Assembly: GCA_030603365.1 (NCBI GenBank) | Contig: JAUVXV010000001.1 | Span: forward strand, 160,001 to 224,000 | Direction: 5' to 3' | DNA: 64,000 nt | Origin: Candidatus Heimdallarchaeota archaeon | GTDB lineage: Archaea; Asgardarchaeota; Heimdallarchaeia; Heimdallarchaeales; Heimdallarchaeaceae | Shown here: one piece after another, positions 1 through 64,000 of the stretch | Layout of the letters: the number at the start of each line of letters is the position of its first letter | How positions within the stretch are numbered: position 1 is the stretch's first letter | The notes under the pieces: generated by a model | The model's input: the letters and a program-made list of their open reading frames with translations, nothing else | Database searches by the model: none | What the model was told of the DNA's origin: nothing | Program-made: the position numbers and the translations under genes

Positions 1-1
1 C

Positions 2-1606
2 TAAAATAAGTGTAGCTTGTGTTGATGGTGGTGTAACACCGTGGTCAACACAGGCAGTTATAATTGCTTCTAGTAGTTTTATTTTCATTTTATCTTCTGG
101 TAATTCACCTACCAGACATAAGTAAATTAAATCTGAAAAAGAAAGCTGGTCTTGATTATGATTATCAAGTTTTTGCGAGTTTCCAAAATAAATAGAAAGG
201 TATCTTAGAACTCTTCCCAAAGAATATGCTGCAACTCTAGACGGATCTTTCTCTGAGTTAGCGAAATTTGATAATTTTTTATCAAGCAAAAGGAACGTTC
301 CTATGATTTTCGAAACATCAGATTCTTCAGGATTTTTATCGAGATGAAGAAATTCTTCCTTAGCTGCATTAATAGCAATTTTCTCGAGCCCTAACAGTTC
401 ATTCTTGGGAAACTCACCTTTTGTAAGTAGGTATGTTGTTTCTAATAACCCCTTTTTTGCAATGATATCCTGTAGGCTGTATCCTTTGATTACAAGATTA
501 TTAGGTAAAACTTTAGTTATGAGTGTACCCCAAGTGGGTTCCGGAGATTTAGCATCCCATTTCTTCTTCATCCTTTCATAATAATCTTCCACTCTGAAGT
601 ATGTTTGATTAAGTTTAGATTTTACAGCTTTAATCAGATCATGTTGGTGGTTTACAACAATAGCTCCTGCTTTTTCTAGAAGTTCTTTCTTAGAATTAAA
701 GGTACCGTATTTCTGGCCTGGAGTTATTACTGCTCCTGCATGTCCCATAGTTTTTCCTTCAGGTGCATTAGCTCCTGAAATAAGTGCAACTAAAGGTTTG
801 GAATATTTTTTGGGGTGTTCAATCATATCTTGAGCCAATAATTCTTCTTGCATTCCTCCTATTTCTCCGGCAACAACCACCAAGTCAGTATTTTCGTAAT
901 TCATTACTAAGGAGACAAGGTCAACAAATCTTGAACCTATGGCACCATCTCCTCCAACTCCTAATACACCATTTTGAGCTATCCCTGCACTAGCTAGAGC
1001 ATCGGACATATGATATAGAATTGCACCGCTTCTTGATAGAATAGTGACTCCTTTTGGTCCAATTCCTCCTTCGTCAGTAATCTGTGCTTGGAAAATATCT
1101 GGGAGCATTCCAATTTTTATTCCTTCGGGCGGAAAGATTATTCCTGGTGTATTTCCTCCAAATAAGATGGTTTTATGTTTTCGTGCTTCCACCAAAATAT
1201 CTCTGACATCTTTTAATGGAATGAACTCAGAGATTAGGACGATTATAGGAACTCCTGATCTTATTACTTCAATTGTTGCATCCTTAGCTGTTGAATAATG
1301 TCTCCAGATACTAGCAACTGCAATATTAGGGTGGTTCATGACAGCTTCTTCTGCTGAGGCATATACTGGAATTGTTTCATGTACCTTTGTTCCACTTCTA
1401 CCTGGTGCAACTCCGCAAGTTACATTTGTACCATATTCCATCATCAGCTGAGCGTGTCTTGTACCTTGTCTTCCTAGTCCTACAATCATCGTTTCTATTG
1501 ATTTTGACTGATCTATTTTTTCTGCTAGTTCTGGTCTTACATGTTTTATAAGATAATCGAGCAATCCTTGATTTGCTTCTAGCTTCTCCTTCTTCATTTC
1601 ACTCAT
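2..1606 (-). CDS. Succinyl-CoA-synthetase alpha-like domain fused to a citryl-CoA-lyase/citrate-synthase-like domain (ATP-citrate lyase alpha-type architecture); truncated by the window edge
   Basis: Not in the ORF track because it runs off the left end; translated by hand from ATG 1606, which overlaps the upstream TGA (ATGA). It has a Rossmann start (MIVGLGRQG), GGNTPG, LSRSGAI, GVGGD, GEIGG and the phospho-His motif MGHAGA, followed by WGTLITKV..IKGYSLQDII and ACVDHGVTPPST of the CCL/CS fold. Confidence 0.85.
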   Translation of the reverse strand, partial: MSEMKKEKLEANQGLLDYLIKHVRPELAEKIDQSKSIETMIVGLGRQGTRHAQLMMEYGTNVTCGVAPGRSGTKVHETIPVYASAEEAVMNHPNIAVASIWRHYSTAKDATIEVIRSGVPIIVLISEFIPLKDVRDILVEARKHKTILFGGNTPGIIFPPEGIKIGMLPDIFQAQITDEGGIGPKGVTILSRSGAILYHMSDALASAGIAQNGVLGVGGDGAIGSRFVDLVSLVMNYENTDLVVVAGEIGGMQEELLAQDMIEHPKKYSKPLVALISGANAPEGKTMGHAGAVITPGQKYGTFNSKKELLEKAGAIVVNHQHDLIKAVKSKLNQTYFRVEDYYERMKKKWDAKSPEPTWGTLITKVLPNNLVIKGYSLQDIIAKKGLLETTYLLTKGEFPKNELLGLEKIAINAAKEEFLHLDKNPEESDVSKIIGTFLLLDKKLSNFANSEKDPSRVAAYSLGRVLRYLSIYFGNSQKLDNHNQDQLSFSDLIYLCLVGELPEDKMKIKLLEAIITACVDHGVTPPSTQATLIL

Positions 1607-2910
1607 CCCCGTATCTCCTGTTGTTTCTTAATTTTGAAGCCGTATTCAATTCCATCTCTAATTACATCAGCCATTATTTTTTGATTTCCTACAACTATAT
1701 GCAAGTCTTCTAATGGGTCTGGAGTTTCCTTTTTTGCCTTTTCAAGATACTCTCTTGCAGCTGCTAAATCAGTTCCAACCATCCTACCAAACACAGGAAT
1801 CATTCTTCTTTTTTGCAAATGCCTATCTCTCAGAGCCATAATTAGACCACGGATGAAAATATCACAACTTGAAATTCCACCAAATCTACTAGTTATGATT
1901 AGACCAGTTGTTGGATGATCCATGAGCAGATGAAACATATCAGCTACTTTGCTTAGAGAAGGGCCTCCTCCACTATCCATGAAGTTTATGGGTACTACTT
2001 TTCCTTCGAAATATCTATCACCGACATTCACAACCTCATCAATTGAAAAGATCCCATACCCCGCTCCTCCTGGTACTAAAGCAACATATAGCTTATCCTT
2101 TTCTTTAACAAAATTCTCTGGGTTTTCTAATAAGTCAAGATATGGGAATCCAATTTTATATGCTTTCGCTTCAAAAATCGTTTGTTCTGATACATCGTGT
2201 CTTTTGCTTTGGGGATCAATACCTATAGATTTCAACAAAGGTTCTTGTCTGTATAAACTATTATCATCCAGTACTATTTTAGCATCGGCAGCAATTATTT
2301 GATTATTAGAAGTAAGAATTAATGGATTTATTTCACATATTTTAGCTTCTATATTTTGAAACGCGGAATAAAGTGATTTTATTGCGTTTTTCAACTGATT
2401 TTTAATTTCTGGTTTATCTGAAAAATTCTTTGATAAGAAATCAACAGCTTCTTCTGCAACAGTATCTTCTAACTCTTTTGCATTATCAAAAATTGTTTTT
2501 TTCCAGATTAATTCAGGATTAGTTTTAGCCACTTCTTCTATATCTATACCACCACTAGCAGAGGCTACTACAACTATATCAAATGTAGCAGGATCTGTTG
2601 TTACTGCTAGGTATATCTCATTGGAAATATCTACAGCTTCTTCTAGCAAAATTTTCTCAATCGGATATCCACGGATTGAGGATTGAAGCATCTTTCTAAT
2701 AATCTCTTTTGCTTCATCTATGCTATTTGGTTTTTTGATGCCTCCGGCCTTTCCTCTTCCTCCAATTAGAACCATTGCTTTAACCATTAGAGGAAACGAT
2801 AATGACATCTTTTCAATTTCCTCTAGTTTTTCAATTACTCCTAATTGCTTGGGAATTTTCAATCCAAATTTGTCAAAAATTTGTTTAGCTTCATACTCAT
2901 ATAATTTCAT
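1603..2910 (-). CDS. ATP-grasp acyl-CoA synthetase beta subunit (SucC / citryl-CoA synthetase-like)
   Basis: MKLYEYEAK, VKAMVLIGGRGKAGG, GGIDIEE, EINPL, ADAKIVLDDN, NFMDSGGG, FGGISSCD. Confidence 0.88.
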   Translation of the reverse strand: MKLYEYEAKQIFDKFGLKIPKQLGVIEKLEEIEKMSLSFPLMVKAMVLIGGRGKAGGIKKPNSIDEAKEIIRKMLQSSIRGYPIEKILLEEAVDISNEIYLAVTTDPATFDIVVVASASGGIDIEEVAKTNPELIWKKTIFDNAKELEDTVAEEAVDFLSKNFSDKPEIKNQLKNAIKSLYSAFQNIEAKICEINPLILTSNNQIIAADAKIVLDDNSLYRQEPLLKSIGIDPQSKRHDVSEQTIFEAKAYKIGFPYLDLLENPENFVKEKDKLYVALVPGGAGYGIFSIDEVVNVGDRYFEGKVVPINFMDSGGGPSLSKVADMFHLLMDHPTTGLIITSRFGGISSCDIFIRGLIMALRDRHLQKRRMIPVFGRMVGTDLAAAREYLEKAKKETPDPLEDLHIVVGNQKIMADVIRDGIEYGFKIKKQQEIRG

Positions 2911-2921
2911 TCTTTCACGCT

Positions 2922-4775
2922 CTAAGATGAATACAGTTGTTGATAATAGTTGATTAATCCCCCGGCATTAAAGATTTTTAATAATTCTTCTGGTAGCTTG
3001 GGAAATGTGTAATCTTGATCTCCATTCGAAATTGTACCAGTTTCTAGATTAATATCGACAGGATTTTCTGAATTGAAGTTATTGACAAACTCAGAATGAA
3101 CAATGATTGGTAATCCTTGATTAATCGCTGATCTGTAAAATATTCTAGCTACAGATTTTACAATGACAGCTTTTACACCTGCAGAAGCAAGCCCTACTGC
3201 AGGATGTTCTCTAGATGATCCACATCCAAAGTTCTCTCCACCTACGATTACATCCCCTTCTTTAACTCTAGCTGCAAAAGATTCATCTAAGCCTTTGAAT
3301 AAATGTGGTACAATCTTCTCTCCCTCTGATGACTTGATATCATAAGTTAATCCACCTGCAAACATTTGATCTGTATTAAAATCATTGACATCTTTATAGT
3401 CCCATACATTATGTTTGCGTCTATTATCATCTGGTGTAATTGTAAGAATTTTTGTTTCAATATCTCTTTTTCTTAACTCTATAGGGTTTTTCCCTTCTAT
3501 AACTTCAAGTGACAGGTACTTTCTTGGATCTACTATTCTTCCTTCTATTACAGAAGCAGCAACAGTAGCTGGAGATGATAAATAAACTGAGGATTTCTTA
3601 TTTCCCATTCTTCCTAAGAAATTTCTATTTGCAGTGGATATGACATTCCACCCGTCAGCAGGAATGCCTTGACCTTTGCCCAAACATGGACCACAACTAC
3701 ACGAAAGAATTGTTGCTCCTGCACTAACAAGAGTTTCAATTATACCTTTTTCTAGTGCTTTTTGATATATTTCTGTGGAAGCTGGAGCAACTAGAAATAC
3801 TACTCCTTGTTTAATTTTTTTACCTTTCAAGATTGAAGCGGCTATTTCTAAATCGTCCAATCGTGCATTTGTACATGTTCCAAGAAATGCCTGATGTATT
3901 TCAATTTCATCAAGATTTTTAGCATATTCTTCATTATCCACTTGGTGAGGTACTGCAACTAAAGGTTCCAAATCATTCAGTTGTAGCGTTACTTCAGAAC
4001 TAAAACTTGCATCCTTATCTGACCAGAACATTTCTTCTTTGTTCAAGAGTTTTTTATTGCCATGTTTTTCTTTCAACCACTCTATAAGAATCTCGTCTGG
4101 AGGGAAAATAGCTGTTTTTGCCCCCATTTCAGAAGCTAGATTGGCAAGTGTCATTCTTTCTGAGACAGAAAGTGTCTTAACTCCATTTCCATGGAATTCA
4201 ATCGCTTGGTATGTTGCACCTGATGCTCCAACTCTGTTCATTAACCATAGAGCTATATCTTTAGCATAGATTCCTGGAGATAATTTTCCATGCAAAATTA
4301 CCTTAATTGTTTCCGGAATTCTGAACCAGGTTTTACCTGTTAACCATAAACCAGCTGTTTCTGTTCTATCAATACCTGCTGCAAATGTAGCAAACGCACC
4401 ACTTGTACAAGTGTGGGAATCAGAACCGACGACCAACATATTTGGAAGTGCATGATTTGACATTAACTGATGGCATATTCCTCTTCCTTCGTCATAGAAA
4501 TTTGTAACATTATGCCGTATCACTAATTCTCTAATGCTCTTGTGATCATTGGCAATCTGTACACTTGTGGGGGGTGAATCATGATCAAGAACAATAACTA
4601 AACGATTAGGATATTTAATTTCTGTTCCACCCATTTTTTGGAATGTTTTTACAATAGATGCTGAATTATCGTGTGAAAGGATCAAATCAGGTTCTGCATA
4701 AACAATCGTTCCTGCTTTGACATCCATTCCTGATTTAAATGAAAAGAGTTTTTCTGAAAATGTTTTTCCTCCCAT
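2922..4775 (-). CDS. Fused large+small subunit aconitase-family hydratase (homoaconitase Lys4-like)
   Basis: SHDNS, VLDHD, GRGICHQ, GSDSHT, GTCTN, SCGPC, NRNFLGRMG, then a swivel domain with NTDQM and NFGCGSSREH in the same ORF. Confidence 0.88.
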   Translation of the reverse strand: MGGKTFSEKLFSFKSGMDVKAGTIVYAEPDLILSHDNSASIVKTFQKMGGTEIKYPNRLVIVLDHDSPPTSVQIANDHKSIRELVIRHNVTNFYDEGRGICHQLMSNHALPNMLVVGSDSHTCTSGAFATFAAGIDRTETAGLWLTGKTWFRIPETIKVILHGKLSPGIYAKDIALWLMNRVGASGATYQAIEFHGNGVKTLSVSERMTLANLASEMGAKTAIFPPDEILIEWLKEKHGNKKLLNKEEMFWSDKDASFSSEVTLQLNDLEPLVAVPHQVDNEEYAKNLDEIEIHQAFLGTCTNARLDDLEIAASILKGKKIKQGVVFLVAPASTEIYQKALEKGIIETLVSAGATILSCSCGPCLGKGQGIPADGWNVISTANRNFLGRMGNKKSSVYLSSPATVAASVIEGRIVDPRKYLSLEVIEGKNPIELRKRDIETKILTITPDDNRRKHNVWDYKDVNDFNTDQMFAGGLTYDIKSSEGEKIVPHLFKGLDESFAARVKEGDVIVGGENFGCGSSREHPAVGLASAGVKAVIVKSVARIFYRSAINQGLPIIVHSEFVNNFNSENPVDINLETGTISNGDQDYTFPKLPEELLKIFNAGGLINYYQQLYSS

Positions 4776-4787
4776 AGTTTAACCTCC

Positions 4788-5294
4788 TTAAAATCTTCCA
4801 CCCAATTTTAATAATCCCCCAGCATTCATTATATCTAATACTGGCTGAGGAATCTTCTTGCATTTCATTTGTGCATTTTTAGTTTTGTTTAACAATACAG
4901 ATTGAGAGATATCTATTTCTAACTCGTCATCTACATCTATCACAAAATCTGCAATATCAGGAACCTCAACAAGAAGTAATCCTGCATTTACGGCATTACT
5001 ATAATATATGGGACCAAATGATTCACCAATTATAGCTTTAATTTTATGCGCTAGAAATCCTGTTACTGCCTGCTGTCGAGTAGAACCTTTGCCGAAATTC
5101 TTACCTACCACTAGAATTTTATTTGAATTGTCCTCTTTACCAAAATTCTCAAACCCTTCTAGATTGCCAAAAATATGCGGTTTGATTTCTTCTGGATTGT
5201 GGATTGTTAACAATGATTGATGGAAGATTTGATCTGTATCGATATCATCAACTCGAACTAATGTCACGTCTCCACTAATGTTTTCTTTGCTCAT
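4788..5294 (-). CDS. Aconitase-family hydratase small (swivel) subunit, LeuD/HacB-like
   Basis: DDIDTDQI, VGKNFGKGSTRQQA, ESFGPIYYSNAVNAGL, AGGLL. Confidence 0.88.
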   Translation of the reverse strand: MSKENISGDVTLVRVDDIDTDQIFHQSLLTIHNPEEIKPHIFGNLEGFENFGKEDNSNKILVVGKNFGKGSTRQQAVTGFLAHKIKAIIGESFGPIYYSNAVNAGLLLVEVPDIADFVIDVDDELEIDISQSVLLNKTKNAQMKCKKIPQPVLDIMNAGGLLKLGGRF

Positions 5295-6559
5295 TTTTCT
5301 TCACTAACCTTGGGGATTGCTATTTTACCTTCTATTGCCGTCGCAGCAGCTATCGCAGGACTTGCTAAATAAACGTCTGCTGGTCCAATTTTACCTTGAG
5401 TATTACGATTGCCTGTAGTCAATGTAACAGCTGTTTTTCCACCAGTTAAACCATATTGTCCCTTTGCACAAGTGGAACAACCAGTACCAAAGAAATTACC
5501 TCCTGCCTCTAAGATTACAGACATATCCCCCTCAGAATTTATTGTGACAAAATCTTCTCTAGTTGCAGGAACGATACCAAAACGGACATTTGGGTCAACC
5601 TTTCTACCTTTTAGAACTCTTGCTACTTCATGAATGTCTGTATAACTTCCGTTTGTACATGAACCCACAACAATTGAACTTATTGGAGTGTCCACGACTT
5701 CTTCAATGGGTTTAACATTGTGCGGATGAGGAGGACATGCTATATACATTCCTAGATCTTCAATATCTATTGTTAATTCTGATGAATAATTTGCATTATC
5801 ATCTGCAGTAATAGTTTCAATCTCTATTCCGAGTTTCTTATAATAATCAGCTGTAATTGAATCTTGAGGAACAAAGCCTATCATACCTGAAGCTTCTGTT
5901 ATGAGAGAGCAAAGAGTTACTCTGTCTTCTATTGATAACTTAGAAATGATGTTACCATAAAACTCAACTGACTTTCCTGTTATCCCATATTCATGTAGTT
6001 GTTTGAGAACATAAAGAGCTAAATCTTTAGATGATGTTGGCCAACTATAATCTCCTTCCAAGTAAATTTTAACTGTTTCTGGAATTTTGATCCATGCTTT
6101 CCCAGTCTTCATTGCAAAAGCAAGCATAACATCACCTGCCCCCAGACCTAAAATGCCTAAAGCTCCAAGTATATTATAATGGCTATCTGCACCAAAAGCA
6201 ATATCTCCTGGTTTCGAAAATCCTCTTCGGAATAATAGATGAGAACCTATCCCAGAACCTAAATCAGTAACCTTAATATTATGTTCTTTTGCAAAAACCC
6301 TTATTTTTTCTTGATCTACGGCGTGTTTTGGGTCATTGCCATAGGGATAACAATCGGGTGTGAAAATTATTTTATTACTGTTAAAAACCTTGGAATCAGG
6401 ATAATTTTTTTGAAATAAATCAACAACTTGAGGACCTGCATAATCTCTTGCGGTAACTAAATCTAGATTTATCCATACAATATTTCCAGGAAAGATTTCC
6501 TCTTCTGATGCTGTAGTATGTGATTTGATGATTTTTTCTACAAGCGTAAACCCTTTCAT
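5291..6559 (-). CDS. Aconitase-family hydratase large subunit, LeuC/HacA-like
   Basis: TLVEKI, GIGSH, GADSH, KIPETV, GSCTNG, GCSTC, TGNRN, YLASPA. Confidence 0.88.
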   Translation of the reverse strand: MKGFTLVEKIIKSHTTASEEEIFPGNIVWINLDLVTARDYAGPQVVDLFQKNYPDSKVFNSNKIIFTPDCYPYGNDPKHAVDQEKIRVFAKEHNIKVTDLGSGIGSHLLFRRGFSKPGDIAFGADSHYNILGALGILGLGAGDVMLAFAMKTGKAWIKIPETVKIYLEGDYSWPTSSKDLALYVLKQLHEYGITGKSVEFYGNIISKLSIEDRVTLCSLITEASGMIGFVPQDSITADYYKKLGIEIETITADDNANYSSELTIDIEDLGMYIACPPHPHNVKPIEEVVDTPISSIVVGSCTNGSYTDIHEVARVLKGRKVDPNVRFGIVPATREDFVTINSEGDMSVILEAGGNFFGTGCSTCAKGQYGLTGGKTAVTLTTGNRNTQGKIGPADVYLASPAIAAATAIEGKIAIPKVSEEK

Positions 6560-6633
6560 TTATGTCAATTTCATCGATTAAAAGGGAAGTAATAAGGATA
6601 TCTCTATGTATTGTTAAATAGAGACTCACTTCA

Positions 6634-7767
6634 TTACAACATCTTTATTTTATCACAAATACCTCTTGCCATTTCAGAAGTAGTAGTGCTTCCACCCATG
6701 TCATATGTGCGATATTTTCCTTCTGCAATTACAGCAGCTACAGCTTCCTCTATTTTTTGTGCCATTTCTTTTTCTCCCAACCAATCTAACATCATTTTAG
6801 CTGCTAATATTTGTGCTATAGGATTGACTTTATTCATGCCTACATACTTTGGTGCAGATCCATGAGTAGGTTCGAAAACAGCAAATTTCTCCCCAATATT
6901 ACCTGAACATGCGAATCCTAATCCACCAATTAACTGAGCAGCTAAATCAGAAACAATGTCACCAAACATGTTGGAAGAGACTAAAATACCATAATTCTGA
7001 GGGTTCTTAACAAGCCACATAGCCATCGCATCTATGTTTGCTTCCCATAATTCTATTCCTTCATATTCCTGTATTAGTTTGCGAGCTTCTCTCACCATCA
7101 AACCACTTGTTTCTCTGATAACATTTGGTTTTTCAACAACTGTAACTGTAGGATAATCAAATTCTTTGGCGTAATTCATGCTTGCTTTAAGAATGCGTCG
7201 TACCCCTTTTCTAGTAAATATTCGAGTGGATATAGCAATGTCTTCAAGGTTGGTATCAGCAAACTTTTTCGCTTTAGGATGATGTTTAATAAAAGTTTCC
7301 ATTACCTCATCTGGAACGGGATGCCATTCAATTCCTACATAAAGCCCCTCAGTATTTTCTCTAAATACTACTAAATCAATATCATCTCTGTAGTTAAGAG
7401 AATTGCCTGGATAAGCTTTACAAGGGCGTAAGTTAACATATAAATCAAATAATTGTCTTAATCTAACAATTGGACTGAAGTAAATCAGTCCCTTTCCTTG
7501 TAATTCAGGTACAAGTTCTTTCTCAGCTTCTTCTTTAGGTTTAGATGTAATTGCTGAAAATAAACAACAATCTGAATTCTTCAATAATTCTATCGTTCTG
7601 TCTGGAAGGGGATTTCCTTCTTTGCACCAGAATTCCCAACCTATATCTCCGTGTGTGTATTCTGCTATTTCACTGAATCCAACAGCATCTAAAACATTCA
7701 TTGCTGCTTCAGTGACATCTATACCCACGCCATCTCCTGGTAAAACTGCTATTTTGTATTTCTTCAT
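6634..7767 (-). CDS. Beta-decarboxylating dehydrogenase, (homo)isocitrate dehydrogenase-like
   Basis: IAVLPGDGVG, SPIVRLRQLFDLYVNLRP, RENTEGLY, KPNV, NMFGDIVSDL, FEPTHGSAP. Confidence 0.9.
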   Translation of the reverse strand: MKKYKIAVLPGDGVGIDVTEAAMNVLDAVGFSEIAEYTHGDIGWEFWCKEGNPLPDRTIELLKNSDCCLFSAITSKPKEEAEKELVPELQGKGLIYFSPIVRLRQLFDLYVNLRPCKAYPGNSLNYRDDIDLVVFRENTEGLYVGIEWHPVPDEVMETFIKHHPKAKKFADTNLEDIAISTRIFTRKGVRRILKASMNYAKEFDYPTVTVVEKPNVIRETSGLMVREARKLIQEYEGIELWEANIDAMAMWLVKNPQNYGILVSSNMFGDIVSDLAAQLIGGLGFACSGNIGEKFAVFEPTHGSAPKYVGMNKVNPIAQILAAKMMLDWLGEKEMAQKIEEAVAAVIAEGKYRTYDMGGSTTTSEMARGICDKIKML

Positions 7768-7794
7768 TGTTTTATGCCTCTTGTATATTTTTTG

Positions 7795-8358
7795 TCAGTT
7801 TTTTTCGAATATTTTCTTTATTGGGGAGAAACAGAGGAAATCAACACGGTGAATTATATCAACTTCAGGTAAACGGTTAATTTTATCTCCTTCTTTGCTG
7901 TGAAAAACTATGGCCTGTCTTACAACGATTGGAAGGTTAAATTCACTTACTATTTCTAAACCCATTGCTGGATGACGAATACGATTGCCTTCCTCAGTCT
8001 GTATTATTTTTCCCGATGAATCTCTTTCATATTCTGTGAATTTTCCAACATCGTGAAGTAAGGCCCCCGCTATTAATTCATCTCTGTTTAATTTGTCCCC
8101 TAAACCTAATTTAACATATGTATCGTAAGTAGAAATGCACATCTGTGTGACAGCTCTTATATGATCTACTAGACTTATCTGTGCGACTTGGTCATCCGAA
8201 ATCAGCTCAGGAATTAACAATGTAGCTGGAATGTACTTAAAATCATCTTCAGTCCATTCACCAAGAGTAATCGCTTTCTCAAGCGATTTTTCCACTTTAT
8301 TACGTAGATCTTCACTATTAATTTCATCAAGTTCTGGAAATAGGTTCCTAATCTCCAT
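7795..8358 (-). CDS. HD-domain metal-dependent phosphohydrolase
   Basis: H..HD..H..H..D pattern: DHIRAV, LLHDVGK, RHPAMG, FHSKEG, HRVD. Confidence 0.85.
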   Translation of the reverse strand: MEIRNLFPELDEINSEDLRNKVEKSLEKAITLGEWTEDDFKYIPATLLIPELISDDQVAQISLVDHIRAVTQMCISTYDTYVKLGLGDKLNRDELIAGALLHDVGKFTEYERDSSGKIIQTEEGNRIRHPAMGLEIVSEFNLPIVVRQAIVFHSKEGDKINRLPEVDIIHRVDFLCFSPIKKIFEKN

Positions 8359-8465
8359 TTTTTATGCCCCATTATATTTTTAATTCTGATTCAATTGAGA
8401 TTGTTAACAGTACCTCAAAGAACAATCAATATATTATTTTCTGTATGTATTGAGTCTTTTTGTGA

Positions 8466-8852
8466 CTATACATAACCAAAAAGTGATAATCTATTTTTTC
8501 CGTGGAGAGAGATAACAGAGATTCCCCTTCCCCTTAACTTTAGTCTAAGTTCTTTATCATTGGTTGCTACAATTGCATTATGTTCCAATGCTAATCTAAG
8601 GATTTCTTCATCAGTATGAATTTCATCTCGTGATTCTAGAATAGTAAAGGTCTTAGCTAAATCTAAAGCAAAACTCGCTTTTCTAGTAGTTACACTGCTA
8701 GCACTTCCAAGAAGTACAGTAAGTTCATTTATTACAATTTTTGGAACTACAATTTCATAAGATCTTGGAATAATTCGTTCAATTTCCGAGGAAAGATTGA
8801 TTCTCTTCTCTAACGGGAGTATCAACATACTTGAATCGAGAATGATAAACAT
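8466..8852 (-). CDS. PIN-domain protein (Fcf1/Utp24-like)
   Basis: IILDSS, VINEL, TDEEI, VATNDKEL; directly downstream of aIF2-gamma as is usual in archaea. Confidence 0.85.
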   Translation of the reverse strand: MFIILDSSMLILPLEKRINLSSEIERIIPRSYEIVVPKIVINELTVLLGSASSVTTRKASFALDLAKTFTILESRDEIHTDEEILRLALEHNAIVATNDKELRLKLRGRGISVISLHGKNRLSLFGYV

Positions 8853-8870
8853 TCGATCCTCTCTCTTAAT

Positions 8871-10142
8871 TTATTCTTTAATAGTACCAACACCAATCAA
8901 ACGAAATCGTCCTGATACTCTTCTTGAGATAGCCACTTTACTACTTGTGCTTGTTGCTACATCTCTACTAAGCTTAATTTTCACATCTTCTCCTTTGATC
9001 TCTATAATTGTTCCAGCTGTTTTAGCGGTTCCAACATTTAACATCAAGGTTTCTCCTTGAGCCAGAGGTTGTACTTTTGTTATTTCTTCAGAACCTACTA
9101 CAAATTCCATGAGATGAACAATAAGTGACAACTCTGCACGAACTGGTGGCGCATTATCAGGTGATGTGACAATATTACCCGCCATTTTATCTGCTTTAAC
9201 AAAAGCGGGGTCTAACTCTGTTCCTAAGGCAACTAATCCTCCAGAATGAGCTTTATCCACGAGACCTTGTTCCCCAATAGAAATACTCACTACTTTTGTT
9301 TTAATTGGGGTATAAACAGTTTTATTTCCCTTTTTGATTGCAATGCCTGGTACAATCTCTATTTCTTCTCCCTTAGTGATTTGTCCTTTAATTATCGTTC
9401 CCCCCAGTGTTCCTCCTTTGAGTTTTTCAGGAACAGTTCCTGGTCGATTAATATCAAATGAACGAGCTACATGCATCTCTAAAGGACTTTCTACATCTAA
9501 ATCAGGAGTTGGAATGTTTTTTTCAATTTCACAAATTAAAATGTCTAGATTTGCTTTATGCATAGCACTAATTGGAATAATAGGTGCATTTTCTGCTATT
9601 GTTCCTTTAACAAAATCCTGTATCTCTTTGTAGTTTCTCTTAGCCTCTTCCTCAGAAACTAATTCAATCTTATTTTGGGCAATAACAATGTTTGGAATTT
9701 GAAGAATTTCCATTGCTGCAAGATGTTCTCGAGTTTGTGGTTGAGGGCACTTAGAATTTGCTGCAACCAATAATATTGCACCATTCATAAGTGTAGCACC
9801 AGAGAGTAATGTTGCCATAAGTACTTCATGCCCTGGACAGTCTACAAAAGAAACTCTTCGAAGTAATTCAGAAGGTGATCCACATTTTGGACATGTTTTT
9901 TCTATAGTATACGCCTCAGGTTCTGGACATTTTGGACATTTGCGGAACTCTGTGTCTGCATAACCCAATCTTATAGAAATCCCTCTTTTTAATTCCTCAG
10001 AATGATCATCTGGGAATTTACCAGTAAGAGCTTGCACAAGTGTAGATTTACCATTATCTACATGACCTATTGTACCTATATTGACAACTGGTTGTATGAT
10101 TTCTTTTTTTTCCTTTTTTTCGGGAGAATCTGTTTGACTCAT
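8871..10142 (-). CDS. eif2g: Translation initiation factor 2 subunit gamma
   Basis: VNIGTIGHVDNGKST, EELKRGISIRLGYA, zinc knuckle, DCPGHE, QTREH, QNKIE. Confidence 0.97.
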   Translation of the reverse strand: MSQTDSPEKKEKKEIIQPVVNIGTIGHVDNGKSTLVQALTGKFPDDHSEELKRGISIRLGYADTEFRKCPKCPEPEAYTIEKTCPKCGSPSELLRRVSFVDCPGHEVLMATLLSGATLMNGAILLVAANSKCPQPQTREHLAAMEILQIPNIVIAQNKIELVSEEEAKRNYKEIQDFVKGTIAENAPIIPISAMHKANLDILICEIEKNIPTPDLDVESPLEMHVARSFDINRPGTVPEKLKGGTLGGTIIKGQITKGEEIEIVPGIAIKKGNKTVYTPIKTKVVSISIGEQGLVDKAHSGGLVALGTELDPAFVKADKMAGNIVTSPDNAPPVRAELSLIVHLMEFVVGSEEITKVQPLAQGETLMLNVGTAKTAGTIIEIKGEDVKIKLSRDVATSTSSKVAISRRVSGRFRLIGVGTIKE

Positions 10143-10414
10143 TAATTTTTCCTCTATAATGATACTTTCGTTTTATAGTCTACTTTTTAGGAGGTATTAA
10201 TGATTATTCATTAAATACTGTTTTTGTGCTATATACATACATCAAAAACTTTACGTTTAGTTGATTTTGGTTTAAATCAAATGATGTTTTTTATTCGAAT
10301 TATATTGAAAGGGTTTTGGGAGAAGAAATTAGAGGAAAAAAATATTTGATATAAGTATCTTTAAAAATAATGGGAAAGAACCAGCAATGAAGAAGAAAGA
10401 GAGATGACATTATC

Positions 10415-10990
10415 GTGTATTATGGTGTTAATGTAAAAGATACACTGCGTGTTCCTCCAAATAGGTTCGATGAAGATCTTACCCAAGTTCTAGCAGAGAT
10501 TGCTAGAGAAAGCTTTGAGGGTAAAATTGATCCAGATTTGGGTTTCATAGTTGCTGTAACTGATATTGCAAAAATATATCAAGGAAAACTAATCTCAGGT
10601 GATGGAGGGGCATATTATGAAACAGATTTCGGGCTACTGTGCTATCTACCGGAAATTGATGAGATAGTATCTGGGGAAGTTGTTGAATGTGTTGATTTTG
10701 GAGCTTTTATTAGAATCGGCACAATAGATGCACTTTGTCATGTTTCTCAAATCGCTGATGATTACTTTCGATACATACCTAAAAATGCTCTTCTAAGAGG
10801 GGATAAGTCTAAACTAGATTTATTAATTAATACTAAGGTTCGAGCCAGAGTAATCGCAGTAAGTATTGGTAAAACTGCAATTCGTGTTGGTTTAACCATG
10901 AGACAAGATGCGCTTGGTTCGCTTGATTGGGTGGAAGAGTGGAAGAAGGGATTAAAAACCCCAGCTAAAGCAACAGAGGAGGCTTCATAA
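10415..10990 (+). CDS. rpoE1: RNA polymerase subunit E' (Rpo7)
   Basis: RVPPNRF, GDGGAYY, S1 domain GEVVECVDFGAF..CHVSQI, GLTMRQ. Confidence 0.95.
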   Translation: MYYGVNVKDTLRVPPNRFDEDLTQVLAEIARESFEGKIDPDLGFIVAVTDIAKIYQGKLISGDGGAYYETDFGLLCYLPEIDEIVSGEVVECVDFGAFIRIGTIDALCHVSQIADDYFRYIPKNALLRGDKSKLDLLINTKVRARVIAVSIGKTAIRVGLTMRQDALGSLDWVEEWKKGLKTPAKATEEAS

Positions 10991-10991
10991 G

Positions 10992-11180
10992 ATGTCCAAA
11001 GCGTGTAGAGTGTGCCATATGATTCATGAAAAAACAGCAAATATGTGTACAAACTGTAAAACACAAGACCTTTCTTCAGAGTATACTGGTGAGATATTTA
11101 TAATTAACCCAGAAGATAGTGAAGTAGCAAAAAGAATGAAAATAAACAAGCAAGGACATTATGCATTAAGAGTCCGGTGA
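10992..11180 (+). CDS. spt4: Transcription elongation factor Spt4 (RpoE'')
   Basis: KACRVC..CTNC zinc finger, NPEDSEVAK, GHYALRVR; follows rpoE1. Confidence 0.95.
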   Translation: MSKACRVCHMIHEKTANMCTNCKTQDLSSEYTGEIFIINPEDSEVAKRMKINKQGHYALRVR

Positions 11181-11737
11181 AACTTGTGGATTCTTCTAAA
11201 ATCGGTTATTTTTTCCTTCCAGAAGAAGAAAGAAAACATTTCAAACAACCTTTAGATGTTTTATACAAATCTGAATCTGAAATTCTAGCTCTAATATCTC
11301 ATTTAAAAGAAGATAAATCTATTCCAAAGATTATTACAGTGGGGGATGTATGTACTCAAACCCTAATTGATCATTCTATTGTTCCTGATTTGGCAATAAT
11401 TGATAACTATGTTCAAAGAAAAAAATCCTCTTTGGTAGACCTATCACATTTTACAGTTTTACAAGCCTCAAATCCAGCCGGCACAATTACTCTTGAAGCT
11501 TGGGAAACGATTCGTCAAGCTGTGAAAATAGATGATAACAAAATAATTATAAAAATAACTGGGGAAGAGGACTTACTGGTGCTCCCAGTAATAAGTGAAA
11601 CACCTTACAATTCAAAAGTCTTATATGGACAACCAAATGAAGGATTAGTAAGCGTCACGGTTACACACAAAATAAAAACAAAAATCCAAAGTTTAATTCA
11701 AAAAATGGTGAAGATTAATGAAAATTACAATCGCTAA
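11177..11737 (+). CDS. GTP-dependent dephospho-CoA kinase (DUF359 family)
   Basis: ITVGDV, PDLAIID, NPAGTI, GEEDLL, YGQPNEG; conserved position between spt4 and rps24e. Confidence 0.9.
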   Translation: MKLVDSSKIGYFFLPEEERKHFKQPLDVLYKSESEILALISHLKEDKSIPKIITVGDVCTQTLIDHSIVPDLAIIDNYVQRKKSSLVDLSHFTVLQASNPAGTITLEAWETIRQAVKIDDNKIIIKITGEEDLLVLPVISETPYNSKVLYGQPNEGLVSVTVTHKIKTKIQSLIQKMVKINENYNR

Positions 11738-12014
11738 CAAAACTGAAAACAAACTTCTTGAAAGGATAGAAATCGAAGTAGAGATTGATCACCAAGGTGA
11801 GGCTGTTCCTACAAGAGATTCAGTTTTATCTAAAGTTGCTGCTCAGGTTAATAGAGATAGGAATCAAGTAGTATTAATTAAAATGGAAGCTAAATTTGGA
11901 ATAGGTATAAGTAATGCACTCATCCATGCTTATGAATCTCATGAAAGAGCTATACTAGTTGAAAAAGAACATCTTTTGAAAAGATCAGGACTTATTGAAG
12001 AGAAGAAGGAATAA
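11718..12014 (+). CDS. rps24e: 30S ribosomal protein S24e
   Basis: ENKLLERIE, PTRDSV, FGIG, E+HLLKR. Confidence 0.92.
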   Translation: MKITIANKTENKLLERIEIEVEIDHQGEAVPTRDSVLSKVAAQVNRDRNQVVLIKMEAKFGIGISNALIHAYESHERAILVEKEHLLKRSGLIEEKKE

Positions 12015-12027
12015 TAACGGTGAAAAA

Positions 12028-12198
12028 ATGAGCGAAACACACAAAAAATACAAGATTGAAGGTAACAAAGTTACTCGTGTAAAGAAAGTTTGTGAGAGAT
12101 GTGGGGATGCAGTTTATATGGCAGAGCATCCTGACCGACAAACTTGTGGAAAATGTGGATTTACTATTTATAAAAGAGGACGTAAAGCTTCTGTTTAA
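12028..12198 (+). CDS. rps27ae: 30S ribosomal protein S27ae
   Basis: YKIEG..CERCG..YMAEH.DR.TCGKCG; ATG 12028 is preceded by GGTGA. Confidence 0.95.
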   Translation: MSETHKKYKIEGNKVTRVKKVCERCGDAVYMAEHPDRQTCGKCGFTIYKRGRKASV

Positions 12199-12250
12199 CA
12201 TTCTTTTCTTATAGAAAAATTTAAACCGTAGTATTTTCTAGTTACTATTA

Positions 12251-12318
12251 GGCGAATGACTGATTGAGACGGCTTAGATGTGCCTTCACACACATGATAT
12301 AAAAACTCAAAGGACGCC
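12251..12318 (+). ncRNA. Box C/D-type small RNA with two K-turns
   Basis: GGCG/CGCC terminal stem; C-like ATGACTG (12256-62) with D-like AGGA (12311-14); D' TAGA (12275-78) with C' ATGATAT (12294-300) closed by a TGTG/CACA stem; 12- and 10-nt spacers; TTTAAA about 26 nt upstream. Confidence 0.65.
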
Positions 12319-12421
12319 CTATTACATCTCCTTCTCAGATTTAATGTGTTCTCTAACCTAATAACAAAGATTTAAATCATAGTTGAAGAATTGACTCACG
12401 TAAATATTCGCTAAAGGTGTT

Positions 12422-12907
12422 ATGCAAATGAAATCTCTTGAAATGGAAATCTCAGAAAAACTATCTGAGTATATACAGAAGTTTGTAGATGAAGGGATTT
12501 TTGAATCAGTTGAAGCTTTTGCTAAACATTCTATTTATTGGTTAGCAGAACTTTATGGTTTTGGAGAACAATATGAAGGAAAAAGCCTGAGTTCATTAAT
12601 TGCAGAAATTATTGGTTCAAAAGTTAAAGTGCCTGCTAGCCAGGTTCAAGAAGTTAAAACAGAAGTAAAAACGGTCGTTAAAGACTTCAAAATACCAAAT
12701 AAAGACCTTATTCTTGAATCCTATAGTTCATCCAAGTTTATGTTTGAAGACGCGATTTTTGCTGCATGTCAATTTGCAGCTTTAAAACAAGGAAATCCTC
12801 CAATATCAAAAGAAGAATTCGCTAAATCATTGGATCAGATGGCAGAAGCTGGAATTCTTACCAGAATTCAGAAAGGCGAAAAGATAATGTGGAAAAGAAA
12901 TGAGTAA
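12422..12907 (+). CDS. Hypothetical protein: ribbon-helix-helix-like N-terminus plus winged-helix-like C-terminus
   Basis: LEMEISEKLSEYIQKFVDEGIFESVEAF (RHH pattern); SKEEFAKSLDQMAEAGILTRIQKGEKIMW (wH pattern). Confidence 0.55.
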   Translation: MQMKSLEMEISEKLSEYIQKFVDEGIFESVEAFAKHSIYWLAELYGFGEQYEGKSLSSLIAEIIGSKVKVPASQVQEVKTEVKTVVKDFKIPNKDLILESYSSSKFMFEDAIFAACQFAALKQGNPPISKEEFAKSLDQMAEAGILTRIQKGEKIMWKRNE

Positions 12908-12925
12908 ATTTTTTTTCTCTTCCTT

Positions 12926-13606
12926 TTATTTCTTTAAAGCATATGCCATCTGTTGAAGTACTTCTTTTGGATCTTTTGCTTTAACAAATCCTGAAGCAAG
13001 AAGAACTCCTTGGGCACCCATTTGAACAGCTTCAGCAACATCATTGGATGTTGTGACACCAGCTCCAACCAAAGGTTGAACAGCACTACTTATTTCTTTT
13101 ATTGCGGATAATGTTTGTATTACTAATTCTGGCTTTGTTGTTACAGAAACACCACTTCCAATTAACTCAGGTGGCTCCATAGCACATGCTGCAGGTTCTA
13201 AGGAAGCAATAGCTTTACTAGTTTGGATATTATTTGAACAAACACATGTATAGAAATCTAATTTTTTAGATTTTTGAATTACACTTTCAATATCTGCAAG
13301 TTTTAATCTGTGTTCTGAATGGTTTACTAAAGAGCCTATTGCCCCGGCTTCTTTTAATGTCTCTATAAGATTGTTCCCGGTATAACTACCTGTATTATTG
13401 GCATCAACATGTTGAGCTAAAACAGGTATGTCTACTTCTTGAGCAATTAAATAAATATCAGCAGTTTGTGGACAAACAGCTATTGAAATTCCAGATTCAA
13501 TAGCTACCTCTTCTGCAATCTTAGATAATGCTAATCCCCTTCTGCCTATGGTCTGCTCATAATTTTTGTAGTTTAAGATTATGACTGGATAACTGATTTT
13601 TGACAT
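12926..13606 (-). CDS. tpiA: Triosephosphate isomerase (archaeal type)
   Basis: NYKNY, AQHVD, NHSEHR, EPPELIG, GAGV, GVLLASG. Confidence 0.96.
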   Translation of the reverse strand: MSKISYPVIILNYKNYEQTIGRRGLALSKIAEEVAIESGISIAVCPQTADIYLIAQEVDIPVLAQHVDANNTGSYTGNNLIETLKEAGAIGSLVNHSEHRLKLADIESVIQKSKKLDFYTCVCSNNIQTSKAIASLEPAACAMEPPELIGSGVSVTTKPELVIQTLSAIKEISSAVQPLVGAGVTTSNDVAEAVQMGAQGVLLASGFVKAKDPKEVLQQMAYALKK

Positions 13607-13726
13607 AAAGAAGAATTTTCACGACCTGTTTAAAAACGTTGCTCAATAATAACTAGTACGACTACAGCTGTTGAAATCTTTAAATACATTAAACAATAAA
13701 TAATCAATAAGAGATGTCTAAAACAC

Positions 13727-14248
13727 TTGGTGATTTGCTTGTATGGTGCTGATCAAATAAATACAATTCTTCATGAGATTATAACAAGTGATGCTAATAT
13801 TAATCATGTAATATTAGCTGATAAAACAGGTTTAACACTAGCTTATTCCTCACGATTTGCCTTTGATGAGTTTGAAACAGAGGCGTTAGGTGCTATTGCT
13901 AGTGCAGTCTATTTAGCTAGTGAACAACAAGGAACAAATGTAGGTCTAGCGGAACTAGACATTATCATATCAGAATTTTCTGATGGTCTAATTTTAGTAG
14001 CGAGTTGTGGAAGTACTGTTTTGTGTCTGATTACAGACACTGGAGTAGCTTTAGGTATGGTTAGAAGAACCATGAAAATAGCAGCCGAGAAAATTAGAAA
14101 TATATTGGATGTTGAAGCTAAGCCAGTTACTACACCTGAAGCTCAACCTGTTGTAACACCGCAACCAGTTGTTGCAGAGGAAAAGAAAGTTCAAGATGAG
14201 TTCATCTCCGATTTAGAATTAGCTTTAAGGGAATTAGAACAATTTTAA
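13727..14248 (+). CDS. Roadblock/LC7 (MglB-like) protein with a Pro/Val/Thr linker and C-terminal amphipathic helix
   Basis: VILADKTGLTLA, ALGAIASAVY, IISEFSDGLILV, VALGMVR; alternative TTG start at 13739 after GGTGA. Confidence 0.85.
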   Translation: MVICLYGADQINTILHEIITSDANINHVILADKTGLTLAYSSRFAFDEFETEALGAIASAVYLASEQQGTNVGLAELDIIISEFSDGLILVASCGSTVLCLITDTGVALGMVRRTMKIAAEKIRNILDVEAKPVTTPEAQPVVTPQPVVAEEKKVQDEFISDLELALRELEQF

Positions 14249-14271
14249 ACACACTAAAAGTGTAAGGATGT

Positions 14272-15108
14272 TTGATGAATATGGCTGCTCCTACTGGAGG
14301 AATAGAGAAAATAGGAAAGAAAGACGAATCCAAAGATTCAAGGGGTGAATTGATTTTAACAGGAATTCGCTCTTTAGATCAGAAACTTGGTATGGAAATG
14401 GCAAAAAGAAGAGGTATACCTCAAGGATCTTTTATTCTTGTTAGTTACCCTTCTGATACAGTTATTCCCACTTTGTTCATCCAGAGAATTCTTCTAAACT
14501 GGGCTAAAAAATCTAGTGATAATGTGATTTTCTATGTTCATAGTGGTCGTCCCTATGATCATGTTCAAAGCTCATTTAAAGCATATAATTGGGATGTAAA
14601 ACCCTTTGAAGGAAAAAACTGGTACTTTGAAAATATGTTTGATTTATCTAGTACATCAATGACTTCTGCTTTAAAACTAGGAAGGATTGAAGTTAAGAGA
14701 AAGACCTATGTAAATAGAATTATTGACCGCATGTATCACGTAAAAGAATCTCAAAATAAACAGTGTTTCAGTGTTTTTGATGATTTACTCTGGATGAAAG
14801 AAGATCAATTGGATGAAGATTCGAATGCATTAATAACTTTCCTTAAAAGTACTTTAATGAGTCTTACTAAAATAGGTGGAGTACATTTCTTTTTACTTCC
14901 TCAGGGTGTTTTAGACCCAGTAGCTGAAAGAATAATCATGAATGCTGCTCAAGGAATATTCCACTTTACGAGAAATTCTGTGGGTAGTAGAATTAAAGAT
15001 ACTTTTGCGATAACTAAACTCATGGGAGTAGCTTTTGTTAGTGAAACCTTGGATATCACTCCATCAGAATCAGAAGGTTTCAAAATAGAATCAACAGCTA
15101 AAATATAG
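14272..15108 (+). CDS. KaiC/RAD55-like RecA-fold protein with degenerate Walker A
   Basis: TGIRSLDQKLG..GIPQGSFILV start, Walker-B-like VFDDL, AQGIFHF, ITKLMG, C-terminal GFKIE; no GxxGxGKT. Confidence 0.72.
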   Translation: MMNMAAPTGGIEKIGKKDESKDSRGELILTGIRSLDQKLGMEMAKRRGIPQGSFILVSYPSDTVIPTLFIQRILLNWAKKSSDNVIFYVHSGRPYDHVQSSFKAYNWDVKPFEGKNWYFENMFDLSSTSMTSALKLGRIEVKRKTYVNRIIDRMYHVKESQNKQCFSVFDDLLWMKEDQLDEDSNALITFLKSTLMSLTKIGGVHFFLLPQGVLDPVAERIIMNAAQGIFHFTRNSVGSRIKDTFAITKLMGVAFVSETLDITPSESEGFKIESTAKI

Positions 15109-15903
15109 ATGATATTAATGGAAGGTTATGAGAAAAAAACAACTGAAGAAGAACCTGAACTTATAGATATAGCATCTGAAATTTCAAAGCTTTCTGATGA
15201 AGTCAATGAGTTAAAAGATAATATGAAATCTCCAAAAAGGAGGGGAAAAAGCGAAAAATCCTCTAGATTCAATGACACTTCCAAAATTGAACTATCTCCA
15301 GCAATTGAATATGTAAACGAGTTATTAGAAAATTCTTCAGAAGCCATTATTTCTGAAATGAAATCAGAATTTTTCAGATTATTTAATTTTATCTCAAGTA
15401 TGTTCTCTGTAACACCATATCAATCAATAAACAGAACTATTCAAAAAGAAGAAGATTCTGATGATGAATTAACAGCTGATGATGTCATATTAGTATCAGA
15501 ATTTCGAAAGGAAAAAGAGATGTTACAACTTCTTCTTGATGAACGTGAATCATTAATTTACGAACTATCAGATCAAATTGTTGCTATTGAAGCTGAAAAG
15601 AAAGTGTTAGAAGATAAAATAGAAGAGATTGACACAGATAAAACAAAATGGTTAAAACAAAAGAATGTCCTCGAAAGAATTGTAACTTCAGATCCAAGGT
15701 TTAATATTATAACACTTCTAAGAAGAATGGGTGTAATAGCGCCTATACAACTATCTTTCGTTCTTGGAGTTTCTCTCTCACAAACCAGACGTTATATCTC
15801 TGAATTGGAACAACTGAAAATCCTTCAAGTAAAAGAAGATGGAACAGTTTCTCTACATACTGATTTTGACGAAGATACTATGAATATTAAAATTCAAGAG
15901 TGA
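15109..15903 (+). CDS. Coiled-coil protein with C-terminal winged helix
   Basis: Heptad-rich acidic central region; DPRFNIITLLRRMG..QLSFVLGVSLSQTRRYISELEQLKIL HTH. Confidence 0.65.
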   Translation: MILMEGYEKKTTEEEPELIDIASEISKLSDEVNELKDNMKSPKRRGKSEKSSRFNDTSKIELSPAIEYVNELLENSSEAIISEMKSEFFRLFNFISSMFSVTPYQSINRTIQKEEDSDDELTADDVILVSEFRKEKEMLQLLLDERESLIYELSDQIVAIEAEKKVLEDKIEEIDTDKTKWLKQKNVLERIVTSDPRFNIITLLRRMGVIAPIQLSFVLGVSLSQTRRYISELEQLKILQVKEDGTVSLHTDFDEDTMNIKIQE

Positions 15904-15939
15904 TAAAATAATAATAAAATAAAAAAAAGGATTTTGGGT

Positions 15940-16509
15940 TTATTGTTGAGCATAGAGTTTCTCATAGAAGAGAACGATATTTTTCAGTAAGGTTTTGAAA
16001 GCTTCATCAACATTCTCACCAGTCTTAGCAGAAGTTTCTATGTAAGGTACAGTAAATCCTGACCAGGCAGAAAGAGATCTAGCATATTCTTCTGATTGTT
16101 CTCTCATGATTGGATCTTTCGCAGTTGCTCGCAAATCAGATTTATTTCCAATCAAAACAATTGGAACAACTCTGTTACTATTATTTTTAAGAAGTTCAGC
16201 TATCCACGAAGGAATATTCTCAAAACTTGATCTTCTGGATATGTCAAAAACCAATAAACATCCAGAAGTACCGCGGTAATAAACTTCTCGAACAGCTGAA
16301 AATCTTTGCTGTCCTGCAAGATCCCAGATCTGTGCAACAAAATCTTGATCGTCTATACGTAATCGTTTAACAGCAAAATCTGCCCCTATAGTCATAGAGT
16401 ATCCGTCTTTAAAGCCCTCACCTAAATAGGTTTTACGAAGGCTTGTCTTACCTACGGCACCATCGCCTAGTAGGGTGATTTTGAAGATTTTCCGTTGTCC
16501 GGCGCCCAT
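15940..16509 (-). CDS. Rab-like small GTPase
   Basis: GDGAVGKT, TIGADF, WDLAGQQRF, YYRGT, LVFDIS, GNKSD, ETSAK; ATG 16509 preferred over TTG 16530. Confidence 0.93.
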   Translation of the reverse strand: MGAGQRKIFKITLLGDGAVGKTSLRKTYLGEGFKDGYSMTIGADFAVKRLRIDDQDFVAQIWDLAGQQRFSAVREVYYRGTSGCLLVFDISRRSSFENIPSWIAELLKNNSNRVVPIVLIGNKSDLRATAKDPIMREQSEEYARSLSAWSGFTVPYIETSAKTGENVDEAFKTLLKNIVLFYEKLYAQQ

Positions 16510-16700
16510 TTTATGTTCCCCTTTATACAATTTATTTATTCTCTCGGATACTATTTAAATTATTTGTTATTTCTCGTTTAGCAATGTTTACCCTTTTTTG
16601 GATAATAGAATCCTTACTTTGGTTTTTTGTCATATAATTTAATTGCTTCTTTTATCATCGGAAATATAAATTAAAAAATGGAAAAGAAGGTTTACTCTAC

Positions 16701-17261
16701 TTAGTGCTCGTGTAGATTAAAAACATCGATCCAAGGATCTACAAATGAGAACAATATAAATATGAAGATAGATATGATAATTATTCCAATTATAATGATT
16801 TTTACAGATAGATTGAATTCCAATTTTTCTGTATTCTTATCAACTATTGACACAACAACACCTGTGATTAATACAACTAGTAAAACCCATGTTAATTCCC
16901 ATCCAAAGGATAAAGGTAATCCAATAATAGCTGGAGCTAAGTACCAAACTAGGAATATAATCCATGGTACCAATAAACTTGATAGTAATCTAGAAAAAAC
17001 AAATGAGTTTTTGTTTTCTATCTTCTTTCTAACCACTAAATAATCAATTCCAATTAAAAACAGGTAACCGAAAAATCCCATTTTCAAGTGTTGGAAGACT
17101 GATTCATCTTTCCCAGAAATTGCTTGAAAGAACGGATTATTATTCCAATAATAAAGATAATGGAGAATCGCAAAGAGAGCAACGAAAATTAAGCTTTTTA
17201 AGGCTATATACCCTATTTCTTTCCATTGATCTTTAGTTAATGTTTCAGTGATTTTTTTCAT
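16701..17261 (-). CDS. Integral membrane protein (DUF6512-like)
   Basis: About five hydrophobic helices; LHYLY and DESVFQHLKM motifs. Confidence 0.55.
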   Translation of the reverse strand: MKKITETLTKDQWKEIGYIALKSLIFVALFAILHYLYYWNNNPFFQAISGKDESVFQHLKMGFFGYLFLIGIDYLVVRKKIENKNSFVFSRLLSSLLVPWIIFLVWYLAPAIIGLPLSFGWELTWVLLVVLITGVVVSIVDKNTEKLEFNLSVKIIIIGIIIISIFIFILFSFVDPWIDVFNLHEH

Positions 17262-17387
17262 TTAATCATCTCAGAATTTTCATCCTAACTTACAACTTTG
17301 GATACTTAAAATTTCTCAAATTGCACAAAATATTTTCTTTCTTTACAGTTCAAAAAATATAAAATAGAGATATTATTCTTTTTCATA

Positions 17388-18038
17388 ATGAATCCACTTG
17401 ATGAGAAGAAGAATATGAAAATTCTTGATCTCTTAGAAGAACATTATACTAAATTTAGAGGAGGTTTAGCAAACTACTCCTCTCCTTTCCAATTGCTTAT
17501 TGCAACTATTCTAAGTGCACAGAGCACAGATAAACAAGTTAACTCAATTACTAAGAAACTTTTCTCAAATTATCCGGAACCAAGTTCTTTTGCGACAGCA
17601 ACACTAGAGGAAATAGAAAAAGCAATTTCAAAAGTTGGATTGTATAGAAATAAAGCAAAAACGATTTCCATCGTATCAAAAACGATTATCTCTGATTATA
17701 ACTCAGAGGTACCAACATCTCTAGGTGAACTGGTTAAATTGCCAGGAATAGGTCGAAAAACAGCTAATGTCCTTCTTAACGATTGGTTTGAAATCCATGA
17801 TGGGATTGCGGTCGATACACATGTAAAACGCATCTCATATCGATTGGGTTTTACAGAAAAGACTATTCCTGATAAAATCGAATTTGATCTTATGAAGATA
17901 ATCCCACAGGATAAATGGGGACGAATTACTCATCTTTTCATTTCACATGGTAGAGCAATATGTAAAGCTCAGAACCCTAAATGTCAAGAATGCTTTCTGT
18001 TGGAATATTGCCCTAGGGCCGGGGTTGATGTGGATTAA
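17388..18038 (+). CDS. nth: Endonuclease III
   Basis: LLIATILSAQSTD, HhH LPGIGRKTAN, AVDTHV, Fe-S motif C-x6-C-x2-C-x5-C. Confidence 0.96.
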   Translation: MNPLDEKKNMKILDLLEEHYTKFRGGLANYSSPFQLLIATILSAQSTDKQVNSITKKLFSNYPEPSSFATATLEEIEKAISKVGLYRNKAKTISIVSKTIISDYNSEVPTSLGELVKLPGIGRKTANVLLNDWFEIHDGIAVDTHVKRISYRLGFTEKTIPDKIEFDLMKIIPQDKWGRITHLFISHGRAICKAQNPKCQECFLLEYCPRAGVDVD

Positions 18039-18156
18039 TCTATAAAAATACTTCTTTGCCTTTTGTATATTCTTTTTAAGTTGATTTTCTTAACTCTTTA
18101 ATGTAACAAAATTTATGTAGTAAACAACTACCTAGTAAAATCAAGAAAAATAAAGA

Positions 18157-20463
18157 ATGATTAAAATGTCAAAAATTGATATTCTTCCGCCTTTGTTAAC
18201 TCGTATTGGTTTTAGTGAAACTGATATCAAAGTTTATTCAGCTACACTAGGTCTTGGAAAGGTTACAATTGGTGAATTACTTGTTGTAACTGGGATAGAT
18301 CCTTTAACTCTTATTCAATCAGTAAAAAATCTAGAAGAGTTAGGTTTTCTAAAGAAAATAGCGGGTAAAACACCACAATATTTCGGAATGTTACCGTTTC
18401 TTAAGGAATATATAATTATTGAAAAAGATGCTCTTTATTCTCTAGATAGCGTAATTAATGCTCTAAAAGGATCCAAAGAGGAATATAAGCAAAAGAAAAC
18501 AAAATTTGGGGGAACTTTGGAATTAACAGGAGAAGGAACTGTTTTCGATATACATGTGGTCAGTGGTTTAATAAAACAAGTCGTAGATGCATTATCTCAA
18601 AATTATATTGATTATAGTGATCAAGCTGAATCTACAGCTTCTGAATTTGTAGGAGAAAGCTGTGCAGAAATCGAAGGGTATCTGTCGAAAGTGATGGATC
18701 AGCCTTTTGTATTTTCCACACAACTTGAAACATTTGTTCAAGAATTAAATGCTTTTGTTAAGCAATTTCATTATACTGCTAAACAAAATAATGATGTGCT
18801 TATTAAAGCAACAGATGAGAAACTAAAGTCTGCTTTTAGTAACGTTTCACAGATTATTTCAAATGGTTTGGATGCTCACACAGAAAATCACAGTGAGTTT
18901 CTAGAAAAATTGGCACCTGAACTTGATAATGTTCTCAAAGAATTAGTAAATCAAGTGACAAAGACACAAGAGTCTTTTATTGATAATTACAACAACATTT
19001 GGCAAGAAGCTTACAATTCTTGGACTTCAGAATCTAAAAAGGTTATTGAAGAATTATCAAACGAGGTAAATAACCTGTTTTCTGAGCAAATAAAACAAAC
19101 ACAAGAGCTTCGAAGAAGTGTTGAGCAGATTGACAGACAAACAAACTTTCTCTCATCAAAAATCGCCGAGGCAATAAATTCTATTGATACATCAACAGTT
19201 CTAAAATTAGGTAAAGCTCGAAAACAAATTGAATCACCATTGACTGATGCACGTGATACTGTGAGAAATCTAGCAAATGATCTGAATGAAAGTGGATTAC
19301 AACTAATAGATCAGCATGTTCTTTCACTAAACGATGTTAGAGATGCAATTCGTTCAAAGTTGGATCGTTTCCAAATTGCTGGTGAAACTACAATAAGAAC
19401 AAAGAAAAACGAACTTACTGATACCACAATTGAAAAAATAGACTTATTACCAAGTGAATTGCTTGAATTAATCCAAACTCAAGTTGAGAAATATGCTTCT
19501 TCTTCATATGATTCATGTTTAGAAGTCACTGAACAACTCAAACAAACCACAAATGAACAAATTTCTTCTACAAAAGAACAAATCTTACAAGATTTCGGTT
19601 CTCATGATGTTGGAAAGACTCAGATAATTGATAAAATTCAGAATGACACAATAAAGGAGCTAGAAAAATCACAACAAGATGTTGAAAAAATGGGTCTTGA
19701 ATTGAAAGAGAAAATTCAAAACTCTTTAGACATGTTCAAACAACGAACTACAGATAAGCAAAACCAACTGGCAACGCAGTTAACTGATGCAAAACAACAT
19801 CTGAAGGATTACAAGGATGAACAAAAAGATCAGATTGTCAAACAGATAACTGACGGTGAAGAAATACAAATTAACACACTAGTATCCCAAGTTGCATCTG
19901 TAATTAAAGATGTAGATGAAATTCTGGTGTCACAACTCGATTCACTTATGGCAAAAGCTATGACCTTTTATCAAGTTATTAATACTCGAGAGGATGAACT
20001 TCGGCAAATAGATACTGCCGCATCATCCTATTCCTTGGAAGGGCAATATAATACATCAATTATTGTTGGCGAGGAAGCAATCAAAGCAAGTATAACTGAT
20101 ATCGCCATGCGATCCAAATATGAACTTCTTCTTGTTACACCTGATGTTGATGAAGATCTTCTTAAAGAAATGATGCAATATACAAAAGCACAAAGGATTA
20201 CATTAGTCTCTTATTTTGATAAAAGGCATCAGCCTCTTCTTAGACCTCTTGCAGAAAGGTTTACTGGATTGAAACTTAAGCATTATGAAAAGAAGGATGT
20301 ATATTGTGCAATATTAGATGGAAATCATGAAGCTATCTTTGCTTTCTTAACTTCTGAAGGTGTTCCCATTGCTATCAGAACCACAAATGATTTGCTTTTA
20401 GGTCTCTTCAAATCTGCAATAAACAGAGATGTATTATTCCATTCAAGCGATGTAGAAGTCTAA
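18157..20463 (+). CDS. TrmB-like winged helix + long alpha-helical/coiled-coil region + PLD-like C-terminal domain
   Basis: GFSETDIKVY..LEELGFL N-terminus; about 530 aa of Q/E/K/L-rich helix; AKYELLLVTP-type strand (SKYELLLVTPD) and YCAILDGNHEAIF. Confidence 0.6.
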   Translation: MIKMSKIDILPPLLTRIGFSETDIKVYSATLGLGKVTIGELLVVTGIDPLTLIQSVKNLEELGFLKKIAGKTPQYFGMLPFLKEYIIIEKDALYSLDSVINALKGSKEEYKQKKTKFGGTLELTGEGTVFDIHVVSGLIKQVVDALSQNYIDYSDQAESTASEFVGESCAEIEGYLSKVMDQPFVFSTQLETFVQELNAFVKQFHYTAKQNNDVLIKATDEKLKSAFSNVSQIISNGLDAHTENHSEFLEKLAPELDNVLKELVNQVTKTQESFIDNYNNIWQEAYNSWTSESKKVIEELSNEVNNLFSEQIKQTQELRRSVEQIDRQTNFLSSKIAEAINSIDTSTVLKLGKARKQIESPLTDARDTVRNLANDLNESGLQLIDQHVLSLNDVRDAIRSKLDRFQIAGETTIRTKKNELTDTTIEKIDLLPSELLELIQTQVEKYASSSYDSCLEVTEQLKQTTNEQISSTKEQILQDFGSHDVGKTQIIDKIQNDTIKELEKSQQDVEKMGLELKEKIQNSLDMFKQRTTDKQNQLATQLTDAKQHLKDYKDEQKDQIVKQITDGEEIQINTLVSQVASVIKDVDEILVSQLDSLMAKAMTFYQVINTREDELRQIDTAASSYSLEGQYNTSIIVGEEAIKASITDIAMRSKYELLLVTPDVDEDLLKEMMQYTKAQRITLVSYFDKRHQPLLRPLAERFTGLKLKHYEKKDVYCAILDGNHEAIFAFLTSEGVPIAIRTTNDLLLGLFKSAINRDVLFHSSDVEV

Positions 20464-20513
20464 TTTAACTTCTCTTTTTTCTCTTTTTATCAAATAAAGA
20501 ATTGTTGATTTAT

Positions 20514-20759
20514 CTAATCAACATAAAATTTGCATGATCGCATATCAAGTAAATGAGGAAGTTTTTGTATTAATTCCGCACGTACTAAAAGTTTTAGTCC
20601 ATGACGAACAGTTCTTGGTGCTAAGCTGCACAAATCTACAATTTCACTGCTAGTGATAGGTCCTTTTCCAATGACTATCTTATAAATTGTCACAGCACTA
20701 GGTGGTAAACCAGTTAAAAGACCTTGATTTATAGTCGGATTTTCCAAAGCTACTGCCAC
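20514..20759 (-). CDS. Small winged-helix DNA-binding protein (Lrs14/MarR-like)
   Basis: LPPSA..IY..GPIT..EI..LAPRTVRHGLKLL..D.R. Confidence 0.75.
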   Translation of the reverse strand: MAVALENPTINQGLLTGLPPSAVTIYKIVIGKGPITSSEIVDLCSLAPRTVRHGLKLLVRAELIQKLPHLLDMRSCKFYVD

Positions 20760-21285
20760 TTAAATCATTTCCTTGCTTGGTTAACAACAATCGACAAGTT
20801 CTCTTTTTAAACTTATTTAAAATTGGTTTCAAGTAAGACTCTTGATTTGTTGAATTTCAAGCCTTTTTCACTAATTTTTAAGCTCCCAAGACAAACATAC
20901 AAAAAAAACATAATCTTTTCGTGTGAGTTTATATTTTTGCACTTTATCTTTCTAATTTGCTTCTGAGATAATTCAGGGAATTGTGTCTCCTATACAATTC
21001 TTCTGATTTTTCTCAAATTCACTTTTTTTTAGCAATAACATGTATGATTTATATTTATTTTTTTATTAAAGAAACATGAGAATTCTTTAATTCTAACTAA
21101 TATACATCTGTTATTTAATATGAAATTCTATTACAAAAATATGAGTAACTAACGAAAAAATAACCGTGAAATTTAATTTGTTTAGTTTTTTGCCGAAACT
21201 AACAGATTATCTGGACGTAATATATCGAAATATTTGAAAATAGTTTGTGGTGAAAATATAATCTAATATGAATACAGATAATATT

Positions 21286-21945
21286 CTAAGTAGAGCTTTC
21301 CTTGAATTTAGCAGCTAATAAATGAGCATATTGTTGGGGTATAGGTAATTTAAAATTGTTTGAACGTAGCTCTTTGATAACATTATAAGAAGATTCAAAG
21401 GAGATCTTATTACCTGGAGAAATATAAATTGGATTCCACTTTTTTGTGAAACGTTGCCTGAATCCCACATGCTTTTGATAGAGATAAATTTTATCGAGAT
21501 TGCTCTGATTGGTATCTTTATAGGTAAATGATTTCAAAGGTTTTTTAGCTACACCAATAGTTGGCATATCTGTAATAACACCAAAAATCGTTGCTGACCC
21601 TGCTACCCTTGGATGTGCAATACCATGACCATCAATTATGATAACATCGGGTATAACTGATAGCTTATCGAATAAAGATAGAAAAGAGGGAACTTCTCTT
21701 AAGAAAAGGTATGTTGGTATATACGGGAATTTCACTGTTTCCTTAACAGTTGTCTCTTCAATAATTTTTCTTTCTCTAAAATCATAAATAATTCCCGCTG
21801 CAAAAGCGTTATTCTTTTTGTAAGCTATATCAAAAGCTCCAACTGTTTTTATCTCAGAAAAATCATCTGTGAGTAACACTTTCTCTGCTAAAATTTCCTG
21901 ATATTTTCTCGCTTCTTTAATATTTGTTGGAAATTTCCTTGTCAT
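21286..21945 (-). CDS. nfi: Endonuclease V
   Basis: GAFDIAY, FPYIPTYLFLRE, IIDGHGIAHPR, TIGVAK, PIYISPG; ATG 21945 follows GGAGG. Confidence 0.94.
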   Translation of the reverse strand: MTRKFPTNIKEARKYQEILAEKVLLTDDFSEIKTVGAFDIAYKKNNAFAAGIIYDFRERKIIEETTVKETVKFPYIPTYLFLREVPSFLSLFDKLSVIPDVIIIDGHGIAHPRVAGSATIFGVITDMPTIGVAKKPLKSFTYKDTNQSNLDKIYLYQKHVGFRQRFTKKWNPIYISPGNKISFESSYNVIKELRSNNFKLPIPQQYAHLLAAKFKESST

Positions 21946-21982
21946 TTTTTTATTCCTCCAAATATGAAAATGTGAATATTGA

Positions 21983-23599
21983 TTATTCATTACAATCTAT
22001 TTCTTGATTATATCTTTTATAAGCTGCAATTAAAGCATTTTTCTGAGGTACTTTGAGTATATTATCCCAAGGTAGAGAGTCTTCAGTCTTGTATTTCCAA
22101 ACAGCTTCTTGGTCCAAATTACTATCACTTTGTTTCAATACTTTTTTCCAATTTCCGATTGTATTTCCTAACTCTGATACTTTTTTTACTACTGGGAAAT
22201 ATTCCGAACCTCTCAGAGATAAGATTCTTTGTATAATTGCCCATTCAGGACCGTATAATGATACTTGTACATTCTTTATTTGATATAATTGGCTGCGATA
22301 CCATTTCTGTAGTAGTTTGGAATCTTTTACAGGAATCATTGGTGAAAACTGTAATGGAGTTTGTGCTTTTGTAATGAATTGATTCATAGATATGTTTATC
22401 TTGCCTGTTGGAAAATGATTTTTTCTGATTTGTGAGATAAAATCTTCTGTTAAATCCTTAGTTTCTAGAGGCTCACAGGGAAAACCATAGATCATATAGA
22501 GTTTTAGTTGTCTGAACCCTGCTTCCCAAGAGAGTTTTAGTGCTTCAAAAATTGATTCATCAGTCATCCTTTTGTTTAAAGCTAATCGTAGCCTCTCATC
22601 ACCAGTTTCAGGAGCCAAAGCTAGGGTTCTTTGCTTTCCCTTCTTTAATGCCTTAAGCAATCCTTCCGTTAAATAATCTGTTCTGATAGAAGAACATGAA
22701 ACTTGATAGTTTTTGGATACAATGTGTTCAATTAAATCTTCAAGATCATCAGACTGAGCAATTGCACTCCCATAAAGAACAACCTTATCGAAATCGTTAA
22801 CTTCACTTGCTTTATCTATAATCTTAATCAATGAATCTAAATCTCTAGAAGCTCTTGGAAAACGACAATGGCCCACAAAACAGAACATACATCTTTCGGA
22901 ACATCCCCTATCTGTTTCTAGATAAAATGATTTGCCAAAAATGGGTTCATTCTTTGTTCCTTTAACACCTTCTGGAATAATTTGTTTAATTGGGTAGAAC
23001 CCCTTTGAAAGATTTTTCAGTTTAACACTCTGTTTAGATTCTCCTATCCACTTTCCTTTATTATCATAATGGTGACCATATGCAATAATTCCTCGAACTG
23101 ATGCCAGTTCATCCCTCCTACCTTTCTTATTTTCATTTTGAAGCGCAATCATGAATTCATCAATAATTGGTTCAATATCTCCTAGAAAGAACGCATCTCC
23201 TAAAAACAAAACAGGAAAAGGATTGGCAGTTACAGAAGGACCCCCGCAAATGATGATTGGATCATCTTCTTTTCGTTTACGAATGTCGGGCTCAATTCCC
23301 CCTTTGATTAGTAATTCAATAGCTTGAATATAATCATGTTCAAATTGGCATGAAATTGCTAGAACATCAAAATCGGAAAGACTTTTCTGGTTCTCTAGAG
23401 AATAGGGTGCAATGTTTGGATTTAAAGGCTTGAAAATGCGTTCGCAAATGAAATTTTCCCAACTATTGAAAAGAAAATAAAGCAATTGAACTCCTAAACT
23501 GGTCATTGCTACTCTGTAAGTGTTTGGATACACTAATCCAATCTTTATCTTCTCTGGGGTCCAAGATTTTCTAATGGCATTCTGTTCTTTAATCTGCAT
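21983..23599 (-). CDS. Radical SAM protein (YgiQ/UPF0313-like, B12-binding-like N-terminus)
   Basis: GLVYPNTY..MTSLG, GGPSVTANP, RGCSERCMFC (CxxxCxxC), LAPETG, LKLYMIYGFP. Confidence 0.85.
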   Translation of the reverse strand: MQIKEQNAIRKSWTPEKIKIGLVYPNTYRVAMTSLGVQLLYFLFNSWENFICERIFKPLNPNIAPYSLENQKSLSDFDVLAISCQFEHDYIQAIELLIKGGIEPDIRKRKEDDPIIICGGPSVTANPFPVLFLGDAFFLGDIEPIIDEFMIALQNENKKGRRDELASVRGIIAYGHHYDNKGKWIGESKQSVKLKNLSKGFYPIKQIIPEGVKGTKNEPIFGKSFYLETDRGCSERCMFCFVGHCRFPRASRDLDSLIKIIDKASEVNDFDKVVLYGSAIAQSDDLEDLIEHIVSKNYQVSCSSIRTDYLTEGLLKALKKGKQRTLALAPETGDERLRLALNKRMTDESIFEALKLSWEAGFRQLKLYMIYGFPCEPLETKDLTEDFISQIRKNHFPTGKINISMNQFITKAQTPLQFSPMIPVKDSKLLQKWYRSQLYQIKNVQVSLYGPEWAIIQRILSLRGSEYFPVVKKVSELGNTIGNWKKVLKQSDSNLDQEAVWKYKTEDSLPWDNILKVPQKNALIAAYKRYNQEIDCNE

Positions 23600-24890
23600 C
23601 TTTTCTTTTCCTTCTCAAAGTATAATTTTGTGTTCCGAAATATATTGATTCAGCAGGTACATTTTCGTTTATTATTGTACCTGCCCCTATCCAGGAATTA
23701 TGACCTATTTTTATTCCTGGCATTATTAAAACACCAATACCTGTTTCAACACCTTCACCAACAATCGCACCCAGCTTTCTTTTACCACTATCTTCCCTTT
23801 TTTCTTTGATAATTACTGGTATGCTTTTCTTATCCAATCGTAGATTTGCTGTAATAGTTCCAGCACCAAAATTGCAGTTTTCATCAATTATTGAATCACC
23901 AATATAAGATAAGTGTGCAGCATGCGTATTGTCTCCTAGAATTGAATTCTTAATTTCACAACCGTTCCCTACTCTTGATTTCTTTCCGAAATAAGAGTAT
24001 TTTCTGATATAGCAGTTTGGACCTATATCTGATCCTTCATCAAAGAATGCTGGACCCTCAATGTATGTGCCACTTCGTAAAATAGCATTCTTTTTCAGGA
24101 TTATTTTACCTTTTATTTGAACATTGTTTTCAATTGTTCCTTCAATTTCTTCTTCGATTCGGGATAGAAGTGTCTTTGTTGCCTCTGATAGGGACCAAGG
24201 ACGACCAAGATCAAACCAATAGTCATCTTCTTCTAACTTTACCAAACGCTTCTTATACTGATTATCTTCCAGTAGAATATTTACTGCATCTGGTATCTCA
24301 TATTCTCCTCTAGGTGAGATTTCATTATTCTCCTCTTGTTCCATGAGAATTTTGAATATATCCTTGTTTAGTGAATAGATCCCTATGTTTGCAAAACCTT
24401 CTGATATTTCACCATTGCTTGGTTTTTCAATTATTCTTCTTGGTATTCCTTCCTTCTCTTCCAGTATTATACCAAAATTTTCAATATCTTTAGTGAGTTT
24501 TCCACCAACAGAAATAATACCTTCCTTAGCAGCTGCAACCGTTTGTGTAATTAGGGATTCTGAATACAAACAATCACCATTAACACCAATAAAGTAATTT
24601 TCTGATATATGGCTCTTGGCTAGAAGAAGCGCATTCCCAGTGCCTTTAATTTCTTCTTGATGAACATAAGAAATATCTGCAGTTGGAAAATGATTAGCTA
24701 AGAAGCTTTTGATTTTTTCTTCCAAATAATTTGTAACAATAACAAACGAATTTACATCACTTCTGAGAAAAGAATCAATTAATCTTTTCAAAATAGGTAC
24801 TCCTAAGACTTTCAGGAGAGGTTTTGGGACATTATCTGTTAAAGGTCGTAACCTTACTCCTTCTCCAGCAGCTAGTATGACAGCTTTCAT
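23589..24890 (-). CDS. glmU: Bifunctional sugar-1-phosphate nucleotidylyltransferase/acetyltransferase
   Basis: AVILAAGEGVRLRPLT..PKPL, EKP, SPRGEYE, hexapeptide repeats, HLSYIGDS, NFGAGT. Confidence 0.88.
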   Translation of the reverse strand: MKAVILAAGEGVRLRPLTDNVPKPLLKVLGVPILKRLIDSFLRSDVNSFVIVTNYLEEKIKSFLANHFPTADISYVHQEEIKGTGNALLLAKSHISENYFIGVNGDCLYSESLITQTVAAAKEGIISVGGKLTKDIENFGIILEEKEGIPRRIIEKPSNGEISEGFANIGIYSLNKDIFKILMEQEENNEISPRGEYEIPDAVNILLEDNQYKKRLVKLEEDDYWFDLGRPWSLSEATKTLLSRIEEEIEGTIENNVQIKGKIILKKNAILRSGTYIEGPAFFDEGSDIGPNCYIRKYSYFGKKSRVGNGCEIKNSILGDNTHAAHLSYIGDSIIDENCNFGAGTITANLRLDKKSIPVIIKEKREDSGKRKLGAIVGEGVETGIGVLIMPGIKIGHNSWIGAGTIINENVPAESIYFGTQNYTLRRKRKDAD

Positions 24891-24917
24891 TCGTTATTGT
24901 CACCTTTGAAAAGTGGT

Positions 24918-25259
24918 TTACACTTCAAAAACTTCTTCATCAACAGTCTCTTCAACGGCAGATATTCTTGTTTTTCTTATATCATTTATACTCTTAATTA
25001 GATCATGAGCTTTTTCGTTATTGAAAATATCTTTGAATGCTACCCACTGTTCAAGAGAAGTGATGAATAGACCTTTACCTCTTCTTTTCAAAGGAATTCC
25101 TTCTTCATTTACTGGAATAATCTCTAGTCCAAAACTATCTTCATCACCTTTACTTGGTAATTTTACAATAGTTACACCTAATACGCTTGTTTTTTTCTTA
25201 TCCCAATCTTTCATTTCTTTACCAAAATCTTTCAATCGATCTACTAAACCTGATGTCAT
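24918..25259 (-). CDS. Conserved archaeal-type hypothetical protein
   Basis: Coherent ORF (MKDW..VKLP..LEIIP..KRRG) co-oriented with and just upstream of glmU. Confidence 0.6.
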   Translation of the reverse strand: MTSGLVDRLKDFGKEMKDWDKKKTSVLGVTIVKLPSKGDEDSFGLEIIPVNEEGIPLKRRGKGLFITSLEQWVAFKDIFNNEKAHDLIKSINDIRKTRISAVEETVDEEVFEV

Positions 25260-25384
25260 AAGCTTTCACTGAAGATAAACAGTTAATTTAATTTTTAAAC
25301 CCTCCCCTCTTTGAGGTTCTAGTATAAAGAATACTCATCTAGCAAGGAATCCATTTAAAAAATACTATGAAAGAGATTAATTAG

Positions 25385-26602
25385 ATGAATTACGCGATTA
25401 AGAATGGGAAAATTTACACAGTAAATAAAAATGAAACTGTAATTGATAAAGGAACTATCCTGATTAAAGACGGGAAAATTGAAAATATAAATGAAGGAGA
25501 CTCCACAATACCTGAAGGTTATGAAGTAATTGAAGCAGAAGGAAAATATGTTTTTCCTGGTTTTATAGATACTCATACTCACCAAGGTCTTTTTGATGGT
25601 AGTATAGGTTGGGCTGGATTTGATGGAAATGAAATGACTGATCCAACAACTGCCTATGTAAGAGCACTAGATGCAATCAATCCTGAGGATCCTGGGCTTG
25701 AGGAAGCTAGAATGGGTGGTGTAACAACGATTCAAACAGGTCCTGGAAGTGGAAATGTCATCGGTGGAACTGATACAATAATTAAAACATTTAGTAAAAG
25801 CAAAATATTAGACGAAATGATTGTTAAAACACCTTCTTCAATGAAAGCTGCTCTGGGAGAAAATCCTAAGAGAGTGTATGGAACTGACAAAAAGCAACCC
25901 TCTACACGTATGGGTACTGCAGCAATATTTCGTAAAGCATTTGTTGATGCCCAGAACTACGAGAAGAAATGGAAAGATTATGAAAATAAAAAGAAATACG
26001 CAGAAGAAAAAAATGAATTAGATAAGATACCTTCTGAACCTGAAAGAGATATTGGTAAAGAAGTGTTAGTTAAAGTGCTAAACAAAGAAATTCCTTTGAA
26101 TTTCCATTGTCATCAAGCTAATGATATTCAAACCGCCATTCGTTTGTCAGAAGAATTTGATATTGATCTTATGCTTGTTCATGCTACTGAAGGACACAAG
26201 ATTGCTGATTACATAGCAAAGAAAGGTGTTCCTGTTTCTGTTGGTCCCTCTCTTGTAGGTTTCGAAAAAGTAGAGCTTCGCAATATATCTTTTGAGACAC
26301 CTGCAATTCTTTGGAAAGCTGGTGTTAAGATTTCAATTCAAAGTGATTCTTTTACTCGATTAAAGCATTTCCAAGTTTTACCTTGTATGGCAATAAAATA
26401 TGGTCTTCCTGTTAATGAGGCACTTAAGGCTATAACAATTAATGCTGCAGAGATGATAGGTGTTGGAGATCGTTTAGGTAGTATTGAAGTAGGTAAGGAT
26501 GCCGATATTGTAATTTGGTCAAAACACCCATTAGAAGACTTCTATGCTGAAAATCAAATCACTCTCATAAATGGTGAAATCGCACATAAGAAAGAAGAAT
26601 AG
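25385..26602 (+). CDS. Amidohydrolase-family metalloenzyme
   Basis: PGFIDTHTH, GGVTT, KAALGENPK, HCH, HATEG, ITINAA..GSIEVGKDADIVIW. Confidence 0.9.
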   Translation: MNYAIKNGKIYTVNKNETVIDKGTILIKDGKIENINEGDSTIPEGYEVIEAEGKYVFPGFIDTHTHQGLFDGSIGWAGFDGNEMTDPTTAYVRALDAINPEDPGLEEARMGGVTTIQTGPGSGNVIGGTDTIIKTFSKSKILDEMIVKTPSSMKAALGENPKRVYGTDKKQPSTRMGTAAIFRKAFVDAQNYEKKWKDYENKKKYAEEKNELDKIPSEPERDIGKEVLVKVLNKEIPLNFHCHQANDIQTAIRLSEEFDIDLMLVHATEGHKIADYIAKKGVPVSVGPSLVGFEKVELRNISFETPAILWKAGVKISIQSDSFTRLKHFQVLPCMAIKYGLPVNEALKAITINAAEMIGVGDRLGSIEVGKDADIVIWSKHPLEDFYAENQITLINGEIAHKKEE

Positions 26603-26684
26603 GACTGTTTCTTCTTTCTCCAACTTTCTTTTTTTCCTTTAAATTTAATGAAAAAACAGCAATTAAGTTTTATTACAGAACAAA

Positions 26685-27038
26685 TTAAAATCTTTCATAA
26701 TATCCGGGTTTTCTATGCTCACCAAAGGATTCCAGTCCTTCATCCTTAAGTTGTCTTTTTAGTTCTTTTGCATAATCTTCGGTAATATCTCCCTTGTTAA
26801 ACATATACTCAATTATTTCAAATGCCTCGTCTTCCGTAGAGCAACGGCAAATGAAATCTATTGCACTTGGAGTATGACCTTTAAATTTTCTCAATAATTT
26901 TGAACCAGTAGTAGTTCTTATTTCTTCTTCCTCTAGTATCTGTTCTCCTTCTGACAATTCTTTAATAATTGATGGAAAATGTTCTCGGAAGTTGTCTTCG
27001 TTATCTTCTGATTCTATAGGCTGTTTCTTTTTTCCCAT
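26685..27038 (-). CDS. DUF2095-like protein
   Basis: FREHFP, P.AIDFICRC.TEDEA.EII.YM, GLESFG..KPGYY. Confidence 0.75.
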   Translation of the reverse strand: MGKKKQPIESEDNEDNFREHFPSIIKELSEGEQILEEEEIRTTTGSKLLRKFKGHTPSAIDFICRCSTEDEAFEIIEYMFNKGDITEDYAKELKRQLKDEGLESFGEHRKPGYYERF

Positions 27039-27151
27039 GAGGTTCTTCTGAATTATTCCCTAAAAAAGATTAGGTTTTCATAGCAATATAAGTAGTAAAG
27101 AATCAGTTTGTATCCAAAAAGTCTTTATTTCTGAACTCCACCTACGCACTG

Positions 27152-28351
27152 ATGTTAGTAGGAATAGTGGGTAAACCAAGTTGTGGCAAGAGTACTTTTC
27201 TTAATGCTTTGACAATGGTAAATGCAAAAGTTGGTGATTACCCTTTTACAACAACAAAACCAAATCGAGGTACAGCTTACGTTAGCAGTCCTTGTGTGTG
27301 TAAGAAATACGATGTTATAGATAATCCAAAGAACTCTCTATGTGAAGATGGAATACGTTATCTTCCAATTAGTTTTTTAGATGTCGCTGGACTAGTTCCA
27401 GGGGCTTCAGAAGGTAGAGGGATGGGGAATCAATTTCTCGATGATTTACGGCAAGCTGATGTTCTAATTCATGTCATAGACGCCAGTGGTTCTCTTGATG
27501 CAGAAGGTAATCAAATAGATAAAGGCAGTTGGGATCCTTTGAAAGATGTTAGTTTTCTAGAGGAAGAAATAGATGCTTGGATTAAATCTATAATCATGCG
27601 AGACTATGTAGCAATGATGAAAAAAGCAGCAGCAGAAAAACTTCGCTTTTCTGTTTTATTACATGACAAACTAACTGGGCTAGCAATTAAGAAACATCTG
27701 ATTGAAGCATCGATACGAGAAGTAGGAATTATTGATGATGATTTCAATACTTGGGATGAGAATATTGATGCTCTCATAACAACCATTCGAAGAAAATCTA
27801 AACCCATTGTTATTGTAGCGAATAAAATCGATCAACCTACTTCAGAAGAGCATTTTACAAAACTACAAGACAAACTCGATATCACTGTGTTTCCAGTCTC
27901 TGCTTTAGCAGAAGTTTTTCTGAGAACTGAACAAGAAGCTCACACAATCAAATACAAACAGGGTGATTCAGACTTCACTATAATTGATGATGATAATTTA
28001 GGAGATAGTAAAAAACAGCTTCTTAAGAAAATAAAAACTGATTTGTTGGATAAATATGGATCAACAGGAGTTCAAGATGTTTTATCAAATGTAGTATTCG
28101 ATTTACTTAATATGATTGTAGTTTATCCTGTTGAAGATGTTTCAAAACTTTCGGATAAATCAGGAAACATTCTGCCTGATGCATATTTGGTTCCTAAAGG
28201 TACAACAGCCATTGAATTAGCAGGAAAAGTACATACAGATTTTGCAAAAAATTTCATACATGGTACATTAGCTCCATCAGGAAGACGAGTAGGAGCAGAT
28301 TATGAACTTCAAAATGATGATATAATAAAAATAGTCTCTGCTGCCAAATAA
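27152..28351 (+). CDS. Obg/YchF-family translation-associated GTPase with TGS domain
   Basis: GIVGKPSCGKST, YPFTT, DVAGLVPGA.EGRGMGNQFL, ANKID, C-terminal TGS. Confidence 0.92.
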   Translation: MLVGIVGKPSCGKSTFLNALTMVNAKVGDYPFTTTKPNRGTAYVSSPCVCKKYDVIDNPKNSLCEDGIRYLPISFLDVAGLVPGASEGRGMGNQFLDDLRQADVLIHVIDASGSLDAEGNQIDKGSWDPLKDVSFLEEEIDAWIKSIIMRDYVAMMKKAAAEKLRFSVLLHDKLTGLAIKKHLIEASIREVGIIDDDFNTWDENIDALITTIRRKSKPIVIVANKIDQPTSEEHFTKLQDKLDITVFPVSALAEVFLRTEQEAHTIKYKQGDSDFTIIDDDNLGDSKKQLLKKIKTDLLDKYGSTGVQDVLSNVVFDLLNMIVVYPVEDVSKLSDKSGNILPDAYLVPKGTTAIELAGKVHTDFAKNFIHGTLAPSGRRVGADYELQNDDIIKIVSAAK

Positions 28352-28395
28352 AGCACTACAAAGAATAAAAAAAAAGTAGATAATTGAGACTTAAA

Positions 28396-29037
28396 TTATG
28401 TTACAGCTGAAACTGTCTTAGTTTTAGTTTCTGGTAATAGTAGAACTTTGCTTTTTCTAACTTCTACAAGAACTGTTGGGAAGATTTTTGTTACTTCTGC
28501 CTTTAATTCAGAAGCAATCTCTCCATTTACCATATTACGTGCATATTCAACAAAAGATTGCTCTCTAGCTCTAGCTCTGACTATATCAACAATTGTTTTT
28601 CTAACTACTTTCTGTGTGCTTGTTCCACATCTCATTGGAGTGATAACAATAGATGAAACTCTTAATCTTGCTTTATCCTTTGTAATAACATTTTGAATTG
28701 CTTCTATCTTCGTACGATTTCTTCTGATTTGAGATCTGATCTGTTCCTTAGCAATTTCATGACCATCAAATTCGGTCCCGCAAATATTGCCCACAACATT
28801 TGTAATACGAAATCGTATTTTTAGATTAATATCATAGAAAATATCATCGGCAACTCCAAGTCTAGCCATCTCTATAACTCTACCATATAGTTTTTCTGGC
28901 TCGCTTGCCGGAGTTTGTCCTAAGGATTTCTCAACAATGTAATTTGCTGCGTTTACCTCATACCAGGATTTTTCTTTCCATTTATCTACAACTTTAGTTT
29001 TTCCTTTAGTTTTTCTGGTTGGTCTTCGAGATGACAA
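28396..29037 (-). CDS. rps3ae: 30S ribosomal protein S3Ae (eS1)
   Basis: DKWKEKSWY, GQTPA, GRVIE, KIFP..VEVRKSKV. Confidence 0.95.
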   Translation of the reverse strand: MSSRRPTRKTKGKTKVVDKWKEKSWYEVNAANYIVEKSLGQTPASEPEKLYGRVIEMARLGVADDIFYDINLKIRFRITNVVGNICGTEFDGHEIAKEQIRSQIRRNRTKIEAIQNVITKDKARLRVSSIVITPMRCGTSTQKVVRKTIVDIVRARAREQSFVEYARNMVNGEIASELKAEVTKIFPTVLVEVRKSKVLLLPETKTKTVSAVT

Positions 29038-29139
29038 AGGTTATACCTCAATTATGTTGTTTTCCTTCTTCTTTAATCGAGTTTTAAATATTATGTTTGG
29101 ATAGAATTTGGGATAAAGAGATTTTTGAGTATATTTATA

Positions 29140-29406
29140 TCAGTTTTTCTTTCTTTTTACAGTTTTGTATATGCTTTCGCTAGTACTAATGGTATTAATT
29201 ATATCATCTACAGTTTTTCTAATGGTAGGTAAAGGAGAAGAAGAAGATAGTTTTATGGTTAATATACGATTTTCAAGTATCATTTCTATATTACTTTTAT
29301 CATCAAGTTGACTGTTTTCTGGTTCCAATGATTTTGAGATAATTTCTGCAAAATTCTCATCTGAGCATTCTATAGATATTGTGATGATAACTGATTCTGA
29401 TGGCAT
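29140..29406 (-). CDS. Pcc1-family KEOPS subunit (Pcc2-type)
   Basis: SLEPEN, IRKTVDDII; lies in the rps15-DHH-pcc-rps3ae context. Confidence 0.75.
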   Translation of the reverse strand: MPSESVIITISIECSDENFAEIISKSLEPENSQLDDKSNIEMILENRILTIKLSSSSPLPTIRKTVDDIINTISTSESIYKTVKRKKN

Positions 29407-29424
29407 TTGGAAAACCTTGTGTGT

Positions 29425-30921
29425 TTAATCCTTTATTGTATTTTTCCCTTTGTGATGATAAGCCAAAACCTTATCCAATTCATTAAGAACAGGTTCTAAT
29501 TCTTCTTCTTTAATAGTTGTGTGAAAGAATTCAATGTCTCCTTTGATTACCGATTCTTTAATAATTTCATCCTTTCTAAAATCCTGAAAAATTTGAAAAG
29601 ATAAGTAACCCTTTTTCATGTGGACAGGGGAATCATGGACAAAAAGATAGTTCTCATTATTTTCATTGATTAGTAGAATAAGGGGTTTGTCGATTGGTAT
29701 AATATTACTTTCAACTAGCGCTTTTACTACTAGTGGAGCTGATTCCAAATCAAAAAAATCTTGATTACGGATCAACCGGTAGTATTTCTGATCCTCTGTA
29801 ATATCTGGGTTTTGAATAATCTCTTGAATGATAGTGGTAGCTTTGCCATGATAATTACTTAATTCTCTTAGAAGTTTATCAAATAAGTTTGTTCTATCTC
29901 CAAGAACAACTGCAAGCGCTAAACCGTATTTGTGTAATTGTATTGCACCCTCAAGTAACCATAGATATTCTTCAATATTTCGAGTTTGATTCTTTTTGGT
30001 TTCAGTTTCTAAAATGTAAATTGGTCCTATTAATTTCGAGATTTCTGTTAACGGTTGACCCTTTTCTCCCATTAAAAGGGAAATCAACCCATCATTCAAT
30101 TTTTTGGTTTCTTCTGATGTAAGAGAGGAAATTGTTCTATAATTACCTTCATCGTCTTCCATCAATATCCCTAATTTTGAGATAAAAGATGTGCACTCAC
30201 TCTTATTACCTGTTAATCCTGGAAAAAATGGGTTGGTTGAATATTGTAGTGCTAAATGAAGGGGCTGACTTTCTCTTCCTGGAATTCTTGTTCCCGTTGT
30301 CTCTTTTAGAATGTGATTTTCCTTACCTTCCTTCAGAATGATTCGGTTGATTCCAATTAATTTCTGATTTTTTGGATTTATCTGTTTTCTTGCTAAACCA
30401 CCTAATATTGCCAATCCTGCAAATTTGTAGTAATTCTCGTTGAAACTACTAGCTATAAGATATGCCAAACCAGAATTCGATAATAAATTACTTGATAGAT
30501 CAAAAGATTTCAATGACAAAATTTGAATGTCTTCCCAAGGAATTTTAATTCGTTTATCTAATATAAAATCGTGATTAATTAGAATGATATTCTTTTCTTC
30601 ATCTTTCATTAGTTTATTTGGTAATTCTTTGGATTCATAGCCTATAAAGATAAAAGTTGAATAATTAAAATTCTTAATTCTATCTTCTATATTTGCTGAG
30701 TTATCAGTTAGAATAGCATGACAGCCCATATCTAGTTTTCTTAAGCAAGATATGAGAATACCTGTAGCTCCTATATTATCTGGATGAGCTTTCGCTATAA
30801 TAACAATATTATCCTCACTATTTCTCAGAAATTCTGCTATTTTAGCTGATTCTTCTTTAAGTTTAGAATATTTTTCGAAAGGAACTTCAGATTTTGACAT
30901 TAGATTTTCACTATTATACAA
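29425..30921 (-). CDS. RecJ/GAN/Cdc45-family DHH protein with degenerate catalytic motifs
   Basis: LSNSGLAY, GINRIIL, GRE.PL..ALQYST.PF.PGLTG; operon context rps15-X-pcc-rps3ae. Confidence 0.82.
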   Translation of the reverse strand: MYNSENLMSKSEVPFEKYSKLKEESAKIAEFLRNSEDNIVIIAKAHPDNIGATGILISCLRKLDMGCHAILTDNSANIEDRIKNFNYSTFIFIGYESKELPNKLMKDEEKNIILINHDFILDKRIKIPWEDIQILSLKSFDLSSNLLSNSGLAYLIASSFNENYYKFAGLAILGGLARKQINPKNQKLIGINRIILKEGKENHILKETTGTRIPGRESQPLHLALQYSTNPFFPGLTGNKSECTSFISKLGILMEDDEGNYRTISSLTSEETKKLNDGLISLLMGEKGQPLTEISKLIGPIYILETETKKNQTRNIEEYLWLLEGAIQLHKYGLALAVVLGDRTNLFDKLLRELSNYHGKATTIIQEIIQNPDITEDQKYYRLIRNQDFFDLESAPLVVKALVESNIIPIDKPLILLINENNENYLFVHDSPVHMKKGYLSFQIFQDFRKDEIIKESVIKGDIEFFHTTIKEEELEPVLNELDKVLAYHHKGKNTIKD

Positions 30922-30958
30922 TATAAATGGAAGCTAAAAAATAAAAGAATATCGTATC

Positions 30959-31411
30959 TTATAAAAGAAGACCAGCAGTTTTGGGGTCATATTTCCAATT
31001 TGTTGGAAAGATACCTTTCCTTTTGTAATACTTGGCTAAACGTCTGATTTTAGCCTCTATTAGCTGTAAACCTCGTTTACTATGAAGGTCTTTTCTGTTA
31101 TCCTCTAAATGCCTTCGAAGGCTTGAAGCTTTTCTAACCAGATTTACTAGGTCTTCAGGATATTTTGGTTTTAAATCCAGTTCTTCAACTATTTTGGAAA
31201 CCTTTATTCCTAAGACTTCTTTTAGATTTGGAATTCCATATTGATCACGAAGGATAACTCCAATCATAGCAGTTGATTGACCTTGTCTTCTCATTTCTTC
31301 TATCTTCTTTGTTATAAACTTCTTATCATGAACCATCCATTCTGGAGCTTGATTCCTATATGGTCTAGTTGAACTAGCTTGACCTTTTCTTCTTGCATGT
31401 ATTCTTGCCAT
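30959..31411 (-). CDS. rps15: 30S ribosomal protein S15 (uS15)
   Basis: MARIHARRKG, IGVILRDQYGIP, PEDL, KDLHSKRGLQLIEAKIRRLAKYYK. Confidence 0.97.
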   Translation of the reverse strand: MARIHARRKGQASSTRPYRNQAPEWMVHDKKFITKKIEEMRRQGQSTAMIGVILRDQYGIPNLKEVLGIKVSKIVEELDLKPKYPEDLVNLVRKASSLRRHLEDNRKDLHSKRGLQLIEAKIRRLAKYYKRKGIFPTNWKYDPKTAGLLL

Positions 31412-31432
31412 TTGTTACACCAGTTTAATGTT

Positions 31433-31999
31433 TTAAGCGAAGGCGGTTAATGAGGTGAATAATTCTCGAAGTGACTTTTGGCGGTGAGAATATAAATTCT
31501 TGGTTGTAAGTGTCATTTCAGCGAAAGTTTCATCACATTCACTTGGTTTAAAAATAGGGTCAAAACCAAAACCATCATGTCCTTGTTTTGAATCTGTGAT
31601 TTTTCCTTTTGTTATTCCTTTATATAATTTTATTTCATTATTTGCATAAAATGCTATAACTGATTTAAAAAAAGCTGTTCTATTTTCTTTGTTCTCCATA
31701 AGCTTCAGAATACCATCATTTCCTATTGTTTTATAGACATACGATGAGTATGGTCCAGGGAATCTATTTAATGAATCAATAAACAAACCAGCATCTTCAA
31801 GGAAGAAAACTAGGTTTGCAAGAGTTAGGTCTTTTTCCAAGATCTTGATACAACTCTTCTCAGCTATAATTTCTAATGTATCTCCTTGAGGTTCTTCATA
31901 TTCAATATTCTTCCAATTCATTGTTAAACTGAAGTTATTTGCTAGTTCTGAAGCTTCTTCAAATTTGGATGAGTTATGTGTAATAAAATAAATTTCCAT
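31433..31999 (-). CDS. rdgB: Non-canonical purine NTP pyrophosphatase (HAM1/RdgB)
   Basis: ITHNSSKFEE, EDAGL, FPGPYS, GFGFDPIF, TFAEM, SHR. Confidence 0.93.
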   Translation of the reverse strand: MEIYFITHNSSKFEEASELANNFSLTMNWKNIEYEEPQGDTLEIIAEKSCIKILEKDLTLANLVFFLEDAGLFIDSLNRFPGPYSSYVYKTIGNDGILKLMENKENRTAFFKSVIAFYANNEIKLYKGITKGKITDSKQGHDGFGFDPIFKPSECDETFAEMTLTTKNLYSHRQKSLRELFTSLTAFA

Positions 32000-32158
32000 T
32001 GCAATAAGTATCTTTGATATTTATTAGTCTCTTTCGGTAAAAAGCATTTAGTTCTCATTTAAATCATAAAAGAGTTTAAATGCATTTGGTACATAGGCTT
32101 ACTAAATACACATAAATAAAGTTGAAATCTCAACTAACCTATATCCGGTGAATTAACA

Positions 32159-32566
32159 ATGGAGGAACTAACTTACTCGTCAATCTATAAATCAGCAGAT
32201 GACACAAAAATTGAAGACCAAGTAAAAGTCGCACTTTCTGAAATTACTAAATCTAGTAATATTCTAAGCATCTATTCCATGAATGCTCGGGCAATATATT
32301 TCTTTCCTGTAGCTTCTGATGTATATCAGTTAAGTATTCAGATTTTTCCACTGACCCCAGAGATTGTTGCACAAATTATGACAAAAGTCTCAGAGTTTTC
32401 AACCAAGGTAATTTACAGTACTGGATTATGTTTAGTAGAAAATAGGTGTTTTTGGGAAGGATTTCTACAAGAAAAGGATTTAACAAAAGATATTGAAGAA
32501 ATCAAAATGATTTTAGAATCTATTGCAGAAGTAAAAGGAATAACAATAGAGAAAGTAACGAAGTAG
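32159..32566 (+). CDS. Hypothetical protein, ACT-like C-terminal domain
   Basis: beta-alpha-beta-beta-alpha-beta pattern ending in LESIAEVKGITIE; GGTGA before the ATG. Confidence 0.5.
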   Translation: MEELTYSSIYKSADDTKIEDQVKVALSEITKSSNILSIYSMNARAIYFFPVASDVYQLSIQIFPLTPEIVAQIMTKVSEFSTKVIYSTGLCLVENRCFWEGFLQEKDLTKDIEEIKMILESIAEVKGITIEKVTK

Positions 32567-33514
32567 TTAATTTAAGCTAACTTTTAGGTTTAAAACTCGA
32601 ATAAACTCTTTGTATCTGTTTCTTAAAGTAACCTCAGTAATTTGGCAAACTTTAGCTATTTCATTTTGTGGACATTTTGTTTTATTTTGTAAAGCAGAAA
32701 TATATAATGCAGCTGCTGCAAGAGAATTAGGATTTTTACCCACTGTTATTTTTGCTGCTTTTGCTTGAGAGAGAATTAATTGTGCATCATTCAATATTTT
32801 GGGTTTAAAATTCAATAGTGATGCAAATTTGGCTATACTGCTTTCTGGACTTGCTAAAGGCATTTTTAAGTCAAGATGCTTAAGAAGCAGTCTGAAATTT
32901 TTAGCTAATTTCTTTTTATTTAAACGTGTTTTATCTGCTATATCTTCTAAGGTGGCTGGTTGCTTGTGTAATCTACATGATAGATATAATGCTGCTGAAA
33001 CAAGAGCTTCAGTCGACCTCCCACGAACCAAACCAGTTTTTAGAATTTTTCTATATATCATGGCAGCTGTTTCACGAACCTTTATTGTTAAATTCAGCTG
33101 ACTACTTATTCTTTTGATTTCGTTCAAAGCTCTTAGGAGATTTCTTTCTGTACCATATTGTAATACTGCTCTTCTTTGTAAAGTTCGTAGTCTAAACATT
33201 TGACTTGCTTTTTCAGGAGACAAAGAATTGCCAAATATATCTTTGTTTGAGTAGTCTATCAAAGTACCATAATGGTCATATGTTAAAAGATTCTTTGGAG
33301 TTCCAGTTCTTGCTCGTTTAACATGCTGTTCTTTTGAATAGGCTCTCCATTCAGCTGTCTGATCAATATATGAATCTTCAATAACCAACCCACAACTTCC
33401 ACAACTTACCTCTCCTCTTGTTGAGTCAAAAGTCAATTTAGTTGAATTGCAGTCAGGACACCTTGGAAGAGAAGTTTCAGAGCTTATTGTAACATTGATT
33501 GGTTGTGGGGACAT
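32567..33514 (-). CDS. tfb: Transcription initiation factor IIB
   Basis: CPDC..CGSCG zinc ribbon, EWRAY, ERNL..AL, RGRS, two cyclin repeats, TEVTLRNRYKE. Confidence 0.95.
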   Translation of the reverse strand: MSPQPINVTISSETSLPRCPDCNSTKLTFDSTRGEVSCGSCGLVIEDSYIDQTAEWRAYSKEQHVKRARTGTPKNLLTYDHYGTLIDYSNKDIFGNSLSPEKASQMFRLRTLQRRAVLQYGTERNLLRALNEIKRISSQLNLTIKVRETAAMIYRKILKTGLVRGRSTEALVSAALYLSCRLHKQPATLEDIADKTRLNKKKLAKNFRLLLKHLDLKMPLASPESSIAKFASLLNFKPKILNDAQLILSQAKAAKITVGKNPNSLAAAALYISALQNKTKCPQNEIAKVCQITEVTLRNRYKEFIRVLNLKVSLN

Positions 33515-33749
33515 AAAAGCACCTAAGGTTGGTCTGGATATATTTTAACTATTGAGTATTTAAATTTGGCTGAACATTCTTACTCATTTATTAGTAACAC
33601 AATTGGCTGATTTAAGCAATTATTTTGATAATTTTCTTGCTCTTTAGGTTGAATTATTTTAGTTATAGATAAAAACTGTTAAAAACAAACCTCTTGGCTA
33701 TAGATTAAACAACTAATTTACAGAATCTTATATTAACGGGGTGTAAATA

Positions 33750-34157
33750 ATGTCACAAAAATCAAGACAACTCGAATTTAAGCTAAATATTGGTGATAAG
33801 ACTGGTAAATGTCATACAAAAATAGTAAGAGATTCCCAAGCAAATTCTCTTATTGGTTTGAAACTAGGGAGCAAAGTTGATGGTAATTTAGTAGGTTTGC
33901 CATCTTGGGAATTTGTCATTACTGGAGGTAGCGATGCAGATGGTTTTCCTCATAGATCCGGTATTCAAGGTTCTGGTAGAAGAAAATACTTACTTACAGG
34001 TGGAGTAGGTTATAAGGTTCACCGCAAAGGTAGGCGTACAAAGAAATCTGTTAGAGGCAATGTAATTTCTGAAAGCTCTTATCAGATTAATATGAAAGTT
34101 TCAAAAGCTGGTAGTAAAACCTTAGAAGAACTTGTTTCTGAAATTAGTTCTAGCTAA
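33750..34157 (+). CDS. rps6e: 30S ribosomal protein S6e
   Basis: FKLNIGD, ITGGSD.DGFP, GRRTKKSVRGN, QINMKV. Confidence 0.95.
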   Translation: MSQKSRQLEFKLNIGDKTGKCHTKIVRDSQANSLIGLKLGSKVDGNLVGLPSWEFVITGGSDADGFPHRSGIQGSGRRKYLLTGGVGYKVHRKGRRTKKSVRGNVISESSYQINMKVSKAGSKTLEELVSEISSS

Positions 34158-34169
34158 ATAAAATACAAA

Positions 34170-34183
34170 TGGGAAATTTCCCA
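34170..34183. terminator. Palindrome between convergent genes, possible terminator hairpin
   Basis: TGGGAAATTTCCCA perfect 14-bp palindrome flanked by A-runs, between the rps6e stop and the 34188 stop. Confidence 0.3.
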
Positions 34184-34187
34184 AAAA

Positions 34188-34700
34188 TCATTTCTTTTTC
34201 TTATCTTTACCTTTGTCTTTAGATTTTTGTTCTTCCTCTTCATCTGGTTCAGTTAAGAAAATATAGACAATTGATAGAATAATTACTCCAATGAGAACAC
34301 CAAATATCGTCCATTGCATTGCTGTGTTATAATTTGGGTTTCCCCCAACTCCTTTAGGACGAATTTCAGTAAGCATCCAAGTTACAAGAATAGCGATTAC
34401 TGATGAAATTACAAATGTTCCCCATGAAGGAAGATTCGCTCGAATTTCACTAAATGTAGCAAGAGCTAGTAACAAGAAGAAATAGAATAGTGATACAAGT
34501 ACTGCTGTTATAATAGTTAATCCTACACCATAAATACTACCTGGATCTTCGTAATACAATCCCACAAGCCAACTTGGAGCAGTTAATGGTTCCCAACTAG
34601 CAAATACTATGGCTAAAATTAAAGCTGCGAGTAAAATAATTGAACTTAATAATAGTGTTCTGTTTCTATCATCCTTCCAAACTTTCTCATACAAACCCAT
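34188..34700 (-). CDS. Hypothetical membrane protein (4 TM)
   Basis: Four hydrophobic segments and a charged C-terminal tail. Confidence 0.7.
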   Translation of the reverse strand: MGLYEKVWKDDRNRTLLLSSIILLAALILAIVFASWEPLTAPSWLVGLYYEDPGSIYGVGLTIITAVLVSLFYFFLLLALATFSEIRANLPSWGTFVISSVIAILVTWMLTEIRPKGVGGNPNYNTAMQWTIFGVLIGVIILSIVYIFLTEPDEEEEQKSKDKGKDKKKK

Positions 34701-34750
34701 CTTTTGTGTCTCCTTGTATGTAATTCGTGCTTGCTAAATGAATGTTTTCA

Positions 34751-34775
34751 AAACATAGTACTGGTTACTATGTTT
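34751..34775. promoter_or_regulatory. Perfect 10-bp inverted repeat in a divergent promoter region
   Basis: AAACATAGTA-CTGGT-TACTATGTTT. Confidence 0.35.
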
Positions 34776-34903
34776 CAATGAAACTTTTAAGATAAGTTTA
34801 TTAACTTTTGGCTTACTGATTTTATTAAACAGAACCTTCTCCAAATAAGGAAGATTTTTGAAGATAATTTTTTTACTAAAATCTAGTCATTAGAGGATAG
34901 AAA

Positions 34904-35746
34904 ATGTCAAATAAAGAAATTTCTAAAGGTAATGGTTTCCTTACCTGTGAAAATTATGTCCCTTTCAACGAAGTAAATATAATGAGAAATTTCTTTAAAA
35001 TAGCATATGATTTGAAGATTCCTTTGGTTGTAATCGATAACATGTCAATTCAAGAGAGGACTATATTTCTACAAAATTTAGATCCAGAGAATTCCATTGT
35101 TACCACCTCACAGCAGATTTATGATAGTTTAAAGACAGAAAATATCACTACTAATCAATTGAAGACGGCCTATACAAAATTCATCTATTCAAATGAAAGT
35201 CTAAAATGTCTTATTGTAACCAGAAAGACACTAACAGGAAATTCCATTGAAAAGATAAAACAGCAATTGGGAAGTTTTCGATATCAGTATGAGATTATCT
35301 CATTTTATTCAGATGATCAAACCGCATTAAAATGGGCAGCACAGGATAGAAGAATTGATTATATCACAATCGAAATCCTTGGAAATTCTAAGTCAATAGA
35401 CCAAGCTTTGTGTTCCGTAGTTAAACAGAAAAGCAAATGCTTTGAGATAATAATTTCTCCTTTGATTAATGCCAAGAGCGATAGAGAACTCAGTGAAGTT
35501 TTACGAAAAGGAAGAAAACTGATGCAACTAATAACATCAACAAATACTCCTTTTATTTTTACAATGAAGCCTAAATCTCCATTACAGCTAAGAACAGGTT
35601 CACAAATGAGACTCCTTGGGGGTTTGTTGGAAGTTTCATATAATAAAACAAAAGAAAGTATTTTTGGGAAACAACTAGAAATTCTAATTGCAAATACAAT
35701 CAAACTACATGAATCATATATTTTTGAAGGTGTGAAGGAGGTTTAA
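34904..35746 (+). CDS. rnp3: RNase P subunit Rpp30 (divergent)
   Basis: WAAQDRRIDYI, FEIIISPL, PFIF, SPLQLR, C-terminal EGV; immediately upstream of pop5. Confidence 0.75.
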   Translation: MSNKEISKGNGFLTCENYVPFNEVNIMRNFFKIAYDLKIPLVVIDNMSIQERTIFLQNLDPENSIVTTSQQIYDSLKTENITTNQLKTAYTKFIYSNESLKCLIVTRKTLTGNSIEKIKQQLGSFRYQYEIISFYSDDQTALKWAAQDRRIDYITIEILGNSKSIDQALCSVVKQKSKCFEIIISPLINAKSDRELSEVLRKGRKLMQLITSTNTPFIFTMKPKSPLQLRTGSQMRLLGGLLEVSYNKTKESIFGKQLEILIANTIKLHESYIFEGVKEV

Positions 35747-35749
35747 AAT

Positions 35750-36076
35750 TTGGTAACCATTATACGAGATAGGTATGTAGTTTTCCGAATATACACGTCT
35801 GTAACAAAACTTGAAGAATCTTTCCTCAAATCAACAATTTGGCGAATTTATCAAAATATTTATGGCCTATTTGGGTCCTCTAACGCTGGTCTATACTTTG
35901 AAAGTTTTGATGAAAAAGAAAAAACTGGTATAATACGTTGCACACATACTTCCTTATCTCAGTTACTTACAGTTCTTGCCTATATGACTGAATTGAAAGA
36001 AACAGAGATTTTAGTTAGGATATTGAATGTTAGTGGAACAATTGGTAAAGCAAAGAAAATACTTTCCATAAAATAA
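35750..36076 (+). CDS. rnp2: RNase P subunit Pop5/Rpp14
   Basis: RDRYVVF, YGLFG, GIIRC.H, VSGTIGKAKK. Confidence 0.88.
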   Translation: MVTIIRDRYVVFRIYTSVTKLEESFLKSTIWRIYQNIYGLFGSSNAGLYFESFDEKEKTGIIRCTHTSLSQLLTVLAYMTELKETEILVRILNVSGTIGKAKKILSIK

Positions 36077-36123
36077 TTTTAATACCATAATCTTGATTAA
36101 TCTTATAGGAATTTTGATTTAGT

Positions 36124-36624
36124 ATGAACTCCAGTGATAACGTAAAACAACCTCAAAAAAGAATGAGACCTTCATGGGATGAATATTTCATGAATATCGC
36201 AGAACTTGCAAAAACAAGATCATCTTGTATTAGAAGACAAGTTGGGGCTGTATTAGTAAATGATAAACACCAGATTATTTCTACTGGATATAACGGTGTA
36301 CCCCGAGGGATAGTTCATTGTACAATAGATACTTGTACAAAACTCTATGAGGAATCCGGAGAAAAGAACGAAATTTGTCCTGCAGTTCATGCGGAGCTTA
36401 ATGCAATCTTACAAGCAGCCACTGCAGGAATTAGCTCAGAAGGAACAACTTTGTATTCTACAACACGTCCTTGTGGTAATTGTACCATGGCTATACTAAA
36501 TGCTGGAATAAAAAGAGTTGTTTTTCTTGAAGATTATACTGATCCCATTCTGCGTTCTGGGTGGTTAAATTCATCAAATGTTGTTTTTGAAAAGTATGAA
36601 CCCCCAGAAAAGAAAAATGATTGA
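36124..36624 (+). CDS. dCMP deaminase family protein
   Basis: RPSWDEYFM, RSSC.RRQVGA, GYNG, HAELNAI, PCGNC. Confidence 0.92.
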   Translation: MNSSDNVKQPQKRMRPSWDEYFMNIAELAKTRSSCIRRQVGAVLVNDKHQIISTGYNGVPRGIVHCTIDTCTKLYEESGEKNEICPAVHAELNAILQAATAGISSEGTTLYSTTRPCGNCTMAILNAGIKRVVFLEDYTDPILRSGWLNSSNVVFEKYEPPEKKND

Positions 36625-36634
36625 TAATTTCAGT

Positions 36635-38218
36635 TCATAGTTTTTTCTCTTTCTTAATCTCTACTGATAAAACAGTATTATGAGCGGTTTGTTGATAGAA
36701 TGAATTCTTAGAAGCTTTTGTTAAAATTTGTAGAGAATCTATTATTTCTTCTGAGTAATATTCTGAAATATCCAAAGGTATGTTCTTTTGTAGAGCCTTT
36801 TTCTGAACTTTAAATAGGACATCTCCTTTGTTGAAAATCATTTCATATGGTTTCATATCTTTTAGCTCTATTTCTGTTTCATTAGAAATCTCCCCCTTGA
36901 TAACCTCATATTTTCTTAAATCAAAAACATGGTTAGGTGTTAAAGAGACATAGTGTTTGATTCTTCTTACGTCAGATTTTCTTTTTGAGAAATTTACTTC
37001 TTTAATTATGTTCAGATTCTTATCTAGAACTAATATTTTATTATCTTCTCCAACAGTGATGATATTTCCCTCATAATAAAAAATTCCAAGTATACGTTTA
37101 TTATGCAATTTTATGCTAGAAGATATCTCAAGGTTTGAATTATTTAGAACCAGAATTTTCCCTGAATTTAATGCTATAATTAAGCTATCTGGTGTTATAT
37201 CTGCACTTGTAATTAACGATATTCCAGGATGTTTTTTTATAATCTCCAAATCTGTATCAAGTAGAAATAGATCTCCGTTTCCTAAACCAACGATTATGTG
37301 ATTATTGGTTGTTTTAAGAAGTGAAAACGGTTTATCTGGCAATCTGACTCTTTTTTCTGGCCTTTGCTTAAGAATATCGAATTTTACAATAGTAGAATCA
37401 AGTGAGGTTGTATATAGATAATTACCGTGTAATTCTATGCCAGTAATATGGTTCCCATGAACAAAAAATGCTTTATGCAACTTCAAGGTTTGTTTATTCC
37501 AAATAGAAACAAATCCAAATTCATGGCCTAGGATAATGAATTCTGATGTTGATTTGAATGATAATATAGAAAAACCATTTCTCCTTGAGATATTGAATAA
37601 AAGAGTGTGAGGATCTTTCTTTTTGAATTCTTCAACATATTTTGAAGCTTTTCTAATTAATTTGAGGACCTTGGCATCACTAACGAATAGGGATTTAATC
37701 TGTTTGAAATCCTCTGCTTCTAAAACTATTTTTGCTCCTTCTGCACATGAGAGATACAGCTTATCTTCATCAGAAAAATATTTGTCTACAGAAATAACAC
37801 GAGTTTTAGAAACCAAATTCAGTTTATTATCTTTTATTTTCCATTTTTTAAGCTGAAGATCTTTGCTAGCACTAATGACATGTTCCTTCCAAGCTTTTGC
37901 TCCTAACATCGAAGATATATGAGCTTCTTTAGAATCAGCTAATTCAAAGTTTTTAAAAAACCATATTTTCAATTTTCGTTCCTGAGCCGAAGTTATAAGA
38001 TATTTTTTGTCTGTTGTACTTTGAATATCAATTATTGAATTATTGTGTGCGTAAATGCAACCGTGTTCTTTATCCAAGTTTATGTCCCAAATACAAATTC
38101 TCCCATCTTGACTTCCTGTAAAAAGATAACCATCTATTTCTCGGATAGTATTTACAGCTTTTTGATGACCGGGTTGATGGTAGAGTACATCAACAAAATC
38201 TGTATTTGGGTTATTCAC
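36635..38218 (-). CDS. WD40-repeat beta-propeller protein
   Basis: GHQKAVN..TGSQDGRICIWD, AHNNSI..LKIW, SASKD..LKKW, VHGNHI..TSLDSTIVKFD. Confidence 0.85.
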   Translation of the reverse strand: MNNPNTDFVDVLYHQPGHQKAVNTIREIDGYLFTGSQDGRICIWDINLDKEHGCIYAHNNSIIDIQSTTDKKYLITSAQERKLKIWFFKNFELADSKEAHISSMLGAKAWKEHVISASKDLQLKKWKIKDNKLNLVSKTRVISVDKYFSDEDKLYLSCAEGAKIVLEAEDFKQIKSLFVSDAKVLKLIRKASKYVEEFKKKDPHTLLFNISRRNGFSILSFKSTSEFIILGHEFGFVSIWNKQTLKLHKAFFVHGNHITGIELHGNYLYTTSLDSTIVKFDILKQRPEKRVRLPDKPFSLLKTTNNHIIVGLGNGDLFLLDTDLEIIKKHPGISLITSADITPDSLIIALNSGKILVLNNSNLEISSSIKLHNKRILGIFYYEGNIITVGEDNKILVLDKNLNIIKEVNFSKRKSDVRRIKHYVSLTPNHVFDLRKYEVIKGEISNETEIELKDMKPYEMIFNKGDVLFKVQKKALQKNIPLDISEYYSEEIIDSLQILTKASKNSFYQQTAHNTVLSVEIKKEKKL

Positions 38219-38305
38219 AGTTATTTCAAACCTTGTACTCTAATTAAGATTTTACATTATAGTCTTACTTATGATTGATTGAAACAAAAAAATAGTGTTA
38301 AATAT

Positions 38306-38363
38306 TGGCTCATTTAGTCGTGAGTTCTTCATCAATCCGACGGGGACGGTTTAATCATCGCCA
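38306..38363 (-). ncRNA. Box C/D guide sRNA
   Basis: TGGC-g-ATGATTA-[AACCGTCCCCGT]-CGGA-ttg-ATGAAGA-[ACTCACGACTAA]-ATGA-GCCA; two 12-nt guides, a terminal stem and a downstream T-run. Confidence 0.75.
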
Positions 38364-38440
38364 TATAATCTCTTAATTATATGGTTTTTATTTATTACTC
38401 TGTATGAGTGGGTTCGAAAAGAAAAGAAAGGAAAGGTAAA

Positions 38441-41400
38441 TTACAAAGGTTTGATACCAACTGTAACTTCGTAATCATCGAACTTCCATTCTTTTATTAA
38501 ACCATCTTGTGGTTTACCTAGAATTAATTCTGTAGTCAATGTTTCCTCTTTGATATACTCTTTGAATTCTTCTATAGCTTGAGAACCAAAAGCATCAGTA
38601 TCTATAGCTAATTCGATGTTTTGAGTATATTCTAAGTCAAGTTCTTTTCTCATGGTCTGAACTCTCCTTATTATATCACGTACATACCCTTCTTTTTTCA
38701 ATTCTTCAGTAATTGTAGAATTAAGAAGTAATAGATATCCTTCTGATTCTTCTCCGGCAAATCCTTCATGTACATCTATTTTATACTCCAAATCTTCAGG
38801 AGTAAGCTTGATCTCCTTTCCGTTTACATTTAATGTTATATTTTCTCCTTTAGCTAACACTTCTACATACTCTCTTGCTTTGTCTGGTTCTAGATTTTCT
38901 AGATGAGTTCGAATATTGTTTACTGCTGATCTAACCTTTGGAGCTAAAACCTTGAAATTTGGTTTTATGATGTAGTTTACTAACTCTTCCGAACTTTGCT
39001 TTAATGTTACCCTCTTAACATTTAATTCTTCTATGAAAACCTCCTCATACTTCTCTATCAAATCTTTCTTTCCTAAAGGAGATATTACTATAAGCTCAGA
39101 AAGAGGCTGTCTTAGTTTTATGTTGGCAGATGATCGTATGCTTCTACCAGTTGTAACCAAAGCAAGTACTTTGTTCATCTCTTGTGATAACTTAGCATTG
39201 ACTTGTTTTTTTTCCAATATTGGATAAGAAAGTAAATGAACACTTATAGAGGCATCAGGGTCTAATTCTCTTACAAGATTGTGATATAACTGTTCTGCAA
39301 TAAATGGGATGAAAGGAGCTAGTAGTTTTGAAAGAGTTACTAATACTTCATATGTTGTTATGTAAGCTGATTTCTTATCTACATCTAGCTGATTCTTCCA
39401 AAATCTTCTTCTTGACTGGCGTAGGTACCAATTACTGAATTTGTCTATGACAAAATTCTCAAAAGCTTGTACTGCAATATTAACAGTCATATTTTCTAGA
39501 GCTTCATCTATGGTTTCAGAGAGATAGTTTATCTCGCTTATCAACCATTTATCAAGTTCAGACCTTTCTTTTAATGGAACATTAAATGTTGAAGTGTCAA
39601 ATTTATCTACATTGGCATTTGAAACAAAGAAACTGTAGCTATTCCACAAAGTTAGTATAAATTTCTTCATTGAATCATAGATATGAGTAGGGTCAACACG
39701 TACACTATTCCATGTTGGGTATGAGTAGAGGAACCATCTTACTGCGTCTGCTCCATACTTGGGGATAACATCATCTGCTCTGATCATATTCCCTTTGCTT
39801 TTACTCATCTTCTTTCCTTTCTCATCTAGAGTGTGTCCCATCGACAAACATTTTTTGAATGCAGGTTTATCAAATAGAACTGTGCTGATAGCTAATAATG
39901 TATAAAACCAACCTCTTGTTTGATCAATTGCTTCAGTTATGAAGTCATATGGAAAATGCTTATTGAATAAATCTTTATTTTCAAATGGGTAATGATATTG
40001 TGCAAAAGGTGCACTACCCGCATCATACCAGCAATCTACTGTATATGGTACTCTAGTACTAGTTTTTTGACATTCAGGACAATTAAACGTTATCTCATCA
40101 ACCCAGGGTCTGTGTAAACTGAATCCTTCAGCTAAAGGTTTCCCATATAGTTCTTTAAGTTCCTCTAAGCTACCTACAACAGTTGCATGGTTGTTATCAC
40201 ATAACCAGATTGGTAAAGGTGTACCCCAAAATCTATTTCGTGATAAAGCCCAATCTCTAACTTCTTGAATGAAATTACCGAATCTTCCTTCTTTGAGATG
40301 AGCAGGTTGCCATCTTATTTGTTCGTTGTTTGCGACAAGCCTATCTCGCATTTTAGACATTTCAATATACCAAGTTTCAGTTGAATAGTAGAGCAATGGG
40401 CCATCACAACGATAACAGAAAGGATAGGTGTGTTTATACACTCCTTTTTTAAAGAGCAAATCTCTGTTCTTCAAATCTTCCATTATTTTGGAATCAGCAT
40501 CTTTAACAAACAAGCCTGCAAAATCTTTGATTTCCTCTGAAAACGTACCATCTTCAAGTACAGGATTCATAACTGGTAATCCATATTTCTTTCCGATTAT
40601 AGAATCATCCTCTCCAAATGCAGGGGCTGAATGAACAATTCCTGTTCCTTCCTCGGTCGTTACATATTTCGCTAATGTAACGTAGAATGCTTCTTCCTTT
40701 GGTACTATGAAAGGGAATAGTTGCTCATATTTGTTGAATTCAAGATCTTTTCCTTTGAATTTTTGAAGAACTATATGATCAGTTAATAATTCCTCGGCTA
40801 TTGCTTCAGCTAAGATTAATTTTTCTCCATTATATTCAACTTGTACGTAATCCACATCCGGATTTACTGTTAAACAGACATTGGAAATTAATGTCCATGG
40901 TGTAGTTGTCCATGCTAGGTAGTATGTATCTTCAAAATCTAATGCTTTGAATTTTACATGTATTGAAGGGTCTGTTGTTTCCATCATTCCTTGTCCTACT
41001 TCATGTGAAGACAATGGTGTTCCACATCTAGGACAATAAGGAACTACTTTATACCCCAGATAGAGTAAGCCTTTCTTATGTATCTCCTTTATAGACCACC
41101 AAACGCTCTCAACATAGTTTTCATCTAATGTGGCATATCTGTTTTCAAAATCCACCCAGAATCCTATGCGTTCGGACATGTCTTTCCATTCTTTTACATA
41201 TTTGAAGACAGATTTTCTACATTCATCGTTGAAGTTACTTAATCCAAATTCCTCGATTTGATTTTTATCTGAAAATCCGAGGGTTTTTTCTACTTCTAAT
41301 TCAACAGGAAGACCATGACAATCCCATCCTGCTATCCAAGGAACAACTTCAAATCCGTGCATTGATTTATGTCGAAGAAACACATCTTTGATAGCTCGAG

Positions 41401-41599
41401 TTAAAGCATGACCAATGTGAGGGAGACCATTTGCGGTTGGAGGTCCTTCTAACCATCGAAAGAGAGGACTTCCCTTTCTCATCTCTCTGAGCTTGTCGAA
41501 TATCTTGTTCTTCTCCCAGAATTCTAATACTTTTTCTTCTTCTTCAGGGAATGAAGGTAAGGCTTTAACTGGTTTGAATACTTGTTTTTTATTATCCAC
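38441..41599 (-). CDS. ileS: Isoleucine--tRNA ligase (archaeal/eukaryotic type)
   Basis: GPPTANG.PHIGH, GWDCHGLPVE, WTTTPWT, GTGIVH, DWALSR, DQTRGWF, KMSKS. Confidence 0.97.
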   Translation of the reverse strand: MDNKKQVFKPVKALPSFPEEEEKVLEFWEKNKIFDKLREMRKGSPLFRWLEGPPTANGLPHIGHALTRAIKDVFLRHKSMHGFEVVPWIAGWDCHGLPVELEVEKTLGFSDKNQIEEFGLSNFNDECRKSVFKYVKEWKDMSERIGFWVDFENRYATLDENYVESVWWSIKEIHKKGLLYLGYKVVPYCPRCGTPLSSHEVGQGMMETTDPSIHVKFKALDFEDTYYLAWTTTPWTLISNVCLTVNPDVDYVQVEYNGEKLILAEAIAEELLTDHIVLQKFKGKDLEFNKYEQLFPFIVPKEEAFYVTLAKYVTTEEGTGIVHSAPAFGEDDSIIGKKYGLPVMNPVLEDGTFSEEIKDFAGLFVKDADSKIMEDLKNRDLLFKKGVYKHTYPFCYRCDGPLLYYSTETWYIEMSKMRDRLVANNEQIRWQPAHLKEGRFGNFIQEVRDWALSRNRFWGTPLPIWLCDNNHATVVGSLEELKELYGKPLAEGFSLHRPWVDEITFNCPECQKTSTRVPYTVDCWYDAGSAPFAQYHYPFENKDLFNKHFPYDFITEAIDQTRGWFYTLLAISTVLFDKPAFKKCLSMGHTLDEKGKKMSKSKGNMIRADDVIPKYGADAVRWFLYSYPTWNSVRVDPTHIYDSMKKFILTLWNSYSFFVSNANVDKFDTSTFNVPLKERSELDKWLISEINYLSETIDEALENMTVNIAVQAFENFVIDKFSNWYLRQSRRRFWKNQLDVDKKSAYITTYEVLVTLSKLLAPFIPFIAEQLYHNLVRELDPDASISVHLLSYPILEKKQVNAKLSQEMNKVLALVTTGRSIRSSANIKLRQPLSELIVISPLGKKDLIEKYEEVFIEELNVKRVTLKQSSEELVNYIIKPNFKVLAPKVRSAVNNIRTHLENLEPDKAREYVEVLAKGENITLNVNGKEIKLTPEDLEYKIDVHEGFAGEESEGYLLLLNSTITEELKKEGYVRDIIRRVQTMRKELDLEYTQNIELAIDTDAFGSQAIEEFKEYIKEETLTTELILGKPQDGLIKEWKFDDYEVTVGIKPL

Positions 41600-41623
41600 T
41601 GTAATCTACTCCAAAATGTTTTT

Positions 41624-41719
41624 TAGGAAATTTATAAGGCACGCTATGGAGATATTTAAAAAAGAGTTTCTTTTTAGCGAATTTCGCGATCCATCCTAAT
41701 TCCTCTGTGCTTATTTCTA
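41624..41719 (-). promoter_or_regulatory. Candidate structured 5' leader of ileS
   Basis: Nested inverted repeats ATAAGCAC/GTGCCTTAT, ATGGA/TCCAT, GCGA/TCGC and AAAAAGA/TCTTTTT; TTTTAAAA at 41733-41740. Confidence 0.45.
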
Positions 41720-41829
41720 GTGTTCAGCTGTATTTTAAAAGCTTTTTGTCATTTACTTTGTTGATTCTACTGTTGGAATTTTACTTATTGTAGATGAAGT
41801 AGTTTAAAAAAATAAAGAAAGTGAGATGT

Positions 41830-44310
41830 TTATCTCATAATTTTCTTTCTAAGAATTATCACAATAGTTCCTGTCAAAAATGGTATTGAAATTAAAGCCA
41901 AAATACTTGGAAATTCGCTTACAATTGGATTAAATATGTCAAAGTTTTCAGTAGTAGACGCAATCAAATTGTTCCAATCTGTAATATTTATCTCAAAATC
42001 ATAATTTCCATTCTCATATGACAGAGTATTCAGTGGTACTTGTAAGTAATCATTACTCACAATCCAACTAGTACTCCAGCTACTATTCTTCATAGTAAGT
42101 TTAATCTCTTTAATTCCAGTGTAATCATAACCATTAATTTCAATATTAATTAATCCAGAAAATGGGTCACCTGGAAAAACAGCGTCAATTGTGGGGAGTC
42201 TATTGTCGAAATACATATCATAGATATTTATACCTTGAAAAGATCCTATCCAAACCTCATGAGTGTCTGGAATATAATCCATTCTCCTAACGAATAGAGT
42301 AGATAACCCATCTGATTCGTCTTCTCTTTTTAATTCTCCATTTGTGATATTATATGCATAAACTCCAGAATTGGCTAGGATATAGATTTCTTGATTTGTA
42401 GATACGTATTGTATTTCATTTATTGATGGATATTGTATTAAATGAGCCAAAGCAAAATCTTCAAAAGTCTCAGTCATAGGATCGAAGATTCTTATGTTTG
42501 GATAAGGCTCTAGTCCAATCCAGAGTTTCCCTTCAACCCACTCAAGGGATTGAACTTCCCAACTCTCAGCATCTCCAAATCGTTTAATTTCTGAAAGCGT
42601 AGTTAAATTATAAAGAATTAAACCTACATTAGTTGCTACATAAAGGACGTCTCGATCAGGATCTTGTAGGATAGAATTTACTTCTAGTTGTGTTATTTCT
42701 TCGGTAAAGTTTTCTACATGATATGTTCCTAGTTCCCAGTTATAGATTATCATTGAACCATTTCCACCTACCCCTGCATTTTGAGCTGCTATTGAATAAT
42801 AGACCAAACTCTCATTGTATGATGAAGATATATCTGCAACATATCTATATTCACTCAATGGAAGTATCAGTTCTATATTTGAAACAGTGCTTGTGTCAAT
42901 ATCATATAAATACCTATGATGAAACATGAGTCTTGCACCTACAAGTAATTCTCCTGCAGTATCTCCTCCAGCGCCACCTATTCCAGTTATCAGATGTTCT
43001 ACTGAAGTAGGATTTAATCGTGTTGGGCTAGTAGGATCAATTCTGTCCAAACCTAATAGAGTTGAAATGTAAGCATATCCATCAACTGGATCATAATTGA
43101 TATCTGTTGCCATATTGTGTGCTATTCCCAATATATCTGTTTGTTCAGTAATAGCAGTACTTGGTTGAGCATAATCCACTTTTTGTATTCTTTGAATTGT
43201 TCCAATAATAAGTTCGCTTGTAATTGAATCTAATCTTATAGATGCGAGCATACCTTCAATAGGATAAGGAGCTCCTGTTACAGTGGTTATTGGATAACCT
43301 CCAGGTAAAGAACCACCAAGCGACTTAGCTACAGCATCCATACTTGTTGTATTGAAAACTAATAATCCATATTCAGCGTCTGTGGCATATGGAGATACAA
43401 TAAAACCTAATTCCTCTTCAGTGTCACACACTAAATCAAGAATAGATCTTGAATAGTATGGTGTTGTCTGAGTATATGGATACGTTTTAACTGTATCATT
43501 ATCAGGAAAAATCACGCTCAAACCATCACAGATTTGAGTATCTGCATCAAATGTTGCAACAAAGATTTTTCCCAAGGAAGGATAATATTTCACAAGTCTG
43601 GTATAATCATTTGGCAGTCCATCACTGGTAGTATACCATCTTGTAGTATTTTCTGAAGTATCGATTTTATATACTCCTACAGATGTTCCAATGTAAGCAA
43701 ATGATTCAGATGAATTGACATCAACAGTAAGCATTTTTACCGTTGCAGCAGGAGGGTTATACCCACTGATATCTACAGTCTTGTTGTTGATTGGATCATA
43801 AACAATCAATCCATGGGACTGTGTTACAATCCAAACATAATGAGTAACTGGATCTACATCAATAAAGTCTCCTAATTCAAAATTCGTGGCAACTCCTGTT
43901 AAAATTGGAGTAGCTGATAGAGGTGTGTGTGAGTAATTTAAAACATCCACACCTTGTATTGAACCTATATACAATAACTTAAGGTCTTTATCAATTTCTA
44001 AGTTCATTATCTGTACATCAGTCAGTCCAATCTCATCTTTGTAAACTGTTTGATTCGAGAGATCATCTCTTTGAATCAAAGCCAAACCTTCAGGAGCATT
44101 GGTGAAGATTAAATTATCTTCTTCACTTACTGCTAAAGCTATGTGGCCTGGTGGACCGAAAATATGTTCAAAGGCAGTATCTCCATTAGCATTCAACAAA
44201 TCTCGATTTTCATCGAAATTGTTTTGAAGAGAAGACACTGATACTCCAGATATGAAACTGGTTGAAATAAATAAGACTGTTAAGAAAATTATAGTTAATT
44301 TCCTCTTCAT
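41830..44310 (-). CDS. Secreted/surface beta-propeller protein with Ig-like domain and C-terminal membrane anchor
   Basis: Signal peptide MKRKLTIIFL..; propeller blades (YTTSDGLPND, ESDGLSTLFV, YIGT); Ig-like YENGNYDFEINITDW; VSEF + TM + RKK. Confidence 0.75.
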   Translation of the reverse strand: MKRKLTIIFLTVLFISTSFISGVSVSSLQNNFDENRDLLNANGDTAFEHIFGPPGHIALAVSEEDNLIFTNAPEGLALIQRDDLSNQTVYKDEIGLTDVQIMNLEIDKDLKLLYIGSIQGVDVLNYSHTPLSATPILTGVATNFELGDFIDVDPVTHYVWIVTQSHGLIVYDPINNKTVDISGYNPPAATVKMLTVDVNSSESFAYIGTSVGVYKIDTSENTTRWYTTSDGLPNDYTRLVKYYPSLGKIFVATFDADTQICDGLSVIFPDNDTVKTYPYTQTTPYYSRSILDLVCDTEEELGFIVSPYATDAEYGLLVFNTTSMDAVAKSLGGSLPGGYPITTVTGAPYPIEGMLASIRLDSITSELIIGTIQRIQKVDYAQPSTAITEQTDILGIAHNMATDINYDPVDGYAYISTLLGLDRIDPTSPTRLNPTSVEHLITGIGGAGGDTAGELLVGARLMFHHRYLYDIDTSTVSNIELILPLSEYRYVADISSSYNESLVYYSIAAQNAGVGGNGSMIIYNWELGTYHVENFTEEITQLEVNSILQDPDRDVLYVATNVGLILYNLTTLSEIKRFGDAESWEVQSLEWVEGKLWIGLEPYPNIRIFDPMTETFEDFALAHLIQYPSINEIQYVSTNQEIYILANSGVYAYNITNGELKREDESDGLSTLFVRRMDYIPDTHEVWIGSFQGINIYDMYFDNRLPTIDAVFPGDPFSGLINIEINGYDYTGIKEIKLTMKNSSWSTSWIVSNDYLQVPLNTLSYENGNYDFEINITDWNNLIASTTENFDIFNPIVSEFPSILALISIPFLTGTIVIILRKKIMR

Positions 44311-44449
44311 AAAGTAAGATACAATTTTCTTATTATAAACCTAATTAAAATGTCAAGTTAAAACAATAAATTCTCACAAACATTGTTCAGAAGGAATAAA
44401 ATCTATAGAAATTGAAAATAGTTTGGAGCATATTTTGTATAACTTCAAT

Positions 44450-44899
44450 TTATAAAATTCCTTTTTCCTTCAGAAATTCTTTATAATTCACATCTTTGAT
44501 ATAAGCTCTCATCTTGATTGCTATTTTTATTACATTTTCAGATGAAGCTATAACTAATTCATTATTAAAAATTCCCTCTTTATCAACTCTTAAGAAGAAT
44601 GTTCTTCCATCTAAATGAAATCTTTCGCTAAACTCCTTGTTAAGTTGATGTCTTTGTTCTTGGGATAATCTTGAGGTGATATTCTCTAAAATTTTCTCCA
44701 TATCTTTGTTTCTGCTGAAATTCATGATAATATATTGTATCGGATTATCATACCCACCCTCTAGTTCTTCAACAAGTATCTCTGTTTGCTCAATCAACTC
44801 TTCTGGTATGAGATTAGCAACTGCTATCATATTCTTATCGAAGTCTTCTGTAGAATGAACAGAAAAACTAAATTCGATTTTTATTAAAGATATTGTCAT
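44450..44899 (-). CDS. COG1325-type predicted RNA-binding protein (exosome superoperon associated)
   Basis: SVHSTED, GGYDNPI, FFLRVDK; directly downstream of rpl15e. Confidence 0.8.
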   Translation of the reverse strand: MTISLIKIEFSFSVHSTEDFDKNMIAVANLIPEELIEQTEILVEELEGGYDNPIQYIIMNFSRNKDMEKILENITSRLSQEQRHQLNKEFSERFHLDGRTFFLRVDKEGIFNNELVIASSENVIKIAIKMRAYIKDVNYKEFLKEKGIL

Positions 44900-44940
44900 C
44901 TCAACCAGCTAATTTAGAGAAAATAAAAAGAAAAAAGAGT

Positions 44941-45570
44941 TTAGTTACCTCTTCTTCCATGACTTCTTAATGAGGGTCGTACTTTTTCAGCACCATAGCC
45001 CTTATTTCGAAGACCTCTGGATTTTCTTCCTGAGCTAGTTAAACCACGATGAACCCTTCCTCTGTGTACTGGATTCTTAAGATAGAAAACATCGTCTCCA
45101 CGATATTCTTTAATCGAAAGCCAGCTAGTGCGAGGATCTTTAGCGATTGTAGGTTGTTGTGGATCAATAAGGATTATTTCGAAGAATTTGTGTCTACCGT
45201 CTTGACCAACCCAATAAGAATTCAATACTTCAAGATTACTGTATCTTCTCGCAACACGTTCTTCTGCAATTAGTTTTATGCTCTTTTTAGGTGTGATTTT
45301 ATTAACACCCATGTTACGAGATTTTCTACCTCTTACTGGTCTCTTCTTCCTTCTTCCTCCTCTCCTAACTTTAGCTCTAACTATAACATATCCTTGTTTG
45401 GCTTTATATCCAAGAGCTCTTGCTCTGTCTAATCTTGTAGGACGTTCAACACGTTCAACAGCACCCTCTCTGCGCCATTGAATAATTCTTTGTCTCATTA
45501 AAGCTTTGAACTCGGGAGAATTGCGATTCTTCCAAAAATCTCCAATATACTTGTACATACTCTTAGTCAT
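44941..45570 (-). CDS. rpl15e: 50S ribosomal protein L15e
   Basis: [43 protein letters not shown]; ATG 45570 follows GGTGA. Confidence 0.97.
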
Positions 45571-45578
45571 ATTATTCA

Positions 45579-45613
45579 CCTACGATTCCCGTGAGGACAT
45601 CTCGTTGGTTAGG
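45579..45613 (-). promoter_or_regulatory. Candidate eL15 ribosomal-protein leader hairpin overlapping the SD
   Basis: CCTA-accaa-CGA-gatg-TCC-tcacg-GGA-a-TCG-TAGG(TGA); TTTTAAAA at 45633-45640. Confidence 0.45.
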
Positions 45614-45699
45614 CTTCCTTTCATTGTTGTTATTTTAAAAGTTGTGATTTCGATGATTTTTAATCAGAAAGTTATTTAAAATACGAATTCACTCTTTGT

Positions 45700-46137
45700 A
45701 TGAATAATATGACAGTAACAACAGAAACAAAGAAAGTAGATTTTACTGATGTTATTGTGATTATTTCGGCAATTTTGGGAGCAATAGTTGGAAGTATTGC
45801 AATTTGGTTGTTTATTTCTGTGTTTCTAGGTGGAAATTTTCCATTCGTAACTAATGATAGATCTGCATTCATCGCATTAGCTATCCTAGGGACTACAATG
45901 TGTGCATTGGTCTATCCTATCAGAGCTTCAATGTCCAAGAAATTTAGGTGGTTAAGTCCTTTCACTTTATCAGCGATTTTTCTAGGTACTGTCATAGTTT
46001 TATTTATTACACTATACTTAACAAATGTACTAAATGCTATAATAACAAATGATAGAGTTGCAATGATAATTTTAGGTTCTATAGTTTTGTTGAAATGGAT
46101 TTTAGCAACAGTAAGCTTACTTGTTCAGAAACAATAG
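45700..46137 (+). CDS. Hypothetical membrane protein (4 TM)
   Basis: Four hydrophobic helices; a T/NDR.A motif occurs twice. Confidence 0.65.
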   Translation: MNNMTVTTETKKVDFTDVIVIISAILGAIVGSIAIWLFISVFLGGNFPFVTNDRSAFIALAILGTTMCALVYPIRASMSKKFRWLSPFTLSAIFLGTVIVLFITLYLTNVLNAIITNDRVAMIILGSIVLLKWILATVSLLVQKQ

Positions 46138-46185
46138 TTATTTTTGGGGTTTTTATATCCAAAATTTAATTTTTTATGAATACTA

Positions 46186-47360
46186 TTGCCCGGTATACTT
46201 GAAAAATTACGTATATTGGGAGAAGCAGCTAAATATGATCTCTGTGCATCAACCGCATCCCCTCGAGCTCATACTCCAGGTTCAATTGGAAAAGCAGCAA
46301 CAACTGGAGTGTGTCATTCATTTCTCCCAGATGGAAGGTGTATTAGCTTACTCAAGGTTTTAGTTACTAATAGCTGTATTCATGATTGTAAATATTGCAT
46401 TAATTCTACACAAAATAAAAATGATATCAAACAAACAATTACGTCTTTTGAACCTGAGGAATTAGCGAAGTTAACTGTTGCTTTCTATCTCCGAAATTAT
46501 ATTGAAGGTCTTTTCTTAAGTTCTGGTGTAGGGAAAAGTGCTAATTGTCAAGCAGAGATTATTCATGAGACACTGCATCTATTACGGTATAAATATAATT
46601 TTGATGGGTATATTCATGCTAAAATTTTACCGGGTATTAGTAAGGATGAACTCTACAGAATTGCAGAACTAGCAGATCGTGTTAGTTTGAATGTAGAACT
46701 TCCAAATAAATCCCGTTTTAGCGAAACATGTTCAACAAAAGATTATTCTAACGATATTATCAAGGTTATAAAATATCTTCCAGAAATTAACAAGACGGGT
46801 TACATCCAAGCTGGATATACAACCCAATATGTTATTGGTGCTGCTGAAGAAACTGATAAGGAAATACTAGAAAGCATATTTAATTTCTATAATGATGAAT
46901 GGAATTTTAGAAGACAATATTATTCAACTTGTTTACCTTTAACAGTAATCAAAGAGCACTACCTCGTAGTTTCTTTCTTAGAGAACATCGAATTTATCAA
47001 ATTGATTGGTTGAGGAGAATATATAAATTTACATCAGAAGAACTCATTACTATTGTAAATGACAATGGTTTCATTCCCCTAAAAGAAGATCCTAAAGTAA
47101 TATTAGTTAGAGAAAATTCTGAATTCTTCCCAGTAGATGTAAACAATGCAGGTTATTATGACTTAATGAGAGTACCAGGAATAGGGCATATTTCAGCTAC
47201 TAGAATAATCAAATTAAAGAATAAAAACGTGAGAATTTACAAGAATGAGCAATTGAAAGCGGTTGGTGTGGTTCTAAAGAGAGCTATTCCTTTTCTTAAG
47301 ATTGGAGAGAAAAAACAATTAACGATGGAGAATTTCCAAGAACAGAATGGAGGTCTTTAG
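46186..47360 (+). pseudogene. Putative DNA modification/repair radical SAM protein (TIGR03916-like), frameshifted near 46941
   Basis: ORF1 has AAKYDLCAS, DGRCISLLK, CIHDCKYC, YIEGLFLSSG, RQYYS; the -1 frame continues REHRIYQIDWL and HhH RVPGIG..SA. Confidence 0.8.
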
Positions 47361-48033
47361 TATTTCCTGGATCTGTAATTTATCTGCACATGAATACGTA
47401 GATGCGGCAAGTTATCATAATGAAACAACTAATGAATTTATTGAAAAAGCTCTTCTTGTGATGAAATCGAAACCACATGAAATTACTACCGGTTGTAGTG
47501 ATTTTGGTCGATTAATTAAGAAAAGGGCGAACCAAGTTTTAAGAGAGATTCATCTTCTTGCCTCCTATTTACGATTAAAACCATATCCCGAAATGATACT
47601 TGTAGGTAATTGCAAACCAGAACACAATACAACATTCTTCATTGGCAAGTCCATTGCTAAACGTTTTGATAGGTTTATCATCTTAATTTTTACATTAGAT
47701 AATTTTGCTGTAGTATCCAATAGAAGAACTCTCCCTGAATTCCCAAAATTTACAGCAAGCTCAAGAGAAGAGTTAATCGTTTCTGTTAGAGGTTTTGCAG
47801 AAAAAAACATTGCGGAGAGACTTTCTCAAGACATTCTTCTAGAGAACGGTGATTTTTTATGGGAAAAACATTATGAAACACAGTTTCTAGAACAGCGTTT
47901 AAATACTAAATTATTCCGCAAATTCATTCCAAAATATGCTTTAGAGAAAGCTGATATGAAAATTGAAAGGAATTTCTATGAGAAAATAGTGGAAAAACCC
48001 AAAGAAAAATTCACTCTGGACAAATTTTTCTGA
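47347..48033 (+). CDS. DUF4130 / TIGR03915-like partner of the radical SAM protein
   Basis: V.REIH, PEHN, LWEKHY..RLN.KL..FIPKY; overlaps the radical SAM stop. Confidence 0.75.
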   Translation: MEVFSISWICNLSAHEYVDAASYHNETTNEFIEKALLVMKSKPHEITTGCSDFGRLIKKRANQVLREIHLLASYLRLKPYPEMILVGNCKPEHNTTFFIGKSIAKRFDRFIILIFTLDNFAVVSNRRTLPEFPKFTASSREELIVSVRGFAEKNIAERLSQDILLENGDFLWEKHYETQFLEQRLNTKLFRKFIPKYALEKADMKIERNFYEKIVEKPKEKFTLDKFF

Positions 48034-48093
48034 CCTAATATCTAAGAAATCTTGTGAAAAGAAAAGTTCAAAAGATGCGCATATTATTGATAT

Positions 48094-48531
48094 TTGGTTA
48101 TTATGTCGTCTTTTGGAATTCACCAAATTGGTGCAGTAAGGATAGAAAAGGAAGCTTGCTATATCGAAATTTATCAGCCTTTTACACAAGGATTACGACA
48201 TATTGAGAAATTCAGTCATGTTTTTGTCTTATGGTGGATTTCAATGCGTGATAATCCTCAGGATAGATCAAAAATGCTGGCTTCTCCTCCAAGATTGGAA
48301 CAATCAGTAGAAACAGGGGTATTTTCTTCACGTAGTCCAACTAGACCTAATCCAATTGGTCTAACCAAAGTTAAGCTTTTGAAAGTGGAAAATAATCGTT
48401 TGTATATTGACAGAATTGATGCTATTGATGGCACACCTATATTAGATATTAAACCCTACCTACCTGGTGATAGTGTTCCTATAAATAAAATTGAATTGCC
48501 TGAGTGGTTTGAACATTTGAAGAATGAGTAA
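48094..48531 (+). CDS. tsaA: tRNA m6t6A37 methyltransferase TrmO/TsaA family
   Basis: FSHVFVLW, GVFSSRSPTRPNPIGLT, DAIDGTPILDIKPY. Confidence 0.9.
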   Translation: MVIMSSFGIHQIGAVRIEKEACYIEIYQPFTQGLRHIEKFSHVFVLWWISMRDNPQDRSKMLASPPRLEQSVETGVFSSRSPTRPNPIGLTKVKLLKVENNRLYIDRIDAIDGTPILDIKPYLPGDSVPINKIELPEWFEHLKNE

Positions 48532-48609
48532 AATGCTTCTTCTTCAATTTTTATTTCTTTCAAATGTTTTTGAGTTTTTATAATGTGCTTTAGATGAACT
48601 TCTGATATT

Positions 48610-49512
48610 ATGGTCAGAAAAACATCTTATTCAAATAAGGCATTTTTCGATGAAAGTAAAGTTATAATCATCACTGGAGCATCCTCAGGAATTGGAAAAG
48701 CACTGTCTTTAGCTTTAGTGAGATATAATCCAAAACTTGTCCTTATTGCTAGAAGAAAAAGACAACTTTTGCAAACAGCAAAACTCCTAGAAAAAGAGAA
48801 TGTTGATGTTCTACCAATAGTTGGAGATGTTAGAAATAGAGAAGATAGAATAAAATTTGTAGATTTCACAATGAAAAAATATGGAAGAATAGATGTTCTC
48901 GTTAATAATGCTGGTTTAGGTAAAGCTAATCTAATCATAGATCAACCTGAAGAGGAAATTGATTTACTGATAGAAACAAATATTCTTTCACTCATAAAGA
49001 TGACAAAACATGTTCTCCCAATAATGCAGCAGCAGGAATCTGGAATAATTATTAACATGTCCTCCTCACTTGCATTGTTGCCTGTTTTTCCATTTGCAGT
49101 CTACTGTGCAACAAAATCTGCTGTCAAAGTATTTAGTGATAGTATTAGGCAAGAACTCAAGAATTATGGTATATCGGTTTCTACTGTCATGCCCGGATCT
49201 TATGAAACAGAATTTAACAAAATTGCGGGTATAGATGAAGAATCCGTTCCAGGGTATGCCGTAGAGAAACTTGCTGTTAAAATAGCAAAACTAGTGGTAA
49301 AACCCAAGAAGAATCTTATACAACCAACATCCTATGTTCCTCTTATTTGGATTACTAAAAGATTCGAATTCCTCAAAAATCTAATTACATTAAAAATCGC
49401 TCAAATGATAAACAAAGCAAGAATAGAATCACAAATAAAAATTGATGAGGAAATAGCAAAAACTGAAAAAGAAGAAATCAAATTATTGGTTCCTGACAAG
49501 CGCAACAATTAA
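48610..49512 (+). CDS. Short-chain dehydrogenase/reductase
   Basis: TGASSGIG, NNAG, YCATK. Confidence 0.92.
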   Translation: MVRKTSYSNKAFFDESKVIIITGASSGIGKALSLALVRYNPKLVLIARRKRQLLQTAKLLEKENVDVLPIVGDVRNREDRIKFVDFTMKKYGRIDVLVNNAGLGKANLIIDQPEEEIDLLIETNILSLIKMTKHVLPIMQQQESGIIINMSSSLALLPVFPFAVYCATKSAVKVFSDSIRQELKNYGISVSTVMPGSYETEFNKIAGIDEESVPGYAVEKLAVKIAKLVVKPKKNLIQPTSYVPLIWITKRFEFLKNLITLKIAQMINKARIESQIKIDEEIAKTEKEEIKLLVPDKRNN

Positions 49513-51374
49513 GCTGCAACGAAATAGGTACCTTCTGATTTCTGCTTCTTATCCAACTGAGAATTCTTTTTGTTTACTCTTGGACGTAGGGTTCTAGGAT
49601 CTTGCCTAAAAGTAATGTCCATTTTCTTCAAGAAGTCGTTCATACCATTTTGGAGTGACCCTATTCTTCGAGCTCTACCTATCTCTCCAGGTTTTCCATC
49701 AAAAACCATCAAACGATCAGAAAAGAAATTAAGCATCATTACATCATGTTCAACAACTAAACAACCCATTCCATAATGAGATACAACACGTTTGATCACC
49801 TTAGCTACATTAACTCTATCTTCCGAGGAAATATATGCTGAAGGTTCATCAAGTAAATATAGGTGTGCTTTCCTTCCTAAACAAGCAGCAATTGAAACTT
49901 TTTGGAGTTCTCCTCCCGATAAATCACATAATCTTGATCCTATCAATTTGGAAAATTTTAGTGGCTCAATAATCTCTGATTTATGCCATCCACTACTTAA
50001 CATTACAGGATTGATTTCTCTCAAATAATCTTCAACTGTTTGTTCAGACTCTGTGTAAAGATATTGAGGTTTGTGACTAACTAGTAGTTTTTCTGATAAT
50101 TCTTCTACTTCCTCTCCAATGTCTGAATCCCCGGATGTTTTTTCTGTTGTACTCATTTGTGCTAGAATCTCTGTTGGTTGAGACAAAGAAGTCGGTTCTA
50201 ATACACCAGCTAGTATTTTAACAAAAGTTGTTTTTCCTATACCATTTGGACCTATGATACCTACAACCTCTCCTTTGTAAAGCTCTCCTCCTTTTACAGC
50301 TAATTCAAAGGTGTCAAATTCTTTGGTCATGTCGCCAAATTTTATTGCTAATCTGCGAGAAGTATGTTTGTCATCGAAGCTGGCTTTTTTGAAGATAATA
50401 GGTTCAGGTCTGAACCGCATATTTTCGGATGGAATATAACCATCAAGGAAGATGTTGATTCCCTCTCTAACAGAATAAGGGTGACTTACTATCCCATATA
50501 CTCCCGCATCCCCATAATACATATGTACATGGTCGCTTAGATAATCGAGAATTGCAAGATCGTGTTCTACAACAATAATTGTTTGATTTGGAGATTTCAT
50601 TTCATTTAGGTAATGTGCTATTTTGACTCTTTCTTGTACATCTAAGTAAGCTGTAGGCTCATCAAAAAGATATACATCAGCCTCTCTAGAAATAGTGGCT
50701 GCGATTGCTAATCTTTGAAGTTCCCCTCCACTCAATTTAGCAATCTCTCTATCCCAAACTTTCGATAAAGAAAAAACATCTTTAATATCGTTTTTTATTC
50801 CTTTCTCATCAATCTTCTCTATTAAATCAGATACATTTCCTTTAGTGACTTGAGGTAATCTATCAACATTTTGTGGTTTTAAAATAGTTTTCAAATCCTC
50901 GTTTGCTAGTTTTTCAAAATAATTCTGGATTTCTGTACCTCTATAATTTTCTATGATTTCATCCCATTCAGGAGGATTATCATACCGTCCTAGATTAGGT
51001 TTAATATTTCCTTGAAGAATGTTTAATGTAGTACTTTTACCTGATCCATTTTGACCTACCAATCCAGTAACTTTTCCTAATTTAGGCATTGGTAGTCTGT
51101 GTAACTTAAATCCATTTATACTATATCTGTGAGTAACTTCTTTATCTAATTCCTCTGGGAGATTCACAACTGTTATACAGTGAAATGGGCATTTTTTGAC
51201 ACATATTGCCACTCCTGAACATAGAGGTTCATGGATTACTGCCTTATTACTTGGAGGATCAAATGTTATTGTTTCCCGTCCTGCTCTAACTGATGGACAT
51301 ACCTTATAACATAACTTTCCACATTTTTCGGGTCTGCATTTTTCCTGATCTATTACAGCAACTCGTGTCATCAA
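49509..51374 (-). CDS. rli: Ribosome recycling ATPase ABCE1/RLI
   Basis: N-terminal Fe-S domain and two NBDs (GQNGSGKST, GPNGIGKTT, LSGGELQ twice), RPRVNK. Confidence 0.96.
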   Translation of the reverse strand: MMTRVAVIDQEKCRPEKCGKLCYKVCPSVRAGRETITFDPPSNKAVIHEPLCSGVAICVKKCPFHCITVVNLPEELDKEVTHRYSINGFKLHRLPMPKLGKVTGLVGQNGSGKSTTLNILQGNIKPNLGRYDNPPEWDEIIENYRGTEIQNYFEKLANEDLKTILKPQNVDRLPQVTKGNVSDLIEKIDEKGIKNDIKDVFSLSKVWDREIAKLSGGELQRLAIAATISREADVYLFDEPTAYLDVQERVKIAHYLNEMKSPNQTIIVVEHDLAILDYLSDHVHMYYGDAGVYGIVSHPYSVREGINIFLDGYIPSENMRFRPEPIIFKKASFDDKHTSRRLAIKFGDMTKEFDTFELAVKGGELYKGEVVGIIGPNGIGKTTFVKILAGVLEPTSLSQPTEILAQMSTTEKTSGDSDIGEEVEELSEKLLVSHKPQYLYTESEQTVEDYLREINPVMLSSGWHKSEIIEPLKFSKLIGSRLCDLSGGELQKVSIAACLGRKAHLYLLDEPSAYISSEDRVNVAKVIKRVVSHYGMGCLVVEHDVMMLNFFSDRLMVFDGKPGEIGRARRIGSLQNGMNDFLKKMDITFRQDPRTLRPRVNKKNSQLDKKQKSEGTYFVAA

Positions 51375-51490
51375 CTATAAGCGGTTTATTTTATTTAAAA
51401 ATCTAGAGATGAGATAGAACATCTACATTAAAAATGCGAATGTATAAATAAGTCGTTGTGAAATAGAATATCGTAAGGAGTTAGTATAGT

Positions 51491-52147
51491 ATGCCTGTTC
51501 CTGATGATGTCTTAGCAAAAGAATATAGTCTTGTTATGGAAAGAGCTTATGCTTTTGAGCCTATAGATGGTGATTTAACAAGATGGAAAGGTTTTGTTCC
51601 CGTAATAACAGCTGATGGGGAAATATTTGTTGAAGCTTTAATGATTATTCCAAGTGATTATCCTTCATCTCCTCCAATAGTTCGTATTCTCAGTCCAATA
51701 ACACATCCAAATCTAACACAGGATAAAGTTCTAGAAATGAGGATGCTTGCACGATGGAGATCTAGTTATCATCTTTTCCAAGTAATAGTTGAAATGATTA
51801 GACTTTTCTCAAAAGTTCCTGCTCGTCTAGTAGATGAGAAACCACAGAGAATTGATCCAGAAGCTCATTTAAATCCTATAAAAGCTCAAGAAGAACAATT
51901 ATCCGTAATTCTTGAACAAAAGAAGAAAACACTTGCAGATATTAGAATTAAAAGGACTTCAGAGATATCAAACAGAGCTTTACAAAGAGAAAAGAAGATA
52001 CATCTTGAAGATGAGATTCTTGGAGTTGAAAATGAGCTTTTTGCAATTGAACAACAGTTTGAAGATTATGAAATTCCAAGTCATGAATTTGCAAAAAAAT
52101 ATTTTAATGTGAAGAAAAGGTTATATCTCTTAGAAGCAAAATCATGA
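51491..52147 (+). CDS. UEV domain + coiled coil + Vps23/Vps37-core-like helical hairpin (ESCRT-I-like)
   Basis: UBC fold (W.G, IPSDYPSSPP, THPNL) lacking the catalytic Cys; C-terminal FEDYEIPSHEFAKKYFNVKKRLY. Confidence 0.75.
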   Translation: MPVPDDVLAKEYSLVMERAYAFEPIDGDLTRWKGFVPVITADGEIFVEALMIIPSDYPSSPPIVRILSPITHPNLTQDKVLEMRMLARWRSSYHLFQVIVEMIRLFSKVPARLVDEKPQRIDPEAHLNPIKAQEEQLSVILEQKKKTLADIRIKRTSEISNRALQREKKIHLEDEILGVENELFAIEQQFEDYEIPSHEFAKKYFNVKKRLYLLEAKS

Positions 52148-52477
52148 TTCTTCCTTTTGCTCTATCTTATCTTCTCCTTTTCCATCGTTTTTCATGAGTT
52201 TTTTAGTAAGAATATACCATACGAATAGCCAGATTACAATTAAGAGAAGACTTAATCCTACTTTAAGAGAAGCAAACAGAAAGTTTAATCCTGCACTTGA
52301 AGAAGAGGGTATCATCATAATTCCCTCGCTTATAATTGCACAAATTCCCATGAATGTTGCAAAGATGAAGGTTTCAAGTCCAATTATTTTGCCGAGTCTT
52401 GGTGTAAGCTGGAAATATTTCAGTATGTTTCCACCAATATTCTTGAAGAATTTAGAAGCTGACTCTAGAAAACTCAT
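52142..52477 (-). CDS. Small membrane protein (2 TM)
   Basis: Two hydrophobic helices; start overlaps the upstream stop (ATGA). Confidence 0.6.
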   Translation of the reverse strand: MSFLESASKFFKNIGGNILKYFQLTPRLGKIIGLETFIFATFMGICAIISEGIMMIPSSSSAGLNFLFASLKVGLSLLLIVIWLFVWYILTKKLMKNDGKGEDKIEQKEES

Positions 52478-53514
52478 AATAACCCCTCCAAAGTTATTCT
52501 TATCAAAACCGCTGTTATTATAGCAAAAATTCCACTGACAAAAGTAAGAATATTGAATGTTTTAACTACTTCTTTTTCATGTAGAGGACCCTTTTGTAGA
52601 ACTAACCCCACAAGTGTGACTGGTGCTTTTAGATTTCCAGTAGATTCAATCTTCCAATCATCGGTCATCTTCGTCGGTCTTGCCATCTCTCTCCTTTCAA
52701 ATAATCCCCTAACACTACTAATTATTCCAAACGCATTCATAATGAAGGGTATCATTGCTATAATTACCACTACTTCTAGTTGCCCCATGACCGCTATCGC
52801 TCCTAATGCTGCTCCTACTGTTAAACTACCAGTATCTCCACCAAATGTTTTCGCTGGATAGCGATTGAAAAACCAGTACGCAATTAGAGCTCCCATCATA
52901 ATCAGAACAAAAACATTAGTTAAATCTAACTGGTCTACTCCATTTTGAAAAATAATCATATTTGCAAAAAATATCATTATAAGAATAAGCATTACAGTTG
53001 TAGCCATCGATCCATTGAAAACATCAAGCATGTTGACAGAATTAGCTGGTACAGAAACGATAAATGGAAGTAAAATAAGATAAACTATGTTTAATCTTGT
53101 ATTACCTACAAAAGGTAGCATGGGTTCTGGTTTATATCTCTTAGATGCAATAATTGGGATGGAAGCAAATAGAAGAAGAAAAGGTTTTAACAATGCACTT
53201 AGGTTAAAAATATCGTCGATTATTCCAATAATACCTGCTACAGTTACTGTAATACAGAATATACCAATGGATAATCGGTTATATGAATCATCAATTAAAA
53301 TAATGATTAGAATTGATGAAATGATTATGGCAATTAATAATATTACTCCTCCCATTTCAGCAACTTTTGGTTTCTCTTTTTTATGCACATCGACACCAAA
53401 TATGCCTTTCTTTAGCATTATACGAATGTGAAAAGGTAATCCTATGAATGTAATAATTAAGGGTGTAAAAAAAGCCAATATGTAAATAACTATAGGTGCA
53501 ATATCAAGAGCCAT
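52474..53514 (-). CDS. UDP-GlcNAc:polyprenyl-phosphate GlcNAc-1-P transferase (AglH/Alg7/MraY family)
   Basis: GVDVHK..VAEMGG, GIIDD, NSVNMLDVFNG, NRYPAKTFGGDTG; multi-TM. Confidence 0.9.
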   Translation of the reverse strand: MALDIAPIVIYILAFFTPLIITFIGLPFHIRIMLKKGIFGVDVHKKEKPKVAEMGGVILLIAIIISSILIIILIDDSYNRLSIGIFCITVTVAGIIGIIDDIFNLSALLKPFLLLFASIPIIASKRYKPEPMLPFVGNTRLNIVYLILLPFIVSVPANSVNMLDVFNGSMATTVMLILIMIFFANMIIFQNGVDQLDLTNVFVLIMMGALIAYWFFNRYPAKTFGGDTGSLTVGAALGAIAVMGQLEVVVIIAMIPFIMNAFGIISSVRGLFERREMARPTKMTDDWKIESTGNLKAPVTLVGLVLQKGPLHEKEVVKTFNILTFVSGIFAIITAVLIRITLEGLL

Positions 53515-53557
53515 TAAACAAATGTTTGTAAGCTCTTTATGAAATTTACCTTTAATA

Positions 53558-54394
53558 CTACAAATCTTCTAGTTTCTTCAAAGCCTTAAGTAATTCTGCT
53601 TTATCACCACTTACAGCCTCACCAAACAATTCAGCAGACTTTTTCTCTTCAGGAGCAGAAGCTTCATCTGGTTCAGTTTTTGCAACAGGAGGTTGGAAAA
53701 CTTCAGTTGATGAAACAGGTTCATCTTGCTTTGGTGGAGCTGGAATAGCACCTGAAACCTCTTTTGATATGGGACTTACATCTCTCTCTCCAGTTTCAGT
53801 AACTTGTGTTGCAGGTTTAGGTATAGCTGCTGGTGCAGGTATTTCTGCAGGAGCTTTAGAAATAGGTTCCACTTCAGGTTCTGTTGCTCTGGTTGCAGGA
53901 GGTGGTGTTGGAGTAGGTATTGAAGGAGCTTCAACTGTAGGTAGTACAGGCTCTGTTACTGGTTCTGGTTTAGGTTCAGGAGTTACAATCTCTGGTGTTG
54001 GTGGTGGTGCAATTGGAGCTTCAGGCATTTCCACGATTTCTGGTTGTGTTTCTTTAACAGCTACATCTTTGAATGCTTGAACATCTGTGGGTTCAACTAC
54101 AGACTCTTGGTGAACACTTCTTGCAGCTTCAATTAAGAGAATTCTTTCATTTAGACTATCTAATCTTTTTTCTAATTTTGTTACCTGCTCAAAAGAATCA
54201 GATGTAGATATTTGAGTTCCAGGTTGAATAGCACCTGTTGCCCCATCTTCTAAATGTTGAATTCTTGCTTTTAGTGATACAACTACTTCATCATAATCTT
54301 TGAATCTTTCTTGCACAGCTGCGACTATGCTTTCAACCATATTTTTAATCATGTTGACAGAATTCACTAGAGATTTTACTTCATCCTTTGTCAT
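53558..54394 (-). CDS. Coiled-coil + Pro-rich disordered protein with C-terminal amphipathic helix
   Basis: N-terminal heptads; a P/E/T/A-rich stretch of about 130 aa; ends GDKAELLKALKKLEDL. Confidence 0.7.
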   Translation of the reverse strand: MTKDEVKSLVNSVNMIKNMVESIVAAVQERFKDYDEVVVSLKARIQHLEDGATGAIQPGTQISTSDSFEQVTKLEKRLDSLNERILLIEAARSVHQESVVEPTDVQAFKDVAVKETQPEIVEMPEAPIAPPPTPEIVTPEPKPEPVTEPVLPTVEAPSIPTPTPPPATRATEPEVEPISKAPAEIPAPAAIPKPATQVTETGERDVSPISKEVSGAIPAPPKQDEPVSSTEVFQPPVAKTEPDEASAPEEKKSAELFGEAVSGDKAELLKALKKLEDL

Positions 54395-54482
54395 CTAAAT
54401 CTAATTGTAATTATATTATTTATACATATAAAATCATTGCTAAAGGCTAGGATTTCGCAATAGCGATTTTATTAAACTGAAC

Positions 54483-56477
54483 TCAATATTCAATTAACTG
54501 AAGACTTTCTAACATTTCAATGAAACTTAGAAGACTCATTGGTGGTAATAATTTCCAATCAATCAATCCCAAATTCAGTAGGATCTCATTTATGTTTCTT
54601 TCATTGTCAATGAGGTTTATTATTTCGAAAGTTAGACCACCGTAATTCTTCATTAAGATTTTTGCTAGCTGTTTGATTTCAGAAATTTTCTCTTCTGTAA
54701 ATTTCGCTGATTCTTTCAAAGATTCTGGGGCATTTAACGCTTGATAAATGATTTTACTATTTAAAGGTCCATCCCATTTCCTAACTGGAACTTTATGTAG
54801 AAGTTCGGAAACTTCTTCATCAATCTCCATTTCGTTAATGGTTTCAACAAAGTTCTGTATTGATTGTTTGAAGTTCTCTAAATCGTTGTTAACAAACTCA
54901 ACTAGTTCAGTATCCAAGTTACTGAATGTTTTTGCAATATTTCTAAATACCTTTTTTTCATAATTTTCGAATGTATTGATTATTTGATTCAATAAGAAAG
55001 AATTCAGCTTTTTATCACTTTCACTTTCTATTTCTTTTAGATGATTTAGTTCAGAAGTAAGCATTTCTAGAAAGAGGCCTTTTCTTTTTTGTAATCCTTT
55101 TATACAAATTCTTTGAACTTCTTTAGAATATTCTGCAGTGAATGAACTTGCTAATACTGTAGCTACTGCTGTACACCCTACCCTTTTCAGAGTTGTGGGG
55201 TCAACTTTTTCTATGGTATCTAGGTTTGTGTGATGGAAAGTATCTGGGTGTCCAAACATTACAGATGGGATTCTTGTTGGTTCATCATTGAATAATAAAT
55301 GATCTGATCCTCCTGCAAATTGTTTGATTCGGAAATTCCAAGGGAATTGCCATCCTCCTTGTTCGATTACAGCATTATTGTCTTTTACTTTATCAATTAT
55401 TTCTGAGATTAAGTCATTAAGGAATGTAGGTGTTGAAATGCTAGCCTTATTCAGTGTAAAAGGATAACCTACTAGTGATGGATGTTCCCCCACCATATCA
55501 AGATTGAGACATAAAATGGGTGTAAATGAGTTTGATTTGACATTTTCTTCTATCCATGGTAATGTACCACTAAACTCAGGAACCCACAAGAATCTTATAG
55601 TTCTTTCTGGTTGTTCGACTATTTTTTTATCTATTAAAGCCTTAATAGTTCTATAAATTTCCAAGAGTAATGCACTTCCAGATGCATTGTCGTTGGCTGA
55701 AGGTGCAGGATGACATATATGAGCAATAACGATTATCTCTTCTTCTGGTTTTTTACATCCTTCAATCTTAGTAGACAGAACATGCATTTTCCCTTTATAG
55801 AGATTAGCTGCTATTTCTGCTTTTACAATTACCTTTCTGCCTGTTTCAATATGATTTATGATTTCTAATGCTTGTTTCCTAGATAAGGAAAAACCAAAGG
55901 TTGACTTGTCAACATTATCTGCATTAGGCCACAATCCCACATACTGAATCATTTCTAAATACCCTTTAGCTCTCTGTTCTGAAGGATATGCTATAATCCC
56001 AATAGCTCCATTTTCGTGTAATCTTTCAATCATTGTTCTTGGACTAGCTGAAGATAAAACAATTTTTCCCTTTACATCGGTTTTTTCAAAATCTTCTCTT
56101 TTTCCTTCATTAATATGTACTACTTCAGCGGTAACCTCTGTAGATTTTGAATGAGTACAGATGCTTTCAGGTACTTCTGTAAACCGACACAAGTTTTTGA
56201 TTTCTGGTTCAACCATCTTCAAAGAGCCACTTTCTATATCCCATGAAATAGGTGAATTCCAACTATAGTATCTTTTGGTACCATCTGCTATATACTCGTG
56301 GATTTGGTATTTATCATCTCCAATGATTTTTAGTTCATCTTTAAGCAGCTCAACCACGGTAAGAAATTCTTTACTTGCTTGGATCCGATGATATTGAGAT
56401 AACCTTCCTGTTAATTTTTTAGTTCTCTCACCAGAAAGTTCTCTAGCTAAAATATCAACTAATTCTTGTAAGTGCAT
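54483..56477 (-). CDS. M28-family metallopeptidase (DUF4910-like, with PA domain)
   Basis: AHICHP..ANDNASG, WVPE, NLDMVG, GGSDH, HHTNLDT. Confidence 0.85.
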   Translation of the reverse strand: MHLQELVDILARELSGERTKKLTGRLSQYHRIQASKEFLTVVELLKDELKIIGDDKYQIHEYIADGTKRYYSWNSPISWDIESGSLKMVEPEIKNLCRFTEVPESICTHSKSTEVTAEVVHINEGKREDFEKTDVKGKIVLSSASPRTMIERLHENGAIGIIAYPSEQRAKGYLEMIQYVGLWPNADNVDKSTFGFSLSRKQALEIINHIETGRKVIVKAEIAANLYKGKMHVLSTKIEGCKKPEEEIIVIAHICHPAPSANDNASGSALLLEIYRTIKALIDKKIVEQPERTIRFLWVPEFSGTLPWIEENVKSNSFTPILCLNLDMVGEHPSLVGYPFTLNKASISTPTFLNDLISEIIDKVKDNNAVIEQGGWQFPWNFRIKQFAGGSDHLLFNDEPTRIPSVMFGHPDTFHHTNLDTIEKVDPTTLKRVGCTAVATVLASSFTAEYSKEVQRICIKGLQKRKGLFLEMLTSELNHLKEIESESDKKLNSFLLNQIINTFENYEKKVFRNIAKTFSNLDTELVEFVNNDLENFKQSIQNFVETINEMEIDEEVSELLHKVPVRKWDGPLNSKIIYQALNAPESLKESAKFTEEKISEIKQLAKILMKNYGGLTFEIINLIDNERNINEILLNLGLIDWKLLPPMSLLSFIEMLESLQLIEY

Positions 56478-56529
56478 AATGTTAAATCTATATGTCTCGT
56501 TAAATCTTTTTTGGAAAAAATCTCTATTC

Positions 56530-57378
56530 TCATTTCTGACATCTATTGCAGTAAAACGTACTTCTCTTATCTTGTATAATACGAAAGATTTCTAAACCAC
56601 ATTTCTCACATTTTTTTCCTGCCTTACCATACACTTTGTGCCATTTTTGAGCTGAACCTTCTTCACCATAAGGGTTTCTATAAGTCCGGATTGAGCTCCC
56701 CATGCTCTTTACAGCTTTTTGTAGAGTTTCCGAAATAGCAGATCCCAGTTTCTTTATTTCCTGAGATTTAAGATTTTTAACAATTTTTAGGGGACTAATT
56801 TTAGCAAGAAAAAGTGATTCTGATTTGTAAATATTCCCTATTCCAGCAACCAATGTTTGATCCAAGAGGACCCTACCAATTTCCTTATTGGAATATTTTT
56901 TCTGTTTTAATTTCTCTTCAAAGTTTTCTAATGGAAATGGTAACATTAGACCATCCAAACCTAATTTTTTAATGGGATAATATTTCATGACTGATTCATA
57001 GTTTTCGAATTTTCTGAACTGTCCAAAATTCCTAGTATCATCGAATATCGTAATCTTATGTGATTCATCAAAATTAACTATGATTTTCGGATGCTTTGTT
57101 TTATCTTTGTAGTCGTTTTTATTTGATATTATCCATTTACCAGACATTCCTAAGTGATTTAGAATAACACTTTGGATGTTGAAAATCCAAATGAGAAATT
57201 TACCATGTCTTTCTATTTTATTCAAAATGCTTCCAGAAAATTCAGTAAATATATCCTGTTTTCCTTTGTATTTGTTATATTTTTGTGAAAGTTCTGTTAT
57301 TTTTATTGATTTGATTTTTTTTCCTTCAAACTCTTTCAAGGTTATTAGAGTATATTCTACCTCAGGACCTTCTGGCAT
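56530..57378 (-). CDS. mutM: Fpg/Nei DNA glycosylase/AP lyase
   Basis: N-terminal PEGPEV, RHGKFL, HLGMSG, DTRNFG, H2TH LLDQ..AGIGNIY, CxxC..CxxC zinc finger. Confidence 0.92.
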   Translation of the reverse strand: MPEGPEVEYTLITLKEFEGKKIKSIKITELSQKYNKYKGKQDIFTEFSGSILNKIERHGKFLIWIFNIQSVILNHLGMSGKWIISNKNDYKDKTKHPKIIVNFDESHKITIFDDTRNFGQFRKFENYESVMKYYPIKKLGLDGLMLPFPLENFEEKLKQKKYSNKEIGRVLLDQTLVAGIGNIYKSESLFLAKISPLKIVKNLKSQEIKKLGSAISETLQKAVKSMGSSIRTYRNPYGEEGSAQKWHKVYGKAGKKCEKCGLEIFRIIQDKRSTFYCNRCQK

Positions 57379-57902
57379 TATTGTAACATCTCCATGATTT
57401 TCTTTTCAAGAACAAGTCTGTTTTCCCTAGTTAGATGAAACAAAACTGTATCTGATCTTTCTTTAATTCTTTTTGTATATTGGTTATCGTTTAACATTAT
57501 TGACCCTAGAACCTCTTTGGTATCTAAACAATTTTCTAAAAATCTCTTAAAAGGACCGGAAAAAAGTTCCATTCTTCCTATTTCATCAATAATTACAATG
57601 TCATAATCAGAATTTTGCATTTCTAATTCTAATTGATTTATTATTTTATCTATATTTTCAACATAAACCCCATAACTAGAAACTCTGTATTTGCTTGAAT
57701 GATTTAGTTTCGATGCTAAAGGATATTCTAAACCTGACAAAGTCATTATGTTAAAACCAATCCTTTTCCCTTTTTCTCTGATTTCATTAGTTATTAAACC
57801 AACTGCTGATTTATTGAGATTAACAATTAGATTATTAATTAGCGTGGTTTTTCCGACTCTGGGAAATCCAGTTATCAGGATTTTTTGCATTTTATTTACC
57901 AT
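57378..57902 (-). CDS. Nucleoside triphosphatase (NTPase_1/THEP1 family)
   Basis: ITGFPRVGKTT, EIREKGKRIGF, IIDEIGRME. Confidence 0.9.
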   Translation of the reverse strand: MVNKMQKILITGFPRVGKTTLINNLIVNLNKSAVGLITNEIREKGKRIGFNIMTLSGLEYPLASKLNHSSKYRVSSYGVYVENIDKIINQLELEMQNSDYDIVIIDEIGRMELFSGPFKRFLENCLDTKEVLGSIMLNDNQYTKRIKERSDTVLFHLTRENRLVLEKKIMEMLQ

Positions 57903-58019
57903 TTTTAGTTATTTGAACTACTATTATTATTGTTCTCTATCTTGAAAAATCTTATAAATCTGGCTTTTAATGTTCTCAAAAATTAGCGATGTTACTTTGA
58001 TACTCGAGTGTGAGAAAAT

Positions 58020-58763
58020 ATGAGCCAAGATTTTAGAGGCGTTACAATTGATAGACGAATAGACCTTCGAGGAAAGTCTATCGTTCGTTATGAGAAACAT
58101 GGGAGGAGATATGAATTACTAGTTAATCCTAATCCTGCGTGGTTATTTCTACAAGGTGAAGAAGTAGAAATTGATGATATTTTTGAATCATTTGTTGTAT
58201 ATGAAAATTTATCGCGCGGAGCAAAAGCAACTAACGATGATTTGGAAGTTTCTTTTGAGGGTTTAACAGAAAGAGAAATTGCAATTATGATTCTAAAAGA
58301 AGGTAAACTTCAATTAACAGCAGACCAACGAAACGAAATATTGAAGGAAAAAAGAATCGAAATAGTTGACTTTATTCACATTCATTGTATAAATCCACGA
58401 GAAAACGTACCTATACCTAAAGATAGAATTGAAAAGGCTATACTTGAATTAGGTGTAAATATAGATTTTAAGGAAGAGGCAAAAAATCAAGCTTTGGAGA
58501 TTATTAATTTACTCAAACCTGTTATGCCAATTCGTCTTGAATCTGTAAAATTAGCTTTAAAAATTCCCCCAAGTTATACAGGGTCTTTATATGGCACTAT
58601 CCGTTCATCTGGTGAACTATTACAAGAAGAATGGTTACCGGATGGGAGTTTAGTTGTTTTGGTTCAAATTCCATCTGGTACACAAGCTGATTTCTTAGAA
58701 GAAGTAACCTCGCGAACTAAAGGTAAAGCGCAAGTCAAAGTAGTAGAAAGACTTGCGGAATAA
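58020..58763 (+). CDS. Ribosome maturation factor SBDS/Sdo1
   Basis: G.RYELLV, GKLQLTADQR, INPR...P..RIE, PIR, EEW..DGS. Confidence 0.93.
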   Translation: MSQDFRGVTIDRRIDLRGKSIVRYEKHGRRYELLVNPNPAWLFLQGEEVEIDDIFESFVVYENLSRGAKATNDDLEVSFEGLTEREIAIMILKEGKLQLTADQRNEILKEKRIEIVDFIHIHCINPRENVPIPKDRIEKAILELGVNIDFKEEAKNQALEIINLLKPVMPIRLESVKLALKIPPSYTGSLYGTIRSSGELLQEEWLPDGSLVVLVQIPSGTQADFLEEVTSRTKGKAQVKVVERLAE

Positions 58764-58784
58764 GAAATACATGCTGTGATGTAA

Positions 58785-59486
58785 ATGTCTGAAATAAAAG
58801 TAAAGAATCATGAGATAGTTATACCAGGTGACTTACTAGGTGAAGGTACCATTAAGTATGGAGAAGGAGTAATTAGAAGGGGCAATTCATATTTCTCTTC
58901 TATAGTAGGATTGTTCCAAGATAAAGGGGATTTTATACAAGTAAAAGCCCTAAAAGGAAAATACCTTCCACGACCTGGAGATTTAGTTATAGGTAAAGTT
59001 GTAGAGGTTGGATTGACAAATTGGATCGTTGATGTTGGTTCTCCATATTCAGCAGTTTTAAGTGCCAACAATGCAACAGAAAAAAGATTTGATCCAGTAA
59101 AGGATGATACAAGAAGAATATTCAATATAGGGGATATGATTCTAACAAAGATTATGAGTTTTGACCGAACAAGAGATCCACAAATTCTCACAAATGAAAG
59201 GGGTCTCGGTAAACTAAGAGGTGGTCGTGTAATAGAGATAGAAGCCGCTCATATACCTCGAGTAATAGGAAAGAAAGGTACAATGATAAACATGGTAAAA
59301 AGACTTACACGAACTCAAATTATTACCGGTCAAAATGGACGAATCTGGGTTCAAGGAAAGAACGTAGATGATGAATTGAAGGCGATTGGATCTATTAAAA
59401 AAATAGAAAAGGAGGCACATACTCAAGGGTTAACAGATAGAATCCGAGAAATGCTTTCGATCAATCAAACAGAAGAAGAGGTGTAA
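58785..59486 (+). CDS. rrp4: Exosome RNA-binding subunit Rrp4
   Basis: VIPGD, YLPRPGDLVIGKV, S1+KH, PRVIGKKG, GQNGRIW. Confidence 0.95.
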   Translation: MSEIKVKNHEIVIPGDLLGEGTIKYGEGVIRRGNSYFSSIVGLFQDKGDFIQVKALKGKYLPRPGDLVIGKVVEVGLTNWIVDVGSPYSAVLSANNATEKRFDPVKDDTRRIFNIGDMILTKIMSFDRTRDPQILTNERGLGKLRGGRVIEIEAAHIPRVIGKKGTMINMVKRLTRTQIITGQNGRIWVQGKNVDDELKAIGSIKKIEKEAHTQGLTDRIREMLSINQTEEEV

Positions 59487-59490
59487 TATT

Positions 59491-60423
59491 ATGGCAGGAG
59501 ATGGTACTGTCAAGCTTATTGATGAAAAAGGAAAAAGACTCGATGGACGAACCGTAAATGATTTGCGTCCCACAGAGATAAAAATAGGTGTTGTAAAAAA
59601 TGCAGATGGTTCAGCAGAAATTCGAATGGGTAAAAACATTATAATTGCTGCAGTTTATGGACCTAGGGAATTACATCCTAAGCATAGAGCTCTACCTCAT
59701 AGAGCATTGATTCAATGTTTTTACAGAATGTCAACTTTTTCTGTAAATGATAGAAAAAGTCCCGCTCCCTCAAGGAGAGAAAAAGAAATTTCTATGATTC
59801 TAGCTAATGCACTAACATCAGTGGTATTAACTGAGAAATATCCAAGAACAACAGTGGATGTATATCTTCAAGTGCTTCAAGCTGATGGAGGCACACGTTG
59901 TGCAAGTTTAACAGCAGCATCTGTTGCTCTTGCGGATGCAGGAGTACCAATGAGAGGAATAATCTCATCTGTTGCATCTGGTCTAATAAATGATAAAGTA
60001 GCACAAGATTTGGATGATATAGAAGATCAAAAAGGTTCAGGGGATATGCCTTTAGGGTATTGTCCTACATTAAATGAAGTCTCTTTATTTCAGCTAGACG
60101 GTGTATTCACATTAGAGCAATTTGATGAGTGTTTAGATCTGTCTATTGAAGGTGCAAAGAAACTCCATACTATGCAAACAGATGCATTGAAACAGAAATA
60201 TACAGATATTCGTGCTGAAGTATCGGATGACGATGAACTTGCAAAAGAAAAAGTTAAACCAGTAGTCAAAGACGAGACTAAACCAGTAGCCAAAGACGAG
60301 ACTAAACCAGTAGCCAAAGACGAGACTAAACCAGTAGCCAAAGACGAGACTAAACCAGTAGCCAAAGACGAGACTAAACCAGTAGCCAAAGACGAGACTA
60401 AAGAAAAATCAGGAGATGAATAA
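59491..60423 (+). CDS. rrp41: Exosome exonuclease Rrp41 with repetitive C-terminal tail
   Basis: RLDGR..LRP, ADGSA, AVYGPRE, FS..RK, QADGGTRCA, GDMP. Confidence 0.95.
   Translation: MAGDGTVKLIDEKGKRLDGRTVNDLRPTEIKIGVVKNADGSAEIRMGKNIIIAAVYGPRELHPKHRALPHRALIQCFYRMSTFSVNDRKSPAPSRREKEISMILANALTSVVLTEKYPRTTVDVYLQVLQADGGTRCASLTAASVALADAGVPMRGIISSVASGLINDKVAQDLDDIEDQKGSGDMPLGYCPTLNEVSLFQLDGVFTLEQFDECLDLSIEGAKKLHTMQTDALKQKYTDIRAEVSDDDELAKEKVKPVVKDETKPVAKDETKPVAKDETKPVAKDETKPVAKDETKPVAKDETKEKSGDE
60256..60399 (+). repeat. In-frame tandem repeat, 6 x 24 bp (KPV[V/A]KDET)
   Basis: Unit AAACCAGTAGCCAAAGACGAGACT; copies 2-6 are identical and copy 1 differs at one base. Confidence 0.97.
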
Positions 60424-61243
60424 AATGGGTGACAAATATATTATTAGTGAAATTGAAAAGAACCACATCCAGTTTTTATTAGAACAAAAGAAACGAATTG
60501 ATGGCAGAGATCTATCAAAATTCAGAGAGGTCTCTATAGAAACTGATTATGTTCAAAAGGCAGAAGGTTCTGCTGTTGTATCATTAGGTGATACAAAAAT
60601 AATAGCAGGGATTAAAGCAATATTAGGTACCCCATTTCCAGATACCCCAAATACTGGTGTTATAACGACCAGTGCTGAATTATCACCACTTGCATCTTCA
60701 TATTTTGAAAGTGGTCCTCCATCCGAACATGCTATCGAATTAGCTCGTGTAACAGATAGAGCAATAAGGGAATCACATGTAATTGATTTATCTAAATTAT
60801 GTCTATTTCCTGGTAAATCAGTCTGGATACTCTTTATTGATCTTTATGTTTTAAATGATGATGGGAATCTATTTGATGCTGCTGTTCTAGCCGCTATGGC
60901 TGCTTTAGCTACAACAAAAATACCTAAAGTTAAAATTATATCTGAAGAAAACGCAGAAATTGAAAAACTAGAAGAAACTGAATCGCTGAAGATAGATCAC
61001 TATGTTGTTTCGGTTACAACTAACAAAATAGGAAATTATAACATCATTGATTCCAACCGTAAAGAGGAAAATGTCAGCGATGCAAGAATTACTTTTGGTT
61101 TTGATGAGGAAGATCATATAGTTTCAATGCAAAAGGGTAAACTAGGTGTCTATTCCCCTGATGTAATAAAGACTCAAGTAAGAGAATGTTTGAATGTATC
61201 GAAAACTTTAAGGAAAGAGCTGATGAAAGCGATTCCGAAGTAA
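60416..61243 (+). CDS. rrp42: Exosome subunit Rrp42
   Basis: RIDGR, AEGSA.V.LG.T, PFPDTP, GPP..AIELARVTDRAIRES, DDGNLFDA. Confidence 0.95.
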   Translation: MNKMGDKYIISEIEKNHIQFLLEQKKRIDGRDLSKFREVSIETDYVQKAEGSAVVSLGDTKIIAGIKAILGTPFPDTPNTGVITTSAELSPLASSYFESGPPSEHAIELARVTDRAIRESHVIDLSKLCLFPGKSVWILFIDLYVLNDDGNLFDAAVLAAMAALATTKIPKVKIISEENAEIEKLEETESLKIDHYVVSVTTNKIGNYNIIDSNRKEENVSDARITFGFDEEDHIVSMQKGKLGVYSPDVIKTQVRECLNVSKTLRKELMKAIPK

Positions 61244-61258
61244 GAAGAGGTGTAATTA

Positions 61259-61540
61259 ATGCCACGTACAAAGAAAGCAGGAACAACTGGTCGATACGGT
61301 GCCCGATATGGAAGCACAATAAGAAAAAGAGTTAGGCAAATTGAAGAAAAAAGTAAGGCCATCTATAAATGTCCTGTATGTTATATGAAAACTCTGAAAA
61401 GAGTAGGATTAGGGATTTGGGAATGTACCAAGTGCGGGGAAAAACTTGCAGGTGGGGCATGGGAACCAAACACTAGTGCAGGAAGAAGTATCACTAGACG
61501 TGTTACTCGTATCTCTGAAGGGTTAAAAGAGGAATTATAA
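61259..61540 (+). CDS. rpl37ae: 50S ribosomal protein L37Ae
   Basis: GRYGARYG, CPVC..GIWECTKC..AGGAW. Confidence 0.96.
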   Translation: MPRTKKAGTTGRYGARYGSTIRKRVRQIEEKSKAIYKCPVCYMKTLKRVGLGIWECTKCGEKLAGGAWEPNTSAGRSITRRVTRISEGLKEEL

Positions 61541-61610
61541 CCTCTTCTTTTTATATTTTCTATTTTTGTTTTAAATCCTTACATTTTAAAACTCACGAGT
61601 CAGTTTTTGT

Positions 61611-62177
61611 TTGATGAATAAAATAGGTTTCACTACTTCACGTGACCCTTCAAAGAAGACTAGATCATTTATCCATGATATAATCTCTGTAGTTCCCAGA
61701 TCTAAACGAATAGTAAGGGGTTCAATGTCCTTAAAATATGGTTTAACTTCAATGAAGAATCAAGGTATTGAAACTGCAATTATCATCAATTCTGTCAAAG
61801 GAAATCCTAATTTTGTTAGATTGTTTAGTTTATCTAGTGATATTACAGAACTTCCTTATGCAATTAAATTTCGAGGAGTAACACTCTCCCGAGAATATAC
61901 CAAGGAAAAAAAACGACAGAATAATCCTGCGTATTCAATTTTGATATCAACTCTAGATCATCCTAAGGAAGAGGATATTATCAAAAAATTCCTAGGTGTA
62001 TCTAATGATTCCATTGAAAAAATAAAGGATAAAAACTATGTTACAGTCTATGCAGACTATCTCGACAAAGATGAAGGTATAATTTTCATCGAATTTTTAG
62101 ATAAAGAAAATAATCAGGTAGGGCCAAGACTAAAATTAAGAGTAATTGATAGAGAAGTTGGGAATGATTTATTTTAA
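61611..62177 (+). CDS. Brix/Imp4-domain ribosome biogenesis protein
   Basis: FTTSRDPSKKTRSF, RG.MSL, KGNP, GPRL. Confidence 0.85.
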   Translation: MMNKIGFTTSRDPSKKTRSFIHDIISVVPRSKRIVRGSMSLKYGLTSMKNQGIETAIIINSVKGNPNFVRLFSLSSDITELPYAIKFRGVTLSREYTKEKKRQNNPAYSILISTLDHPKEEDIIKKFLGVSNDSIEKIKDKNYVTVYADYLDKDEGIIFIEFLDKENNQVGPRLKLRVIDREVGNDLF

Positions 62178-62191
62178 TTTGTGTGGTTTAG

Positions 62192-62476
62192 ATGAATAAT
62201 CAAGTGATAGACAATATTAATGTTGAAATGAGATTTATATTCAAGAAAAATGAAACCACTCAACGAATATATGAAACACTTATGCTAGAATCCACTTATG
62301 ACACAAATGAAAGAGCAAAAACCACTATTAGAGTTGAAAACAACACTCTAATTGTAAATATCCTAGCTAAGGATTCTGTTTCTGCAAGAGCAGCATCAAA
62401 TTCTTTCCTAAAATGGATAAACCTATCCAAACAGTTGCTATCTTATGTAAAAGATGTTAACACCTCATCAACCTAA
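62192..62476 (+). CDS. pcc1: KEOPS complex subunit Pcc1
   Basis: AKDSVSARAASNSFLKWI motif; follows the Brix gene. Confidence 0.85.
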   Translation: MNNQVIDNINVEMRFIFKKNETTQRIYETLMLESTYDTNERAKTTIRVENNTLIVNILAKDSVSARAASNSFLKWINLSKQLLSYVKDVNTSST

Positions 62477-62486
62477 ATAAGATTCT

Positions 62487-63314
62487 TTATGTTATGCCTG
62501 CTTCTTTCAGCTTTCTTTGAATCAGTGGTTTCATAATCATTTTTCTAAATGCTACTTTGAAATACAAGCTTTTCTTGAAATATCGTGCTACTTTTTTGTA
62601 AGAATCAACTGTACTCCAAATACTTGGATAAGCACTAATTTCATTTACTATGATTTTTCTGAAACCTCTCTTCTTTATATCCTGAAGAATTTTGTCAACT
62701 GGAAGCACCCCAGCTCCAAATGCATAATGTGAGTCTTCTCCCTCATTGCAATCTGAAAGGTGAATTTCTTCTAATTCCTCAAAAGGCATCTTATCTAGAA
62801 GGTCCATATATGTCTTTGGACCATTTCTTAAATAGGAATGGGCTACATCAAATAACCATCCCTTCAACTGTGATCCAAGCTCTTGTTTTAATTTCTTGTA
62901 TAGTTCCTTGAATTCTTCATCAGATGTAAAACAGACATTCTCTAAAAGTAAGGGGATTTTTAATCGCTTAAGATTGTTTACTAATGTTTCAAAATCTCCA
63001 TGAGTTTCAACAGGATGAAAAACCCCTAGAATAATATTCAATTCATCTCCATAATCATTGATAAGCTTAATAATGTCATCAATTTCTTTTTGTTTTTCAG
63101 AATAGGCAAAATCAAACCCTTCTATTTCTGCGACAGGAAGATGAAAAGTTGTTTTCATCCCTTCAAGTGTTGCTATAATTTTACTAACATTCTCTAAATT
63201 TACTCCCTGCGGGTTAATCTCTCCAGCTTCTATACCCAATGTTTTTGCAAATTTAATAATATGCTCACATTCTAGTCCTTTATACGCTTGTATAGTTTGA
63301 CCTATTAAAACCAT
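62487..63314 (-). CDS. Xylose-isomerase-like TIM barrel (sugar-phosphate isomerase/epimerase family)
   Basis: FHLP, VFHP, LLEN, FDVAH, IHLSD, H...G.G, VNE. Confidence 0.8.
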   Translation of the reverse strand: MVLIGQTIQAYKGLECEHIIKFAKTLGIEAGEINPQGVNLENVSKIIATLEGMKTTFHLPVAEIEGFDFAYSEKQKEIDDIIKLINDYGDELNIILGVFHPVETHGDFETLVNNLKRLKIPLLLENVCFTSDEEFKELYKKLKQELGSQLKGWLFDVAHSYLRNGPKTYMDLLDKMPFEELEEIHLSDCNEGEDSHYAFGAGVLPVDKILQDIKKRGFRKIIVNEISAYPSIWSTVDSYKKVARYFKKSLYFKVAFRKMIMKPLIQRKLKEAGIT

Positions 63315-63373
63315 AATTAAAGTTGGTAGAGTGAAATATTTAAATTCATTCCTTTAAACAGATATTGGAGCAA

Positions 63374-64000
63374 ATGAAGGCAGAAAAAGCAATCGTTCGT
63401 GAACCAAGTAAAAGTTATACCCAATGCATAACATCTCACCCATTAGGTCATACTGTGAGCTTAGATTTAGCAAGAAAGCAGCACAACAAATACTGTGATA
63501 CTTTAACAGAATTAGGACTTGAATTAATCAAATTACCACTAAAAGATGAGTATCCAGATGCTTGTTTTGTTGAAGATAATGCAGTAGTTCATGGAAACAA
63601 AGCATTCATTACAAGAATGGGGGTTGAGAGTCGACGTGGAGAAGAAGTTGATGTTGAATCAGCTTTGAGACAGTATTTTAGCATATCAAAGGCAACAAAT
63701 TCCGCAACTATCGAAGGGGGAGATGTTGTACATTTACCTTCTTCGCTCATCTGTGGAATAACTCAAAGAACAAATTATAAAGGAGTAGAACAAATGAGGA
63801 ATTGGTTAGATGTTCAAATAGCTACGATAGAAAACCCCAATATTGTTCATCTGAAGAGTTATATGAAATATTTGGGAAAAAATATTCTTATCACATCTAA
63901 AGAATATGAAAATCATCCTTTAGTGAAAGATTTGGATTTGCTAATAATCCCAAAACAAGAGTATTATTCAATAAACTGCCTTTCAATTAATGATACAATT
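63374..64000 (+). CDS. Dimethylarginine dimethylaminohydrolase / amidinotransferase family; truncated by the window edge
   Basis: Not in the ORF track; translated by hand from ATG 63374: ARKQH..Y, PDACFVEDNAV, SRRGE, IEGGDV, RTN, HLKS. Confidence 0.88.
   Translation, partial: MKAEKAIVREPSKSYTQCITSHPLGHTVSLDLARKQHNKYCDTLTELGLELIKLPLKDEYPDACFVEDNAVVHGNKAFITRMGVESRRGEEVDVESALRQYFSISKATNSATIEGGDVVHLPSSLICGITQRTNYKGVEQMRNWLDVQIATIENPNIVHLKSYMKYLGKNILITSKEYENHPLVKDLDLLIIPKQEYYSINCLSINDTI

Follow-up and report, generated by a model that had tools for sequence, protein, structure and literature searches.

A seven-gene module of Asgard archaea and uncultured anaerobes that may degrade 2-oxoadipate through (S)-homocitrate

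Seven adjacent genes in a 64,000-nucleotide stretch of a Heimdallarchaeaceae-like Candidatus Heimdallarchaeota genome (G000; the whole stretch is called the window here) encode a dehydrogenase, two hydratases, an ATP-dependent CoA ligase, a lyase fused to the ligase, and an HD-domain protein. In layout, the set recalls the part of the reverse Krebs cycle that splits citrate. Judging from the sequences, there is about an even chance that the module converts 2-oxoadipate, CO2, NADPH, ATP and CoA to 2-oxoglutarate and acetyl-CoA via (S)-homocitrate. A sequence-only reading had proposed several roles for the cluster, and its catabolic, homocitrate-level version appears to be the best supported one, because the module occurs alongside canonical citrate enzymes, hydratase B and PrpD-like proteins replace each other, and LysX and homocitrate synthase are not found. 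That the module represents an undescribed, CO2-fixing degradation of 2-oxoadipate via (S)-homocitrate, with three new activities and spread in Asgard archaea and uncultured anaerobes, we consider a serious possibility at slightly under even.

Organization and conservation of the locus

The cluster had been described as seven genes in one orientation, two pairs of which overlap at ATGA, and both features are real: it consists of seven minus-strand open reading frames (Table 1), with intergenic gaps, in gene order, of 27, 74, −4, 12, 11 and −4 nt. The fusion gene runs past the left edge of the window, beyond which, as had been suggested, we inspected the sequence. The gene ends at window position −547 (G000:C1:159453), 548 nt past the edge, giving a complete 717-residue protein, and is followed by a gene for a Trm5-like methyltransferase. 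Upstream of the module are PIN and eIF2-gamma genes; given these flanks, the module comprises exactly seven genes. Existing labels on them are citrate synthase, succinyl-CoA synthetase or IPMDH. All parts of the module are soluble enzymes.

Table 1. Genes of the module, with positions in the window.
Product	Length (aa)	Position	Strand	Basis
HD-domain protein	187	7795..8358	−	PF01966; homologue conservation
Beta-decarboxylating dehydrogenase (DH*)	377	6634..7767	−	PF00180
Hydratase B, large subunit	422	5291..6559	−	alignment to 4KP1 and 4KP2; tree clade; motifs
Hydratase B, small subunit	168	4788..5294	−	PF00694; motif
Hydratase A, fused large and small subunits, homoaconitase family	617	2922..4775	−	hacA_fam and PRK00402; motifs
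ATP-grasp CoA-ligase beta subunit (SucC-like)	435	1603..2910	−	sequence comparison; motifs
SucD-like ligase alpha/citrate-synthase-fold fusion	717	1..1606 (part in window)	−	sequence comparison; AlphaFold model

The proposal had depended on the gene set being conserved together elsewhere, and it is, in both archaea and bacteria. The lyase fusion occurs in 29 of 201 Asgard genomes, accompanied by the dehydrogenase in all 29 and by hydratase B in 28, although the genomes are related, so that such counts are not independent. G041 and G075 stand for one genome. The module is also present in Thermoplasmata-like archaea. Fusion, hydratase B and dehydrogenase lie on one contig within 8.4 kb in 18 further genomes from this family, which shows that their grouping is not due to chance, and the order of all seven genes is retained in five loci (L021, L097, L111, L112 and L115). 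A contig search returned mostly ordinary SucD matches, with seven useful loci, and the module was not found in plasmid searches. Literature searches, which had incomplete coverage, found no paper describing the seven-gene set.

The HD gene is present in 29 of 30 well-flanked loci, and its product keeps the metal-binding His/Asp set (H66, H102-D103, H129, H153 and D173; 116 homologues). Its Atlas matches were unnamed HD clusters only, and its single-sequence fold (pLDDT 44) was unusable.

The ligase–lyase pair

The last two genes had been interpreted as an ACL-like pair. This stood as far as the architecture is concerned, since an ATP-grasp beta subunit is combined with a fusion of ligase alpha, carrying the invariant phospho-histidine H289, and a lyase. 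The pair nevertheless falls outside the ACL family: the ligase has no match to the citrate-binding domain PF16114, for which canonical AclB scores 305 bits, and it lacks ANFT and RRGGPN, the motifs with which ACL binds citrate, having GGISSCD and GRMVGTD instead. The beta subunit has the scaffold of succinyl-CoA synthetase, with nearly invariant PGGAGYG, SRFGGISSCD and GRMVGTD motifs, and, to judge from its sequence, the acid pocket is rewired relative to that enzyme. The pair does not reach the NCBIfam cut-offs for SucCD (244 against 370 and 212 against 353 bits), its alpha subunit does not stand alone, the NGAGL and NIFGGI motifs are altered, and a separate, true SucCD is encoded on contig C5 of the same genome.

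The remainder of the fusion is a full-size citrate-synthase fold. Its AlphaFold model (pLDDT 89.7) superimposes on citrate and methylcitrate synthases with a TM-score of about 0.72, and H522, H557, H605, R613, D654, R679 and R698, the catalytic and substrate-binding His, Arg and Asp residues of the citryl-CoA lyase/citrate synthase fold, are invariant in 37 homologues. Against the PRK06224 models, the domain scored 210–214 bits, just below the cut-offs of 212–245, and its motifs are nearest to those of the true citryl-CoA lyase 6HXP.

The dehydrogenase

The FSPIVRLR motif that had been likened to Lys12 is present in DH* and aligns with YSSPIVALR of the S. pombe HICDH (PDB 3TY3). DH* thus has the HICDH-like S98-P-I-V-x-L-R104, together with T74-S75 and K307-Y308; its best PDB match is Thermus HICDH, and its best NCBIfam model is the AksF2 HICDH (319 bits, cut-off 540), with 209 bits against a cut-off of 680 for iso_homocit_dh. 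A substrate loop of the S-x-I-[VR] type that lacks the IDH Asn is a HICDH feature, and DH* has it. Conversely, the S-x-N motif with which IDHs hold the distal carboxylate is absent, and the IDH model cut-off was not reached. All the module dehydrogenases that were examined retain SPIV.[LM]R, the IDHs of the same genomes retain S.N, and the DH* motif also differs from that of IPMDH. In place of the NAD-specific HGSAPDI of HICDH (3ASJ), DH* has HGSAPKY, and from its K307-Y308, the NADP type also found in bacterial IDH, the enzyme looks NADP(H)-specific, the residue-level rules used here being drawn from PDB alignments and general knowledge of the family. Some HICDHs with S-x-I motifs accept isocitrate too.

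Two hydratases and an exchangeable partner

Hydratase A passed the family cut-offs of TIGR01343 (hacA_fam; 488 against 386 bits) and PRK00402 (496 against 385 bits), and its SHDN, DH and GSSRE motifs and Fe-S cysteines are intact. The proposed resemblance to Lys4 survived as a relative affinity, with A-type large subunits scoring 287–298 bits on the fungal homoaconitase HMM versus 234–241 for other LeuC/HacA proteins, but not as membership, as hydratase A scored 344 bits against the cut-off of 530 for the fungal model TIGR00139 and was also below the HacA_Meth cut-off. The closest solved relative is Methanocaldococcus HacA, and the best PDB match is 4KP2. In a quick tree from which characterised reference enzymes were left out, hydratase A formed a clade with support of 98 and hydratase B a separate clade with support of 100.

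The second hydratase had been expected to act as in fungi and Thermus, which was not borne out: hydratase B is no ordinary aconitase, but belongs to a His-to-Cys subfamily that is interchangeable with MmgE/PrpD proteins. Its large subunit retains the three Fe-S cysteines, with R38-D39 and D69-C70 replacing H-D and D-H; D-C stands in for the catalytic D-H in all B proteins examined. It scored 324 bits on the LeuC/HacA/aconitase family model (cut-off 386), and the small subunit has GS[ST]RQQ where GSSRE is usual. Hydratase B occurs in 29 of 91 loci and an MmgE/PrpD gene in 12, the two never together. No PrpD-like gene was found in the 29 fusion-positive Asgard genomes, whereas all four Bipolaricaulota have one and none has a B-type protein. 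Whichever is present often lies directly behind the lyase gene. The PrpD-like partner scored 82–110 bits on PrpD models with cut-offs of 458–950, and lysine genes were not found near six distant representatives.

Isomerisation of citrate takes aconitase alone, that of homocitrate takes two enzymes, and natural homocitrate is within reach of ordinary aconitases; aconitases catalyse only trans elimination, and PrpD exists because syn elimination is required for (2S,3S)-methylcitrate, the form found in the methylcitrate cycle (PMC3556520). In light of this chemistry, a B or PrpD protein kept beside an aconitase implies a substrate that is closed to aconitase, and the interchange favors (S)-homocitrate over (R)-homocitrate as the probable intermediate. 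By CIP reasoning, a si-face enzyme acting with 2-oxoglutarate yields (S)-homocitrate, and the swap fits the requirement of a citrate-synthase-fold lyase working on that enantiomer.

It is improbable, in our estimate, that the module serves some other substituted malate or tricarboxylate, be it citramalate, methylcitrate, isopropylmalate or a longer homologue, or several such compounds. Methylcitrate synthases are among the top fold matches of the lyase, hydratase A alone among the module enzymes reached a curated cut-off, and the nearest matches of the MmgE/PrpD partner are IDS epimerase and cis-aconitate decarboxylase, all of which would suit such a role. However, the three arginines and the histidines that bind the dicarboxylic 2-oxoacid in citrate synthases are invariant, and the DH* motif is not IPMDH's. 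Moreover, 2-methylisocitrate is a tertiary alcohol, which a beta-decarboxylating dehydrogenase cannot oxidise.

Homocitrate or citrate

Less probable than the homocitrate reading, but a real contender, is a role at the citrate level, in which the ligase–lyase would act as a non-canonical ACL (or as a citrate synthase that yields ATP), the hydratases as two half-aconitases and DH* as an NADP-IDH. Together they would interconvert acetyl-CoA plus oxaloacetate and 2-oxoglutarate, either closing a TCA or rTCA cycle or degrading glutamate by reductive carboxylation. In G000 and the two relatives checked, the only aconitase-family, IDH-family and citrate-synthase-fold genes are those of the module. 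The rest of the TCA enzymes are present in G000 (a 2-oxoglutarate-oxidoreductase-type enzyme, succinyl-CoA synthetase, a Tfr-like flavoprotein, fumarase and an Ldh_2-family dehydrogenase), so the module would close the cycle. Elsewhere it adjoins oxidoreductase–Hdr–Tfr genes (G253, L180, L184, L185 and L189), SucCD (L019) or a divergent MDH (L187), and genomes of the order without the fusion mostly have citrate synthase. The KY motif, the likeness of the lyase motifs to 6HXP and the use of isocitrate by some HICDHs would also agree with citrate, as would the fact that E. coli PrpD dehydrates it. An argument that the family lacks MDH and therefore a TCA cycle was dropped: PF00056 is absent in 31 genomes, but 26 have an Ldh_2-family dehydrogenase.

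Against citrate, the module would be redundant in four other genomes that carry a canonical IDH–ACL set with aconitase: in G045 the genes for aconitase, NADP-IDH, AclB and AclA are direct neighbours, G042 has IDH–AclB–AclA and a separate aconitase, and G153 and G204 have aconitase–IDH–AclA clusters. Borrarchaeum likewise has AcnA and IDH besides the module. A citrate-level role also leaves unexplained the near-constant second hydratase, drawn from either of two unrelated folds, and the IDH Asn, ANFT and RRGGPN are missing. We therefore favor homocitrate over citrate, based on the coexisting IDH–ACL sets, the DH* motifs, the mutual exclusion of B and PrpD, and the fit to an (S)-homocitrate lyase. 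Even at the citrate level, a ligase alpha joined to a full-size synthase fold would be a putative link between ACL, Ccl and citrate synthase.

Direction and source of 2-oxoadipate

The same enzymes might run forward, as an ATP-yielding (S)-homocitrate synthase and onward from acetyl-CoA and 2-oxoglutarate to 2-oxoadipate, NADPH and CO2, either to make lysine or to oxidise carbon, but this is unlikely. The chemistry is near equilibrium (the ACL reaction is −8 kJ/mol; PMC13147460 Table 1), the lyase domain has the full size of a synthase fold and keeps the synthase histidine H557, and in Borrarchaeum the module occurs together with lysXYZJK. Yet Borrarchaeum also encodes a LeuA/homocitrate-synthase-family protein of its own, beside hacAB, and LysX was found in none of 25 genomes of the genus and was not found in 23 of 25 further genomes with all or part of the module. 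No homocitrate or isopropylmalate synthase had been visible to the sequence-only reading, and indeed neither an HMGL-like synthase nor the homocitrate synthase and LysX pathway of alpha-aminoadipate lysine biosynthesis was found in G000, which is 89% complete; its four AA_kinase matches resemble UMP, isopentenyl-phosphate and carbamate kinases rather than LysZ. The failure to find LysX and homocitrate synthase makes the catabolic direction likelier.

The G000 organism is an apparent peptide fermenter, and its 2-oxoadipate would likely come from lysine. G000 has two saccharopine/lysine-dehydrogenase-family genes and seven 2-oxoacid oxidoreductases. The lysine-dehydrogenase-like gene also occurs in module-negative relatives, and is thus not module-specific, and a search at E ≤ 1e-50 did not detect it in G153, G204 or G064; no lysine-catabolic genes were seen inside the module loci examined. 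The best model for the single acyl-CoA dehydrogenase of G000 is glutaryl-CoA dehydrogenase, at 360 bits, below the cut-off of 470. A closed "homo-TCA" cycle via glutarate and glutaconate was ruled out on chemistry, because hydration of free glutaconate would yield 3-, not 2-hydroxyglutarate.

Proposed pathway and significance

Overall, the favored pathway would be a 2-oxoacid chain elongation in reverse, at the homocitrate level and through (S)-homocitrate. DH* would reductively carboxylate 2-oxoadipate with CO2 and NADPH to (2R,3S)-homoisocitrate, which hydratase A would dehydrate to cis-homoaconitate. Hydratase B, or in other lineages an MmgE/PrpD protein, would then add water on the face that aconitases cannot use, giving (S)-homocitrate. 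The ligase would use ATP to make homocitryl-CoA via phospho-His289, and the citrate-synthase-fold domain would split this into acetyl-CoA and 2-oxoglutarate, the latter entering a branch of 2-oxoglutarate oxidoreductase, succinyl-CoA synthetase and Tfr/Hdr. The sequences show the genes, their folds and motifs, and the patterns in which they occur together or exclude each other; all substrates, the stereochemistry, the cofactor, the direction and the tie to lysine are deduced from these. The three new activities would be an NADPH-dependent 2-oxoadipate carboxylating reductase, an inverted-face aconitase-fold hydratase (His-to-Cys; a presumptive functional analogue of PrpD), and an ATP-homocitrate lyase.

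If true, the carbon of amino acids would have a new path in anaerobes: glutaryl-CoA dehydrogenation, a step that is probably unfavourable for hydrogen-producing fermenters, would be bypassed by carboxylation at the expense of NADPH. (S)-Homocitrate would be added as a metabolite, and the aconitase fold would gain a new stereochemistry. Asgard archaea figure in the debate over the origin of eukaryotic ACL (PMC11976288), and module genes, the lyase gene among them, could be miscounted as evidence for ACL or the rTCA cycle in these archaea.

Comparison with known systems

The module resembles CcsAB plus Ccl of Hydrogenobacter thermophilus (6HXQ, 6HXP) and AclAB/ACLY (6HXJ, 6HXI, 6POE) in combining an ATP-grasp beta subunit, a phospho-His alpha subunit and a citrate-synthase-family lyase, in the domain order of two-subunit ACL. 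By sequence, the lyase domain matches Ccl best (127 bits), but it is about 100 residues longer and has the full synthase fold, and the ligase is nearer to succinyl-CoA synthetase (beta, 168 bits versus 78 for CCS and 49 for ACL; alpha, 175 bits versus 102 and 98).

With the first half of the alpha-aminoadipate route (homocitrate synthase, aconitase plus Lys4/LysTU, and Lys12/HICDH) and methanogen AksADEF, the module shares a homoaconitase-family hydratase, a HICDH-like dehydrogenase and one isomerisation split over two hydratases (PMC3556520). In contrast, it has no DRE-TIM synthase, its citrate-synthase-fold ligase–lyase implies the opposite enantiomer, its second hydratase is not an aconitase, and there is no LysX. 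Thermus HICDH has DI in place of the KY of DH*, which looks NADP-type, unlike the Thermus enzyme.

In the 2-methylcitrate cycle (PrpC, PrpD, AcnB), as in the module, an enzyme of the citrate-synthase fold is accompanied by a special dehydratase for the first step, which in some module lineages is of the PrpD family, and by a second hydratase from the aconitase family. The module differs in having a dehydrogenase in place of methylisocitrate lyase, plus an ATP ligase. Finally, the "type II ACL" postulated for tubeworm symbionts (PMC3522073), compared by description only, is also an unusual enzyme tentatively named ACL; it differs in having been proposed for rTCA autotrophy.

Organization and conservation of the module

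The seven genes that the sequence-only reading had described as one co-oriented, tightly packed set do lie on a single strand, the minus strand, with intergenic gaps of 27, 74, -4, 12, 11 and -4 nt. They encode an HD-domain protein, a beta-decarboxylating dehydrogenase, the large and small subunits of a split hydratase (hydratase B), a fused hydratase (hydratase A), a ligase beta subunit, and a fusion of ligase alpha with a citrate-synthase-fold lyase. The last module gene is cut by the left edge of the window; it encodes 717 aa when entire, and the gene after it codes for a Trm5-like methyltransferase. The nearest named homologues belong to Heimdallarchaeaceae, and the neighboring genes for eIF2-gamma, RpoE and a roadblock protein are consistent with an Asgard archaeon. 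The genome (G000) is 89% complete. Further features of the genome and of related loci are collected in the table.

The gene set is also conserved together elsewhere, with the fusion, hydratase B and dehydrogenase genes found within 8.4 kb in 18 relatives. Among the proteins scored, at least 561 belong to the fusion family (E ≤ 1e-20), and the 120 top-scoring ones are spread over many Asgard groups and 'Euryarchaeota' bins; the fusion was also found in Bipolaricaulota and other bacteria. In a sample of 201 Asgard genomes, each at least 80% complete, the fusion was carried by 29, hydratase B by 36 and the dehydrogenase by 36. All 29 fusion-positive genomes had the dehydrogenase and 28 had hydratase B, counts that describe a pattern among kindred genomes and not a statistical test. 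The HD gene accompanied the module at 29 of the 30 loci with good flanking sequence. In other genomes the module is divided by reaction; G044, for instance, has HD, hydratase B, ligase and lyase at one site and hydratase A and dehydrogenase at another. The module is a real, conserved and undescribed enzyme set; no published account of it was found in the literature searched, which was incomplete. It is dispensable in one genus of the family, because two single-contig genomes (G070 and G109) lacked the whole module, as well as malic enzyme, at the thresholds used.

Features in the window, the host genome and related loci
Location	Coordinates	Feature	Remarks
Window	13727-16530; 51491-52147	Roadblock-like protein, adjoining small GTPase, E2-like ubiquitin-conjugating protein	Judged from sequence to be the usual Asgard eukaryotic-signature genes
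G000, C1	140561-144196	queC, queD, GTP cyclohydrolase, queE-like cluster	Left of the window; probably 7-deazaguanine synthesis
G000, C3 (L267)	1675-13626	Four-subunit 2-oxoglutarate-type oxidoreductase, MvhD/Flx-like, HdrABC-like, TfrA-like flavoprotein and Fe-S partner	One operon
G000, C11 (L109)	80824-81960	Saccharopine/lysine-dehydrogenase-family protein	378 aa; paralogue of L108, 61% identical
G000, C12 (L108)	22281-23417	Saccharopine/lysine-dehydrogenase-family protein	378 aa; paralogue of L109
L018; L264 (two Bipolaricaulota)	5888-8586; 5302-8018	Fused CitD-CitE gene and citF	Immediately upstream of ligase-lyase genes
L098; L247 (Hodarchaeales-like)	12160-13701; 6133-7713	Lone citF CoA-transferase	Convergent on fusion gene; adjoins indolepyruvate oxidoreductase and beta-oxidation genes
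L182 (PrpD-type locus)	394-3781	ETF/FixABCX-like genes	Immediately upstream of dehydrogenase
L265; L266 (two Bipolaricaulota)	7467-8765; 7141-8457	Large subunit of the aconitase family	44% to hydratase A; no adjacent small-subunit gene seen
L278 (different cluster)	1084-12487	Two MmgE/PrpD genes, split aconitase-family pair, ICL/PEP-mutase-family gene	Also two HD proteins, 32-36% to module HD

Substrate indications in the lyase and dehydrogenase

Both ligase domains are nearest to succinyl-CoA synthetase, and a separate true SucCD is encoded elsewhere in G000. The acid pocket of the module ligase is rewired and nearly invariant. The C-terminal 360 aa of the fusion had Hydrogenobacter Ccl as the top sequence match, and the predicted fold is that of a full-size citrate synthase (pLDDT 89.7, TM about 0.72). 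The catalytic and carboxylate-binding residues are all invariant, which makes it very likely that this domain is active on a tricarboxylate CoA ester.

The nearest solved relative of the dehydrogenase is Thermus homoisocitrate dehydrogenase (HICDH), and its scores stayed below the cut-offs of the curated models. All module copies examined have an SPIV.[LM]R loop that matches S. pombe HICDH, and the isocitrate dehydrogenases (IDHs) of the same genomes retain S.N. Where the Thermus enzyme has HGSAPDI, the module enzyme has HGSAPKY, which we take to indicate NADP(H) use by the E. coli IDH rule. The loop motif favors homoisocitrate, with isocitrate still a possible substrate because enzymes acting on both exist.

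The two hydratases and the stereochemistry of a proposed route

Hydratase A is a regular homoaconitase-family protein with a somewhat raised affinity to the fungal homoaconitase model. Hydratase B forms a clade of its own (support 100), in which H-D is changed to R-D, D-H to D-C and GSSRE to GS[ST]RQQ. The histidine position of D-H, a cysteine in hydratase B, corresponds to the catalytic His101 of aconitase. H101 is listed among the key aconitase residues (PMC13147460). Twelve loci lacking hydratase B have an MmgE/PrpD gene shortly downstream of the lyase gene, directly after it in 10 and beyond the HD gene in 2, and none of 91 loci had both. The exclusion extends to whole genomes: Asgard carriers have hydratase B without this PrpD subfamily, G044 and G045 have hydratase B and likewise not this subfamily, and 4 Bipolaricaulota genomes have a member of it (70-81% identity) and no B-type protein.

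The best reading of the module, which we consider about evenly balanced between right and wrong, is an ATP-dependent (S)-homocitrate route that breaks down 2-oxoadipate. Citrate-synthase-fold enzymes add the acyl group at the si face, which on 2-oxoglutarate would give (S)-homocitrate, the enantiomer of the naturally occurring (R) compound. Aconitases, which carry out trans addition only, isomerise citrate without a second enzyme and already act as dehydratases on natural homocitrate, and PrpD exists because the methylcitrate of the methylcitrate cycle requires syn elimination (PMC3556520). Since aconitases only trans-add and the si-face product would be (S)-homocitrate, such a route would need an extra hydratase, a need that the obligatory PrpD or rewired aconitase fold would fit; cis-homoaconitate in a PrpD-like binding mode would be hydrated to (S)-homocitrate. 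Action on some other substrate appears very improbable.

A module working at the citrate level, which the observations also permit, is the main rival and a less probable explanation than the homocitrate route. In this family (G000 and two relatives checked) the module is the sole tricarboxylate route. Among 31 genomes of the family, 28 have malic enzyme, and 26 an Ldh_2-family dehydrogenase, whereas no member of the LDH/MDH family was found in any of them; at the citrate level, the module and the Ldh_2-family enzyme would complete a TCA cycle. However, a citrate route needs no extra hydratase, because citrate is achiral, and this reading leaves the swap between hydratase B and PrpD unexplained. 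It likewise does not explain the redundancy with canonical sets in four genomes: G045 has clustered aconitase, NADP-IDH, AclB and AclA genes and a complete module, and G042, G153 and G204 also retain canonical aconitase, IDH and ATP-citrate lyase (ACL) genes. Borrarchaeum retains AcnA, IDH and a hacAB pair, and its aconitase-family genes (four found) include hydratase B and not hydratase A; this one genome hints weakly that HacAB could substitute for hydratase A only at the homocitrate level. The two Bipolaricaulota with CitD-CitE fusions may have three citrate-type cleaving systems.

Direction and metabolic setting

G000 encodes seven 2-oxoacid oxidoreductases, glutamate dehydrogenase, ADP-forming acetyl-CoA synthetases and the two saccharopine/lysine-dehydrogenase-family proteins, by gene content the profile of a peptide fermenter, and because of this profile a catabolic role is more likely for the retained seven-gene module. 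Forward operation at the homocitrate level is improbable. None of 25 genomes of the genus yielded LysX; among another 25 genomes that carry the module whole or in part, it was found in 2. No HMGL-like synthase was found in G000. In the catabolic homocitrate route, the connection to lysine is the weakest step. The 2-oxoglutarate produced could pass to the oxidoreductase-Hdr/Flx-Tfr cluster on contig C3, succinyl-CoA synthetase, fumarase and malic enzyme. Clusters homologous to this operon adjoin the module in G253 and at several metagenome loci (L180, L184, L185 and L189).

Comparison with known systems

Two-subunit ACL has the same architecture as the ligase-lyase pair, but the component domains differ, and canonical AclB has ANFT and RRGGPN motifs, both of which are missing from the module ligase. 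The module works like the part of the reductive TCA cycle that cleaves citrate, and it resembles the aminoadipate trunk of lysine synthesis in reverse. By the features tested, it stands outside ACL, citryl-CoA synthetase/lyase (CCS/Ccl) and the aminoadipate pathway.

Follow-up and report, generated by a model that had tools for sequence, protein, structure and literature searches.

In the MglA–MglB system, the Roadblock protein MglB binds the small GTPase MglA as a dimer via helix alpha-2 and adds no catalytic residue, relying on the Arg53 and Gln82 of MglA itself (PMC3199381). A survey across prokaryotes found MglB coupled to 404 of 488 MglA-type GTPases but to none of the 121 of Rup/Rab type, and gave the absence of the G3 aspartate as a mark of MglA (PMC4316618). 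The tail helix of Myxococcus MglB binds MglA and adds exchange activity; in an AlphaFold3 model of one Thorarchaeota MglA/MglB pair (2026), the tail helix was not placed on the GTPase (PMC13408092). For Asgard archaea, passages of Tran et al. (PMC10933270) describe the GTPases as hard to match to their regulators, with operons rarely in common, and passages of Liu et al. (10.1101/2020.10.19.343400) report an Asgard core with three Roadblock and two small-GTPase families, most of these genes lying outside conserved neighbourhoods. Archaeal iKaiC (inactivated KaiC-like) domains and KaiC-like signalling hubs were treated by Makarova, Galperin and Koonin in 2017 (cited in PMC5847659).

The locus considered here belongs to a Heimdallarchaeaceae archaeon and lies within an analysed stretch of 64,000 nucleotides (hereafter, the window). 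Three co-directional genes, encoding a Roadblock protein, a KaiC-fold protein and a coiled-coil/winged-helix protein (the trio), face a convergent gene encoding a Rab-like GTPase. According to the sequence comparison, the trio would be an operon built around a displaced MglB-like regulator, which would act in trans on MglA together with an order-specific pseudo-ATPase and a helix-turn-helix protein; in our judgement, this explanation has about an even chance of being correct.

Genes and proteins of the locus

The trio is encoded on the forward strand. Its first gene encodes an MglB-like Roadblock protein of 169 aa (13739..14248); the frame is open from 13727, TTG 13739 is the probable start, a GGTGA sequence is found at 13729–13733, and the relatives begin with MYGADQ. 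The second gene, encoding a single-domain KaiC-fold protein (14272..15108), likely starts at ATG 14275, which fits its length in the database (277 aa). The third gene (15109..15903) encodes an acidic, helical coiled-coil/winged-helix protein, and the Rab-like small GTPase gene (15940..16509, ATG start) is located on the reverse strand. The gaps between the four genes are 23, 0 and 36 bp, the last separating the stop of the trio from that of the GTPase gene, and the ORFs thus agree with the arrangement described in the first-pass annotation. It should be noted that ATG 15118 is a possible alternative start of the third gene, so that the gap between the second and third genes may be 9 bp rather than 0.

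A TATA-like box, TTTAAATA, was read upstream of the trio (13679..13686, forward strand), and the same sequence, the putative own promoter of the Rab gene, was read upstream of that gene (16552..16559, reverse strand). A T8 tract behind the Rab stop (15921..15928, reverse strand) is likely the archaeal terminator of this gene. These elements, whose functions are predicted, fit two transcripts, and the facing Rab gene is probably a separately transcribed neighbour and not part of the unit. A promoter scan with a bacterial model, applied to this archaeal host, gave a chance-level result, and an Rfam search of positions 10900–17400 gave no match.

The Roadblock protein matched the Robl_LC7 domain (PF03259, E = 1e-7), and its Roadblock/LC7 fold is nearest to MglB, Myxococcus MglB being its best solved relative (E = 6e-7). 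Its score against the Thermus MglB equivalog model was far below the cut-off (21 bits against 200), and none of the solved Asgard Roadblocks was recognised as a close match to this family in the structural comparison. A profile search detected the family in 142 of the 151 Asgard genomes, so that it is near-universal; the protein encoded in the window is its sole member in this genome.

The product of the second gene matched the KaiC ATPase model PF06745 just under the cut-off (E = 1e-5). Its predicted structure consists of one KaiC domain (pLDDT 84), for which Foldseek returned KaiC, PH0284 and FlaH (TM approximately 0.65, E = 6e-13). The Walker A motif is replaced by YPSDTVIPT, the site of the catalytic Glu by HSGRP and the arginine finger by KLMG. 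No orthologue in the order retains the Walker A lysine, the catalytic glutamate or the arginine finger, and Walker B Asp170 alone is kept; this motif loss predicts a catalytically dead protein, as the first-pass annotation had proposed. Orthologous-looking proteins from one family of the same phylum (f14) and two of the same class (f5 and f6) clustered with the window protein (support 97 in a quick tree) and likewise have no Walker A GK[ST]. Among 61 relatives, 54 carry one copy of the gene, which argues for a maintained pseudo-enzyme and not a decaying gene.

In the third protein, one long helix of 75 residues (120–194) is followed by a C-terminal winged helix (195–252), which starts with a DPR[FY] motif. 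Foldseek returned weak matches to MarR, ArsR and CggR domains (best E = 3e-3), identifying a generic winged helix only; Sul12a matched with E = 3.5e-5, and all matches in a protein atlas search were below 0.9. The whole protein has a pI of 4.6 and its winged-helix domain is mildly basic (pI 8.5), while the invariant residues D195, R197, Q214 and F217 fall outside the recognition helix. Strong orthologues are confined to this order; weaker coiled-coil/winged-helix relatives in other Asgard lineages had no neighbours in common with it.

The convergent gene encodes a Ras-domain protein (E = 5e-49) with intact G1–G5 motifs, which is nearest to Rab and has no C-terminal (prenylation) cysteines; its closest solved relative is Thor-Rab (E = 1e-39). 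It is 93% identical in Heimdallarchaeum, where the identity of RpoE is 68–70%. Switch I reads SMTIG and G3 reads WDLAGQ; the MglA-type arginine is absent, and the protein falls outside the MglA family. Thus, the domains assigned to all four products in the first-pass annotation were recovered by profiles, by the KaiC model with Foldseek and by the helix/winged-helix architecture.

Conservation of the three-gene unit

The genomes compared were grouped by family: f1 is the host's own family, f2–f4 belong to the same order, f5–f6 to the same class and f7–f25 to the same phylum. Close relatives carry the labels Heimdallarchaeota AB_125, Heimdallarchaeum endolithica, H. aukensis and Heimdallarchaeaceae, and more distant ones are labelled Kariarchaeaceae and LC_2.

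The order Roadblock, KaiC-fold, winged helix was intact in three of the four families of the order, namely, f1 (three genera), f3 (four genera) and f4, with approximately 40% identity of the KaiC-fold proteins across families and with different flanking genes, which upholds the operon that had been proposed from the window. The f2 genome retains the KaiC-fold gene followed by the winged-helix gene, with the Roadblock gene on the opposite strand at a distance of 1.2 kb. Two f3 genera and three metagenome contigs have the trio split, its parts often lying within approximately 15 kb of each other, and one f1 genome (L047) has no winged-helix gene at the locus; no strong copy was found across this fragmented genome. 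The breaks in several lineages, together with the absence of the winged-helix gene from the L047 locus, mean that the three proteins do not have to work as an obligate complex. With these exceptions, gene order shows the trio to be a unit.

These exceptions bear on the possibility that the genes are co-transcribed without their products sharing a complex: the Roadblock protein would serve MglA, and the KaiC-fold and winged-helix proteins would be a regulatory pair of their own, such as a pseudo-ATPase that controls a transcription factor, or unrelated passengers. The splits and the f2 arrangement would suit such a division, as would the distribution of the genes, the orthologues of the KaiC-fold and winged-helix proteins having the same order-limited range and the Roadblock being pan-Asgard; in Haloferax, the KaiC-like protein CirA and the regulator CsmR have a common regulon (PMC13286277). 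However, the three-gene order is kept in three families despite the different flanks, the separated genes often stay close together, and the pairing recurs, with a second KaiC gene followed by a Roadblock gene elsewhere in the same genome. We consider a purely transcriptional association rather unlikely. A complex prediction for the Roadblock dimer with the dead KaiC-fold protein scored under the mark, which speaks neither for nor against binding.

Candidate GTPase partners

Outside the order, the characteristic layout was a small Roadblock gene, the window-type Roadblock gene, an MglA-type GTPase gene and a third Roadblock gene. The window-type Roadblock gene was immediately followed, on the same strand, by an MglA-type gene in 26 of the 38 loci and in 12 of the 19 families, the latter being the fairer figure because related genomes are not independent; the link was absent in the other seven families. 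Three loci (L167, L180 and L194), in which ORF calling missed the Roadblock gene located there by the genome search and no MglA was found, were counted as unlinked. At none of the 38 loci did a Rab gene adjoin the Roadblock gene. The Asgard MglA-type GTPases have GRT at switch I, followed by a hydrophobic strand, and TVAGQ at G3. In a reciprocal search with a profile built from the MglA-linked Roadblocks, the window gene was retrieved with E = 5e-43 and the next-best with 1e-6.

Within the order, the window-type Roadblock gene does not adjoin an MglA-type gene. In the genome studied, all four genes of this layout are present but in three places: the MglA orthologue (contig C7, 7452–8018; E = 8e-87) directly follows the small first Roadblock gene with nothing between them, and the third Roadblock gene is on contig C14. 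The small Roadblock–MglA remnant was found across f1, f2, f4 and part of f3, with f4 also retaining the third Roadblock, and MglA orthologues were present in 26 of the 28 genomes of the order. The C7 MglA and its orthologues in the order keep GRT[IV]YFD and TVAGQ, which correspond to Arg53, the hydrophobic beta-2 strand and Gln82 of MglA. Since most other Asgard archaea encode the Roadblock beside MglA and this order has moved it, the likely target is the distant MglA and not the facing Rab. The first-pass annotation had attributed the Roadblock to a small-GTPase system, and the coupling of its orthologues to MglA-type GTPases across Asgard archaea agrees with this.

The Roadblocks of the order and those linked to MglA have helix alpha-2 (GAIxSAVxxAS..QG), the counterpart of the MglA-binding face of MglB, largely in common. 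However, two alpha-2 positions, aligned to A64 and G68 of MglB, are changed and fixed in the order (mostly Cys to Leu59, and Glu to Gln/Thr63), and these substitutions could mean an altered partner. Behind a variable Pro-rich linker, the protein ends in a conserved amphipathic segment, DEFISDLELALRELEQF (14195..14245, forward strand), in which L159, A162, L163, E165, L166 and E167 are common to at least 85% of the orthologues of the order and to at least 85% of the MglA-linked orthologues. Its leucine spacing at the extreme C-terminus after a flexible linker would also suit a MIM1-like MIT-interacting tag that connects the protein with Vps4/ESCRT, or a comparable machine, instead of a GTPase, and one more protein of the genome ends alike (window 53558–54394). 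Nevertheless, the segment is acidic rather than basic, orthologues with MglA as their gene neighbour retain it, the similarly placed tail helix of Myxococcus MglB binds MglA (PMC13408092), and inspection of the neighbourhoods revealed no recognisable ESCRT gene; such a tag appears very improbable to us.

The facing GTPase, which the first-pass annotation took for the switch of the system, was evaluated against the background of Ras-like genes in the genome: 38 of the 3256 ORFs are Ras-like, and 2.2% of genes directly adjoin one. In all four f1 genera with the locus, the Rab gene is within two genes of the trio. However, the whole block of 15 genes from eIF2-gamma to a TrmB-like gene is syntenic in f1, where the genes for TPI, endonuclease III and eIF2-gamma are as tightly linked to the trio as the Rab gene is; in both complete Heimdallarchaeum genomes, the Rab gene is inverted, with endonuclease III between it and the trio. 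In the informative genomes of f3 and f4, no GTPase gene was found behind the trio (five of five), the best Rab matches being at other loci; in a 10-contig f3 genome, for instance, the trio genes are on contig C8 and the Rab gene on contig C4. The Rab tree did not separate an f2–f4 clade from a paralogue on contig C9 as the sister of the window Rab, and neither is linked to the trio. Thus, the adjacency, as read from these gene maps, is uncommon by chance but inherited with the whole region in one family and not kept beyond it. The neighbourhood comparison that had been suggested as a check supported the trio; it did not support the Rab as its switch. The Rab is unlinked from the trio in the other families of the order, and across Asgard archaea the Roadblock orthologues are tied to an MglA-type GTPase instead.

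It may still be argued that the trio is the regulator or effector set of the facing Rab, the Roadblock acting as an exchange factor or scaffold whose partner was switched after it left the MglA operon. Besides the f1 linkage and the order-specific changes in alpha-2, several proximities would agree with this: in an f2 genome (L043), the winged-helix gene is followed after 16 bp by a different, co-directional Rab-like gene; in f5, the second or third gene from the dead KaiC orthologues is Rab-like; and, of the six KaiC-like genes in the genome studied, three have a Ras-like gene no more than three genes away (P = 0.004, or 0.035 excluding the window). On the other hand, the nearby GTPases of f2 and f5 were placed outside the clade of the window Rab. 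KaiC-like and Rab-like genes appear to attract each other generally, yet the particular pairing in the window is not conserved. The convergent orientation of the Rab gene, with its own TATA-like box and T-tract, and the equal linkage of the other f1 genes also disfavour a functional set, and the Rab, having no MglA-type arginine, presumably cannot be activated by the Roadblock through the MglB mechanism. An exchange-factor role on the Rab, as in eukaryotic longin dimers, is possible by analogy; as a whole, we consider the assignment of the trio to the Rab improbable. A similarly doubtful proposal is that, in this eukaryote-related Asgard order, a core MglB-type regulator was separated from MglA, acquired a pseudo-ATPase and a coiled-coil/winged-helix protein as partners, and is today part of a multi-subunit platform whose target is MglA together with a Rab-like GTPase, or the latter alone; if true, a present-day lineage would show a Roadblock on its way from the prokaryotic MglA switch towards Rab regulation.

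In this order, the Roadblock gene has left the ancestral-type layout of small Roadblock, Roadblock, MglA and third Roadblock, and MglA stays at another locus. If MglA is its target, the displaced protein would still dimerise, alone or with a sister Roadblock, bind the C7 MglA through helix alpha-2 and stimulate hydrolysis by positioning the Arg and Gln of MglA itself, and its tail helix may tune nucleotide exchange or dock a partner. More tentatively, the dead KaiC-fold protein, which is basic (pI 9.0), may be a non-enzymatic adaptor between the acidic Roadblock (pI 4.3) and the acidic winged-helix protein. The support for the MglA reading consists throughout of gene order and homology.

The comparison across 19 families matches a GTPase with its regulators by gene order, joining a near-universal Roadblock, a near-universal MglA-type GTPase and two further Roadblocks in a set possibly as old as the Asgard ancestor. 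The rearrangement in the Heimdall/Kari lineage would add two candidate inputs or outputs and offers a natural comparison for a shift in Roadblock specificity. It also serves as a warning that, where a genome has approximately 38 small GTPases, a neighbouring Rab gene seen in a single family is weak evidence.

Comparison with described systems

The actinobacterial conservon CvnA–D likewise combines a Roadblock, a small protein and an ATPase-fold protein near a small GTPase, and the first-pass annotation had drawn this analogy. It fails on both the kinase and the type of GTPase: CvnA is a membrane histidine kinase, whereas the ATPase fold here is a soluble dead KaiC, and CvnD is a co-transcribed group 2 MglA, whereas the adjacent GTPase here is convergent and Rab-like. 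Membership was rejected, as neither a CvnA-type kinase, sought in the window and its relatives, nor a co-transcribed group 2 MglA was found.

With the archaeal iKaiC and KaiC-like signalling hubs, the second protein of the trio has in common a single KaiC/RecA domain, the loss of ATPase motifs and strong conservation beside regulatory genes. It differs in forming a distinct clade, distant from the Pfam model and dead in all relatives aligned, and in being paired with an MglB orthologue, with no active KaiC partner in the operon.

The Asgard Roadblock and Rab-like proteins in the passages of Tran et al. (PMC10933270) have the same folds as those of the window; unlike the LAMTOR-like/Rab/DENN operon in the passages of Liu et al. 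(10.1101/2020.10.19.343400), the window locus has no DENN protein. Neither the trio nor the four-gene Roadblock–MglA operon is described in these passages. Searches of the accessible literature for Asgard or archaeal Roadblock with KaiC (with or without GTPase), and for Sec23 with Thorarchaeota and Roadblock, returned no paper, although a mention in Makarova et al. (2017) is possible. In the literature searched, therefore, the trio is undescribed; it represents a variant of a switch whose kind is known, and its putative GTPase partner is reassigned here to MglA.

The closest resemblance is to MglA–MglB of Myxococcus xanthus and Thermus thermophilus, a polarity switch in which a Roadblock dimer stimulates GTP hydrolysis by MglA in a 2:1 complex. 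The Roadblock carries a C-terminal helix behind a linker and has MglB as its best solved relative, and its operon partner in most Asgard families is an MglA-type GTPase with the intrinsic Arg and Gln and with Thr in place of the G3 Asp. The Asgard operon differs in having three Roadblocks per MglA, and in this order the Roadblock, as known here from sequence, is an orphan that shares a transcript with the genes for a dead KaiC and a winged-helix protein. By analogy, the trio would work most like MglA–MglB with added parts.

KaiC-like genes with Rab-like neighbours elsewhere in the genome

The first-pass annotation had proposed that the window's Roadblock, dead KaiC-fold and coiled-coil/winged-helix genes (the trio) form an operon coupled to a convergent Rab-like GTPase as a signalling module. 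This concept is matched better by another locus of the same genome, a co-directional operon on contig C8 encoding an active KaiC, a Roadblock-like protein (119 aa), a FIST protein and a Rab-like GTPase, in that order (L119:1912-5177; C8:19911-23176). The order KaiC, small protein and FIST was conserved throughout the family Heimdallarchaeaceae (f1) and was also found in one genome of f20, a family of the same phylum. A second dead KaiC-like gene, with weak Pfam matches to Elp4/Elp6, shares its orientation with a Rab-like gene two genes away (L120:3125-5157; C17:63124-65156), and in H. aukensis, KaiC-like and Rab-like genes lay side by side (2890578-2891916). In f14, of the same phylum, a relative of the trio's dead KaiC was divergent from a run of prepilin-peptidase, pilin-like and secretion-ATPase genes, identified by eye (L257:1168-7000).

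Flanks and recurrent neighbours of the trio and the Rab-like gene

Upstream of the trio, window 12422-12907 encodes a protein of 161 aa that resembles a ribbon-helix-helix in its N-terminal part and a winged helix in its C-terminal part; its gene adjoined Roadblock in f2 (same order) and was two genes away in f1. The intergenic gap separating it from S24e (window 12015-12421) was conserved across f1 at approximately 370-470 bp, and an Rfam search of this gap gave no match. The 768-aa protein encoded at window 18157-20463 combines a TrmB-type winged helix with a long helical region and has two to three paralogues in this genome; in f1, f2 and f3 its homologues were found close to the trio, and in f1, f3 and f5 close to the best-matching Rab (f3 of the same order, f5 of the same class). 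A protein with a thioredoxin and two V4R domains (L123:2429-4087; C1:360428) had orthologues immediately upstream of Rab in f3 and in one gene run with the dead KaiC in f6 (same class). The sole other protein of the genome fitting the loose Roadblock-tail pattern, encoded at window 53558-54394, comprises a coiled coil, a Pro-rich linker and the C-terminal helix ELLKALKKLEDL.

MglA-type GTPases and the four-gene Asgard operon

Two MglA-like paralogues (L121:4706-7919 and C1:685265-686038) are longer and carry a C-terminal insertion; one of them lies two genes upstream of a gene for a coiled-coil/winged-helix protein of 540 aa that has its DP[KR]Y motif in common with the trio's winged-helix protein. 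The flanks of the Roadblock-MglA operon (L182:3887-5521, L183-L185 and L164) contained SMC-like, ScpA-like and ScpB-like genes in several families, and in f10 (same phylum), a zinc-finger and vWA protein, Sec23/24-like as judged by eye, was encoded upstream of it. In the window's own genome, a small Roadblock followed by an MglA-type GTPase on contig C7 (L197:7452-8444) is what remains of the four-gene Asgard operon (small Roadblock, trio-type Roadblock, MglA-type GTPase and third Roadblock), the third Roadblock of which is located at C14:61477-61881.
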